Of a stretch of 54,914 nucleotides of DNA, positions 1 to 54,914 are shown piece by piece. Origin of the DNA: Chloroflexota bacterium (GTDB lineage: Bacteria > Chloroflexota > Anaerolineae > J102); assembly GCA_024224665.1 (NCBI GenBank), contig JAAENG010000424.1, positions 1 through 54,914 of the forward strand, given 5' to 3'. The notes below the pieces were generated by a model. The model was not told the origin of the DNA, made no database searches, and was given only the letters and a program-made list of their open reading frames with translations. The position numbers and the translations under genes were made by a program. Position 1 is the stretch's first letter. The number at the start of each line of letters is the position of its first letter.

Positions 1-175
1 ATGGTCCGTTCATGAATTGCTTTCCTTCAAAGTTCCTCCGCCGCAGTGGCGGCCCCACAAGCAACGAGGGCGACCATCGCTAGAGGCTTTACGCCTCATT
101 CAACGATGGTGTCCTACTCCCAGTTGAAGTGCAGTCCTACCCAGCACGCAGACCGGCGCGAAAAACAGTTATATC

Positions 176-514
176 GTGCAGGGTGAAGAGGGATCGGTGG
201 AGATGGCTAGTGGCCGGCGAACGCATCTCTTCGCTAAGCATGCGGCTGATGATATCTTGTTACGCCCCGCCGATCTCGGTTTGCCCGAACGTGAACGCCT
301 GTATCTACCGCCACTGGCCTCTCAGCATGCGTGCTTGAATGCAGCCATCCTGGCCGGTGAAGCCGGACCTGCTGCCGACCAAGTAGCGATGACGGCTGGA
401 ACGATTCTCTTTTCGCTTGGCGCGGTAGCTGATCTCGGCAGCGGCTATGTGACGGCTCGTTCGATTCTGCAAGCTGGCAAGGCACAACGGCGGCTTGAAT
501 TGCTCAGGGGTTGA
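176..514 (+). CDS. Anthranilate phosphoribosyltransferase (TrpD / glycosyltransferase family 3)-like C-terminal fragment, possibly a decayed gene
   Basis: The translation (YIVQGEEGSVEM...LRPADLGLP...LNAAILAG...ARSILQAGKAQRRLELL) follows the C-terminal third of TrpD. The usual HG and DE positions read QG and VE. All three forward frames have stops within nt 1-130, including an in-frame TGA at 125-127. Confidence 0.4.
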   Translation: MQGEEGSVEMASGRRTHLFAKHAADDILLRPADLGLPERERLYLPPLASQHACLNAAILAGEAGPAADQVAMTAGTILFSLGAVADLGSGYVTARSILQAGKAQRRLELLRG

Positions 515-581
515 AATGTAACTGTTGGATACACTACCGATAATTGTCACGATTTGAGCATTGATCCGCTATAATGATGGC

Positions 582-1814
582 ATGGTCAAAGAATTGGAAG
601 TCAAGCTAACAGGTGTCGCCCACGGCGGCGAAGCGCTGGGCAAGGTCGGCAAGCGGGTGATATTTGTCGCTTATGCGCTGCCGGGCGAGACCGTGCGCGT
701 CGAACTGGTAGAGGAACACAATCGCTGGCTACGGGGTAAACTGCTGGAGGTGATCGAGGCCAGCCCCGATCGCACAGAACCCTTCTGTCCCCATTTCGGT
801 CCGGAACATTGCGGTGGCTGCCAGTGGCAACACATCAAGCGCAAAGCACAACTGGATTATAAACGACGTATTGTTAGGGATCAGTTACAACGGGTGGGAC
901 GCCTGAACAAAGCCATCGTTCGCCCGACTGTGAATCTTGTGCCCGAGCGATCGTACCGCACCCAGATGATGTTCTTGCCCTCAAGTGGCGAATCCTTGGG
1001 CCTGCGCCAACCGGATAGCTACGATGTTCATCCTATCGATCACTGCCCGATTCTACATCCCACGCTGGCCGGTTTGTATGAGGATTTCAATGTAGCCTGG
1101 GATGGGTTGCGCAGTGTTGATTTAAGCGCTGGGCTCAGCAGTGAACAGCGCCTGGTTGCTCTGCGCACGCATCGTAACCAGGTCCCCGAGATCGAAGTGG
1201 ATATCCCGGTCTCTATCGTGCTGGAGAAAAACAACGGCGAGATCGTGCCTTTGATCGGCGATCCCTGGTTCTTCGAGACCATTGCCGGCCATGATTACCG
1301 TTTCACAGCCGGTACGCGTCGCCCCACCCATCCCGCCGCTCAGCAAGCTATTGTCGAAGTAGTTGCCGATTACGTGCGCCCCGGGCCCGGGCAAGTGATG
1401 ATGGACGTGTACTGCGGAAACGGTCTCTTCACCTTGGGCTTTGCCGGTCGCCTCAGTCTTGTCATTGGCATCGACGAAGATGCCATTGCCATGGAGGATT
1501 GCGCCTTCAATTGCAGCCATCTCGATAACGTGATGTTACATGAAGGCCCACCCCCGAAAGTGTTGCGCAAATTGCAGGACCCCATCGAGTTGGCCGTTGT
1601 GTCACCGCCGGCGGAGGGTATGGGACATCGCGTGGCGCAGAACTTGGCCCGTATGGGCGGGCGCCGCCTGGCTTACGTGGCCCATAATCCGGCCACACTG
1701 GCACGGGATCTACCTGAACTACAACGGGCAGGCTACGCGTTTCAGGAAGCGACGCCCATCGATGTTGCTCCCCAGACATATTATGTGGCGACGGTTGCGT
1801 TGTTTACCCGCTAG
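582..1814 (+). CDS. 23S rRNA (uracil-5)-methyltransferase, RumA/RlmD family (TRAM domain, Fe-S Cys cluster, SAM methyltransferase)
   Basis: N-terminal TRAM-like segment (GVAHGGEALGKV...VFVAYALPGETVRVEL). Cys cluster CPHFGPEHCGGCQWQH. SAM-binding DVYCGNGLF. The ORF opens at TTG 561; ATG 582 is preferred. Confidence 0.8.
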   Translation: MVKELEVKLTGVAHGGEALGKVGKRVIFVAYALPGETVRVELVEEHNRWLRGKLLEVIEASPDRTEPFCPHFGPEHCGGCQWQHIKRKAQLDYKRRIVRDQLQRVGRLNKAIVRPTVNLVPERSYRTQMMFLPSSGESLGLRQPDSYDVHPIDHCPILHPTLAGLYEDFNVAWDGLRSVDLSAGLSSEQRLVALRTHRNQVPEIEVDIPVSIVLEKNNGEIVPLIGDPWFFETIAGHDYRFTAGTRRPTHPAAQQAIVEVVADYVRPGPGQVMMDVYCGNGLFTLGFAGRLSLVIGIDEDAIAMEDCAFNCSHLDNVMLHEGPPPKVLRKLQDPIELAVVSPPAEGMGHRVAQNLARMGGRRLAYVAHNPATLARDLPELQRAGYAFQEATPIDVAPQTYYVATVALFTR

Positions 1815-1977
1815 TCTGAATTTGGATGCAATCCTTTAGGACCGATACAGGGAGCGCGGCTTGCGGCCCATGATCTGGAAATAGGGGTTGTTGGCACTGG
1901 CCTGAGCTTTGCAATCCGCAACGGAAAGATCGAATAACGGCACTTTGCCGTCGGTCAGATAATAGCTGCCACAGTTG

Positions 1978-3753
1978 CTATTCGATGAGCTTGAACCATC
2001 GAACCTGGTAGGGATGCAACGTGATCGACTGAGATATCTGCGACGGTTGGTCTTTGGCCAACAGGTCATATCCAATTCTCATCTGAGGAAGGCTATCGAA
2101 AAGAGGAGCCAACCCCAGCCTTTGCTCTCGGTCCGATACATTGACCAGACACAACACCACATCCGCTGCTTCTCTATCCGGCGAATATCCAGGGGAAATT
2201 CGGATAATGGCGAAAACGGCCGGATTAAGATCCAACACCCGCTGTTCGCCGGCTGGATGAAAGGCTGGATGTTGGCGGCGCACACGCAACATGTGCCGGT
2301 AGCCGTCGAACACCTGGCGTCTGCACCCCGCCGGATCGACTAAAGCAGCCTCTAAAGCCGGGAGAGAAAATTTCTCACGATTGAGGGAACGTGCCCGACC
2401 ACTTTTTGAAGAACAGATGTGGCAGTTTCGAGTCCCGAACAAGCTGTGGATGTAGATGCCCGGTACGCCTGACAGTGAAAGCAAGATGGCCTGGGAAGCG
2501 AGAAAGCGGGGGGCATCCAACGGGTCGGGTTCAGTGGGATCGTTCAAGAAATCGAAGAGGGTGGTGTTCAGTTCGTAAACACTCTGCGAACCGTCGGCAT
2601 TGGTTTTATAACTGACCTCCCCGCCATGCGCCCGCGTTTGGTCGGCCAAGGCTCGAATCTCATCACCGCTCAATATACCCTCTGCAGGGCGCACGCCGAT
2701 ACCGTCGTGTGAGGCGATGAAATTGAAAAAGGTAGCGCCGGCCGTAGGAGAATCCAAACTGGCCGCCCACGCCGAGAGTTTGCGGATCTCGCCACTCTGA
2801 AAGCTGTGCAGAGTCAGCGGGGCCAGTGAGAAGTTGTAGACCATCTGCGCTTCATCGCTGCCACCACCCGGCAGAGGTTCGCCGAAATAACTGATATTCT
2901 CGGCATGGGGCACATTAGTTTCGGTGATGAGGATGACGTGCGGCGCCACCTCGTCCAGTACAGCTCGCCATAGCTTCACGACGGCATGGGTCTGCGCTAG
3001 ATGGAGGCACGACGTGCCCAGCTCTTTCCACAGATAGGCAATGGCATCCAGGCGAATGATCTCAGCGCCGTGCTGGACGTAATGAAGCATCACGTCGATG
3101 ATCTCCAGCAAGACCTGAGGATTGGCGTAATTCAGGTCGATCTGATCCTCGCTGAAAGTTGTCCAAACATGGCGTATGCCATTCGCGGTTTCGACAGAGG
3201 TAAGCAAGGGAAGGGCGCGCGGGCGCACCACCATCGAGTAATCATCATCTGGATCGGCGGTGATGAAGTAATCTGCATAGGCCGGTTCACCCCGCCTGAA
3301 TCCCTGAAACCAAGCACTTTCCTGGGAGATGTGATTGATCACTGCGTCTAGCATCAGGAGATAATCCCGCCCCAAACTCTCGATGTCCTGCCAATCCCCC
3401 AGCTCAGGATCTATCTCGAGATAATCTATAACAGAAAAACCATCGTCCGATGAATAGGGAAAGCATGGCAAGATATGAACGCCACTGAAAGCATCGCCCA
3501 GGTGCTCATCCACAAACCGTTTCAGTGTCTGTAAAGGCGCCTGATTCGGCTCGCTTATCTGGTCGCCATACGTGATGAGGATGGCGTCCTGCTCGTTCAA
3601 CTGTCGAGCAGAGGATAGAGCACGCTCACATAACTGCGGATTGGTTGCTGCAAATTCGCCGAGCCGTCTCTCTAGCCGAGGCCAAACTTTACTTGCAGTT
3701 ATTTCTCCGTAGAGGAGAGTGAGCAGGCTAAAAATCCGTTCTCTGGCAATCAT
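1978..3753 (-). CDS. GH13 sucrose-phosphorylase-family glycoside phosphorylase (substrate not assignable from sequence alone)
   Basis: 591 aa with family-typical segments: ILITYGDQI, GVHILPCFPYSSDDGFSVIDY, LMLDAVINHIS, IIRLDAIAYLWKE, FIASHDGIG. It shares a strand with the adjacent sugar ABC and LacI genes. Confidence 0.8.
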   Translation of the reverse strand: MIARERIFSLLTLLYGEITASKVWPRLERRLGEFAATNPQLCERALSSARQLNEQDAILITYGDQISEPNQAPLQTLKRFVDEHLGDAFSGVHILPCFPYSSDDGFSVIDYLEIDPELGDWQDIESLGRDYLLMLDAVINHISQESAWFQGFRRGEPAYADYFITADPDDDYSMVVRPRALPLLTSVETANGIRHVWTTFSEDQIDLNYANPQVLLEIIDVMLHYVQHGAEIIRLDAIAYLWKELGTSCLHLAQTHAVVKLWRAVLDEVAPHVILITETNVPHAENISYFGEPLPGGGSDEAQMVYNFSLAPLTLHSFQSGEIRKLSAWAASLDSPTAGATFFNFIASHDGIGVRPAEGILSGDEIRALADQTRAHGGEVSYKTNADGSQSVYELNTTLFDFLNDPTEPDPLDAPRFLASQAILLSLSGVPGIYIHSLFGTRNCHICSSKSGRARSLNREKFSLPALEAALVDPAGCRRQVFDGYRHMLRVRRQHPAFHPAGEQRVLDLNPAVFAIIRISPGYSPDREAADVVLCLVNVSDREQRLGLAPLFDSLPQMRIGYDLLAKDQPSQISQSITLHPYQVRWFKLIE

Positions 3754-3921
3754 GTGAAACAGTGATGAGACTCAGAAAGTGAAGGTTAAGCCAATGCTCA
3801 TGGTGGTTGGTGAGGGGCAGGTCAGTTTGGACACTGAGGCGTCGTGACCCACCACAGTGAATCATTGTGTGGTGTAATGAAATGGTGTAAACTAACTACA
3901 CTAGCCTAAGGAGTCAAACTT

Positions 3922-4281
3922 ATGCCTACAACTACGACGAAACGGATCAACGTCACGTTTCCGGTTGATGTTCTGGACAGTCTGAGAGATCTGGCGCCGA
4001 AGCGGGAACGAAATAAATTTATAGTAGAGGCTGTACAAGCTGCGATCAGACACGAAAGTTGGGGGAAAGTGCTCACTGAATTGCGAGAAGAAGGGCCAAT
4101 CTGGAAAGCGGAAGATCATCCAGAAATGCTTACCGAAGAGGATATTGATCGCCGGGTGCGGGATTTACGTGATACATCGATGTCGCGTACCTGGGATGAG
4201 ATACTAGCAGAAGATGGGGACGATGTGAAAACGAGGCCACTGCCAGGAGAGAAGATCAAGAATGCACGGCAACCTACTTGA
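3922..4281 (+). CDS. vapB: Ribbon-helix-helix (CopG-like) antitoxin of a VapBC-type module
   Basis: N-terminal RHH pattern (KRINVTFPVDVLDSLRDLAPKRERNKFIVEAV). It overlaps the downstream PIN gene by 20 nt. A GGAG ribosome-binding site sits upstream. Confidence 0.6.
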   Translation: MPTTTTKRINVTFPVDVLDSLRDLAPKRERNKFIVEAVQAAIRHESWGKVLTELREEGPIWKAEDHPEMLTEEDIDRRVRDLRDTSMSRTWDEILAEDGDDVKTRPLPGEKIKNARQPT

Positions 4282-4651
4282 CTCCAACGTTCTTATTAAA
4301 CTTATTCGCCGAGAACAACGAATTGAGAATATATTCCTCGGCTGGCATGCGCAAGGAACTGAACTTTTTATATCTGTTGCCACACGCACCGAGATCATTG
4401 CTGGCATGCACCCAATCGAAGAGGAGCGTACGCTGAGATTGCTCAATAGCCTTGTCAGCCTCTCCGTGGATGATAACATCGCCGATCAAGCCGGTCGTTG
4501 GATATATCTATACCGTCGCCAGGGCATCCAGCTTGCCTTGGCGGATACGATCATCGCAGCTACCGCCTGGGCACATGGTCTGACACTGGTGACATCAAAT
4601 GCCAAGCATTTTCCGATGGAAAACGTTAACGTGCTGGCTGTCAATTACTAA
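4262..4651 (+). CDS. vapC: PIN-domain ribonuclease toxin (VapC family)
   Basis: 129 aa with PIN acidic signature positions: LLDSNVL (Asp near the N-terminus), TRTEI (Glu), LADTIIAATA (Asp), TSNAKHF. Confidence 0.8.
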   Translation: MHGNLLDSNVLIKLIRREQRIENIFLGWHAQGTELFISVATRTEIIAGMHPIEEERTLRLLNSLVSLSVDDNIADQAGRWIYLYRRQGIQLALADTIIAATAWAHGLTLVTSNAKHFPMENVNVLAVNY

Positions 4652-4662
4652 TATCCTGCGAT

Positions 4663-5562
4663 CTATCCTTTTACACCACCGGCGGCCAGGCCCTCAGACA
4701 AGAAGCGTTCCATGCCCAGGAATAGCAGAACGATGGGAATGGTCATGATGGTGGAGGCTGCCATAACCACATGCGGACGAGGACTGGGATCGTTAAAAAT
4801 CGTGTTGATCTTGATGGGCATGGTGAACATGTCACGCTGGTTCAGAAACACCAGCGCGTACAGAAATTCGTTCCAAGCGATCATAAAAGTATAAATGCCC
4901 ACCGAGACCAAGGCGGGGATGGAAAGGGGCAGAGTGATCTTCCAGATCACGGCGAAACGAGAGCAGCCGTCGATTAGGCCGGCTTGCTCGATTTCTTCTG
5001 GGATCGTGCGAAAATAGTTGGCCAGCATATAAAGGGCCACAGGTAAGGTTTGCGCCAGGTAGGTGAAGACCAGGATCGGCAGATTATCTTGCACCTCGAA
5101 GCCCAAGCTCGTCCCGATTTTACTGAGCATTGCAAACAAGGGGATGATGAGCAAGATACCAGGGAAGAGATAGATGGCCAGGATGCCATTGAGCATGATG
5201 TCCTTTCCGCCGAAACGGAGGCGGACGATAGCATAAGCGCCCAACATCGAGAGTATGACGGCAATAAGCGACGTTGGGATGGCGACCAGGAAGCTGTTGA
5301 AGATATTTTGAGCGAAATTCCAAAAGTCGAATAATTCGAGATAAGCATCCCAACGCAATTCAGAGGGGATATAAACGGGTGCTCGTGCGCCGATCTCGGC
5401 GTAGGTCTTGAAGGAGGAACTGAGCATCCAATAGAAGGGGAAGAGAATACCGACTAGGAAAAAGCTCATCACCATGAGAAAGATGAATTTCGGCCAAGTC
5501 AGCCAGCGCCCCAGATGCTCGAAGTAAGTAAGTTGTTCGTTGTCCGCAGTGGTTTTTGCCAC
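4663..5562 (-). CDS. Carbohydrate ABC transporter permease (MalG/CUT1-like)
   Basis: Six predicted TM segments. EAA-type loop (EIEQAGLIDGCSRFAVIWKITLPL). GTG start preceded by a GGAGG site. Confidence 0.85.
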   Translation of the reverse strand: MAKTTADNEQLTYFEHLGRWLTWPKFIFLMVMSFFLVGILFPFYWMLSSSFKTYAEIGARAPVYIPSELRWDAYLELFDFWNFAQNIFNSFLVAIPTSLIAVILSMLGAYAIVRLRFGGKDIMLNGILAIYLFPGILLIIPLFAMLSKIGTSLGFEVQDNLPILVFTYLAQTLPVALYMLANYFRTIPEEIEQAGLIDGCSRFAVIWKITLPLSIPALVSVGIYTFMIAWNEFLYALVFLNQRDMFTMPIKINTIFNDPSPRPHVVMAASTIMTIPIVLLFLGMERFLSEGLAAGGVKG

Positions 5563-5574
5563 GATTACCTCCTT

Positions 5575-6537
5575 CTATGCCTCTTCTGCAGTACGCATGA
5601 AGAGCGCCACATAAACGATAAGGAATATCACCAGCGTCACCAGCAAAATCATGGCAGTGGCAGCGCCTGTGCCAAAATCGAAGAGTTTGAAACTGAACTG
5701 GTAGGTGAGCACGGGCAACACATTGGTGCCAAAACCGCCGCCGGTCAGCAAAAAGATGTCATCGAATTTATTGAATGTCCAGATAAGGCGCAGCAAGAAG
5801 ATCGCCCCAATCACATAGCGCAGTTCGGGAATCGTGATGTGTTTGAACTTAGCCCAATCGGAAGCCCCATCCACGTCGGCTGCTTCATAGAGTGTTCGAT
5901 CAACCGCCTGTAGGCGCGCCAAGATCATGAGCATAGCAAAGGGGAAATAGCGCCAGGCCTCAAAGAAAATAACGATGAGTAATGCAAGACCGCGCTGTGC
6001 CAAATAGGCTTTGGGCAGATCGATGAGCCCTAGGCTCATGAGGATGTGGTTGACTACACCGGATGGGCGGGGATCGAGGATCCACTTCCAAACAAAGGCC
6101 ACGCTGATGATAGGCGCCACATAGGAGAACAGAAAGATAGCCCGCGCCGTCCCGCGGCCGCGAAATGGCCGGTTGAGTAGAATCGCCGCAACCAACCCCA
6201 ACGCTACTGTCAAAGCGGTTGATACGAAGGAATAGACAACGCTGGTGACTGCCGCACCCCAGTTATTTAGCCCCTGAAATTTGAAGGCGAAATCATTGAA
6301 TACCCGCTGATAGTTCTCTAGGCCCACAAACTCCGCATTGAAGACATCGTTAAGATTGTTCAACCCTACATCGTGAAAGCTAATCCAAATGCTGAAAAAG
6401 GCAGGGAAAAGTACCAAGCTAAACACGATAAACGCTGTGGGAAGAATCAGGGCCCAGGCCAAGCGTGATTCTCTGGCGTTCATTGAGTTCCAGCGTTGTC
6501 GCCACGATGCTTTCGCCGGTTGGGTTGTCGTCATCAT
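5575..6537 (-). CDS. Carbohydrate ABC transporter permease (MalF/CUT1-like)
   Basis: TM-rich with an EAA loop (YEAADVDGASDWAKFKHITIPEL). The ATG at 6537 has a GGGAG site 5 nt upstream; the ORF could extend to 6549. Confidence 0.85.
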   Translation of the reverse strand: MMTTTQPAKASWRQRWNSMNARESRLAWALILPTAFIVFSLVLFPAFFSIWISFHDVGLNNLNDVFNAEFVGLENYQRVFNDFAFKFQGLNNWGAAVTSVVYSFVSTALTVALGLVAAILLNRPFRGRGTARAIFLFSYVAPIISVAFVWKWILDPRPSGVVNHILMSLGLIDLPKAYLAQRGLALLIVIFFEAWRYFPFAMLMILARLQAVDRTLYEAADVDGASDWAKFKHITIPELRYVIGAIFLLRLIWTFNKFDDIFLLTGGGFGTNVLPVLTYQFSFKLFDFGTGAATAMILLVTLVIFLIVYVALFMRTAEEA

Positions 6538-6640
6538 TCCAACTCCCATTCGGTCTGGATTGGTGAGAGGCCCAGCCCGTCTGGACCAGGCCTCTCAGGG
6601 GTAACGCGCGTATGTCAGATACACGTGTTATTGCGGACTA

Positions 6641-8038
6641 TTACTCGGCCTGGCGTTCGGCATAAATGGCATCTACCTGCTCTTGCAGCCATTCGGCAGC
6701 CGTCTCTGGCGTCATAATGCCTTCAAGGGCAATGTTGCTGATGGCCTGCGGAATCAGTAGACGACCCTCGATGTCGCCAACCACTGCTCGCTGGGCGGAA
6801 TCATAATCGGGTCGGAATAACCAGCGCTGCATGGTGTCGAAACCACCTGCGATCTGGCCCAGGGTCTCGGCGGAATAATTCGCGAAGTAGGGGCTGAGTC
6901 CTGACCAGCCCTCTACAGCGCTCTCCAGCGTTGGAACCTTACCAAATGGAGCCAGAGCTAGCACTTCGGTGTAGTTGTCGCCGGACATATAGAACTTCAC
7001 CACATCTTGCGCGATTGGATCGGCGCCTTCCATGATACCCAGCGTAACCAATTGGCCGTAAGAAGCGGAGCCGTTGGGGCCTTCCATCATCGAGGCGAAC
7101 CCGGTGTTACCAGGCAGGTCTTCGATCAGAATGTCGACGTTACCACCGGCTTCCAGGCCGGAGCCATCCACCAAGTCGTCCATGATGTAGGTGCTGTAGA
7201 CCAATGTGCCTGCCTGATCGAGTTGATACGCTTCACGAGCGCCTCGCCAGTATTGGGGGCCAGGCGGGGCACAGCGCTGCAGACCTGCGTAAAAGGCCAG
7301 AGCTTCAACCATCTCGGGCGTATTCATGGTTACATTGCCTTCCGCGTCGAAGGGCCAGGCATTGTTAGACATAGCCACCTGTTCGAACATCTGGTGAGGA
7401 TAGTTCTGGCCGGGGTCGGTACCCAAAGTGGCGCCATAGAGAAGGTTGCCGGTTCCAGGTAGCGTATCGCAAGCGGCGTTGATATCATCCCAGCTGACTG
7501 GTGGGTTCAGACCGGCATCTTCAAATAGATCGGTGCGATACCAGATCGCTTGAATCCAACCATCAAAAGGCACAGCGGCATACGTGCCCGTGGATGGATC
7601 AGTCACCATCGCCAGGGGACCCGTACGGAAGTCATCTTCACCGATGGCTTGAATGGCCGCAGTTGCAGCTTCCTGATCCAGGATACCGTCGGCAGAAAAG
7701 GTCGAAACACGCTCGATGCCCATACGCACGATGTCAGGCAGGCGGTTGGCAGCACGAGCCGTGGCGATGCGTTGGGAGATGCCCGCTTCCTCGATGGGCA
7801 CAATACGCAAATCTACACCTGGATTCTCGGCCATATAGCGGTCTGCGATTGCCTCATAGACCAAGATGCGATCTTCTTCATTGTCCGAGGTCCAGAATTC
7901 AATAACGGTCATGTCCATGGGCTCGGCTGGGACTTCGACGATTTTCTCGACTTCGATAACTTGGGGGGCGCCACACGCTGCCAGCACAGTTGCCAGCATC
8001 ATGACCAGCGCTACAAGCAAGAACGATTTCTTCATCAT
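6641..8038 (-). CDS. Extracellular sugar-binding lipoprotein of the ABC transporter
   Basis: Lipoprotein signal MMKKSFLLVALVMMLATVLAAC. Size and composition fit a family-1 solute-binding protein. GGAG site upstream of ATG 8038; the longer ORF to 8173 overlaps the end of lacI. Confidence 0.85.
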   Translation of the reverse strand: MMKKSFLLVALVMMLATVLAACGAPQVIEVEKIVEVPAEPMDMTVIEFWTSDNEEDRILVYEAIADRYMAENPGVDLRIVPIEEAGISQRIATARAANRLPDIVRMGIERVSTFSADGILDQEAATAAIQAIGEDDFRTGPLAMVTDPSTGTYAAVPFDGWIQAIWYRTDLFEDAGLNPPVSWDDINAACDTLPGTGNLLYGATLGTDPGQNYPHQMFEQVAMSNNAWPFDAEGNVTMNTPEMVEALAFYAGLQRCAPPGPQYWRGAREAYQLDQAGTLVYSTYIMDDLVDGSGLEAGGNVDILIEDLPGNTGFASMMEGPNGSASYGQLVTLGIMEGADPIAQDVVKFYMSGDNYTEVLALAPFGKVPTLESAVEGWSGLSPYFANYSAETLGQIAGGFDTMQRWLFRPDYDSAQRAVVGDIEGRLLIPQAISNIALEGIMTPETAAEWLQEQVDAIYAERQAE

Positions 8039-8127
8039 GTTTTCTCCTGAGAGTGGTGGGTGGATACGTTGAGCATTTGGAATGCGCGATACAGGCTGAG
8101 ATCTCTGTTGGACAGATTGCACCTCCT

Positions 8128-9171
8128 TTAAGATTCGATGTCGCCGCTGGCAGGGTACGGCTGCGCGCCGCACGATCTGCGAACGACCAGCGTAGGTTGT
8201 AAGATGATCTGTTGCTGCTTCAGTTCATCGCCGCGAATGAGTTTAAGCAGCATGTCGCACACCATGGCGCCGATCTTATAGATTGGTTGGTGTACGGTGG
8301 TAAGAGGGGGATGTGCGTGTTCAGACATGGGGATATCATCGAATCCAGTGATGGCGATATCCTTGCCCACGACCAGTCCGCGATGCTGGGCAGCGCTCAT
8401 GGCGCCAAAAGCCATGAGATCATTGCCGGCAATGATCGCCGTCGGCGGCTTGGCGTTGTTGAGCAGTGATTCCGTCGCCCGATATCCGCCACGCTGCGTG
8501 AGATCGCTTGTCACGATTTGGGGTGGATCCAAGTCCAGTCCGGTGCTTGCTAACCCCTCGCAAAAACCATGTAAGCGAAATTGCGTGAGCATGAGTTCGG
8601 GCGGTGGGGCGATGAAGGCGAAGCGGCGGTGTCGCAGGCCCATCAGGTGCTCGACCAACAGCCGTGTGCCCAAAGCACTATCCTCGTCTACCAGTGGGAA
8701 ATCCAACTCGCCCTCTGTGCGGCCAAACACCACGAAAGGGATTGTAGAGTTGCGCAAATATTCGATGCGGGGATCAATCCGCCGTGTGCGCACTACCACC
8801 AGCCCATCTACCCGCCTCCCCTGAACTTTACGGCGATACACATCCAATTCGCCATCTCCGGGTGCCTGGGTAGACACGAGTAAGTCATAGCCATGTTCTG
8901 CCGCCTTGTTACCCACACCCGCTAAAAACTCGCTGAAAAAGGGATCGGAAAAGCGAGGACCAAAGGTGGGCAAAACCAGGCCGATGATATCTGTACGCCG
9001 TTTCTGCAAACTTTGTGCCACACGGTTCGGTGTGTACCCCATCTCATCCGCTACCCGACGTACAAGCTCCTTAGTGCTGAGACTGACATCGTCCTTATCA
9101 GCCAGCGCGCGCGAAACGGTGGTAATCGATTTTCCCGTTTGTTGGGCAATGTCTTTGATCGTAACGGACAT
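8128..9171 (-). CDS. LacI-family transcriptional regulator
   Basis: N-terminal HTH (VTIKDIAQQTGKSITTVSRAL) followed by a periplasmic-binding-protein-like sugar-binding core. Confidence 0.9.
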   Translation of the reverse strand: MSVTIKDIAQQTGKSITTVSRALADKDDVSLSTKELVRRVADEMGYTPNRVAQSLQKRRTDIIGLVLPTFGPRFSDPFFSEFLAGVGNKAAEHGYDLLVSTQAPGDGELDVYRRKVQGRRVDGLVVVRTRRIDPRIEYLRNSTIPFVVFGRTEGELDFPLVDEDSALGTRLLVEHLMGLRHRRFAFIAPPPELMLTQFRLHGFCEGLASTGLDLDPPQIVTSDLTQRGGYRATESLLNNAKPPTAIIAGNDLMAFGAMSAAQHRGLVVGKDIAITGFDDIPMSEHAHPPLTTVHQPIYKIGAMVCDMLLKLIRGDELKQQQIILQPTLVVRRSCGAQPYPASGDIES

Positions 9172-9215
9172 GACGCCATCGCCTGATAGTTTGTTCAGAC
9201 AGCACAATATATGAA

Positions 9216-9229
9216 TCAAAACGTTTTGG
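9216..9229. promoter_or_regulatory. LacI-type palindromic operator, copy 2 (tCAAAACGTTTTGg)
   Basis: The core CAAAACGTTTTG is a perfect palindrome with the central CG typical of LacI-family operators. It lies about 45 nt upstream of the lacI-family start codon. Confidence 0.6.
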
Positions 9230-9240
9230 TTCGTACTGCT

Positions 9241-9269
9241 AGTGTATTCCAAAACGTTTTGGTTGTCAA
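9241..9269 (-). promoter_or_regulatory. Putative sigma-70 promoter of the lacI-family/sugar-transport operon
   Basis: Read on the minus strand: TTGACA, a 17-nt spacer that contains operator copy 1, then TACACT. Confidence 0.45.
9249..9262. promoter_or_regulatory. LacI-type palindromic operator, copy 1 (CCAAAACGTTTTGG)
   Basis: Perfect 14-bp palindrome. It sits inside the spacer of the putative minus-strand promoter. Confidence 0.6.
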
Positions 9270-9396
9270 TTCAAGTGCCTACGAGGTGTGTGCGTCAAGA
9301 TTTCAGATAGACAATTATGCCCCAGCCGGATCGACAAATCCGGCGGTCTCAAACGGCAGATCTGTCGATCTGTCTGGAGCGATAGACCCAGAATCC

Positions 9397-9437
9397 AAAA
9401 AAAACTGGCGCACACCCGCCTAGGGGGTCTGTGTGCC
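9397..9437 (-). terminator. Intrinsic terminator-like hairpin plus T8 tract on the minus strand, with no assigned upstream gene
   Basis: Minus strand reads GGCACACAGACCCCC-TA-GGCGGGTGTGCGCC followed by AGTTTTTTTT. Confidence 0.5.
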
Positions 9438-9604
9438 TGATTGGGCTCAAGGTAATATTTTGTTCGTTACGCTGACGTTTTTTCGCGGTTCTCGCAAGGG
9501 GTCGCCCTGACCATATAGCGCTGGTCACAGCCATGTCCTTTACACCGTAACCACCTGCAGACTGTTTCCCGACACTAGGAATATCCTTGATCACGGCAAG
9601 AATT

Positions 9605-9633
9605 TTGGAAAAAACGCTCATTAGTGCTATAAT
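9605..9633 (+). promoter_or_regulatory. Putative sigma-70 promoter of rpsO
   Basis: TTGGAA, 17-nt spacer, TATAAT. It lies about 115 nt upstream of the rpsO GTG. Confidence 0.55.
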
Positions 9634-9747
9634 CACCCACTGGGCCATAGTCTGTGCCCACCAGATAGGGTGTTCATCCATTCCAGCTGGGGCATTCGTC
9701 AAGGTATTCCAGCGGTGCTCCGGCCTCAAACAAAGGAGAAATCCTAA

Positions 9748-10017
9748 GTGACTCTTAGTGCTGTCCAGAAGCAGGCGATTATCGAGGAATACCACCTACA
9801 CACAAGTGATACAGGCTCCCCTGAAGTGCAGGTGGCCCTTCTGACCACACGTATCAATCAACTCATCGACCATCTCAAAACCCATAAGCACGACGAGCAT
9901 TCTCGCCGTGGGTTGCTGAAATTGGTCGGCTCGCGACGGCGACATCTCGCCTACCTTAAGCGCAAAGATGCGCAACGTTACCAAGAACTCATTCAGAGGC
10001 TTGGCTTACGCAAGTAG
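9748..10017 (+). CDS. rpsO: 30S ribosomal protein S15
   Basis: 89 aa with the diagnostic S15 sequence ([49 protein letters not shown]). GTG start after AAAGGAG. Confidence 0.95.
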
Positions 10018-10035
10018 TTGACATTCAGCCAGTTC

Positions 10036-10078
10036 GGACGAGTAGATGGGAACCTATTCACCCATCTGCTCGTTTCAT
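10036..10078 (+). terminator. Hairpin downstream of rpsO (possible attenuating terminator or processing site)
   Basis: GACGAGTAGATGGG / CCCATCTGCTCGT stem with one mismatch. Only a weak T tract follows (TTTCATAT). Confidence 0.4.
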
Positions 10079-10334
10079 ATCTGGCTGATCTCATCCCGCT
10101 AGGGATGACTGACAACTAAATAGACCTAACCACTCAACTCACCACCAATCGCTCACCCGAAAGCCGCAATCCATCCGCAGTGCAGGGTGCAGGAATTGGA
10201 AAGTGCGCCTCACGTGTAAAATCGAACCTCTTGAGGCTCAGTTCCCAGTCCCTGACCTTGCTGAATCCTGAATTAGTGCTGATCAGCACCTGGTGATTGC
10301 TTCTGGTATGGGTGTGTCCAAATCAAGGAGTATC

Positions 10335-12548
10335 ATGACTTACCAGCAAACACACCGCTTCGAGACAATCGTAGGCGGTCAACCGATGTTGTTCGAAACC
10401 GGCGACCTGGCCAGACTGGCCGGCGGCGCCGTAACCATTTCTGTCGGTGGCGTCGTCCTCTTGGCCACCGCCACCACTTCTAAATCACCCCGTGAGGGCA
10501 TCGATTTCTTCCCACTTAGTGTGGATCTTGAGGAACGTATGTATGCCGTAGGTCGGGTACCTGGCGGCTTCTTCCGCCGGGAAGGGCGCCCTTCTACACA
10601 GGCAATTCTCACCGCCCGTCTCATAGATCGCCCTCTTCGACCACTCTTCCCCAAAGGTTACCGCAACGACGTCCAGGTGATCTGTACCGCCCTCAGCGCC
10701 GATGAAGAGAATCATCTGGATATCCTGGCAATCAACGCCGCATCTGCCGCACTGACCATCTCCAATATCCCCTTCGATGGTCCCATCGGCGCGGTACGCG
10801 TGGGCTATATCGACGGCGAATTCGTCATCAATCCCACCTTTGCCGACATGGAGAACAGCTTGCTTGACCTGCGCCTGGCAGGTACGTCCGATGGTATTCT
10901 CATGGTCGAATCGAGCGCCCAGGAATTGCCCGAAAGCGTTATGTTACAAGCGCTACAAATCGGCCACGAAGCTATGCAACCGATTATCGAACTACAAGAA
11001 CGCATGCGGGCCGAACTGGGGAAAGAGAAGATCGAAGTAGTGGTTGTGGCGCCCTCTGCCGAAGCCGTTGAAGCCGTGACGGCACTCGCGGCCGATCGTA
11101 TCGCTGGTGTAGCGGCTGAGAGCATGGATAAAGAGCAACGTAGCGCCGCGCTCGATGAAATCCGCACCGAGGTACTTGAAACGCTCGAGGAACAATACGA
11201 AGTTTGGGAAATAAAGGCTGTATTTGGCGACCTGTTTAAGAATGCCATTCGCAACCGCATCCTCGACAGTGGCATCCGCCCAGATGGCCGCGATACCAGT
11301 ACGATTCGCCCCATCTCCTGCGATGTGGCCGTGTTGCCGCGCACCCATGGCACCGGCCTCTTTACCCGTGGCGAGACCCAGGTGCTGACCATCGCCACCT
11401 TGGGAACCCCGCGCGATGCCCAGACCCTTGATAACCTCTCACCCGAGGAAAGCAAACGCTACATGCACCATTACAATTTCCCTGCCTTCTCGACCGGTGA
11501 AACCTGGCCCAACCGTGGTCCCAAACGCCGCGAGATCGGCCATGGCGCCCTGGCTGAGCGAGCGCTGGTTCCCGTGCTCCCCGATCAAGCTGAATTCCCC
11601 TACACCTTGCGCCTGGTTTCTGAATGCCTCGCCTCCAATGGTTCGACCTCTATGGCATCGGTCTGTGGCAGCACCCTGGCATTGATGGACGCGGGCGTTC
11701 CCATCACTTCGCCCGTAGCCGGTATCGCCATGGGCCTGATCAGTGAGGGTGATGTGACCCAACCTGACAGCCGCTACGTAGTGCTTTCAGACATTCAGGG
11801 CATGGAAGATCATCTCGGCGATATGGACTTCAAAGTTGCCGGCACCAAAGATGGTGTTACCGCCTTGCAGATGGATATCAAGATCAAAGGCTTGAGCTAC
11901 GATCTTCTGGGAAATGCGCTAACCCAGGCGAAAGATGGCCGTATGCATATCCTGGGCAAAATGATAGCTGCCATCGATACGCCGCGTGAGTCTTTATCCG
12001 ACTACGCTCCTCGCATCATCACTACCCAGATCGATCCCGAAAAGATCGGAAAGATCATCGGCCCGGGCGGCAAAACCATTCGCCGAATTCAGACAGACTA
12101 CGATGTGAAGATCGATATCGAAGAAGATGGCACCGTCTTTGTTGCCGGTGGCGCCAGCGCCGAGAAAGCGTTGGAAGAAATCGATCTGATGACGCGCGAA
12201 GCTGTAGTCGGCCAGATTTATACCGGTACAGTCAATCGGGTCGAGGCCTATGGCGCCTTTGTCGAGATCCTGCCCGGCACCGACGGCATGGTTCACATCT
12301 CGCAGTTGGCCGATTATCGTGTGAACAGTGTTGAAGATGTGGTCAAGGTCGGTGACGAGATCATGGTGATGGTGATCGACATCGATGGCGCTACACGCAA
12401 GATCAGGCTCAGCCGCCAGGCTGTACTCGAAGGCTGGACAGCCGAAGAAGCCATGGCGCGTGATCGACGCCCCTCCGGTGGTGGACGCCGTGGTGGTGGA
12501 AACCGTGACCGCGATAATCAATCACGCCGCCGCGATAATCGCCGCTAA
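10335..12548 (+). CDS. pnp: Polyribonucleotide nucleotidyltransferase (PNPase)
   Basis: Two RNase PH domains followed by KH and S1 domains (e.g. [29 protein letters not shown]; [16 protein letters not shown]; [20 protein letters not shown]). Arg/Gly-rich C-terminal tail. ATG 10335 follows AAGGAG. Confidence 0.95.
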
Positions 12549-12672
12549 AGGTCGAGGACAGGTAACTGACTGACTTGCTCTGCAAAATGATGGCTAATAT
12601 CCGCAAATTATTGATTCTCAGCCCCAGGTATAGCGGATGTAAGGCTGTCGCTACGAACGTCATCTGCAAACC

Positions 12673-13332
12673 ATGAACGAATTCGAACCGGGTATCGAGC
12701 ATCTGGGTGAACCGGGTCCCTCATCCGAGGTGTCCGGCGATACCGAGACTCGATCTACATTCGATATAATGACGGATGGCCCTCTGGTGGTAGAAACACC
12801 CACCAGAGGGCAGGCTATTGGGTCGGGTGTGCGCGAGATCCTGGTGACGATTGTGCCGGCCCTGCTGATCGCTCTGCTGATACAGCTTTTTGTTGCTCAG
12901 GCGACGCGTGTCGAGAGCTACAGCATGGAACCAACCCTATTCGAAGAGAACCGGCTGATCATCGACAAGATCTCTTACCGTCTGCGTTTACCCGAAAGAG
13001 GCGAGATCGTCGTCCTCAATGCACCCGATGGAGGCGACATTCCCCTGATCAAACGCGTTGTTGGCCTGCCGGGAGAGACGATATCGATTCGTAACAGCCA
13101 GGTTTTTATCGATGACAATCCATTGGTCGAATCCTACTTACAGACGGTAACGCATGGCGAATTGCCACCAACGATTATCCCTGAAACGCACATCTTTGTT
13201 TTGGGCGATAACCGGGATCACTCTCGAGATTCTCGTTCATTTGGCGCAGTAGCCCTCGATGAATTGATCGGCCGGGCGTGGTTCCGTTACTGGCCTGTAG
13301 AGAAGATCGGATTCTTTCAATCTGTGCAATAA
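12673..13332 (+). CDS. lepB: Signal peptidase I (copy 1)
   Basis: SMEPTL (catalytic Ser box), IKRVVGLPGE (Lys box), GDNRDHSRDSRSFG. Confidence 0.85.
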   Translation: MNEFEPGIEHLGEPGPSSEVSGDTETRSTFDIMTDGPLVVETPTRGQAIGSGVREILVTIVPALLIALLIQLFVAQATRVESYSMEPTLFEENRLIIDKISYRLRLPERGEIVVLNAPDGGDIPLIKRVVGLPGETISIRNSQVFIDDNPLVESYLQTVTHGELPPTIIPETHIFVLGDNRDHSRDSRSFGAVALDELIGRAWFRYWPVEKIGFFQSVQ

Positions 13333-13438
13333 GGCATTTTCGGAAAATAAATAGGCATCCGATCCGAAAATGCCTCCAGCGACTTCCGAAAAAAGATAAA
13401 ATCTCCCTCAATTATTTTCGGAAGTCGCCTAACCGCAA
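13333..13438 (+). repeat. Two adjacent perfect hairpins sharing a TTCCGAAAA / TTTTCGGAA core
   Basis: GGCATTTTCGGA (13333-13344) pairs with TCCGAAAATGCC (13363-13374). GCGACTTCCGAAAA (13379-13392) pairs with TTTTCGGAAGTCGC (13425-13438). Confidence 0.5.
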
Positions 13439-13529
13439 CCTTTTTGGGATAGCCAGCGTTATAGCAACGCAGGCTATTTTGATTTGCGACCAAAAACCTG
13501 TATCCTAACGTCGTTGACAACACCTTATT

Positions 13530-14186
13530 ATGACACATTCAACGCAATCACGGCGGACGCTTCCGCCCGACGCCCGCATTATCCACCCCGACCAACAGCC
13601 TCAGCGCTACGACGGTGCTATGGCTGCCCAGCTTCCGCGTCCTCTCGCTCCGGTGCGCCCGGTGTCCTCTGGTCCCACTATGGGACAGACTCTACGAGAG
13701 TTAGTCGAGACGATTTTGCCGGCGGTTCTTATCGCTTTGCTTATCCATCTCTTTTTGGCTCAAGCAACGCGTGTCGAGGGCTATAGCATGGAACCCACCT
13801 TGTTTGGGCATCAGCGCTTGGTAATCGAGAAACTATCCTACCGCTTCCACTCTCCAGAGCGTGGTGATATCGTCGTTCTTCGCGCCCCCGGCTATGGTCA
13901 AGAGATGTTGATTAAGCGGGTTATTGGCTTGCCGGGTGATCAGATACGCGTGCAAGATGGTGAAGTGTATGTCAACAATGTATCCTTGGATGAGCCTTAC
14001 CTGAAAAGCTCGACGCGGGGGCAGGTTTCACAGACGCTGGTCCCCGAAGACTCTGTTTTCGTCATGGGAGACAATCGCAACAACTCCAATGATTCTCGGG
14101 CATTTGGCCCAGTGCTCTTTGAAGATATTGTAGGACGAGCTTGGGTTCGCTACTGGCCTGTCACCGATGTCGGTATGGTTGACTGA
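13530..14186 (+). CDS. lepB: Signal peptidase I (copy 2)
   Basis: SMEPTL, IKRVIGLPGD, GDNRNNSNDSRAFG. Clear paralog of copy 1. The start is uncertain; internal ATGs occur at 13620 and 13680. Confidence 0.85.
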   Translation: MTHSTQSRRTLPPDARIIHPDQQPQRYDGAMAAQLPRPLAPVRPVSSGPTMGQTLRELVETILPAVLIALLIHLFLAQATRVEGYSMEPTLFGHQRLVIEKLSYRFHSPERGDIVVLRAPGYGQEMLIKRVIGLPGDQIRVQDGEVYVNNVSLDEPYLKSSTRGQVSQTLVPEDSVFVMGDNRNNSNDSRAFGPVLFEDIVGRAWVRYWPVTDVGMVD

Positions 14187-14241
14187 CCGTTAGGGCGTCG
14201 GAGATAGATTCAGCAATTCGGTAATTCGTTGGGAATCGAAT

Positions 14242-16011
14242 ATGGATACCCGTTGGTCATCCACCACTAAACTCATCATACTGATTATCGTCCTGGTTTT
14301 TTCAGCCGCCGTGCTGGTCAGGCTGGAACAGGCGATTCTGCCTTTATTGCTGGCGTTTGTCCTGGCATACCTGCTGAAACCAGCGGCAGATTGGCTTATG
14401 AGACGAACGGGATGGCCGCGTGGATTTGCCATCATCGTCATTTACCTGATTATCCTTTTTTTGTTGATTTTGATGCCATTGGCAGTGACGCCAAGTGTGA
14501 TATCAGTCATCTCTAGCATCAACATCGATTTCGAGTCCCTAAACCCCCTTTTAGAGTCGCTCGATTCTGATATCCCGGTACTCGGTCCTATTGTCCTAAA
14601 TCTGGGCGAGGTGTTGCAACAATCCCTTCAAGGGCTCCAATCCTTTGTTACACCATTTGCCTCGGGCGCTGTTCAGGTCGTGGCCGGTGTTGCCACCAGT
14701 CTTTTTTGGGTCGTGTTTGTCTTTGTGGTGGTGTTCTGGCTGATCAAGGATAGCTACAAACTCGAGGGTTGGATCGTCAGCCACATCCCGCCTGCCTATC
14801 AAGGAGAGATATCGCTTCTCTTGTCCGAACTGGGTATGATTTGGGGGAGTTTCTTCAGGGGTGAGCTTGTGTTGGCTATCACGGTAGGGTTTATGGTTTG
14901 GATCAGCATGGCTGTTCTAGGTATCAATAATGCCCTTCTGCTTGCAATCATCTCTGGGTTAATGGAGTTCATACCCACGATTGGGCCGATTATCGCCGCG
15001 ATTCCTGCCATCTTGATCGCCTGGTTTACGGGGTCTAGTTGGCTGCCGCTCAGTCATTTTGTTGTCGTACTACTCGTCATTCTTGTTTATACTTTTATTT
15101 TTCAGCTCGAGCAACTCTATCTGTTACCGCGCATCGTAGGCAGGCGGGTGCGGTTACACCCTGGTGTTGTGTTCGTAGGAACCATTATCGCGGCAGTCGA
15201 GTTCGGCGTCTTAGGTGTGTTATTGGCGGCGCCGGTCATCGCCTCGGTACGCCTTTTTGGCAATTATGTCTACCGCAAAATGCTCGATCTCGAACCCTTC
15301 TCAACCCTGCCAGGCTCAGATCCTGTTGCCATCGAATGGCGAGGTATGATACGAGGCCAACCGATCGCCGCCATCTTCTTCGATCTCGACGGTACGATCA
15401 TCGATACCGACGATGATATGATCGAGCATGTCGCCGATAACATGGGTCTTTTGCGAAGGATTTTCCCCGGACGCAATCCGCGCCCCTTTCTCCGCCATCT
15501 ACTAATGCTGGGCGAAGGGCCTATCAATCGGGTCCTAACAACATTTGACCGCTTGGATATCGATGATGATCTATTTCGGTTGAACGACTGGATAAGGCGG
15601 GCATTGGGATTGAGTCGTTCTGACGCGATGACCCTGATTCCCGGGGTCGTGTCGACTTTAGATGAACTCAAGAAGTCTTACCGGCTGGCTGTTGTAACGA
15701 CACGGGGGCGCACAGTTGTTGACCGTTTCTTGGCAGATAGTGCTTTAGAGCACATGTTCGAAGTTGTAATTACACGTGATGATGTCCGACGCTTGAAACC
15801 CCATCCCGAGCCTGTATTGCGGGCGGTAGAATTGATGGGATTGGAGGCGGAACAGTGTGTCATGGTTGGTGATACCAGTGCCGATGTCCTGGCGGCGCGA
15901 GCGGCAGAAGTGCATGTCATAGCCGTTCTAAGTGGGTTTGGCCAGACCCAGGATTTAGAAGATGCTGACGTAATTCTCGAAACGACATCGGAACTGACCG
16001 ACTGGCTGTAG
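14242..16011 (+). CDS. Fusion protein: AI-2E/PerM (UPF0118) family transporter plus HAD-superfamily phosphatase (Gph-like)
   Basis: The N-terminal ~360 aa is multi-TM with AI-2E-like segments (MEFIPTIGPIIAAIP). The C-terminal ~220 aa carries HAD motifs: FFDLDGTIIDT, VVTTRGR, and K...MVGDTSADV. Confidence 0.75.
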   Translation: MDTRWSSTTKLIILIIVLVFSAAVLVRLEQAILPLLLAFVLAYLLKPAADWLMRRTGWPRGFAIIVIYLIILFLLILMPLAVTPSVISVISSINIDFESLNPLLESLDSDIPVLGPIVLNLGEVLQQSLQGLQSFVTPFASGAVQVVAGVATSLFWVVFVFVVVFWLIKDSYKLEGWIVSHIPPAYQGEISLLLSELGMIWGSFFRGELVLAITVGFMVWISMAVLGINNALLLAIISGLMEFIPTIGPIIAAIPAILIAWFTGSSWLPLSHFVVVLLVILVYTFIFQLEQLYLLPRIVGRRVRLHPGVVFVGTIIAAVEFGVLGVLLAAPVIASVRLFGNYVYRKMLDLEPFSTLPGSDPVAIEWRGMIRGQPIAAIFFDLDGTIIDTDDDMIEHVADNMGLLRRIFPGRNPRPFLRHLLMLGEGPINRVLTTFDRLDIDDDLFRLNDWIRRALGLSRSDAMTLIPGVVSTLDELKKSYRLAVVTTRGRTVVDRFLADSALEHMFEVVITRDDVRRLKPHPEPVLRAVELMGLEAEQCVMVGDTSADVLAARAAEVHVIAVLSGFGQTQDLEDADVILETTSELTDWL

Positions 16012-16058
16012 CTCTTTTCGCCTACTACAAACCAACGGGTTCCTTCTGCGGCGATGAA

Positions 16059-16907
16059 CTAACCCACATGCACACCGAGCCACACGTTATCGATCAACCT
16101 CGCTCGGCCAACCTGTACTGCTATAGACACCAGCACCGGCGCCGAAATCTGGCCTTCGATCTCGTGTAGAGTTTCCAGATCGGCGATGCTCACGTACTCT
16201 GGATGTGCCACAGGCTCTGCCGCCAGTTTGTCTGTTATCAGGGCGCGCAACTTGGAGGCGTCACGTTCGCCCGCCTTGTAAGTAGTGCCGGCGGTGGTCA
16301 ACGCTTCAAATAGCACAGCCGCTCGCTCCCTTTCGTTTGCTGTTAGGTAACTATTGCGAGAACTCATAGCCAGACCATGGCCTTCACGAATCGTCGGGCA
16401 GATCACCAGGTCGATATTAAAATGTAGGTCGGATATAAGACGCCGTAAGAGAATCGCTTGCTGGGCATCTTTTTGTCCGAAGTACGCTCGGGATGGGCGT
16501 GTAAGATTGAAGAGTTTGGCAACAATGGTGGCGACACCACGGAAATGGCCGGGACGCCGAGCACCCTCGAGTACCCCAGATAACTCGGCCAACTCGATCC
16601 AGGTTTGATATCCGCTGGGATATAATTCATCCGGCGAAGGCACAAAAACCATGTCGACACCTTCGGCGCGCAGCAGGTCCAGGTCTCGGGACAGATCGCG
16701 CGGGTAGCTGTCTAGATCTTCCTCCGGCCCGAACTGGCTGGGGTTGACGAAAATCGTGACAATTGCGATCTTGTTTTCTGCCCGGGCGCGCCGAACCAAA
16801 GAGAGATGCCCTTCGTGTAGATATCCCATGGTGGGCGCCAGTCCGATGGTGTCGGCCAGATCGCTGCGAGTGCTAAACATCTCGCTTGTGGTGGTGATAA
16901 CTTTCAT
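16059..16907 (-). CDS. panC: Pantoate--beta-alanine ligase
   Basis: PTMGYLHEGHLSLV, FVNPSQF and FGQKDAQQ motifs. Confidence 0.9.
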   Translation of the reverse strand: MKVITTTSEMFSTRSDLADTIGLAPTMGYLHEGHLSLVRRARAENKIAIVTIFVNPSQFGPEEDLDSYPRDLSRDLDLLRAEGVDMVFVPSPDELYPSGYQTWIELAELSGVLEGARRPGHFRGVATIVAKLFNLTRPSRAYFGQKDAQQAILLRRLISDLHFNIDLVICPTIREGHGLAMSSRNSYLTANERERAAVLFEALTTAGTTYKAGERDASKLRALITDKLAAEPVAHPEYVSIADLETLHEIEGQISAPVLVSIAVQVGRARLIDNVWLGVHVG

Positions 16908-16924
16908 TGTATTAGTAACTTTAC

Positions 16925-17872
16925 CTATTCTGCCAATGCGGGGCGTAACGCACTCGGGTTTAGTTGATCTACACTGATTTTAGACTGACTGTAGTGATCC
17001 TGATTTTCAGAGTTCGTTGTACCCTGAGCTGCAAGCGCCGGCATCGGCGCATACAGTGCCGCCAGGTCGGTAGAGAGATGGGGGGCGTGTTCTGAAGTAG
17101 GAAACTCGTGGGCTCGAACATCATCGCAATACTGGCCGACCGCCTCCTGAATAGCGTGGCCCAGTTCGGCATAACGTCGGGCGTGTTTCGGCTGGAAAGA
17201 CTCGAAAAGGCCGAGGATATCATGCAGCACCTGCACCTGGCCATCGCAATAAGGTCCGGCTCCAATACCAATGGTGGGGATCGATAGTTCGGCTGTCAAC
17301 ACCGCCGCCAGTTCCGCGGGGATAAGTTCCAGCACGATGGCAAAGGCCCCGGCCTCAGCGAGTGAATGTGCATCGACCCGCAGTTTTTCCGCCTCCCCAC
17401 TCGTTCGTCCCTGGGCGCGCCAGCCACCTAACTGATTCACACTCTGTGGTGTCAGACCGATATGGCCCATGACGGGGATACCCACTTGCACGATTCGGCG
17501 TACGGTCTCTGCCATGTGGGCGCCACCCTCCAGCTTCACGGCCTGTGCTCCGGTTTCTTGCATAACCCGGCCAGCGTTTTCCAGCGCCTGTTGAACCGAT
17601 ATCTGGTAAGTCATGAAAGGAAGATCGGCTACGATGAAGGTGTCTGGAGCACCGCGCACAACCGCGCGCGTGTGGTAAATCATCTCCTCCAGCGTGACAG
17701 GCAATGTGGTCTTATGGCCCTGGATGACCATGCCCAGACTGTCACCAACGAGCAGCATATCGACACCCGCTCTGGCGGAGAGCTGCGCAGAGATATAGTC
17801 ATAGGCAGTGAGCATAACGATGGGCTCACCCTGCTCCTTCTTTTGTTGGATATGGCGAATGGTGGTTTTCAT
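16925..17872 (-). CDS. panB: 3-methyl-2-oxobutanoate hydroxymethyltransferase
   Basis: MLTAYDY, LVGDSLGMV, VKLEGG, GHIGLTPQS. It has a ~45-aa C-terminal extension. Confidence 0.9.
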   Translation of the reverse strand: MKTTIRHIQQKKEQGEPIVMLTAYDYISAQLSARAGVDMLLVGDSLGMVIQGHKTTLPVTLEEMIYHTRAVVRGAPDTFIVADLPFMTYQISVQQALENAGRVMQETGAQAVKLEGGAHMAETVRRIVQVGIPVMGHIGLTPQSVNQLGGWRAQGRTSGEAEKLRVDAHSLAEAGAFAIVLELIPAELAAVLTAELSIPTIGIGAGPYCDGQVQVLHDILGLFESFQPKHARRYAELGHAIQEAVGQYCDDVRAHEFPTSEHAPHLSTDLAALYAPMPALAAQGTTNSENQDHYSQSKISVDQLNPSALRPALAE

Positions 17873-18834
17873 GGTTGACTCCTAACGAAGTCAGAGGATT
17901 GGGAACAAAAATGAGCGTTCGCATCATCTGACGTCATGGATGAGAAGCTATCAGACATTGCTTCAAGTGTCTGGTCTGATAGCTTGTTTTGAGCCGCAGA
18001 AATGGGTACTGTGGCACGCCCTAGCCGGTTGTAGAGATCTAGAGCATCCTGGTTTTGGCCGGCGAGATGCCGCTGATGTGCACGAATCGTTCCGAGATCA
18101 CCACGGCTGATCGGTCCGGTAAGTGCGTAGGGCAGACCTGGTGAGGCCAGGTTTGTGATAGCCCCCTGCGTCAAGGGTAACAACGCCTGCACAGCCTGGT
18201 CAGACGAAATGCCCAGGTCAACGAAAATGTCGACTGCCTGCGCAAAACAGGTGACCATATAGTTACTTGCATACACCGCGGCCGCATGATAGAGGGCTTT
18301 ATCAGCATCTGGAATTATCAGAGGCCTACCATCAAGGGCAACAACCAGGTCATGCAGGACGGGGAGCAGATCTGGATGGCCACTGATGCCGAAATAAGTA
18401 CCGGGTAAAGAACGGATCGCGGTTTCGGCATCAGTCAAGGCTTGCAACGGATGCATCGTGCCCGTGAAGGCGCCTGCTTTGGCGGCATGTTGCAGCACAT
18501 CTGTACCGTGCAATCCCGAATGGTGGACTACACCCGACCCCGCTTGCCAGTACCCGGCCCCCGTACTGTCGATTTCTGCGATGATGTCATCCGGCACGGC
18601 GATCAGGATGAGATCGGCGCTTCGAGCTAAACTGCGAACGTCCGGCAGGATAGCGGCGTCGGTTTCTGTCCGGATAGCCTGGCCGCGTTCGGGAGATCGT
18701 GTGTAGATCGCTTTGATCGTATAGCCGGCACGATAGGCGCTCAGAGCAAGTGTGTTACCCACACGCCCGGCGCCGATGACGGCTAGAGTGGGAAGAGAGC
18801 GGCTGTTTCGAGCCCCTGAAGATGTTTCATGCAT
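17869..18834 (-). CDS. Rossmann-fold / DUF2520-like oxidoreductase; candidate ketopantoate reductase (PanG-like) by context
   Basis: N-terminal LAVIGAGRVGNTLA dinucleotide-binding motif. ATGA overlap with panB. The functional assignment is inferred from the operon context only. Confidence 0.55.
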   Translation of the reverse strand: MHETSSGARNSRSLPTLAVIGAGRVGNTLALSAYRAGYTIKAIYTRSPERGQAIRTETDAAILPDVRSLARSADLILIAVPDDIIAEIDSTGAGYWQAGSGVVHHSGLHGTDVLQHAAKAGAFTGTMHPLQALTDAETAIRSLPGTYFGISGHPDLLPVLHDLVVALDGRPLIIPDADKALYHAAAVYASNYMVTCFAQAVDIFVDLGISSDQAVQALLPLTQGAITNLASPGLPYALTGPISRGDLGTIRAHQRHLAGQNQDALDLYNRLGRATVPISAAQNKLSDQTLEAMSDSFSSMTSDDANAHFCSQSSDFVRSQP

Positions 18835-18885
18835 GGAAAGTGGTGTGCGCTGATTGTGCTATTTCGGATAGTCAATGTGATTTCG

Positions 18886-18920
18886 ACAAAAAAAACCACA
18901 GGCGCGCAGACCCGTGGTTT
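18886..18920 (-). terminator. Intrinsic terminator-like hairpin plus T tract on the minus strand, with no assigned upstream gene
   Basis: Minus strand reads AACCACGGG-TCTGCGCG-CCTGTGGTT followed by TTTTTTTGTC. It sits just upstream of the pan operon start. Confidence 0.5.
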
Positions 18921-19220
18921 GGTGGTAATGTACATATTCGCCGTCTCGGTCTGCAGAGATCCGAGCGAACTGATTGCATTTGAGTTTAGAATAGCTTGCT
19001 GCCGGTTAAGGTCAGCGGCAATTACAATATAGCAGATACCAATGCGGATTTCAAGTAGGGAAGCTGACAGCCAACTACTCCAATTTGGGTCGACTTGAGA
19101 GAACAACGCATGCGAGTCAAGCCGATTTAGATCACACATACCCATCGGGCACACCTTATCCAACGCTGCATGCGTTGCCTCGGTTCATAGTAGCGATTGC
19201 TAGCTGATAGCGAACGGGTT

Positions 19221-19250
19221 TTGTAATATTATGCAAAGTTATGATATTAT
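19221..19250 (+). promoter_or_regulatory. Putative promoter of xerD
   Basis: TTGTAA, 18-nt spacer, TATTAT. It lies about 55 nt upstream of the ATG. Confidence 0.35.
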
Positions 19251-19303
19251 GCCGCCATGTTTGAGCAGTTAGAGTTGAAAGGAGTCGTCTTGCGGAGGAG
19301 CGT

Positions 19304-20206
19304 ATGCAGGAGCAAGTAACAGCTTATCTTGAGTACCTGGAAGTCGAGCGCGGCTATTCTCAGAATACGGTATCGGCTTACAGAAATGACCTGGGACAGT
19401 TCCAGACCCACCTGGAATCACTGGATCCGGCCACCCGTCCCCGTGGTTGGGGCAATGTCACTCGCGATCACATCGTCGGCTACATGCTAGAGATGAAGGA
19501 GCGCGAATACGCCTCGAGCACAGTGGCGCGCAAAGTGGCCGCGGTTAAATCTTTCTTTGGCTATTTAGTCGACGAAGGTTACTTGCGAAAGAATCCCGCA
19601 AATGAGCTTGAATCTCCAAAAGTGGAGAAACATCTACCTTCGGCCATTGCTCCTGACGAAATCGAACGATTGTTGGCGGCCCCTGAAGGGGATACACCAA
19701 CTGCCTATCGAGACAGAGCCTTGCTGGAGATGCTATATGCAACCGGCTTACGTGTTAGTGAGTTGGTTTCACTTGATGTAGCTGACGTCAATCTGCAGGC
19801 AGGCACAGCGCGCTGTATGGGCAAAGGGAGCAAAGAGCGTGTACTTCCTATCTACGATCATGCACTTGTCGTCGTTGACGCCTATATAACCAAGGGACGT
19901 CTGGGGTTAGTCCACAACAATCCTGAAGAACCAGCCTTATTCCTCAACCGGCGCGGCCAGAGGCTGACGCGGCAAGGGCTGTGGTTGATCATCAAACGCT
20001 ATGTCGAGAAGGTGGATATCCAGGGCAATGTCACACCTCATACCTTACGTCACTCCTTTGCCACTCACATGTTGCGAGGTGGAGCCGGACTGCGAGAGGT
20101 GCAACAAATGCTGGGGCACGCCAACATCTCTACCACCCAAGTATACACCCAAGTAACCAACGAACATCTGCGCGAAGTTTACGACGATTCACACCCACGC
20201 GCTTAA
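19304..20206 (+). CDS. xerD: Tyrosine site-specific recombinase XerD/XerC family
   Basis: N-terminal SAM-like domain (YLEYLEVERGYSQNTVSAYRNDL). Catalytic R...HTLRHSFATHML...GH...TQVYT with the terminal Tyr. Confidence 0.85.
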   Translation: MQEQVTAYLEYLEVERGYSQNTVSAYRNDLGQFQTHLESLDPATRPRGWGNVTRDHIVGYMLEMKEREYASSTVARKVAAVKSFFGYLVDEGYLRKNPANELESPKVEKHLPSAIAPDEIERLLAAPEGDTPTAYRDRALLEMLYATGLRVSELVSLDVADVNLQAGTARCMGKGSKERVLPIYDHALVVVDAYITKGRLGLVHNNPEEPALFLNRRGQRLTRQGLWLIIKRYVEKVDIQGNVTPHTLRHSFATHMLRGGAGLREVQQMLGHANISTTQVYTQVTNEHLREVYDDSHPRA

Positions 20207-20217
20207 TCCTACCATAT

Positions 20218-20263
20218 GGGGTAGCTTCAAGTCGCTGTCAATGGACTGAACGCTACCCTTTTT
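20218..20263 (+). terminator. Intrinsic terminator-like hairpin after xerD
   Basis: GGGTAGC ... GCTACCC stem with an imperfect inner extension, followed by TTTTT. Confidence 0.5.
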
Positions 20264-20280
20264 GATGAAATAGACTGCCA

Positions 20281-21135
20281 GTGAACCAACAGTTTTCTCG
20301 CCAAGATTATAATGATTCTGCCGCCGCCATCGGGCAACAGACCAGACATCTTCCCAAGGTGGCGTTAGTATTGGGGTCGGGTTTCAGCGACCTGGCCGAT
20401 GCCATCGAAGACGCCGACATCCTGCCTTACGAAACTATCCCCAATTTTCCGCATTCCTCTGTGGAGGGTCATCAGGGTCGACTTGTGGTTGGGAGCCTGG
20501 AGGGCCAATCTGTGTTGGCCATGCAGGGGCGGGTGCACTTCTACGAGGGGTCGAGACTCGAGCAAATTACCTTCCCCATTCGCGCCATGCGGGTATTGGG
20601 TATTGAGACCCTTATTCTCAGTAATGCCGCCGGGGGACTCAATCCAGCTTTCCAGCCAGGGGAACTGATGCTGATCGAAGATCAGATCAATCTTTTGGGC
20701 ATGGTCGGAAACAATCCCCTCATAGGACCCAATGACCCCGACTGGGGTCCACGATTCCCTGATATGTCGGCTTTATATGATCGGGGCTTGCGTAAGTTGG
20801 CACTCTCTGTTGCGACTGAAATGGATATGGTACTGCATCGTGGCGTCTACGTTGGCCTCTCTGGGCCGGCATTTGAAACCCCCGCCGAGGTACGATTTCT
20901 ACGGTTGCTGGGTGGGGATGCTACGGGGATGAGCACGACCAACGAGGCTCTGGTTGCGCGCCATTGTGGTATGCGTGTTCTGGGCTTTTCCGGGATATCC
21001 AATAGCGCCATCGATACCGTCGATAGTGACCGTGAGACGACGTATGAAGAGGTCTTGGAAGCGGGTAAACTCCTTGTGCCCCGGTTGACAGCGCTGTTGC
21101 GGGGTATACTGGTTCGTTGGGACGACGTGACGTGA
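20281..21135 (+). CDS. punA: Purine nucleoside phosphorylase (trimeric PNP/PunA type)
   Basis: VLGSGFS, SSVEGHQGRLVVG, MQGRVHFYEG, SNAAGGLN, GPRFPDMS, GMSTTNE. GTG start. Confidence 0.85.
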   Translation: MNQQFSRQDYNDSAAAIGQQTRHLPKVALVLGSGFSDLADAIEDADILPYETIPNFPHSSVEGHQGRLVVGSLEGQSVLAMQGRVHFYEGSRLEQITFPIRAMRVLGIETLILSNAAGGLNPAFQPGELMLIEDQINLLGMVGNNPLIGPNDPDWGPRFPDMSALYDRGLRKLALSVATEMDMVLHRGVYVGLSGPAFETPAEVRFLRLLGGDATGMSTTNEALVARHCGMRVLGFSGISNSAIDTVDSDRETTYEEVLEAGKLLVPRLTALLRGILVRWDDVT

Positions 21136-21860
21136 CAGTTTTTTTACAGTTTATAGCCGATAACAGCCAATACGTTTATGCATTGGCCGGTCTGGTGGCG
21201 CTATTCTACTTGCGTCGCGCTATCGTTGCGCGACGTGAACGCCGGTCAGCGATCTTCCCCTTAGAGCGAGAAGTGGCGATGGGGCGCATTTATCGGACAT
21301 TTGGTGTTGCAGTGCTTTTGTTGATCATTATCGCCAGCACTTGGGCTGCCGGGAATCTTCTGTTACCACAATTAGCAAAAATAGAGGGGATCACGATGCC
21401 TCAGCCTGATGATATTCTTGTCCTGATCGATACGCCCACACCAACATTGCCGGCTCCTACAGCGACACCGACGGCGACACCAACTGTGAGAGCTCGTCCG
21501 ACGCGTATACCACCCACCGTACAGGTCTCGAAACCGACCCCGGCAGTGATCCCACCCTTCTGCCCGATCCCGGGCGTAGACATTTCCAGCCCAGGTGATG
21601 GGCAGGCAGTGGCAGGGCAAGTTGCCGTCATCGGCACAGCGAACATCGAGGGATATCAGTTTTATAAACTGGAGTGGGCTGCAGACGCAAATCCCGGTGT
21701 CTGGAACTGGTTTGCCGGTGGCGAGCATCCTGCAGTTGGCGCTGTTTTGGGCACGTTCTCTGCCGATTTGCCATCGGGCCGGTATTCAATTCGACTGGTT
21801 GTGGTCGATATCACAGGTAATTACCCCGAACCTTGCATCGTCCACGTAAACGTGCCCTGA
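21132..21860 (+). CDS. Membrane-anchored hypothetical protein with a Pro/Thr-rich linker and a C-terminal beta-rich domain
   Basis: One TM segment (FGVAVLLLIIIASTWAAG) and a TPTPTLPAPTATPTATPT linker. The GTGA overlap with the punA stop favours a start at 21132; the ORF opens at 21117. Confidence 0.55.
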   Translation: MTVFLQFIADNSQYVYALAGLVALFYLRRAIVARRERRSAIFPLEREVAMGRIYRTFGVAVLLLIIIASTWAAGNLLLPQLAKIEGITMPQPDDILVLIDTPTPTLPAPTATPTATPTVRARPTRIPPTVQVSKPTPAVIPPFCPIPGVDISSPGDGQAVAGQVAVIGTANIEGYQFYKLEWAADANPGVWNWFAGGEHPAVGAVLGTFSADLPSGRYSIRLVVVDITGNYPEPCIVHVNVP

Positions 21861-21864
21861 TCCC

Positions 21865-24816
21865 ATGGCTCCACGAGTCGTTCGCCAGATATTTGGGGTG
21901 ATAACGTTGTTGATTCTGCTGAGTTCGGTGTCGGTGTGGGCTGATGAGGAGGATGTGACGTGGGGTGCGATGGGCGGCCCGGTTGCATTTGTCACGCATG
22001 TTGCAGCTGATGCGGAGTCGCCAGATTTTGTAATGATATTTTTAGCATTGGCTGTGCAACGCAACAATGATCGCACACAAACTAGCTCGGGCAGTTTGCA
22101 GCGCAGTTGGTCCCCTTATTTTAGCATGGATGGTGGCGCCACTTGGCAACCTGCCAGCAACGACCTGGCTCATGTAGAGCCGACCGTACTCGAAATCACT
22201 AAAGGCGAAGTAAACAACACCATCTGGGTTGGAACCAGCGCTCATGGGCTGTGGCGGAGCGAAAACAATGGTCGAACCTGGCGTCCTGTCCCTATAAGTG
22301 TTTTGGACAACCAGCGGATTGTAGCGCTTACCATGGATGTTCGTGGCCGTTTGCATTTGCTCACACTTGAGAACGCATCATTTCCGAGTTCGTACCTCTA
22401 TACCAGTACAGATAATGGTTACAATTGGAGCCATCGCATCGTCCAAAGCTACACGAGCAACCCCGCCACGCTGGTAACAGACCTGATTGCAGATCCCTTT
22501 GACGTGAATCAGTTCTACGCGCCCACTTTTGGAGGGTTACTGGTGACTGAAGACGCCGGGTTTACCTGGCAACAGTCATCTATCACTTTGCCTGAATCTG
22601 TCTTTGCCGGTAAAGAAACCGTATTGGCCGTAGATCCAACTCAGCGGGGGCGTCTGTACTTGCTGATGCGTAGCACGACAGCCGAGGAAGGTGAACTGCT
22701 AACTGTGTATCGTTCCTTGGACAGCGCCCAAACCTGGGAGACACTTTCTGCCGAATTCACGTTCCCCTCAAGCAGCAACCGCAGCGCCAGTCTGCGCCCA
22801 CTAAAATTGCAGCAGGACCCACTCAACCGACGTCAATTGTTTCTTGCCACGAGCAACGGTTTATGGTTGTCGAACGATTCCGGGCTGACTTGGCGCCTCG
22901 CCGGCACGGCACTATCAGGCGTCTCTATGAGTGATTTTGTTATCAGTTCTCGACAGCGCGGGCGATGGATCACAGCCGGTGCAGGCGGGATGTGGCAGAC
23001 TGCAAATGGGGGGAGCCAATGGCGGTCGCTTGCGAATGGCCTGCCTCCTGCCAGCAACGTCAGTGATCTCGCCGTCACTGCAGGTACAGGTAATACGCTC
23101 TTGGCGTTGAGCGGTGGTGACATGCCTATCGATTCTGGGCGCCATCCCGTGTGGCGCAGTGACGATGGTGGGCAAACCTGGTTTCCCGTTATGCGCGGGC
23201 TCGAGGATATCAATTTGCTTGATCTGGTCCCCCATCCCTTGGATGCAAATGTCATCTACGGGCGCAGCGCCACGGGTGTCGCCCGTACCGACGATAAGGG
23301 GCGTTCATGGCAATACTTCCCCCTATCATTTAACCCAACAAGTCTGGTAGTCGGGCAGCAAGATCATGTATTCGCCGGCAGTCGTGAGGGTGTGTGGCGA
23401 TCAACCAACAAGGGTGGTTCTTGGAAGCCGACATCCCTCGAAGATCCCATTCAGGCCCTGGCAGTGGCAGCAAATGGGGATGTGTTGGCGATTGCTACTT
23501 CTGATACAGGTATTGGACAGGTGTGGCGGTCCGAAGACGCCGGTCTAGCATGGTATGCACAAGGTGTCATCCCTGAAGGGGATGTCAATCTTTTTGTTGC
23601 GCATCCCAGATCGAGTAATGTTGTTGCGCTTACCTTGCAATGGGCAGGGCTTTATGTCTCTAACGATGGCGGCCAAACATGGGCGCGTCGTGATACCGGT
23701 ATTCCTTCCGGTACACGGTGGCAGGGGGCCATCCCTCAGACGCCTGACGGTCCAAACCTCATCGATCTATTTATCGATCCCACAGACCCCTCTGCATGGT
23801 GGGCGAGTAGAGATGGTGGGGGTATCTATCGTAGTACGGATTCCGGCCAAAGCTGGACCGACGCCAGCGCCGATCTGGGCGATCATTTGATCCAGCGCTT
23901 CGCCCGTAGCAAAGATCGGCTGATCGCCGGATCCAGCAATCTCGGCTTGCTCGAACGTATGCCCATTGCTAACTCGCAAGAGCCACCTGCCGAAGTCGAT
24001 GTTCGCATAGAGATCCTTTGGCCACATGACTTTGCTTCCGTCGATCGTGCGGAAAAGGCCAATATGGGTCTTCGTGTCTACAAAGCTCGTAACCAGGAAC
24101 CCCCACCTTGTGCCTGGACCCCTACCGTTGAGGTATGGATTGCACGTGATGCCGAGCCGTTGCGACGTCTTGGCCCTGCCGAACAACGCTCTGTTGAAGA
24201 GCATCCCTTTCCTTTTTGGGAGTCAAACGACATCGACGTGACATGGGCCAACGATGCCGATCACAAATTGATTTTTTTGGCACGTGTCTCTCCCACTTTG
24301 GCACAGAGCCAGTCCAGCCCCTGGATTCATGCTGCCGACGCTCGTACCTACCTGCCGGAACCCCCTCAGCCCACTGATATAACTTCGACAAAGCCTGAAG
24401 CTATCGATGCCCTGATCCGTGTCGTATGGCCACATGATCAACGAGGTCGTTTCGAGACTCCCGATCGGGCGAATCTGGTGAATATCAGCGCGGTTCTGGT
24501 AGCTCAAGATACCTTGTTGGCCTTGGCGCCAGACTATCTCCCTGAGCGCGTCTGGCTGATCGGATCACTAGACAATCAGGTGGGACGACGTCTGGCCGTT
24601 GGGGAACCACAGGTCATCCGCTCGGGAAACGTCGAATACACCACATTCGAATTCAATGATATCGATGTCAGCCTGGCCCGAGACGCTAAACATCATTGGA
24701 CATTTTGGCTGGAAGTACCCGAGATGAAGGCGTCAACCAATGTTTGGGTCCATGGCATCGATAGCCGCACTCATGCGCCCGAACTGCTAGAGCCAATTGT
24801 CGGTTGCCGACCTTGA
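21865..24816 (+). CDS. Secreted BNR/Asp-box repeat beta-propeller protein with a duplicated C-terminal domain
   Basis: Signal peptide. At least 13 Asp-box-like SxDxGxTW motifs (SMDGGATW, SENNGRTW, SDDGGQTW, SNDGGQTW, STDSGQSW and others). Two homologous ~125-aa C-terminal repeats. Confidence 0.7.
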   Translation: MAPRVVRQIFGVITLLILLSSVSVWADEEDVTWGAMGGPVAFVTHVAADAESPDFVMIFLALAVQRNNDRTQTSSGSLQRSWSPYFSMDGGATWQPASNDLAHVEPTVLEITKGEVNNTIWVGTSAHGLWRSENNGRTWRPVPISVLDNQRIVALTMDVRGRLHLLTLENASFPSSYLYTSTDNGYNWSHRIVQSYTSNPATLVTDLIADPFDVNQFYAPTFGGLLVTEDAGFTWQQSSITLPESVFAGKETVLAVDPTQRGRLYLLMRSTTAEEGELLTVYRSLDSAQTWETLSAEFTFPSSSNRSASLRPLKLQQDPLNRRQLFLATSNGLWLSNDSGLTWRLAGTALSGVSMSDFVISSRQRGRWITAGAGGMWQTANGGSQWRSLANGLPPASNVSDLAVTAGTGNTLLALSGGDMPIDSGRHPVWRSDDGGQTWFPVMRGLEDINLLDLVPHPLDANVIYGRSATGVARTDDKGRSWQYFPLSFNPTSLVVGQQDHVFAGSREGVWRSTNKGGSWKPTSLEDPIQALAVAANGDVLAIATSDTGIGQVWRSEDAGLAWYAQGVIPEGDVNLFVAHPRSSNVVALTLQWAGLYVSNDGGQTWARRDTGIPSGTRWQGAIPQTPDGPNLIDLFIDPTDPSAWWASRDGGGIYRSTDSGQSWTDASADLGDHLIQRFARSKDRLIAGSSNLGLLERMPIANSQEPPAEVDVRIEILWPHDFASVDRAEKANMGLRVYKARNQEPPPCAWTPTVEVWIARDAEPLRRLGPAEQRSVEEHPFPFWESNDIDVTWANDADHKLIFLARVSPTLAQSQSSPWIHAADARTYLPEPPQPTDITSTKPEAIDALIRVVWPHDQRGRFETPDRANLVNISAVLVAQDTLLALAPDYLPERVWLIGSLDNQVGRRLAVGEPQVIRSGNVEYTTFEFNDIDVSLARDAKHHWTFWLEVPEMKASTNVWVHGIDSRTHAPELLEPIVGCRP

Positions 24817-24819
24817 GTT

Positions 24820-25539
24820 ATGACACCTAGTTCATTGCTTCTCTCCGGCGCTGTTATTTTGACCGCCTTGCTTGCGATCGTCTGGTGGCTCCGTCACAGC
24901 CTGCGAGGACTTGACCGGGTGATTGCAGCCATTCCCCTGGCGTTTGCGATCAGCTATCTTTCCAGTTTTTTGTTTCGAGCGCCTGACTACCAGGCTGGCT
25001 GTGAAGGTATCTGCCCAGGCTGGTGGGGTTATCCTCTTGCCACGCACGTGAATGATGGCATCGGTACCCCCAAATTCGCTCCTGCTGGATTTATTTTGAA
25101 TGCGGGAATCTATTACACTGCAATTTTGGTATTTAGTGCTATCATTGTGTTGCTGGCCGAATGGTTGCACTGGAGTGAACGGCGCCGACGTTGGCGCATC
25201 GGTTTTGTGCTTGCTGCCGTACTCGTGCCCCTGGCCCTATTACCAACGTTTGCGCCGGCCCGCCAACCTCAACTCAGCGGCACGTATCAACGCCTTGCCA
25301 TCAATGCCGAAAGAGCCTGGCGTTGGCAATTGCAATCCAATCGATTTAGTGATCGCCGTCTGGTAGTCGAAGATGTTCGTCTTCATCCTAACGGAGAACT
25401 ACACCGCATCTGCTTCCGAGCTTATACCTGGTTCTACCTACCTCATGATAAAATCTATGTGGATCTGGAACCGACCGGCGTTCGTGCAGCCGGTGGAGGC
25501 GTGATCCCTCTCTCCGAATCATGCTGGGTCCAGCCCTGA
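24820..25539 (+). CDS. Hypothetical integral membrane protein
   Basis: Several hydrophobic segments. Tightly packed between operon neighbours. I recognised no motif. Confidence 0.5.
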   Translation: MTPSSLLLSGAVILTALLAIVWWLRHSLRGLDRVIAAIPLAFAISYLSSFLFRAPDYQAGCEGICPGWWGYPLATHVNDGIGTPKFAPAGFILNAGIYYTAILVFSAIIVLLAEWLHWSERRRRWRIGFVLAAVLVPLALLPTFAPARQPQLSGTYQRLAINAERAWRWQLQSNRFSDRRLVVEDVRLHPNGELHRICFRAYTWFYLPHDKIYVDLEPTGVRAAGGGVIPLSESCWVQP

Positions 25540-25592
25540 GTATTCAGAACGCATCCCATTTACAATCAGGTAACCACTTTCCTCCTAATCTC

Positions 25593-27647
25593 ATGACATC
25601 ATCTCAAAACAACTCATCCTCTCGGACCATTCTCATCATTGGGGCAATCGCACTGGTGGTGCTTGCTTGCTGTTGTCTGTTCTTGATGACCGCCGCCGGT
25701 TTTTTCCTCATCACCAACGTTGGCTACATTGAGACATCAATCAACGAGTCCCTACCGGCCACTGTCGAACCTGTTCGGCCCACTCCCTTACCCCGACCCA
25801 CACCGACGCCTCGAGAATCTTACGAAGGGTCGTCTCAGAACCTTGACACTGAGACCCTCCTTCGTGAAGCTCTGGTGCCCAGCAACGACCCGCGCGATCT
25901 GGCGATGCGGTTGAAGCCGGAACTGGGCGATATCCCTCTGGTTGTCAATGATACGCCGCCTCACTTTGAAGTGGGGGATGTGATCAGTTTTTGGGTAGGA
26001 AACGGCGATAACGATGAGAACTGGCAAATAGACGCCGAACTGCTGGTCAAGAGCGATCATCTTTATATGTGGGGCGAGGTCGGAACCAAACTAAACACTG
26101 ATGATCTACGCCGTTCGGCCGAATTTTTTGATACGGAAATCTATCCCACCAACCGTGCGTTTTTCGGCAGCGAGTGGTCACCTGGCATCGACAATGACCC
26201 CAGGCTACATGTCCTGCATGCCACGGGAATTGGCGATACCGTTGCCGGTTATTTTTCGACAGCGGATGAGGCATCCAGCCTGATCAACCCCTTCTCTAAC
26301 GAAAAGGAGATGTTTTACATCAATGTCGATAATACTGACATTGGTTCTACTTTCTACAATGGCGTCCTGGCCCACGAGTTTCAGCACATGATACATTGGA
26401 ACCAGGATTTGAATGAGAGTACATGGATGGACGAGGGTGCAGCCGAGTTGGCTATGCAGCTCAATGGGCTGGGACGTTCTGACGACAGTTATCGTCCAGA
26501 GGATTTGTTCGCTGACGACCCCGATGTCCAACTCAATTCTTGGCCCGATTCTGACGATACGTACGTACACTACGGTGTCTCTTTCCTTTTCCTCAATTAT
26601 TTTCTGGGACGTTTTGGTGAAGAGGTCACTCAAGCATTGATCGCTGAACCTGCCAATTCGGTCGAAGCCCTTGACAATGTTTTGCAGCAATTCAATCTTG
26701 GACTCAGCGTTGATGAACTATTCGCCGACTGGCTGGTGGCAAATTGGCTGGACGACCCCTCGTTGGCTGATGGTCGTTGGGGATATACATTATACGATCC
26801 CGCCGATTGGACGACATCCGAACACCATCGCCGTTTACCGGCCGAGGGTAGTGGCGTAGTCCACCAATACGCAGCTGACTACATTACGGTGGATGCAAAA
26901 GGCGATGTCAACATCACATTTTCAGGCCAGCCAACCAACAAATTGGCTGCCACCGACGCCTACAGCGGCGACTGGGCATTTTGGAGTAATCGAGTCAATG
27001 TCTCTGACACGCGATTGACAATGCCGGTTGATCTTTCAGATATCGATACAGCTACGCTACGCTACCAAACCTGGTATGATATCGAAGAGCTTTGGGACTA
27101 CGCCTATGTTGAGGTTAGTACAGATGGTGGAGATACCTGGACGATGTTGGAGACAAATCGTACAACCGAAGACAATCCCAACGGCACTGGCTACGGCATC
27201 GGCTACACGGGCCAAAGCGGCCAGGAGAGCGCCGAGTGGGTGCAAGAGGAAGTTGACCTCAGTGATTACGCCGGCCAACCGATTCTTATCCGTTTTGAAT
27301 ATGTAACCGACACCGCGGTAACACAGCCCGGTATGTTTATCGATGATGTAGAGATCCCTGAACTCGGCTATCTCGAAGATTTCGAGCAGGGTCCCGGCGA
27401 CTGGCAATCTGAAGGTTGGTTGCTGACAAACAACCTACTGCAACAGCGCTGGGTTGTTCAGGTCATTGAAGCAAAAGCGGATGGCTCGGTCGTCATCCAC
27501 CAAGTACCTGTAGGCGCCGATGGCCAAGGTAGCTTGCGATTGACAGGTGTCGATAACCGTGAAGATTTGGTGCTCGTTATCTCTGCGCTGGCCCCTGTCA
27601 CCGTCGAAACTGCCGAGTACCAGTATTCCCTCTCCCAAGAACGCTAA
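25593..27647 (+). CDS. Membrane-anchored HExxH zinc metallopeptidase (clan MA; M30/M6-like)
   Basis: N-terminal anchor (ILIIGAIALVVLACCCLFLM) and a Pro-rich linker. HEFQHMIHW at nt 26373-26387, followed by WMDEGAAE. Confidence 0.7.
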   Translation: MTSSQNNSSSRTILIIGAIALVVLACCCLFLMTAAGFFLITNVGYIETSINESLPATVEPVRPTPLPRPTPTPRESYEGSSQNLDTETLLREALVPSNDPRDLAMRLKPELGDIPLVVNDTPPHFEVGDVISFWVGNGDNDENWQIDAELLVKSDHLYMWGEVGTKLNTDDLRRSAEFFDTEIYPTNRAFFGSEWSPGIDNDPRLHVLHATGIGDTVAGYFSTADEASSLINPFSNEKEMFYINVDNTDIGSTFYNGVLAHEFQHMIHWNQDLNESTWMDEGAAELAMQLNGLGRSDDSYRPEDLFADDPDVQLNSWPDSDDTYVHYGVSFLFLNYFLGRFGEEVTQALIAEPANSVEALDNVLQQFNLGLSVDELFADWLVANWLDDPSLADGRWGYTLYDPADWTTSEHHRRLPAEGSGVVHQYAADYITVDAKGDVNITFSGQPTNKLAATDAYSGDWAFWSNRVNVSDTRLTMPVDLSDIDTATLRYQTWYDIEELWDYAYVEVSTDGGDTWTMLETNRTTEDNPNGTGYGIGYTGQSGQESAEWVQEEVDLSDYAGQPILIRFEYVTDTAVTQPGMFIDDVEIPELGYLEDFEQGPGDWQSEGWLLTNNLLQQRWVVQVIEAKADGSVVIHQVPVGADGQGSLRLTGVDNREDLVLVISALAPVTVETAEYQYSLSQER

Positions 27648-27686
27648 CCAAATCTCCACCGGGTTCAACTCTCACCTCTGATCTCT

Positions 27687-28382
27687 ATGCCCATCCTCTT
27701 CGCTCTCGGCTTGCTGACTCTGTTAGGCTTTATGTCCTTTGCGACCTACCGCACTGGGCAATTGTTGAAAGAGTGGGAACCGGAAGAGAACCTTCTATTA
27801 TTACCCACCGAGAACGTAGTGAGATTGGGCTTGATAGCTGTCAGTGTCGGCTTGGGGTTTCTAAGTGGTGTGGGGCCAGAAACCTTGGGGTGGATACCGG
27901 CAGACCCGATTGGCGATATATTCCTGGGTGTGGGCGTGGGCGTGGCGGTATCCCTCATTCTATTTTTCCCTTCACAGTGGGTGCGCCGGCGCCGGCCTCA
28001 GTTGTACTCTGATGTCGTCATGCGCAGCATCCGCCCACGTTCGCGCAGCCAGTGGCCCTGGGTGATCCTGGCATTGATCCCGGTTGCCGTGCTTGAAGAG
28101 TTACTATTTCGTTCTTTGCTGCTGGGGGGATTCTCTCCGTATGTAAACGTTCTCTTTTTTGCCATCGCCGCTTCGATATTTTTTGGACTACTGCATCTAC
28201 CACAAGGGGAATGGGGCGTGGTAGCAGTGACCCTGGTAGGGCTGGCATTTAGCGCCTTGTTTCTGTGGAGAGGGAGCCTGCTTCTAGTAGTGGTCGCACA
28301 CTGGGTGGCCAATATCTTACAATTGATTCAAGCGGAGTGGTTTGCGAGTCGCGATCAGAGCGAAATGCAAGGCGCTGACTGA
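27687..28382 (+). CDS. CPBP-family intramembrane glutamic protease (CAAX protease / Abi-like)
   Basis: Motifs EELLFRSLL, FGLLH and VAHWVANI in a multi-TM protein. Confidence 0.8.
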   Translation: MPILFALGLLTLLGFMSFATYRTGQLLKEWEPEENLLLLPTENVVRLGLIAVSVGLGFLSGVGPETLGWIPADPIGDIFLGVGVGVAVSLILFFPSQWVRRRRPQLYSDVVMRSIRPRSRSQWPWVILALIPVAVLEELLFRSLLLGGFSPYVNVLFFAIAASIFFGLLHLPQGEWGVVAVTLVGLAFSALFLWRGSLLLVVVAHWVANILQLIQAEWFASRDQSEMQGAD

Positions 28383-28405
28383 GCGGCATTCGGCTCACAT
28401 TGCTG

Positions 28406-31400
28406 CTACGATATTTCCAGACAACCGGTTCCGTGCATTGCTTGCAACTGGTCTAGCAACTCATCACAACACCGCGTGGTGTCGTTAGGAAAATCCAGCT
28501 CTACCGTACCTCGAGCATCGTTCACCACCAGAAGAAAGCGATCCTGCCCTTCGTATTGTCGGAATAGTTGAACTGTTTCGACCAAACGTCGATTGTCGTC
28601 TTTGTCGGCACCTAACGAGAATTTGAGACGCAGCATACGCGGGGATGGCGTCTCATGGGGTTGTTCGGCGATGCCGTTGGAGCCAGTATGGCCGGTTGGT
28701 CTATCACTCTCAGGTGGGGGGGCATTCCCACCACTATCGGTCGAAAACCAGGGCGGATCCTCTTCATCTGCCGGCTCCGGGGGATATTCTTCGGAAGGTG
28801 GCTCTTCTGGGACCCATGAAGGTGGGGGGGGTGGACTGGCGAACTGTGGCAGGATATCGTCGGCTGCCACGGCGCGACTGAATGTGTCAGAGATATGATC
28901 TGCCAGCACACTGACCCGATCCTTGTGGCTTTCAATTTTACCTCGTACCAAAACGACGTTGCCTTCTTTCAAAAGATCGTCAGGTGTGGCTTCCAACGTG
29001 CGGGAAAAAATAGTCACGTCACAATTACCTTGCAGATCTTCCAATGTGGCGAAGGCCATTCGATTACCCTTTTTAGTGAAGATGGTGCGCATGCTGGCGA
29101 TCATTCCCGCCAAGACGACATCTCGACCTACTTTGTTTTCGGTGACCTCATTACACAGACAGGAAATTACATCTTTGTAATTGGCAGTCACTCGTTCTAG
29201 CGGATGTTCCGAGACATAGACACCCAATAATTCCTTCTCCCATCCCAGGCGTTCTCGCGTTGGCGCCGCTTCAAATGTCGGTGGCGGATCAAAGAGGTCT
29301 TGAGCACTATTTTTTTGCTCGGGCATATCGAACATGTCGAACAGACTGATTTGTCCCACATCACGCGCTTCCCAGGTGCTGATGGATAGCTGCATCATGC
29401 GGTCGATAATGGCCAACACCATCTCTCTGTCCTCGTAGGCATCAAATGCCCCGACCTTGATCAGGCACTCCAGCGCCCGTTTGTTGACCTTGCGCAAGTC
29501 AGCGCGTTCGCAGAAATCCTGTAGCGAGGTGAAAACACCCTCTTCACGGGCTCGTAGAATCTCTTCGACCGGCCCATGTCCCACATTCTTCACCGCTCCC
29601 AACCCAAAACGAATGGCCGATCCTTTTGGCGCCATGAAATCAAAAGCACTGCGCCCAAAAGTGGCGATATCGACCTCGACCAATCCTTCCCGGATAGCAA
29701 ATCCCAGGTCTGACTGATTGATATCGGGCGGCAATACAGCGATGCCCATCTTGCGACACTCCGTGATGAAGTTGGTCACCTTTTCCTGATTATCTAACTC
29801 GACCGTGAGCAATGCCGCCATGTATTCGACCGGATAATGCGTCTTCAGGTAGGCTGTTTGTACCGTGATGACGGCGTAGTCGGCGGCATGGCTATTATGA
29901 ACGAGGATATCATTGGCGACGAAATTATGGGTTCCCGGCACTTCGAGGTCGTAAGTTTGTTTTTCGCCGACATACTCAATCTCTGCGATTTTATCCCAAT
30001 AGAGATCGTTATTCGCATAGTCGTGTTGATTTCCCTTCTTAAAATGAAGTGTAGACCGGCTGTTTGTGTCGCACTGAAAGTCAGGGTTCCTGGCAATGCC
30101 ATGAGGACAGCATTCACGTCCGCTAACACCAGTTTCTGTGCGAATGTATTTCCAGGTCATATTTGATTGGGATTTAACACCGCCAACAAGCTTGTCAGCA
30201 ATAACGGGATTGATATCTTGTGGACTCGACGATGCAGGCTGTCTTGAGTACAAGCTCTGGAGATCCGATTGTAAGTCAGGATCAAGAAAATAGATGCCGA
30301 TCCTTTCGGCAAATGCTGCGATATCCTCCTTACCACTGACAATAAGCTGATAACCGATTCCTCCCTCTTCGGATGGATACTCAACAATGCGTAATCGACT
30401 GATAATGCCCAGGCGTAATAGTAAATGCTGCAGTTGCCTGGCCATTCGCTCGGACGCAGTTGCATAAAAAAGATTACGTCTCGCAATACGAACCTGCCCA
30501 TCACCGGCCCACATACGGCTGATCAGGAGAGCAATTTGGCGGTTGTTCAGTTCGAATGCCGCTTCAGGGATCGCTTGCTCAGGTGCGTTTGTACCCCACA
30601 TACCAAGCGTTTGCGCCCAGGCGACGATACCCGATGGTTGACTGCGGTCAATTCGGTCGGTATGCGCCGCATAGGTATTCTTGTAGACAGTTACTGCACA
30701 TTGCACGTTGGAGAATTGTTCTGCAGCCCGGGCATAATCATCGCATTGGATTGCGTTCTGGCTGTGGATGCAGAACGACGTAGAATCGCAGAGACATCCT
30801 TCAGTCAGTAAGTGCCCTAATGCCACAACCTCATAATCCGGCCATTCTATTGTGCCTTCGACCGGAAGTGCCCGCGGGACCGCTATCTGGTCTCCAACCT
30901 GTAAATCATCGAGTTCGCGCCAGCCGCCAAATGTATAGAAGGGATGATTCCCCGTCGCTTCGATGCGGCGCCCCAAGGCAGTGGTCAAACGATAGACAGG
31001 TTTGATGCCGTTTTCCATCACTTTCGAAACGCGCCCTTTGCCCAATTTCAGTTCAGATAGATCGCATGTTATCGTGTGATCGAGGTGAGTGGTTTGCTGA
31101 TAAAGATCTGCCACTCGAAGCAATCGGCCTGTTGCTGCGTCCACGACTTCAACATCACCCGGCAGACATTTGTTGAAGCCATAATTAGCGAAATAAACGA
31201 TATCTTTGTAGATCTTGTCCGCGGCTGCGCGGGGAATGCCTCGCTCCACCGCCCCCTCGATGAATTTTACCTGATGCGTGGCCATCTCCTTTTCTTTTTT
31301 CTTGGCCACAGCCCGACGCATTAGATCCGCCTCACCAGGTGTGTAACCGGCCAACTGCGATGCGATTTGGATGATCTGTTCTTGGTAGACGATGATGCCG

Positions 31401-33448
31401 TAGGTTTCGGCTAGGATTGATTCCAAAGCCTGATGTGCGTAGATCACCTTTTGCTTGCCATGCATACGTTCCACATAGTCGGGAATATATTGCATGGGAC
31501 CGGGTCGATACAGGGAAATGGTGGCAACGATCTGTTCGAATTTGGTGGGTTGCATGCCTCGCAACACCCGGCGCATACCCTCTGACTCAACCTGGAATAC
31601 ACCGGTCACCTCACCCGATGTCAACAGCTCGTAGCTACGAGGATCGTCGGTGGGGATGTTGTCGAGGGTGTAACTTTTGCCATGCCGTTTTTGAATCAGT
31701 TCAGCTGCCACGCGCATGATCGTCAACGTAGATAAACCCAGAAAATCCAGCTTGAGCAGCCCCAATGATTCCAGAACCGGATAGGAATATTGAGTGATGT
31801 AATCGCGCAGACCCTTGTTGGGGGATCGGCGCAGGGGTGTGTAATGGACCAGGGGCTTATCCGCTACGATCACAGCTGCGGGATGGATGCTGACGTGCCG
31901 GGCGACACCTTCCAGTTTTTGTGCTGTATCGATGAGCTCGCGCGTGCGTTTGTCCCGATCGTAGAGCATACGCAGCTCCTTGACCTCCTCCAATCCCTTT
32001 TTTATCGTGACTTTGGGTCCTCCGGGGATCAACTTTGCGATAGAGTCCACATCGTCCAATGGTACTTCCATCACCCGGGCAACATCACGAACACTCCCCC
32101 GCGCTTTCATGGTCCCGAACACCACGATCTGGGCGACCTGATCTCCACCATATTTTTGGATCGTATATTCGATCATCTGATCGCGCTGATCGTCGGGATA
32201 GTCCAAGTCGAAATCGGGCATGCTGACACGGCCAGGATTGAGGAAGCGCTCGAAAATCAGGTTATTGGACAGGGGATCTAGCTGGGTAATACCGACGGCA
32301 TGGGCCACCAGCGATCCTGCACCCGACCCGCGTACGTTCCACCAGATGTTGCGCCGGCGAGCGTATTCACATAGATCCCATACGATCAGGAAATAGGTGT
32401 CGAAACCCATCTGATGGATGATCTTCAACTCATGCTCTTTGCGCGTCTGGATATCCGCTTCACCGACACGGCTGCCATAGCGCTGTTTCAGGCCATCCTC
32501 CACCAAATGTCGCAGGTAGGCTTCGGCCGTGAAACCGGTGGGTACATCAAAATTTGGGAGATGGTAGCCGGTGGGGCTCAGATCCACTTCGCACATCTCG
32601 GCGATTTTCAAAGTGTTTGTGAACACACTAGTAGGAAGATCGGCCAATGGGCGGAAAAGATCTTCCATTTCGGCACGTGACTTTAAAAAGTAGCCCCCGT
32701 CCGACATACGCATGCGGTTTGTCGCATTGATACTGCTGCTCGTCTGTACACACAGCAAGATATCATGTGGCGTCGCGTCTTCGGCCCTGACATAATGGAC
32801 ATCATTGGTTGCCACCATGCCCACGCCATATTTATGCGACCACTCCAGCAGGGTTTTGTTAATGCCATGCAGGGAGGGTATCGAATGTTCCTGTAATTCG
32901 ATGTAAAAACGATCTTTGCCAAAGACATCGAGGTACCAATGCAACCGTTCCCGCGCCAGTTTTGGATCTGGTGCTCGACTTTCGTCATTGAGATAGTAAG
33001 GCACTTCACCAGCCATGCAACCGCTGGTACAAATGAGCCCCTCACTGTATTGGGCCAGGAAATCGGCGTCGACACGTGGGCGATAGTAATAGCCTTGCAA
33101 TTCTGCAGCGGAAACGATCTTGAGCAAGTTGCTGTAACCGGTTTGGTTCTGCGCCAATAGCAATAAGTGGTGCCTATCCCGATCGAGCTGCGAATCTCGG
33201 CCTGACATCGGGCGACCCCACCTGGTCATGTACGCCTCGACGCCGATGATGGGCTTGATGCCAGCGGCGGTGGCGGCATTGTAAAAATCGATGGCGCCAT
33301 GCATGCTGCCATGGTCGGTCAGCGCCAGGGCGGGCTGGCCCAGTTCTTGGGCGCGGGCAATCAGATCTTTGATTTTGCTCAAGCCATCGAGTAGCGAATA
33401 CTCGCTATGGACATGTAGGTGGACGAATTCTTGTTGGGGAGCACTCAT
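28406..33448 (-). CDS. dnaE: DNA polymerase III alpha subunit (DnaE) containing an intein
   Basis: PHP domain (FVHLHVHSEYSLLDG), palm/fingers (GRVSMPDFDLDY, VFQVES, LYRPGP, YGFNK...SHAADYA) and an OB fold. The ORF opens at GTG 33517; ATG 33448 fits the usual N-terminus better. Confidence 0.9.
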   Translation of the reverse strand: MSAPQQEFVHLHVHSEYSLLDGLSKIKDLIARAQELGQPALALTDHGSMHGAIDFYNAATAAGIKPIIGVEAYMTRWGRPMSGRDSQLDRDRHHLLLLAQNQTGYSNLLKIVSAAELQGYYYRPRVDADFLAQYSEGLICTSGCMAGEVPYYLNDESRAPDPKLARERLHWYLDVFGKDRFYIELQEHSIPSLHGINKTLLEWSHKYGVGMVATNDVHYVRAEDATPHDILLCVQTSSSINATNRMRMSDGGYFLKSRAEMEDLFRPLADLPTSVFTNTLKIAEMCEVDLSPTGYHLPNFDVPTGFTAEAYLRHLVEDGLKQRYGSRVGEADIQTRKEHELKIIHQMGFDTYFLIVWDLCEYARRRNIWWNVRGSGAGSLVAHAVGITQLDPLSNNLIFERFLNPGRVSMPDFDLDYPDDQRDQMIEYTIQKYGGDQVAQIVVFGTMKARGSVRDVARVMEVPLDDVDSIAKLIPGGPKVTIKKGLEEVKELRMLYDRDKRTRELIDTAQKLEGVARHVSIHPAAVIVADKPLVHYTPLRRSPNKGLRDYITQYSYPVLESLGLLKLDFLGLSTLTIMRVAAELIQKRHGKSYTLDNIPTDDPRSYELLTSGEVTGVFQVESEGMRRVLRGMQPTKFEQIVATISLYRPGPMQYIPDYVERMHGKQKVIYAHQALESILAETYGIIVYQEQIIQIASQLAGYTPGEADLMRRAVAKKKEKEMATHQVKFIEGAVERGIPRAAADKIYKDIVYFANYGFNKCLPGDVEVVDAATGRLLRVADLYQQTTHLDHTITCDLSELKLGKGRVSKVMENGIKPVYRLTTALGRRIEATGNHPFYTFGGWRELDDLQVGDQIAVPRALPVEGTIEWPDYEVVALGHLLTEGCLCDSTSFCIHSQNAIQCDDYARAAEQFSNVQCAVTVYKNTYAAHTDRIDRSQPSGIVAWAQTLGMWGTNAPEQAIPEAAFELNNRQIALLISRMWAGDGQVRIARRNLFYATASERMARQLQHLLLRLGIISRLRIVEYPSEEGGIGYQLIVSGKEDIAAFAERIGIYFLDPDLQSDLQSLYSRQPASSSPQDINPVIADKLVGGVKSQSNMTWKYIRTETGVSGRECCPHGIARNPDFQCDTNSRSTLHFKKGNQHDYANNDLYWDKIAEIEYVGEKQTYDLEVPGTHNFVANDILVHNSHAADYAVITVQTAYLKTHYPVEYMAALLTVELDNQEKVTNFITECRKMGIAVLPPDINQSDLGFAIREGLVEVDIATFGRSAFDFMAPKGSAIRFGLGAVKNVGHGPVEEILRAREEGVFTSLQDFCERADLRKVNKRALECLIKVGAFDAYEDREMVLAIIDRMMQLSISTWEARDVGQISLFDMFDMPEQKNSAQDLFDPPPTFEAAPTRERLGWEKELLGVYVSEHPLERVTANYKDVISCLCNEVTENKVGRDVVLAGMIASMRTIFTKKGNRMAFATLEDLQGNCDVTIFSRTLEATPDDLLKEGNVVLVRGKIESHKDRVSVLADHISDTFSRAVAADDILPQFASPPPPPSWVPEEPPSEEYPPEPADEEDPPWFSTDSGGNAPPPESDRPTGHTGSNGIAEQPHETPSPRMLRLKFSLGADKDDNRRLVETVQLFRQYEGQDRFLLVVNDARGTVELDFPNDTTRCCDELLDQLQAMHGTGCLEIS
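29894..31168 (-). mobile_element. Intein (425 aa) with LAGLIDADG-like homing-endonuclease motifs, inserted in DnaE
   Basis: Starts at Cys1 (CLPGDVEVVD). Contains TGNH (block B), LGHLLTEGCL and LISRMWAGDGQV, and YDLEVPGTHNFVAN. Ends in HN followed by Ser+1. Excision restores GFNKSH. Confidence 0.85.
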
Positions 33449-33610
33449 AGGAAGGTGTGGGGGAGATGAGTGAAGGGCGACGATTGAGTGATTATAACGT
33501 TCTGCGACTGCACTCACAACCTGACCGGAACGCGCGTTCTAGCCATCGGTTTACGCGAATTACCGTCGTAGACGCACAGTCTCTACGATATATCGTGGCA
33601 TATGACGGCC

Positions 33611-33655
33611 TAAAAATAAAATCACCGATCTGCAATTTTAAGGCAGATCGGCGAT
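33611..33655 (-). terminator. Intrinsic terminator of the glgC/glgD-like operon
   Basis: Minus strand reads ATCGCCGATCTGC-CTTAAAATT-GCAGATCGGTGAT followed by TTTATTTTTA. Confidence 0.6.
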
Positions 33656-33807
33656 CCCGGTGATTTTAGAAGTGTGCTGCCCCCTGAACAGATTTGTTAG
33701 CAAAGATTGCTGTGTGGATTGCTTGCCCAATCTTCAATCGTTGTTCATATTGTGAGCGTTGCACTGAATCTCATGAAATCTGGAGATGGCACAGCAAAAT
33801 GGTCGAT

Positions 33808-35058
33808 CTATGAGATAGTTTCTCCACTCACCACTTCGTTGACAGTAAACTGCTCAGGGGCAGTGCCAGCCGTTACCACCACATTGCGTCCAAGATGAAC
33901 GGTGTCCGGGACGTGCGCTCCTCTGCCTATCAGAGTTATGCCTGTGTTGAGGATGTCGGGGAGAGTGGTATTGGGGATATTGTTATCGCCTGCACCTATC
34001 CTGGCGTTTGCACCTATGACGACATTTTTATCGAGTATCGCCCGATTGATAATAGCGCCATCGCCAATACTCGTATCGTTCATAATGATACTGTCTTGCA
34101 CTTCGGCATCGGGCCCGATATACACACCTGGGCCAATGACAGAGCGATAGACTTTGCCTTCGATTCTGGCGCCGTCACTGAGAAGGTTGCCGCCAATTTG
34201 GGCGTTGGAGCCCAGCCAAACCGGGGGGTATTGCTGCGAGCGCGTATGAATTACCCAGCGCTGATCCGAAAGATCTAATGCGGGGATGTCCGATAACAGG
34301 GCCATGTTGGCTTCATAATAGGCAGGAACGGTACCGACATTGGTCCAATAACCCTCAAATTCATAAGCGTAGACTCGTTTGCGTTTCACCAACCTGGGCA
34401 TAAATTCACCGCCCAGATGCGTAAATTTCTTTCCGGAATCTGTTAGCCAATCATGCAATACTCCGGCACTGAATACATAAATACCCATGCTGGCCAGCGT
34501 CGAGCGCGTACGCCTTGGCTTCTCTTCGAAACGAGTCATGCGGCCGTCGGTATCCGTTGTCACCATGCCGAAGCGATGTGTTTGATAAGGACCCACCGCT
34601 CGTACAGCAACTGTAACATCTGCCCGTCGCTGTTGGTGAAACTCGAGCATAGGGCGGTAATTCATTTTATAGATGTGGTTGCCCGAAAGAAGAAGCACCT
34701 GATCGGCCCGGCTTTCGCGTATGACGTCGAGGTTGAAACGTACGGCATCGGCTGACCCCTCTTGCCAGGCGCCACTTTCCTCGGCGCTACTCTGATAGGG
34801 TTGCAGCAAACGCACCCCTCCTTCTGTCCGATCCAGATCCCAAGGTTTGCCCGCGCGGATATGGTCGTTCAAAGAGCGCGGCATGTATTGCGTGAGCACA
34901 GCAATGTTATAGATCTCCGAATTGACGCAATTGGAGAGTGGAAAATCAATGACCCGGTACTTGCCACCGAAGGGGATGGAGGCTTCTGCGCGACGGGCAG
35001 TCAGGGTACTCAAACCGGGGGCAGCGCCGCCTGCAAGGATCATGGCGAGAACGCTCAT
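33808..35058 (-). CDS. glgD: Glucose-1-phosphate adenylyltransferase paralog with degenerate catalytic residues (GlgD-like)
   Basis: Colinear with GlgC, but GGEGSRL reads GGAAPGL, RAKPSV reads RAEASI, and SGDHIYK reads SGNHIYK. ATGA overlap with the upstream glgC. Confidence 0.75.
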
Positions 35059-36404
35059 GTTGTTTTCTCCTCTGCTGCTTCGATTTCGCCATCTAAGGTG
35101 GGCGAGGGTGTAACGGGAGGGGAAGATTGGGGGATATCGACTTTGCCGGGGGCTAAGGTCGAACCACTGGGAATGCAGTCGTAGCCAGCAGCATCATCTT
35201 CATCGACACCAGTCTGTACAAGCACATTTCGGCCGATCCTGATGTTGGCGGGAAGGTGCGCACCCTTGCCGATAACGGTGATGCCTGTGTCCAGCTTGTC
35301 AGGCAGTAACTGGTTGGGTATCAGATCGTCTCCATAGCCAATTTGAGCGCCGGAGCCGATCATGACTTGTTTGTCGACGACTGCACGCTCTACGATGGCG
35401 CCGGGACCAATCCAAGTGTCATTCATGATAACTGACTCTTGAACTACAGCACCGGGTGAAACATAGACCCCGGGAGAGAGCACAGAATGTTCTACCCGCC
35501 CGTGAATAACACAACCATTGCTCACCAATGAACGAATGACCTGGCCCTGGGCGCTACACCTCACCGGTGGCCGTTCCTGACTACGGGTTCTTATCACGAA
35601 GTTCGGGTCCCACAGATTGAGAGGGCTATCAGGATCACAGAGTTCGAGAGATGTTTGCCAGTAAGCATCGACGGTTCCGACGTCGACCCAATAGTCGTCG
35701 AATTGATAGGCATAAACCTTGTCCCTCTCAATCATGCCGGGAATGATGTGATTCCCGAAATCCAGATTGGGTTCTAATTCGTGCTCTTGTTGTAAACGCC
35801 TGGCCAGCGTGTCCACATCGAATATGTAGATGCCCATGCTGGCCAATGTCCCCTTATCTCGCTTTTTCGGTTTTTCGTGAAATTCGGTGATCCTTTCGTT
35901 CTTATTGGTGGTCATGATACCGAAACGATCGGTTTCTTCTAGCGGCACATTCATGACCGCGACCGTCAGATCGGCATCTTTTTCTTCATGATGGGCGATC
36001 ATTTCCCGATAATCCATTTTGTAGATATGATCGCCCGATAAAATGATAACCAGGTCCGCATCACGATTGAATAGATAATCAAGATTCTGGTAGACGGCGT
36101 CGGCGGTCCCCTGGTACCATCCCTGTGAGCCGCGGGCAAGGTAGGGTTGCAGCAGACGAACACCGCCTCGTACCCGATCTAGATCCCAAGGCTTCCCGAT
36201 ACCGATGTGTTCATTCAGTGAATGCGGCCGGTACTGGGTGAGAATGGCGACATCGTAAATCTGAGAATTGATGCAATTGGACAGGGGGAAATCGATAATA
36301 CGGTATTTTCCGGCAAAGGGGACCGATGGCTTGGCGCGATGCGCCGAGAAAACAGTCAAACGTGATCCTTCACCACCGGCCATAATCATTGCCACCACAC
36401 GCAT
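35055..36404 (-). CDS. glgC: Glucose-1-phosphate adenylyltransferase
   Basis: [50 protein letters not shown] and a left-handed beta-helix C-terminus. ATG 36404 lies 7 nt after GAGG; the ORF opens at GTG 36410. Confidence 0.85.
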
Positions 36405-36654
36405 AAACACACCTCGACTGGAACAAAGATATTGAGAGAGATCGACAAAAAAACGGGGGACATGATTAGAGTAACAAATAGGGGAGGATGCCGCAAGAAT
36501 TTACCCACGTTAGGGTGTGCGTCACATCTCTGGATTGACATTTTGTAAAGATGTGGGACGCTGATTCTGAACCACGCCATAAACCGGAATTAGTCATCCA
36601 GTGGGGATCAGAAAATCAACTGCCTGGATTTCCGATATTAGGAAGTCTGGCAAT

Positions 36655-36683
36655 TTGCAATTCATGATATTTTGGCGTAGAGT
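36655..36683 (+). promoter_or_regulatory. Putative promoter of the small SEC-C-motif gene
   Basis: TTGCAA, 17-nt spacer, TAGAGT. Confidence 0.4.
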
Positions 36684-36726
36684 CTGACGGTTTGTGCCAA
36701 AAACAATCACCTAATAGGATAATCGT

Positions 36727-36864
36727 ATGTTAAAGTTTCTGAATCGCACTCAGCGTCCACAGCCCGAAACCCTGTCACGCTGGGGACGAAATGACGAGTG
36801 TTGGTGCGGTAGTGGTAAGAAGTACAAGCATTGCCACATGGCCAAAGACACCGCCAAGAAGTAG
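36727..36864 (+). CDS. Small (45 aa) SEC-C-motif metal-binding protein
   Basis: Hand translation: [45 protein letters not shown]. [13 protein letters not shown] is the SecA C-terminal zinc motif. It is below the 60-aa cutoff of the ORF track. Confidence 0.6.
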
Positions 36865-36876
36865 TACAACTTCTCC

Positions 36877-36911
36877 GCAGAAGCCGGTTCGCATGATGAG
36901 CCGGCTTCTGC
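36877..36911 (+). terminator. Perfect 11-bp hairpin downstream of the SEC-C-motif ORF
   Basis: GCAGAAGCCGG-12 nt-CCGGCTTCTGC. No clear T tract follows. Confidence 0.4.
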
Positions 36912-37273
36912 GCGCCCGGATATTACCGTTTTACAACCCTTTACCGTGACAGTGGGCGCCACCGAGGCAAACGTACAACCTGGGGAGGACGTTCTAACAT
37001 TCGGGAAAAACCCATCAATCTGGTCACAGAACTGGGCGTCGGCTATCGCTCTATCCCACCCTGTGAAGCCGACTCCGACCTTTGGTGCTCAATCATTTAC
37101 AAAGTTGTGGTAGGTACCGGGTCTTGAGTTTTCTTGAGCGGCTCGTGTGTAACTGATGGTGGGGAAACGTTCCCGCGATGGGGTCGATTTGCGCGGGACC
37201 CAGTTCGATTAGGAGCCAGAACCCAAAGCTATCAATTATCGCCACTTTGACAACGTTGGTGTACACTCCCCAC

Positions 37274-39355
37274 ATGATGACCCGGTTCACCAAAACCCAG
37301 CGACTTGGGTTGGTCGCCATCCTCCTGCTTGCATTTGCCTTGCGCCTTTATCGCTTAGGCGTAGAGAGTCTTTGGTATGATGAAACCGTCAGCGCCCTGC
37401 TGGCGTCCAAACCACTGGCGAGCATGTGGGCGCATACCGCCGGCGACATTCATCCTCCCCTGTACTACGGTTTGCTGCATCTCTGGACCGGTTTAACAAG
37501 CTCCAGTGAATTTACCCTCGCCTTTATGTCGCTCTGGTTTGGGATGGCGACGATTCCTTTGATTACGTATCTGGCATTGCAATTGTATGGTCCTCGCACC
37601 GGTGTGCTGGCTGCCTTGCTAGTTGCAGTCAATCCCTTTAGCATCTGGTACGCTCAGGAAGTACGCATGTACTCGCTGGGGACATTTCTGTTGGCAATTG
37701 TCTTGGTGCTTTCCCTCGATTTCGTGCAGTGGAAGCGTAGACATGCATTTCAGACGTTGGGACTTTACGTAATTATTGCGGCCTCGGCTCTGTGGACGCT
37801 TTACTACAGCGCTTTTGCCCTGGCTGTCCTGAATACATTTGTTATTATCTGGTTGTTATTGCGAGATCGACAGCGATTGTGGCCCTGGTTATTGGCTCAG
37901 ATCGGCGTTCTGGTGCTCTACCTGCCGTGGTTGCCCAATGCCCTCCGCCAGGTACTAGACCCTCCTGTCCCCCCCTGGCGGGATGCCATCCCCCTGCACG
38001 AGCTATTGCTGAAAGTGGGGCAACAAGGCAGCACCGCTCTTGCCTTTGGTCAGTCATTAGATCCGACAGTAGGGTGGGCGCCAAGTCTGGTAGCCCTGTT
38101 CCTGGCGCTGGCAGCGTTGCGAGCCCCCGCACGTCGTTGGGGCGATGAACCCACCTGGTGGGCATCAGGGCTGCTGTGGGTAACTGTGATCGGACCTGTC
38201 TTACTTATTTTTGCAGTATCTGCACTCATAAGCCCCCTTTACCACGTTCGCTATCTCAGTCTGTACAACGCCGCCTATCCCGTGTTGGTAGCGGTAGGGC
38301 TATTGCATGTGGCAGGGATGGACGATTGGGCTGAGATCTCGACTAGGGCATCGGCACCGCGCCACTGGCTGCGCTGGCGGCAAGCGATCAGCGTGATCAT
38401 TGGCTTCTTTTTGCTTGTTGGTACTTTTATCAGCCTCCGCAACTACCACACCGATCGATTTGCCTATGAATCTGCTGACGATCTGCGCAGCGCTGTACGT
38501 TTCATCTATGATCAAATGGGCCCTCGTGATGCTATTCTGATCAATGCAGGATACCTTTATCCGGCATTGCTGACCTATTGGCCGGGTGATATCGGCTGGT
38601 TGGGTAGACTCAGCGATTATCCTCCGCCTGGATCTGAAATCGAGTCCGGCCCGATCGTTGTCCTCACCGGCCATGTTGGCGGAGACTCAGATATCGGTTG
38701 GGGAGATGCCGACAGCGATTTTTACCCTATCAGTAGTAAGGAAACAGCCGATAGTTTGGCACGACTCTTTGCCGATACCAACACGGTCTGGCAGTTACGC
38801 GGCTATGATACAGTCAACGATCCCGGCCACTTTATTCGAAGCTGGTTGGAATCTAGCGGCGAACTTATGCTCAACTCCGTATTTCCGGGCCAGACATCTG
38901 TGCGGGTCCAGGTCTGGCGAACGACCCCGACTACCCGATCGCAGTTCACAATTGGACACTCTTTGCCAATAGATTTTGAGAGTGGGATGCGGTTGCTTGG
39001 TTATGATATGTCGCCCCCCACGCTACAAGCAGGTGAACCGTTACGTCTCACACTCTATTGGCAGCGAACCGGCGCCATTAATCAGCCCTACAAAGTTTTC
39101 GTACAACTCCTCGACGAAGGCCAAAATGTAATTTCCCAAGATGACGCGCATCCCGGCCGTGGTGAACATCCCACCGATCAGTGGCTCCCCGGCGAGCTGG
39201 TGGAATCGACTTTCATCTTATCGGCGCCAGCAGACCTATCTACTGGCGAGTATGCGCTCGTCACCGGTTTCTACGATGAAACAAGCGGCGAGCGTCTGTT
39301 GATCGATGGTGGTGGAGATGCAATTACACTGCGATCATTTTTCTTCGAACCCTAG
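37274..39355 (+). CDS. GT39/ArnT-like (PMT_2) polyprenyl-phosphate-sugar-dependent glycosyltransferase
   Basis: Multi-TM N-terminal region with the typical start LRLYRLGVESLWYDETVSA...DIHPPLYY, followed by a ~270-aa extracytoplasmic C-terminal domain. Start taken at ATG 37274. Confidence 0.7.
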   Translation: MMTRFTKTQRLGLVAILLLAFALRLYRLGVESLWYDETVSALLASKPLASMWAHTAGDIHPPLYYGLLHLWTGLTSSSEFTLAFMSLWFGMATIPLITYLALQLYGPRTGVLAALLVAVNPFSIWYAQEVRMYSLGTFLLAIVLVLSLDFVQWKRRHAFQTLGLYVIIAASALWTLYYSAFALAVLNTFVIIWLLLRDRQRLWPWLLAQIGVLVLYLPWLPNALRQVLDPPVPPWRDAIPLHELLLKVGQQGSTALAFGQSLDPTVGWAPSLVALFLALAALRAPARRWGDEPTWWASGLLWVTVIGPVLLIFAVSALISPLYHVRYLSLYNAAYPVLVAVGLLHVAGMDDWAEISTRASAPRHWLRWRQAISVIIGFFLLVGTFISLRNYHTDRFAYESADDLRSAVRFIYDQMGPRDAILINAGYLYPALLTYWPGDIGWLGRLSDYPPPGSEIESGPIVVLTGHVGGDSDIGWGDADSDFYPISSKETADSLARLFADTNTVWQLRGYDTVNDPGHFIRSWLESSGELMLNSVFPGQTSVRVQVWRTTPTTRSQFTIGHSLPIDFESGMRLLGYDMSPPTLQAGEPLRLTLYWQRTGAINQPYKVFVQLLDEGQNVISQDDAHPGRGEHPTDQWLPGELVESTFILSAPADLSTGEYALVTGFYDETSGERLLIDGGGDAITLRSFFFEP

Positions 39356-39370
39356 GATCTACACCACGCC

Positions 39371-40120
39371 ATGAACACAACCATATGCTACGGAGATCTA
39401 ACCTATCTTGAAATTCAAGAAAGGGCGCAATCAGGCTGGCTGGCCGTGATCCCCACAGGTTGTACGGAGCAGCAAGGGCCCCATCTTCCCGTCGATGCCG
39501 ATACATGGCTGGCAGAGCAGGTTTGTCTGAATGGTGCTGCAAGAGCTACGCAACAATTTGGTGTACAGTGCCTTGTTCTACCAACGTTGCCCTTTGGCCC
39601 CACCCCTGAACATCGGCACTATGGCAGCGGATTCATCGATATTCCCCAGATCCTGCACGAGAAGATATTAAGAGCGATGCTCGAATCATTGGCCACTCAA
39701 GGATTCAGCCGTCTGGTGATCTGGCGAGGATGTGGGCAACATGAATTGGCCGAAACGATACGAATCTTCAACGCTGCCTATGTCGGAACAGCTCGTGTCT
39801 TCCAACCTGATTTTCCTCATTACGGTATCTGGTGTCGCCATGCTGATCCCAATATTCCCGGTGGTCATGCCGACAGTTATATGACCTCATTGATGATGCA
39901 TCTGCGGCCCCAGGCCGTACGACTCGAACAGATTCGAAATCCACACAGCCTTCCTGTTGATTGGGAAGATCCCGATCTCGATTTTGCTCACCATTCTAAA
40001 ACCGGGGTGATCGGAGATCCTACCCATGCCAGTGCCGGGCTAGGTGCCAGATTGTGGGAGGATGTTCAAGATTCTGTGGCACAGACCTTGCGAGACATCG
40101 CGCAGTCACCCGTAATATGA
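39371..40120 (+). CDS. Creatininase-family amidohydrolase (creatininase / ArfB / MftE fold)
   Basis: VIPTGCTEQQGPHLPVDADT and a later GGHAD segment match the family metal-binding pattern. Confidence 0.7.
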   Translation: MNTTICYGDLTYLEIQERAQSGWLAVIPTGCTEQQGPHLPVDADTWLAEQVCLNGAARATQQFGVQCLVLPTLPFGPTPEHRHYGSGFIDIPQILHEKILRAMLESLATQGFSRLVIWRGCGQHELAETIRIFNAAYVGTARVFQPDFPHYGIWCRHADPNIPGGHADSYMTSLMMHLRPQAVRLEQIRNPHSLPVDWEDPDLDFAHHSKTGVIGDPTHASAGLGARLWEDVQDSVAQTLRDIAQSPVI

Positions 40121-40223
40121 GCCGGTAATTGCAACATTGATGTACATTTGAACTACAACTCGATCAGTCGGAGTCTTGTTTGATTGTCCAGAAAAAAGGT
40201 ATCCTGTTTGTGGAGGAATGCGC

Positions 40224-41110
40224 ATGATTATCAGAAAGGCTGTCATCACGGCAGCTGGCCGTAAACACCCCACACTACCGTTACAGATGCTGATGGATCG
40301 TGATGGTAGAGAGCGATCTGTGCTCGGTATCTTAGTCAAAGAAGTCATGAGCGCCGGGATCGAAGAGATTGCCGTCATCGTGCCGCCGGGGGAGGAATCC
40401 CGCTTTGCCAAAGTAGTCGGCAATGTAATGGCGCGTTTGCATTTTATCCCACAGCCCGAAGCGCTGGGCTATGGCCATGCGGTGTATTGCGCCAGTGGGT
40501 TTGTTGGAGACGAACCCTTTTTGCACCTGGTGGGCGATCATCTCTATGTGAGTGGCGATAACAGCAGTTGCGCCCGGCAGTTGGTTGAGGTGGCACAGGC
40601 TGAGTCCTGTGCGGTTTCAGCGGTACAACCTACCCGCGAGAGCTTGCTGCCCTACTTTGGTGCAGTCGGCGGCCGGCATCTGCCCAACCGCAAAGGTCTG
40701 TATCAAGTCGAGACCGTGATTGAAAAGCCAACCCCCACCGAGGCAGAATACCGCCTGCTGGTGTCTGGCCTTCGTGCCGGGCATTACCTGTGCTTTTTTG
40801 GCATGCACGCGCTCACGCCAACCGTGATGGAGATCCTGGCGAGGCAAGTGATGCATGCAGCGCATGCAGCGCATGCAGCGCATGCAGCGCACGCTATCAA
40901 CCCAATGCATTTATCCGGCGCTCTGTCTGAGCTGGCAAAGCGGGAGAAATATCTGGCCATGGAGCAGCAGTCGCGGCGCTACGATGTGGGTGTCAGATAC
41001 GGATTACTCACCGCCCAGATTGCGTTGGCGCTGGAAGGTGTTGACCGCGAACAAGTCTTGGTGCTGCTGCTCGAATTATTGGCACAGCGCCAGCTAGGTG
41101 CAGTAAGGGA

Positions 41111-41114
<4 letters not shown>
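40224..41114 (+). CDS. GalU-like sugar-1-phosphate nucleotidyltransferase paralog with a degenerate G-x-G-T-R loop
   Basis: [17 protein letters not shown] occupies the position of KAVIPAAGLGTRFLPATK. The rest is colinear with GalU-type NTP-transferases. GGAGG lies 7 nt before ATG 40224. ATGA overlap with the next gene. Confidence 0.6.
40853..40892 (+). repeat. In-frame 9-bp tandem repeat (GCATGCAGC x4 plus a partial copy) encoding (HAA)n
   Basis: Four perfect copies fall at 40853-40888, each with an SphI-like GCATGC. The translation is [14 protein letters not shown]. Confidence 0.9.
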
Positions 41115-44461
<3,347 letters not shown>

Positions 44462-44472
44462 TGGCCACCGCC

Positions 44473-45237
44473 CTACCTGTTCATCTCCCAGATCAACCTC
44501 AACCCCACCAGCGTCAACCAGGGTTCAACCCGCTCGATAACCCTGGTTTCCTGCGCAATCAAATTTGCCTTTTGGCCGGTGGCGATTACGCACATGCCCT
44601 CACCTAATTCCGACCGGAATCGCTCTACCAACCCTTCTACCAGGCCCACATAACCGTAGATCAATCCCGCCTGCATGCTCTCGACCGTATTGCGCCCGAT
44701 CACACGATCAGGCCGGGCCAGCATCACATCGGGGAGTTGTGCCGCGCCTTGGCTCAGGGCGGCAACCGCCATCTCCAGGCCCGGGGCGATAGCATGGCCT
44801 ACATAATCGCCATTGCCATCCAGAGCATCAAAGGTGGAGGTCGAGCCGAAATCGACGATACAGATAGGGCCGCGGAACAACCTTTTGGCGGCTACGGCAT
44901 TGGCGACCCGATCGGCACCCAATAGGCGCGGCGCTTCCCGGCGGATGCGCAACCCTGTTTTTAGACCCGGCCCCACGACCATCGCTGCGGCCCCCAGCAC
45001 CTGTTTGCACACGGCCCCCCAAACAGGTGTCAGCGAAGGCACCACCCCGGCGATGATCGCTCCCTTAAGGCGGCCGATCTCAAGCGCGTCACGGGCGAAC
45101 AGGGAACGCAGCTGCAGGTTGTATTCATCTGCTGTACGCCCTACCTGCGTTTCCAGCCGCCAGTGTGCGAGCAGATTCTCGCCGGAAAAAACGCCCAGCG
45201 TCACATCTTGATTGGCAATATCTATACAAAGTAGCAT
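44473..45237 (-). CDS. coaX: Type III pantothenate kinase
   Basis: LLCIDIANQD, LGADRVANAVAA, IVDFGSTSTFD, GHAIAPG. ATG 45237 is preferred over the upstream GTG. Confidence 0.85.
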   Translation of the reverse strand: MLLCIDIANQDVTLGVFSGENLLAHWRLETQVGRTADEYNLQLRSLFARDALEIGRLKGAIIAGVVPSLTPVWGAVCKQVLGAAAMVVGPGLKTGLRIRREAPRLLGADRVANAVAAKRLFRGPICIVDFGSTSTFDALDGNGDYVGHAIAPGLEMAVAALSQGAAQLPDVMLARPDRVIGRNTVESMQAGLIYGYVGLVEGLVERFRSELGEGMCVIATGQKANLIAQETRVIERVEPWLTLVGLRLIWEMNR

Positions 45238-45359
45238 GTTCGTACGATGACTACGGTCTGAATCCAACACAACAATCTGTAAAGAGCACGGCGTTGCTAT
45301 GTGCGATCAACCCACCTTAGGTTTTGTGGGTGATAGCTACCGAAATCCGCTTCGGCGCA

Positions 45360-46397
45360 TTACACAGACAGTATGGCCGAAAGCGGAAAATGATCAGAGG
45401 CATGTGGGTATTTCTTCCACATGGGGAGATCATCCTTCATGATCCGCTGAACTTGAGCATCACTCACCCAGCCATCTTCCCGGTTCTTGGAATAGAGGAT
45501 GTGGTCGATCCAAACTCGGTGCCAGGCATTATTGAAAATTGGATCCTTAAAACTTGTCGTATGAACAGAAGAAAAATCCAAGGCGATTTGTGCTTTATCC
45601 GAGAGGGTGTCGAACAAGGCATTGCCCAGGCACAGTTCCGGTTTCCAGACGCTGCCCATCAAGCGCTCGATCCCACTGCCAAACAAGCGTTTTTCGCTGG
45701 CATCCAGCCCCGGCCCATCATTGATATCGCCGCATACGATCAAAGGGACGTTACGGGTTTGTGGATCAGTAAGAAAGGGATCGAGAAACTGAAGGCGAAT
45801 TTGTGTGGCCTGTGCCAAGATCTTGCGGCGGTTGGCATCGGCGATCTGCCACCATTTGCTCCATTCGTACGCCTTGAAAATGCCCTTGCTTTTGAGATGG
45901 AGACCTAGAATGCGGAAATTTCTGCCGTTTTGCGGTCTGATCTCGACGTAGAGAGGGCGACGCTCGAACTTGAAGCGTTCCTCTAACTCGTCGTCATCCG
46001 TATCCACAAGGAAGGGATCAAAGGCTTGTAAATTGTTGGTATCGATATAGCGGAAGGGTGGGTGGTCAAATTTGCCCTGATCGATACGTACGGCAATGCC
46101 GATAATCTGCGACCGTCCTTTTGAATATTGAGTCTGCACCACCCAATCCCCTTCCACATCTTCATCGTAGAAGAGTTGCAACTCACTCGCCCTGTTGGGC
46201 CCCTCCACACATACAACAATATCGGGCGCCAATTCGTTCAAGACTCCCGACAGATCATCACGACGCTGGCGCACGGTGGAACCTTGGGCGTGGTAAGGGG
46301 TTTCGTCATCCGCCTTAAAAGCAGCGGGCAGATTGTTTGGGCCATAGAGATCATTCATCCACTCCATGTTCCAAACGACAAGCTTCAATCCTGACAT
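45360..46397 (-). CDS. Endonuclease/exonuclease/phosphatase (EEP) family protein
   Basis: VVWNMEW, VVCVEG, LIVCGDINDGPG and a C-terminal SDHFPL. Confidence 0.8.
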   Translation of the reverse strand: MSGLKLVVWNMEWMNDLYGPNNLPAAFKADDETPYHAQGSTVRQRRDDLSGVLNELAPDIVVCVEGPNRASELQLFYDEDVEGDWVVQTQYSKGRSQIIGIAVRIDQGKFDHPPFRYIDTNNLQAFDPFLVDTDDDELEERFKFERRPLYVEIRPQNGRNFRILGLHLKSKGIFKAYEWSKWWQIADANRRKILAQATQIRLQFLDPFLTDPQTRNVPLIVCGDINDGPGLDASEKRLFGSGIERLMGSVWKPELCLGNALFDTLSDKAQIALDFSSVHTTSFKDPIFNNAWHRVWIDHILYSKNREDGWVSDAQVQRIMKDDLPMWKKYPHASDHFPLSAILSV

Positions 46398-46532
46398 CTC
46401 AGACTCCAGATAGATGAATGGCTACGGGTACTGTGAAATGATAACGTAGGTTTGTCGAGCAGGCAATCCGGCGGAATCCACTAAAATGCGAGGCATACAG
46501 GCCTTACTCTTATGGGGGTATGCAATGACTGC

Positions 46533-47327
46533 TCAATCGGTCTCTTCGTCAACCCGCTTCCGATCTATACGAACGACTTGGATGGTATAGACGATGGGAA
46601 CGATGATGGCGAAGAGGAACCACTGGATGGAGGATCCCGGATGCGGCTCCTCATCCAGGATGATGGGGGGGGGGTTGCGCGTCGGCACGCCGGTGTGAGC
46701 GGGGGATGGCGTAAGGGCGATGTAAAAGGGTAGGAGTTCGTAGGGCAGTTGGTTCTGAAAGCCGGCGATATCGACACGATACCACTCTTGCCGAGCCTGA
46801 TCTGGAATTTCGGCGTTTTTAGGACGGTTGTCCTCGGGCTCGATCCGGCCTTCGAGTGTCTGCTCCACGGCCTCGCGTACCCCCGCCAGTCCTGTTTGCT
46901 CCTCATAGGTGGTGGGATCAATCCAACCTCTGTCGATCAGCACGGCCCTGTCACTGCCCTCGATCAGAAAAGGCGTGAGAACATGGAACCCTGGTTGGTC
47001 CAGATAAAGTTGGCTTTTCAAAAGGACTTCACGCTCGAAATCATAGGCTCCACTGACAACGGCTCGCCGATAACGCAAGGTCTGGGCATCCAGACCTATC
47101 TCATCACCACGAATCGTAAGTGGATTCGCTTCGATTTCGGCCAGCGATGCAGCCATATAGGCGCGTTTCTGAGCCAAGCGGTCGAGTTGCCAGAAGCCCA
47201 GACGGATCATAACGGCCGCGGCGAAAAAAACCAGCAAGGTGGTAAGAATCCATCGTCGTTTGAACAAGAGAAATGGCAGGCTGTCCTGACGGCGCTGTGG
47301 GAACGATGAGGTAGAAGATGCAGACAT
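46533..47327 (-). CDS. SURF1-family cytochrome oxidase biogenesis protein
   Basis: Two terminal TM segments. RLGFWQLDRL, HVLTPF and LIDRGWI motifs. Confidence 0.8.
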   Translation of the reverse strand: MSASSTSSFPQRRQDSLPFLLFKRRWILTTLLVFFAAAVMIRLGFWQLDRLAQKRAYMAASLAEIEANPLTIRGDEIGLDAQTLRYRRAVVSGAYDFEREVLLKSQLYLDQPGFHVLTPFLIEGSDRAVLIDRGWIDPTTYEEQTGLAGVREAVEQTLEGRIEPEDNRPKNAEIPDQARQEWYRVDIAGFQNQLPYELLPFYIALTPSPAHTGVPTRNPPPIILDEEPHPGSSIQWFLFAIIVPIVYTIQVVRIDRKRVDEETD

Positions 47328-47576
47328 TGAATAATTTAGAACACGGTACGTACAAGGATGGGCCCATTCTAGCATAGGCGCTTCTCTGTGGTCAGATCGG
47401 CATCATACTGTACTGGTGTATTTTGCTATAATCTGATAAAATCAGCACACTTGGGAAGACAGTGACGCAGACATTGCACAGGGTGATTTTGATCAAATAT
47501 TGGTGTTTGTAGCCATGGCGTCAATGCCGATTCGTACCATTCACGCCACCACCGTTCGATTTCGCGAGGTGTTACC

Positions 47577-49379
47577 ATGGTGTTGCACTCCTTCAACCTG
47601 CGCCGCTGTCTCATTGTCGCGTTTGTACTGGCGATCCTTCTTTTTATCCTCATGCTTCTCTTGCCGAAGCCGGTGCAGGCGGGGAATGGCCCCAATTCGG
47701 GACAGCCGGGTACCTGGTATCGGGTCAAACGAGGGGATACCTGGCAAAAATTGTCAAGGCGCTCGGGCAATACCGTCAAAATGCTGCAAAAAGCCAATCC
47801 CAGGCATATCCACCGCGCCAAACGTCTGATCCCAGGCCATAAGCTGTGGGCGCCTACCCCGGTGGCTTGCCCTGGCGACTACAGCGAATACGGCGCCATC
47901 ATCGAGACCTATCTCAATAAAAAGGGGGCGACGCCCGCGCGCTTGCGTAAGTGGTTGCAGAATTGCGGTGTGATGGATGGCACGTTAGGCGGTGTATCCG
48001 GCTACGCATTACGCGACGTGAAAGAGGGTGACCTGGTTGTAGTTATCCACGATCTGCCCGCTGCATTCGTTATGCCTTCGGGTACCTTGCTTGTTTTTCA
48101 CGATATGGGGACTCATTACGTATTGGCACATGAGCAGCGGCCCGGTGGCAAAATCGAGGTCCTTGACGTCGGTGATATCACGGGAGATGGTCGCCGCGAG
48201 ATTACCTGGACAGCGACCGATTGCGGTGCGCATACTTGCTTTAGCACACTCTACGTAGAGCAATGGGATGGCATGAGCTATCGAGATTGGATAGTGGGTA
48301 TGCCGACAATGGCTTCGGCAGCGTACAGTATCAACAGCAGTGGCACTGCCTTGATGGGGAATGAGATCGTCGTTCACGGTGGTCTCATTGGCTCAGTAGG
48401 TGCTGGCCCGCAACGAGCCTCGAGCGAGGTCTATTTCCATGGCGCCGATACACCCTATTATTTGCTGTGGAAAGTTTATGATGATTCCGGCTGCCTCTAT
48501 CATCACGTTCTGGATGCCAACGAGGCCTATGATCGTGCAGATGTCGAAGGGTACGGCCTGGCGATTATGCTTTATGAAGCCCTGTTGGCCGACACAACGC
48601 TACAAGCCTGCGCACCCTTTATCTGGGAAGATGTGGCGCCGGCCGAATATGAACTCCCCAACGAACTGGAGGCTTTGCGAGACTTTGCGCGTTTCCGCCT
48701 GGTTGTCGCTTATAGCATCGAAGGGAATAGTGGCGGGGCTGCGAATGCCTACAGCCAACTGACAACTTCCCCGTTTATAGGTGCAGCTGACACATTTCTG
48801 ACAAGTTATGCCTCTAGTTCTGATCCGGTAGCAGCCTGCTCCGATGTCTGGGTGTATGCTTTGGCCATCCCGGCCACCTGGACATTTCTGTTGGACTGGG
48901 GATACGCCAATCCCACCTTTTCGGCCGAAGCGTTATGCAGCGGCGCCGCTTCCATCCACGGTGTTGTCTGGGCCGACCGTTGCACGATCCCGGATGGTGG
49001 ATCTCTCCCGCCCAGTCCCGGCTGTGTGCCGTCAGGCAGCGGCTACAGTGCCAACGGCGTGCGCGAGGCTGGAGAATTGGGCATTTATGATATCGCTGTG
49101 AATCTGCTGTCAGGAACGTGCGCCACCGTAGGCGTACCAATCGAAAATAGTACGCTCACCGAAATCGACGGCGAGTACAGATTCAGCGGCCTGATATCCG
49201 CTGACTACTGCGTGGAGATATTACTGGCAAGCGCTGACAATACCGAAATCTTGATCCCGGGTAGTTGGACAGCCCCTACCTCCGGTGATGCCGGCGGAAA
49301 CATGCGCTATGATGTCACGCTTTCGCCCGGCCAGATGTTGCAAGGGCTTGATTTCGGCTGGGACTATCAATTTGACTGA
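47577..49379 (+). CDS. Secreted or anchored LysM-domain protein with a C-terminal SdrD-B/Cna-B-like fold
   Basis: Signal anchor. LysM segment (YRVKRGDTWQKLSRRSGNTVKMLQKANP). The C-terminal EIDGEYRFSGL resembles SD-repeat B domains. The middle ~400 aa is unassigned. Confidence 0.65.
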   Translation: MVLHSFNLRRCLIVAFVLAILLFILMLLLPKPVQAGNGPNSGQPGTWYRVKRGDTWQKLSRRSGNTVKMLQKANPRHIHRAKRLIPGHKLWAPTPVACPGDYSEYGAIIETYLNKKGATPARLRKWLQNCGVMDGTLGGVSGYALRDVKEGDLVVVIHDLPAAFVMPSGTLLVFHDMGTHYVLAHEQRPGGKIEVLDVGDITGDGRREITWTATDCGAHTCFSTLYVEQWDGMSYRDWIVGMPTMASAAYSINSSGTALMGNEIVVHGGLIGSVGAGPQRASSEVYFHGADTPYYLLWKVYDDSGCLYHHVLDANEAYDRADVEGYGLAIMLYEALLADTTLQACAPFIWEDVAPAEYELPNELEALRDFARFRLVVAYSIEGNSGGAANAYSQLTTSPFIGAADTFLTSYASSSDPVAACSDVWVYALAIPATWTFLLDWGYANPTFSAEALCSGAASIHGVVWADRCTIPDGGSLPPSPGCVPSGSGYSANGVREAGELGIYDIAVNLLSGTCATVGVPIENSTLTEIDGEYRFSGLISADYCVEILLASADNTEILIPGSWTAPTSGDAGGNMRYDVTLSPGQMLQGLDFGWDYQFD

Positions 49380-49552
49380 GCCTCCATTAACCTGAGGATG
49401 CAATGCACTGAGGTATGTCTGATTGACCTGTTTTGTGGTTACGATTGGCGGCTATGGGCTGCTCAGTGCGTTGCACCAGACGTGAGCTGAATAGCGACGA
49501 GCCCAGCTGAATACTCAGTTGGTAGTGTTGGCGTCCCAAAAAAAACGTGATC

Positions 49553-50989
49553 TTAGTGCCCAAACCCCACCGTGCCTCGCATCTCCATTGGCATGGAGAA
49601 CAGGTAGATGGCTGCCAATGCGAGTGCCAGCGCCAGGATGATCCATGGCAAAAGAGCTTTGATCATGTCAGATTGTCGGGTATGCGTAGCGCTGGCGCGC
49701 TCATTTAAGACATAAAGACTGCCCATAAAGCCGATCCCAATGGCGAGCATCTCCAGGGGCAATAGCCAGCGGAAAGGTAAAATCGCTGCCAACGACCAAT
49801 CGGGAACGCCCAACATGAGAATGCCGTGGTCAATCAGGAAGTTCTGGAAGACTGGAATAATAGTAAGAGCGCCTGTAGCGAAATGGAACCCATAATGTGC
49901 GAGCCAGATGGTGAAACCCAAAGGAACCAGAGCCGGAACATAACGGGTGAAAACAAGACGTAACGAGTCATCTGTGCCTGACAGACGTTGGCTTAACCAA
50001 GCGGCGCTAAGACCGAGTGTGGCAGGTAACAGGAGTTCTAGAAAGCCAAATATGAACAGAAGTGAAAGCCCATTCCCAAGCATGGGCAACCAGCTCATCA
50101 ATCCTGCCTGCAATTCGTAGACCGGTGGCACCATACCAAAGGCGTTGGCCAGACTGGCGCCAACAAACAACAATGCCAGAAAGGCGACATCCCAACGCTG
50201 GGGCCAGACGCCCTGGCTGAGTTCACGTAGGGGAAATCGTGCGGCCAGCGCTACATTGTCATGTGGGCAGGCGCGGGCGCAGTCCAAACAGAAGATGCAG
50301 TCTAGATTGCTCTGTAATCTGGGGACAAAGAGTTCGGTTCCGCAGCCGAGTACATCTGTGCTGTCATTCACGCATTCCTTGTCAATACAAGTACGGCATA
50401 TCTCCTGGCTGCGGGTTGTGATCTGTGTAGGGGAAATGGTAGCGCCGACGAAATTGAATGATCCAAGAGGGCAGAGATATTTGCAGAAAGGGGATTCGGC
50501 AAATAGTGCTTCTAAAACAAAAGATGCGGCGAAGTAAACAATTGCCAGCCAGGCGGTTAACCAGGGGCTGGCCCACAGATCAAGCCATTCATACAGAAAG
50601 AAGATGAGGAATAGTAGCAGAATGGCCAGCCATTTATTGCGCAGGGCTCGCGGCCAACGTCTGCCGCTGCCACTGAGTCGCCTGGCCAGCGTACGGGGTA
50701 GTGTAAAGGGGCATCCCATACAGAACAGATTTCCCACAAGTAGTAGCGCCAGCATGACCAACCCGCGGTAATGAATCCATGCAGTAACCGTGGCAATGTT
50801 TTCGGGCGCCAATTGCGGTCCCGTGAGACCGTCATAGATAATCAGCAATGTAAGTATGAGCAAGAGTGTTTGATAGAGCAAACGCCCCCATCGCCAACGC
50901 AACACGCGCCCCAAAAGAGGCGCATGTAATAGATCAATGCCTGGTGGCGGTTGGTAAATCGGATCGGAGATTCGCCGGTGCGTTGTCAT
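49553..50989 (-). CDS. Membrane polyferredoxin of the CcoG/FixG-NapH family
   Basis: Two membrane CxxCP motifs (FCMGCPF, FCKYLCPLGSF) plus ferredoxin-type clusters (CRTCIDKEC; CIFCLDCARACP). Many TM segments. Confidence 0.7.
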   Translation of the reverse strand: MTTHRRISDPIYQPPPGIDLLHAPLLGRVLRWRWGRLLYQTLLLILTLLIIYDGLTGPQLAPENIATVTAWIHYRGLVMLALLLVGNLFCMGCPFTLPRTLARRLSGSGRRWPRALRNKWLAILLLFLIFFLYEWLDLWASPWLTAWLAIVYFAASFVLEALFAESPFCKYLCPLGSFNFVGATISPTQITTRSQEICRTCIDKECVNDSTDVLGCGTELFVPRLQSNLDCIFCLDCARACPHDNVALAARFPLRELSQGVWPQRWDVAFLALLFVGASLANAFGMVPPVYELQAGLMSWLPMLGNGLSLLFIFGFLELLLPATLGLSAAWLSQRLSGTDDSLRLVFTRYVPALVPLGFTIWLAHYGFHFATGALTIIPVFQNFLIDHGILMLGVPDWSLAAILPFRWLLPLEMLAIGIGFMGSLYVLNERASATHTRQSDMIKALLPWIILALALALAAIYLFSMPMEMRGTVGFGH

Positions 50990-51020
50990 GCGGATGGTGG
51001 GGTGGACGCCAGCGTTACTC

Positions 51021-51461
51021 CTAGCGCATGTCGCTTGCCACAGTCAGATCGAAACGCCGTGTAACTATGTTGCCGTCAGGAAGTGTGGCCACAATAGAGA
51101 TAGTCCAATCCCCTGCCATTGTCCAGGTTAAAGGCACCGTGTAAACGCCCTGATTACTCTGCGATGTGTTGGCGATAACCGCTGTCATTCCGGCGTGGCT
51201 CATATCCCCTTTCATGGCAAGATTTGCACCCTCGATGGTATCTCCATTGGCATCGCGCAGGGTGATAGTGAGCGTGGCCTCACCAACCGCCGGCGGATCC
51301 GGTGTAACCGCCAATGTCATCTGCATGCCATCATCTGAAGCTAAGCCCCCCGACTGGTGGCTGGTACGCGCACAGCCAGTTACGATCGCACCTAAGAGAA
51401 TTAACAAAAAGGAGGTGAACAACAGTCCTGATGACAAAGACCGGGGCATTGTCTTCAGCAT
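51021..51461 (-). CDS. YtkA/FixH-like lipoprotein
   Basis: Lipobox LGAIVTGC. An Ig-like segment is rich in Met/His (KGDMSHAGM...GVYTVPLTWTMAGDWTISI). Confidence 0.55.
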   Translation of the reverse strand: MLKTMPRSLSSGLLFTSFLLILLGAIVTGCARTSHQSGGLASDDGMQMTLAVTPDPPAVGEATLTITLRDANGDTIEGANLAMKGDMSHAGMTAVIANTSQSNQGVYTVPLTWTMAGDWTISIVATLPDGNIVTRRFDLTVASDMR

Positions 51462-51488
51462 AAACGGTTTTCCTTAGGCGCTTACGAA

Positions 51489-51625
51489 AAATGATCGACA
51501 ACTTTTTGTCGATGTGTGTAACATGTTCAACCTTGTTTGCAACCGAACTCGCACCTGCGACCTGCTACTTGCTACTTGCCCCAGCGGGGCCTGATTTTCT
51601 CAGCGCAGTCTGGGAACAATCGCCA
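51489..51625. repeat. Inverted-repeat copy A (~137 bp) with an 8-4-8 palindrome, heptad repeats and a GC hairpin
   Basis: Roughly 90% identical by eye to the reverse complement of 52881-53024. The palindrome ATCGACAA-CTTT-TTGTCGAT lies at 51494-51513. Confidence 0.85.
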
Positions 51626-51630
51626 GACGC

Positions 51631-52134
51631 TTACTGAGTGGTTTCCATCTCTGACTCATTCATATCCATGTTTAGGCCTTCCATCGCTCGAACCTCCACT
51701 GTTAAGGTGCGATCTCCCGACTTTTCAAAGGAGAGTGCCAGTTTCAGGGTGGAACCGGGCTTAAGTGCATCTTTGAGGTCGATGAGCATGACGTGCAGGC
51801 CGGCCGGTTTGAGCTCAACCTGCCCTTTGGCCGGAATGACGATGCGCTGGCCTTCCACAGGGCGCATGCGCATGACGTCGTTTTCCATGGTCGTTTCATG
51901 TAGTTCTACGACGTTGCTGGCATCTGTGCTTGCACCTATGAGTGCGTCATCCTCATTGCCATTGTTTATCAGGATCATGTAGACAGCACCGTTGCCTTCC
52001 GCCATAGGTGATTGGCGGACCCAGGCCTCTTCGATGACGAGGTCAGGACCTTGGGAGCCGCCGGCACAACCACTGAGGGCGATTGCAGTGAACGCAAATA
52101 GAAATATCAGGACAAGCCGAAATTTGAAATTCAT
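51631..52134 (-). CDS. Copper chaperone PCu(A)C (DUF461)
   Basis: Lipobox (IALSGC). VYMILINNG and ELHETTMENDVMRMRPV fit the H/M copper-binding pattern of the family. Confidence 0.8.
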   Translation of the reverse strand: MNFKFRLVLIFLFAFTAIALSGCAGGSQGPDLVIEEAWVRQSPMAEGNGAVYMILINNGNEDDALIGASTDASNVVELHETTMENDVMRMRPVEGQRIVIPAKGQVELKPAGLHVMLIDLKDALKPGSTLKLALSFEKSGDRTLTVEVRAMEGLNMDMNESEMETTQ

Positions 52135-52210
52135 GGTGAATCAGTACCTTTGTTTGGAGTGGCAAGTAGCCGGCGATAAAGAGAATGCTTTGATATGAGG
52201 CTTTTATTCG

Positions 52211-52777
52211 TCAAGGTTCATCATGAGCCCGATGAATGTCCATGCTGGTACTTAAGTATGCCTGAGCCTGCGCCCTATCCATGACCTCACCCCCGAAACC
52301 ACGCTGGAAACGTTCAGCTTCATCCTGGAACTGGAAGCATAGCACTGACGGCGTACAGCACACCGTCAGTTCGGAATTCACAAGATAGGTGGCGGTCCGC
52401 ACATTGATCATTCGCCCATGCAAGAAATCCACAGTAAGCGCGGAAATGGCCTCGGGGCGCATCGTCAGCAGCATCAAGCCGCAGTGTGGACAACACGCCT
52501 GTATTTGTGAACCATCTTCACAGTTGAGGATAAAGGCCGTGCGACGGCGAACCCGCATGCTGCACATAGCGCAAGCGTCATCATCAACTCGTGGTGATGC
52601 CGTGGTGGTGGCGCCGCCATAGACTTTGCGGATTAGCCCTTCTTGAGCTAAACCCGTGAGGTCGCGATGGACGGTCATGCGCGAAACACCCAATTCCTGG
52701 CTCAAATCGTTGATCTGAACCCGACCTGTTTCCTGAGTCTTTTCGAGAATGTATTGCCGTCTTTCAGAGGCTAACAT
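52211..52777 (-). CDS. DeoR-type HTH regulator fused to a Cys-rich NosL-like (putative copper-binding) domain
   Basis: N-terminal RRQYILEKTQETGRVQINDLSQELGVSRMTVHRDL. C-terminal CAMCSM...ACCPHCGLM...VCCTPSVLCF...AERFQRGFGGEVM. Confidence 0.65.
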   Translation of the reverse strand: MLASERRQYILEKTQETGRVQINDLSQELGVSRMTVHRDLTGLAQEGLIRKVYGGATTTASPRVDDDACAMCSMRVRRRTAFILNCEDGSQIQACCPHCGLMLLTMRPEAISALTVDFLHGRMINVRTATYLVNSELTVCCTPSVLCFQFQDEAERFQRGFGGEVMDRAQAQAYLSTSMDIHRAHDEP

Positions 52778-52880
52778 AGGATAATAATTGTGACAAAAAT
52801 GTTACAGTCTGATTTGATTATTATAAAGTGTAACATGCCGTGCAGCGAAGGCCAAGGTTATCTTGTTCAGGCTAAGGGCA

Positions 52881-53024
52881 TAGCGATTATCCAGACTGCG
52901 CTGGGAAAATCAGGCCCCGCTGGGGCAGGTAGCAAGTAGCAGGTCGCAGGTGCGAGTGCGGTTGCAGACAAAAGTTGAACGTGCCACTTGCCACACACAT
53001 CGACAAAAAGTTGTCGATCATTGT
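52881..53024. repeat. Inverted-repeat copy B (~144 bp), partner of 51489-51625
   Basis: The palindrome ATCGACAA-AAAG-TTGTCGAT lies at 52999-53018. Heptads GGCAGGT AGCAAGT AGCAGGT CGCAGGT lie at about 52924-52951. Confidence 0.85.
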
Positions 53025-53185
53025 TCCTAAGCTGTGCTGACTCCATAGTTCCGGGTGGCTTGCCAGATTACCGCCAATGCCAAACCGGATCTGTGCTGAC
53101 ATCTCTGTAGTCAGGTATAATCACCAACTGATGGCCGTCATATCAAACTGAAAAATATCAGGACGTTCAGTCATAAGGAGAGGAT

Positions 53186-54013
53186 ATGAATTCTACAGAA
53201 CTTGCCTACCAGCCTCCACAGGCATTAGAACCGACGCCGCCAGGCAACGTGCGCGGTTCGCTACAACTCGCCTGGCAGGCGTTTCTGTTCAATCCGCGTG
53301 CCTATGTTACGGTCCTGGAGGCGAAGAAACCACTACGAAAGGGCTTTGTCACATTGCTGGTAATCATCCTCACCATCAGTATTGGCTATGCTCTGGGTCT
53401 GGCTCTGGATTTATTGGCAACACCTCGGTTCGATCTCCTGCAAGACGAAATACTCGGGCTCATCCAAGATACGACCTGGTTCAAGCAGACGGCGAGTGAA
53501 GCACCGGATTTCGGCCAGAGCTTCGAGCAAATTTACCTCTTGAGCTGGCAAGCGCTGCGTATTTTTGGAGAAATGCCCTCCTGGTTGGGTACAGGTGCAT
53601 CACTGATCGGTCTCATAATCTCAGCACTCTTAGGCTGGCTGGTGTATGGCCTCATTGCCTTCTTGTTCGCACGGTGGTTGGGTGGAGCCGCCGGGTTGAG
53701 CCAGTATCTCGGTGTCCTGGCCCTTTCATACGCACCTAAGTTGCTGGCAGTTGCCGGCGTCATTCCCGGCCTTACGGTCCCCGGTACACTTATATTGGGT
53801 TGGATGCTCGTTACAAAGTATCAGGCGACTCGCAGCGCCCACCGGCTCTCCTGGCAGCGAACGCTTGTCGTGATTTTTGGCGCCTATCTGGCCATCGCCT
53901 TGGTTTCATTTATTGGTTTTGTTCTATCGCTTACGTCCGCTCTTTTGCAGATTCCGGGGCTCGATTTCATCATCAAGCTGTTACAGGGAGGTAGCAATGC
54001 GTTCGGCGCTTAG
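53186..54013 (+). CDS. Yip1-like multi-pass membrane protein
   Basis: A soluble ~45-aa N-terminus is followed by 5 TM segments. The assignment rests on general architecture only. Confidence 0.45.
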   Translation: MNSTELAYQPPQALEPTPPGNVRGSLQLAWQAFLFNPRAYVTVLEAKKPLRKGFVTLLVIILTISIGYALGLALDLLATPRFDLLQDEILGLIQDTTWFKQTASEAPDFGQSFEQIYLLSWQALRIFGEMPSWLGTGASLIGLIISALLGWLVYGLIAFLFARWLGGAAGLSQYLGVLALSYAPKLLAVAGVIPGLTVPGTLILGWMLVTKYQATRSAHRLSWQRTLVVIFGAYLAIALVSFIGFVLSLTSALLQIPGLDFIIKLLQGGSNAFGA

Positions 54014-54752
54014 TACCTATTCACGCATCTTGCAATTGGATACCGACACATTTGTTACTATCAAGCACTTGGATGATCGCGTCTGGTTCGCACTTAGGTT
54101 TTTCGTGATCGTGACCCTGATCGGGGCACTGGGAAAGTGGGCACTCCTGGGTAGCCTTATGAACCAACCCACCTTACCGGAGATCGCTCATCAAGTAGCT
54201 GATATCAGCGATATGATCGCCGGCTATTTGCCGGAGTGGTTGGGATTTCTGGCCACATTTTTGCAGGATGTCGCCGATCTTGTGCTCGGAATCGAAACCA
54301 AGCTGGCCGCACTCGCCCCGCCCATCGGCACCCGATCCAGCCGGGTTGTCTTATTATTCGGCCAGTGGCTGAGTACGCCATTCAATTTGATGGCCTATTG
54401 GTTCGGCTATGCGCTCGTGCTGGCAGGTGTGGCCAGATGGTTTGGTGGCCGCGGATCACTAACACAGCATCTCAGCTTGGTGACGCTGGCGATAGCACCC
54501 TACATCTTAAGTATCGTCGGCAATATCGAGCCGACAAGCATAATCGCAAGTGTGGGGGTAGGCATTGCCGGCCGTGCCCTGGTTGTCATCGGGCTTGCCT
54601 GGAGTGCAGCGATCTTAGTAAGAGCAGTTGCGGTGGCGCATGAATTCACCATAGGACGATCCATCGCTGTACTGCTCATCGCTTTTATCCTGCTCTACGT
54701 ACTGTTACCACTAGCCCTTTCGCTAACGGCTGCCTTTGTTTTCTTTGGATGA
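53997..54752 (+). CDS. Yip1-like multi-pass membrane protein (paralog)
   Basis: ATG 53997 follows AGGGAGG and overlaps the previous stop. Architecture is similar to the preceding gene. The ORF opens further upstream at 53877. Confidence 0.45.
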   Translation: MRSALSTYSRILQLDTDTFVTIKHLDDRVWFALRFFVIVTLIGALGKWALLGSLMNQPTLPEIAHQVADISDMIAGYLPEWLGFLATFLQDVADLVLGIETKLAALAPPIGTRSSRVVLLFGQWLSTPFNLMAYWFGYALVLAGVARWFGGRGSLTQHLSLVTLAIAPYILSIVGNIEPTSIIASVGVGIAGRALVVIGLAWSAAILVRAVAVAHEFTIGRSIAVLLIAFILLYVLLPLALSLTAAFVFFG

Positions 54753-54914
54753 CCAGATTTCCATGCCTGGCCATGGCTGGAGCCGCGCGGTTTATCCCAC
54801 ATCTCACAGTTTTAGCGCTCGCGTAGCGATGTAGGTCGGCATATATTGGCCGACGATCGTGTCCCTTTCATAATCTTCCTGAAAACTCTGGAAAAGTCTA
54901 AAACGGCTGTTCGC

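Follow-up and report, generated by a model that had tools for sequence, protein, structure and literature searches.

Conserved splicing residues and a probably weakened endonuclease in an intein at the GFNK|SH site of a Chloroflexota DNA polymerase III alpha

The window analysed here, a stretch of 54,914 nucleotides from a Chloroflexota bacterium, encodes the alpha subunit of DNA polymerase III (DnaE) as a precursor that includes an intein. All features described below lie on the minus strand. The precursor ORF (28406..33517, 1703 aa as listed) holds the Pfam domains PHP, DNA_pol3_alpha, finger, HHH_6, and OB, and is recognized by the NCBIfam models PRK06826 (1269 bits) and PRK05673. Translation is likely to start at the ATG at 33448 (MSAPQQEFVHLHVHSEYS) rather than at the upstream GTG at 33517, because the profile matches on this ORF start only at aa 28-33 of the listed numbering. 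The N-extein (31169..33517, aa 1-783) ends in ...IVYFANYGFNK and aligns with the Pol III alpha proteins of Taq and E. coli up to the junction. After the intein (29894..31168), the C-extein resumes at Ser+1 (SHAADY...) and continues to the stop codon (28406..29893), including a HhH region, an OB domain, a Pro/Glu-rich linker, and a C-terminal domain. No second intein was found elsewhere in the 55-kb window, and neither Rfam families nor tRNAs were detected within it.

The region 29894-31168 reads through without stops as exactly 425 aa (CLPGDVEVVD...FVANDILVHN), and one uninterrupted ORF crosses the whole intein, so that this is not a split gene. When these residues are removed, the junction stretch FANYGFNKSHAA aligns without a gap, across FANYGFNK|SHAA, with the polymerases of Taq (2hpi) and E. 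coli (2hnh). The preliminary description had placed a contiguous LAGLIDADG-type intein between the Lys and the Ser of GFNK|SH, with removal of the block recreating GFNKSH, a placement which is correct to the base.

The intein starts with a Cys at position 1, and its N-terminal splicing (Hint) lobe (aa 1-105; 30854..31168), supported by TIGR01445 and by matches to DnaB mini-inteins, contains the block B motif T72-G-N-H75 (30944-30955), of the TxxH type. It is followed by a LAGLIDADG endonuclease core (aa 106-300; 30269..30853), supported by PF14528 over aa 211-291, by Foldseek, and by conservation. This core holds two LAGLIDADG helices, both of which end in an acidic residue: LGHLLTEGCL (30791-30820; LGHLLTE123G) and LISRMWAGDGQV (30491-30526; RMWAGD223G). 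Next comes a helical tail of the endonuclease region (aa 301-385; 30014..30268), kept among homologs and strongly diverged here, and finally the C-terminal splicing lobe (aa 386-425; 29894..30013; TIGR01443), with blocks F/G in YDLEVPGTHNFVANDILVHN and block F as YDLEVPGTHNFVAN. This lobe ends in H424-N425, directly before Ser+1. Every landmark that had been named from the letters alone is therefore present.

The profile searches bear this out. Pfam Intein_splicing (PF14890) matches with E=2.4e-28 (99 bits against a cut-off of 35.8) and LAGLIDADG_3 (PF14528) with E=1.8e-16 (60.6 bits against 22.5), while NCBIfam TIGR01445 and TIGR01443 are also above cut-off, the latter with 33 bits against 15.6. 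These scores put the intein landmarks far beyond chance. An HMM built from 78 copies of the allele scores the intein at 637 bits. The AF2 model of the intein reaches a pLDDT of 90 and a pTM of 0.89, and in Foldseek it retrieves bifunctional inteins (7qss, TM 0.73/0.71; also 1dq3, 2cw7, and 1vde), mini-inteins with the Hint fold (4o1r and 6frg, with target-normalised TM of 0.90 and 0.81, respectively), and, for the endonuclease, I-DmoI, I-Tsp061I, PI-PfuI, and WhiA. Sequence searches of the PDB returned the DnaB mini-inteins 1mi8 and 4o1r, with E-values of 1e-24 to 3e-27.

Conservation leads to the same assignment. Across 58 homologs with DnaE, DnaB, or dCTP-deaminase hosts, C1, H75, D407, and H424 do not vary, and N425 and T72 are each conserved in at least 90% of the same set; all six residues are present here. 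E123 is invariant in an alignment of seven same-site sequences, and D223, conserved in at least 90% of the 58 sequences, is kept in all the full-length same-site copies aligned but one (P0002, with Asn). The end of the C-terminal lobe (aa 401-425) matches the family consensus at 96%. It is virtually certain that the 425-aa block is a class-1 intein, and the conservation of its residues makes it very probably competent for splicing.

The mechanism proposed here combines these conserved residues with established intein chemistry. The block is a class-1 bifunctional intein, in which a LAGLIDADG homing endonuclease with two motifs is nested in a Hint splicing domain, and it is inserted in frame within the fingers domain of DnaE between the Lys and the Ser of YGFNK|SH. 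After translation, an N-S acyl shift would take place at Cys1, and the N-extein would then move onto the hydroxyl of Ser+1. Cyclisation of Asn425, helped by His424, would free the intein, and an O-N shift would leave Lys and Ser joined by a native peptide bond in an intact Pol III alpha of 1279 aa, as counted from the listed ORF.

Among inteins of solved structure, the nearest relatives are those of DnaB (Ssp DnaB, 1mi8; Npu DnaB, 4o1r). The NCBIfam model PRK07773, for an intein-containing replicative helicase, aligns over the whole 425 aa (6.9e-79), and DnaB inteins share ~30% identity with the window intein, endonuclease and tail included, although their host is the DnaB helicase and their insertion site is another one. 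TliVMA (7qss), PI-PfuI (1dq3), PI-TkoII (2cw7), and PI-SceI (1vde, 1lws) have in common with it the Hint horseshoe and the LAGLIDADG alpha/beta saddle, but they show only 11-16% identity, belong to archaeal or yeast hosts, and use other accessory DNA-recognition regions where the window intein has a helical tail with no Pfam family.

Inteins have also been described in Thermus thermophilus DnaE. Within the same host protein, and within the same conserved motif, cyanobacteria have naturally split DnaE inteins (Ssp and Npu; 2keq, 4kl5). Each of these has its halves encoded on separate genes, with no endonuclease and with Cys+1, whereas the window intein is a single contiguous unit that includes an endonuclease and uses Ser+1. 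The C-extein of split DnaE inteins starts with Cys-Phe-Asn (PMC3585056), and their site is therefore Y|(C/G)FNK, four residues upstream of the one in the window, which follows GFNK. The statement in the preliminary description that the split intein sits a few residues earlier, at a neighbouring but different site, was accurate. A specific kinship with the Npu and Ssp DnaE inteins was considered and rejected: BLASTP gives only an 11/24 match in blocks F/G to Npu DnaE, and no DnaE intein appears among the PDB matches at E<0.01. The split-DnaE site and GFNK|SH have been invaded independently. Both fall in a hot spot of the Pol III alpha fingers domain, where sites a-d and g lie within 75 residues (Novikova et al. 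2016, PMC4760082) and where the window site adjoins split site a. Chloroflexi are absent from the phyla listed in that study as having Pol III alpha inteins, and no published name or site letter for GFNK|SH was found in the literature searched.

The insertion had been presented as if it were rare, an implication that does not hold. This region of Pol III alpha was already known as one in which inteins cluster (PMC4760082), and 77 of the 80 best loci from species-representative genomes, mostly Chloroflexota, carry an intein at the identical site. In those 77, YGFNK|C...HN|SH lies in one frame without stops, and in 75 the intein measures 424-429 aa. About 130 of the 150 best representatives of 50%-identity clusters also match across the junction. 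More than a hundred other lineages of bacteria, by a wide margin, have the same insertion. Its carriers include Chloroflexota (Caldilineaceae, Anaerolineae, Ardenticatenia, and Thermoflexia) and Longimicrobiaceae/Gemmatimonadaceae, among others (e.g., P0001, P0002, and L002-L081), and they share the ~425-aa architecture, the same catalytic residues, and 43-58% full-length identity, the window copy being the most diverged full-length member. Although present in public genomes, these same-site inteins are largely undescribed.

On long contigs, many homolog gene calls have their start or their end within the intein, which suggested a natural split of the endonuclease domain. This was discarded in view of the continuous frame in 77 of the 80 representative genomes. 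In the relative L001, the dnaE N-extein and the neighbouring NTP-transferase gene are fragmented too, and an indel error in a long-read assembly is the simplest reading.

Intein-free relatives also exist (P0121-P0125). Over the initial 150 aa of the C-extein, one of them, P0124, shares 89% identity with P0026, which carries the intein. Of 2415 pairs compared, 1009 have inteins more identical than their exteins by a margin above 5 points. Since close relatives can lack the intein, and the similarity between inteins often surpasses that between their host genes, the allele has been mobile. GC3 is 0.45-0.52 in the intein and 0.56-0.61 in the exteins. It is proposed that the same-site family would have spread vertically, and horizontally through endonuclease-mediated homing into intein-free alleles. 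No phage carriers of the GFNK|SH allele were found; the only matches were to remotely related inteins, hosted by terminase and DnaB genes of phages. In the lineage of the window, vertical descent is suggested by the neighbor-joining (NJ) tree of inteins, in which this copy groups with those of L002, L003, L007, L009, L015, and L011, the first five of which also hold the nearest exteins. The intein appears to be fixed there. Its best identity among the returned species-representative loci is 58%, while the nearest exteins, from MAGs named 'Anaerolineae bacterium', reach 76-77%.

What this analysis adds is a difference in rate between the two domains of the window copy, the endonuclease domain being accelerated and the splicing domain not. 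In relative-rate tests, with the consensus as outgroup and the NJ topology, the endonuclease domain shows 67-75 changes unique to the window against 26-35 unique to the sister (p 1e-4 to 2e-6), which suggests a rate 2-3 times that of sister copies. For the splicing domain, the figures are 16-20 and 12-19 changes, a difference that is not significant. The terminal branch of the window copy is the longest of 70 (0.287, against a median of 0.112).

The rate observed in the splicing lobes, equal to that of sister lineages, also bears on whether the insertion could fail to splice, or dnaE be a dead pseudogene whose functional counterpart lies at another locus. Nothing specific speaks for this, beyond the fact that a single dnaE copy is visible in a view limited to the 55-kb window. 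All the splicing residues are intact, neither extein is truncated or interrupted by stops, both are conserved, and dnaE lies in the same syntenic context as in L001. Such a reading is hardly credible.

Out of 120 columns at least 90% conserved, the window copy deviates at 15 (median 2), all of them within aa 115-363; they include K198Q, R270G, R329G, and K361N plus 11 more, so that the active-site periphery and DNA-contact residues conserved in the family are not maintained. Lys198 is at least 90% conserved across all hosts, and its place is occupied here by Gln (30575-30577). Judging by spacing, this Lys may be the counterpart of the active-site lysines K98 of I-CreI and K301 of PI-SceI. The net charge of the domain is -5 (median +5.5) and its Lys plus Arg content is 26 (median 36), both the lowest of 78 copies, with ~10 basic residues lost, while the charge of the splicing domain is typical. 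In the helical tail, identity to the family consensus drops to 0.34 (median 0.59), the second lowest of 78, and model confidence is reduced (pLDDT 53-83). This tail gave no significant Pfam match; a DNA-binding, helix-turn-helix-like role may be inferred for it. Hidden or compensated frameshifts in the tail were considered and dismissed: tblastn with the homolog P0001 gave one alignment, in frame 1, that covered the entire intein, and the other frames of the intein DNA matched no better.

These data point to an endonuclease that is probably impaired in the window copy. The earlier suggestion that it might still be active stands as far as both acidic residues are concerned, but its activity is made doubtful by the lineage-specific acceleration, the loss of basic residues, and K198Q. 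Retention of E123 and D223, a frame intact at the family-typical 425 aa, and a core fold still confidently predicted by the model could also be expected of a fully functional mobile intein, with both splicing and homing preserved, in which the faster change would mean retargeting, such as tracking of a drifted target. The uniform full length of the family and its horizontal spread further indicate that active endonucleases exist among these alleles. Against such adaptation, the reconstituted target TTCGCTAATTATGGCTTCAACAAA|AGCCATGCCGCCGACTACGCCGTC is close to the family consensus, and has therefore not drifted; the basic residues lost and the 15 near-invariant positions hit, K198 among them, the low confidence of the tail segment, and an acceleration limited to the endonuclease domain are likewise at odds with it. 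A fully functional mobile element is accordingly considered unlikely.

The window copy also has 10 Cys residues, ranking 77 of 78, a number which could fit an intein kept as a post-translational regulator, whose conditional splicing (redox- or stress-sensitive, for instance) would gate the supply of active Pol III alpha. Replisome proteins are a place where inteins concentrate, with a suggested functional role (PMC4760082), and the apparent fixation and vertical inheritance of this one would agree with that idea. Nevertheless, the extra cysteines sit in the endonuclease domain, which is decaying, and random substitution is their simplest explanation; intein-free close relatives exist in the wider group; and fixation would be expected anyway of inteins in essential genes, from which imprecise loss is not possible. 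A regulatory role is thus very improbable. Little credence is likewise given to the notion that a fixed, endonuclease-dead intein is retained for a host function, in which case FG|SYGFNK, Y|CFNK, and GFNK|SH could mark an especially effective position for control.

The preferred account is that of a same-site bifunctional intein, inherited vertically in this lineage, in which splicing has been kept and the endonuclease weakened, with an estimated probability of about 0.78. According to this account, the window intein has probably remained able to splice, with its homing poor or lost altogether. The splicing domain would remain under normal constraint because the host gene is essential, and the endonuclease domain would be under relaxed constraint, in an early decay phase of the homing cycle.

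As a discovery, the intein is of little value, the fingers-domain hot spot being already described and the GFNK|SH allele abundant in public genomes. For annotation, DnaE should be recorded as the product left after splicing, which has 1279 aa if the listed ORF is followed and ~1256 aa if translation starts at the likely ATG. Being contiguous, using Ser+1, and belonging to the DnaB-like clade, the intein is a candidate for engineering into a mini-intein, despite its many relatives that are better conserved. For the family itself, this copy would offer a clean natural example of the decay phase, with constrained lobes, a relaxed endonuclease, and an intact frame, and may serve as a point of comparison with sister copies whose endonucleases are conserved.

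The minus-strand translation of positions 29894-31168 is a block of exactly 425 residues (CLPGDVEVVD...FVANDILVHN) preceded by ...IVYFANYGFNK; the coordinates and every motif quoted in the preliminary description are correct. This block is matched by the Pfam families Intein_splicing (E=2.4e-28) and LAGLIDADG_3 (E=1.8e-16), scores above the cut-off of both the N-terminal and the C-terminal TIGR intein models, and aligns over its full length with the intein portion of PRK07773, a model for intein-containing DnaB (E=6.9e-79). The solved structures closest in sequence are the DnaB mini-inteins of Npu (4o1r, E 3e-27) and Ssp (1mi8, E 1e-24). An AlphaFold2 model built with 58 homologs as input (pLDDT 90, pTM 0.89) best matches complete bifunctional inteins, namely TliVMA (7qss, TM 0.73/0.71), PI-PfuI (1dq3), PI-TkoII (2cw7), and PI-SceI (1vde). 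Hint domains of mini-inteins and stand-alone LAGLIDADG enzymes, for example I-DmoI, are matched as well. The class-1 splicing residues are complete (Cys1, T72xxH75, D407, His424-Asn425, and Ser+1); in a 58-sequence alignment C1, H75, D407, and H424 are invariant, and conservation reaches at least 90% at T72 and N425. When the block is deleted, DnaE aligns to the Pol III alpha of Taq and E. coli with no gap across 'fanygfnkshaa'. Architecture, catalytic residues, and seamless extein restoration are direct observations, and they bear out the proposal of a contiguous class-1 LAGLIDADG intein at GFNK|SH of DnaE, whose sequence profiles show an intein domain with an endonuclease nested inside it. 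No second intein was found in the window.

According to established intein chemistry, Cys1 would undergo an N-S acyl shift, followed by trans-esterification onto Ser+1, succinimide formation by Asn425, and an O-N shift yielding native DnaE.

The precursor is encoded by an ORF at 28406..33517 on the minus strand (1703 aa as listed, GTG start at 33517), which holds the full Pol III alpha domain set (PHP, DNA_pol3_alpha, finger, HHH_6, and OB fold in Pfam) and passes the equivalog thresholds set for NCBIfam PRK06826 and PRK05673. The listed start is probably too far upstream: the profiles start to match from about residue 28-33, and an ATG at 33448 gives MSAPQQEFVHLHVHSEYS. At the C-terminus (28406-28900, roughly aa 1540-1703) there is a Pro/Glu-rich low-complexity linker (...PPPPPSWVPEEPPSEEYPPEPADEEDPP...), and the short domain after it has no Pfam hit; such a linker is present in the relative L001 too. 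The 55 kb around the intein are ordinary chromosome, with genes for PNPase, panB, panC, a Xer-type recombinase, and coaX, among others. Two paralogs of signal peptidase I (S26) stand in tandem (12673-13332 and 13530-14186), and two adjacent glgC-like NTP-transferase/hexapeptide genes (33808-35058 and 35055-36410, overlapping by 4 nt) share the strand of dnaE and lie directly upstream of it. An AI-2E family transporter and a HAD hydrolase domain are fused in a single ORF (14242-16011), and the sole match of a 1116-aa ORF (41111-44461) is a weak one to UDPGP (UTP-glucose-1-phosphate uridylyltransferase) at residues 899-1013. No tRNA gene and no Rfam family at threshold were found in positions 1-54914.

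All DnaE-embedded homologs in the first protein search hold the intein at the identical site, in hosts including Caldilinea, Anaerolineae, Ardenticatenaceae, Aerophobetes, Rhodothermales, and Gemmatimonadota; judged by C-extein sequence alone, DnaE2-like, Deinococcus-Thermus-like, and gammaproteobacterium-like hosts can be added. A scan of species-representative genomes confirmed at least 505 relatives, a figure that includes inteins in other host genes. Among the best 80 of these loci, 77 read YGFNK|C...HN|SH in one stop-free frame, with a length of 424-429 aa in 75 of the 77. An exhaustive search with 120 aa spanning the intein/C-extein junction returned 51 cluster representatives at E<=1e-30, and about 130 of the 150 best representatives covered the junction in a single stretch. 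These two proportions indicate that the same-site allele is abundant. Chloroflexi are not among the phyla with Pol III alpha inteins listed in 2015 (PMC4760082). The junction search also matched P0241, which is 5631 aa long and contains five Hint-like mini-domains; every one of these terminates in ...GI[VL]AHN, with TYI coming next. P0241 is no DnaE; it could be a giant protein carrying an array of bacterial-intein-like domains.

Many of the homologs in databases are gene calls with one end lying within the intein. In L001, a syntenic relative (ENA contig_22222, 335 kb), dnaE (5260-10097) is called as three overlapping fragments and is frameshifted twice, once in the N-extein and once within the intein, and the neighbouring NTP-transferase gene (3532-4853) is likewise fragmented. 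The breaks in L001 thus occur together with frameshifts in other parts of dnaE and in the adjacent gene, and they look like assembly indels rather than natural splits; indel error of a long-read assembly is the most likely cause. Similar breaks probably explain many of the database 'proteins' that start inside the same-site intein.

Several observations speak for mobility of the allele. The site shows a presence/absence polymorphism: intein-free alleles with contiguous GFNKSH are present in close relatives; the intein-free P0124 and the intein-bearing P0026 share 89% identity over the first 150 C-extein residues. Several intein-free Anaerolineae-type alleles (P0123, P0127, P0128, P0131) read GFNK-AH: Ala takes the place of Ser at what would be position +1, and these alleles, lacking the splicing nucleophile, could therefore not tolerate this intein. 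Across 70 loci, intein and extein identity are only moderately correlated (Spearman 0.47), and intein similarity exceeds that of the flanking DnaE by more than 5 points in 1009 of 2415 pairs, as for Caldilineaceae L008 and Longimicrobiaceae L073 (exteins 33%, inteins 61%). The GC3 of the window intein (0.45-0.52) is below that of its exteins (0.56-0.61), and the reconstituted empty-site DNA is strongly conserved across carriers. No phage with the same-site allele was found in the phage collection. In a neighbour-joining tree of inteins, the window copy groups with L002, L003, L007, L009, L015, and L011, the first five of which are also its nearest relatives by extein (76-77% identity), which indicates vertical inheritance within its lineage.

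The C-extein of every cyanobacterial split intein is Cys-Phe-Asn (PMC3585056), which aligned with E. coli ...AGYGFNKSH... places their site at Y|(C/G)FNK, four residues upstream of GFNK|SH, in line with the preliminary description. The Npu DnaE sequence, which matches 2keq and 4kl5 in the PDB, shares only one match with the window intein (11/24, in block F/G), and no DnaE intein appears among the PDB matches of the latter at E<0.01; the two adjoining sites were therefore invaded independently. Novikova et al. described this region as an intein hot spot, in which 75 residues of the fingers domain contain sites a-d and g, site a being the split one (PMC4760082); no published name for GFNK|SH was found in the literature searched. 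How dense the hot spot is can be seen in P0296, a 2788-aa DnaE from the exhaustive junction search. It carries four or more inteins, and between two of these only six extein residues remain (...NFVSHN|SYGFNK|CLTGDT...GIVSHN|SHAVEY), which reveals another insertion site, six residues before GFNK|SH and distinct from the cyanobacterial split site.

The window copy is the most diverged full-length member of the same-site family, with the longest terminal branch of 70 (0.287, median 0.112). Of 120 columns conserved to at least 90%, 15 are altered in this copy (median 2), all of them within residues 115-363 of the endonuclease region, and the helical tail (aa 301-385), matched by no Pfam family, has an identity to the family consensus of 0.34 (median 0.59). 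No hidden frameshift was found in this tail. Tajima-type relative-rate tests against each of five sister copies directly reveal domain-specific acceleration: in the endonuclease region, 67-75 changes are unique to the window copy and 26-35 to the sister (p 1e-4 to 2e-6); in the splicing lobes the counts are 16-20 and 12-19, a difference that is not significant. Net charge (-5, median +5.5) and Lys+Arg count (26, median 36) of the endonuclease region are the lowest among 78 copies; splicing-lobe charge is typical. Lys198, at least 90% conserved across DnaB, dCTP-deaminase, and DnaE inteins, is Gln in the window copy. This residue lies 75 residues past E123, a spacing that presumably resembles those of I-CreI (D20 to K98) and PI-SceI (D218 to K301). 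With 10 cysteines, against a family mean of 5.2, the window intein ranks 77 of 78 copies, and several of these cysteines arose at otherwise conserved positions (N125C, Y133C, F353C).

Since frame, length, and, as proposed earlier, the acidic residues of both LAGLIDADG motifs are intact, early decay at most is suggested, and the activity may be residual or retargeted. In L075 (3001-4077), L078 (3001-4149), and P0004, natural deletions have shortened the same allele (to 359 and 383 aa) by part of the endonuclease domain; these copies represent later stages of endonuclease loss toward mini-inteins. According to the homing-cycle model, fixation of the intein in a lineage would eliminate empty sites, and selection on the endonuclease would then lapse, while splicing would remain under selection because dnaE is essential. 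The window intein is real, and it is ordinary: it belongs to a large class of replisome inteins that can already be recognised, and it sits at a described hot spot. Only the erosion of its homing endonuclease, specific to this lineage, is mildly informative.
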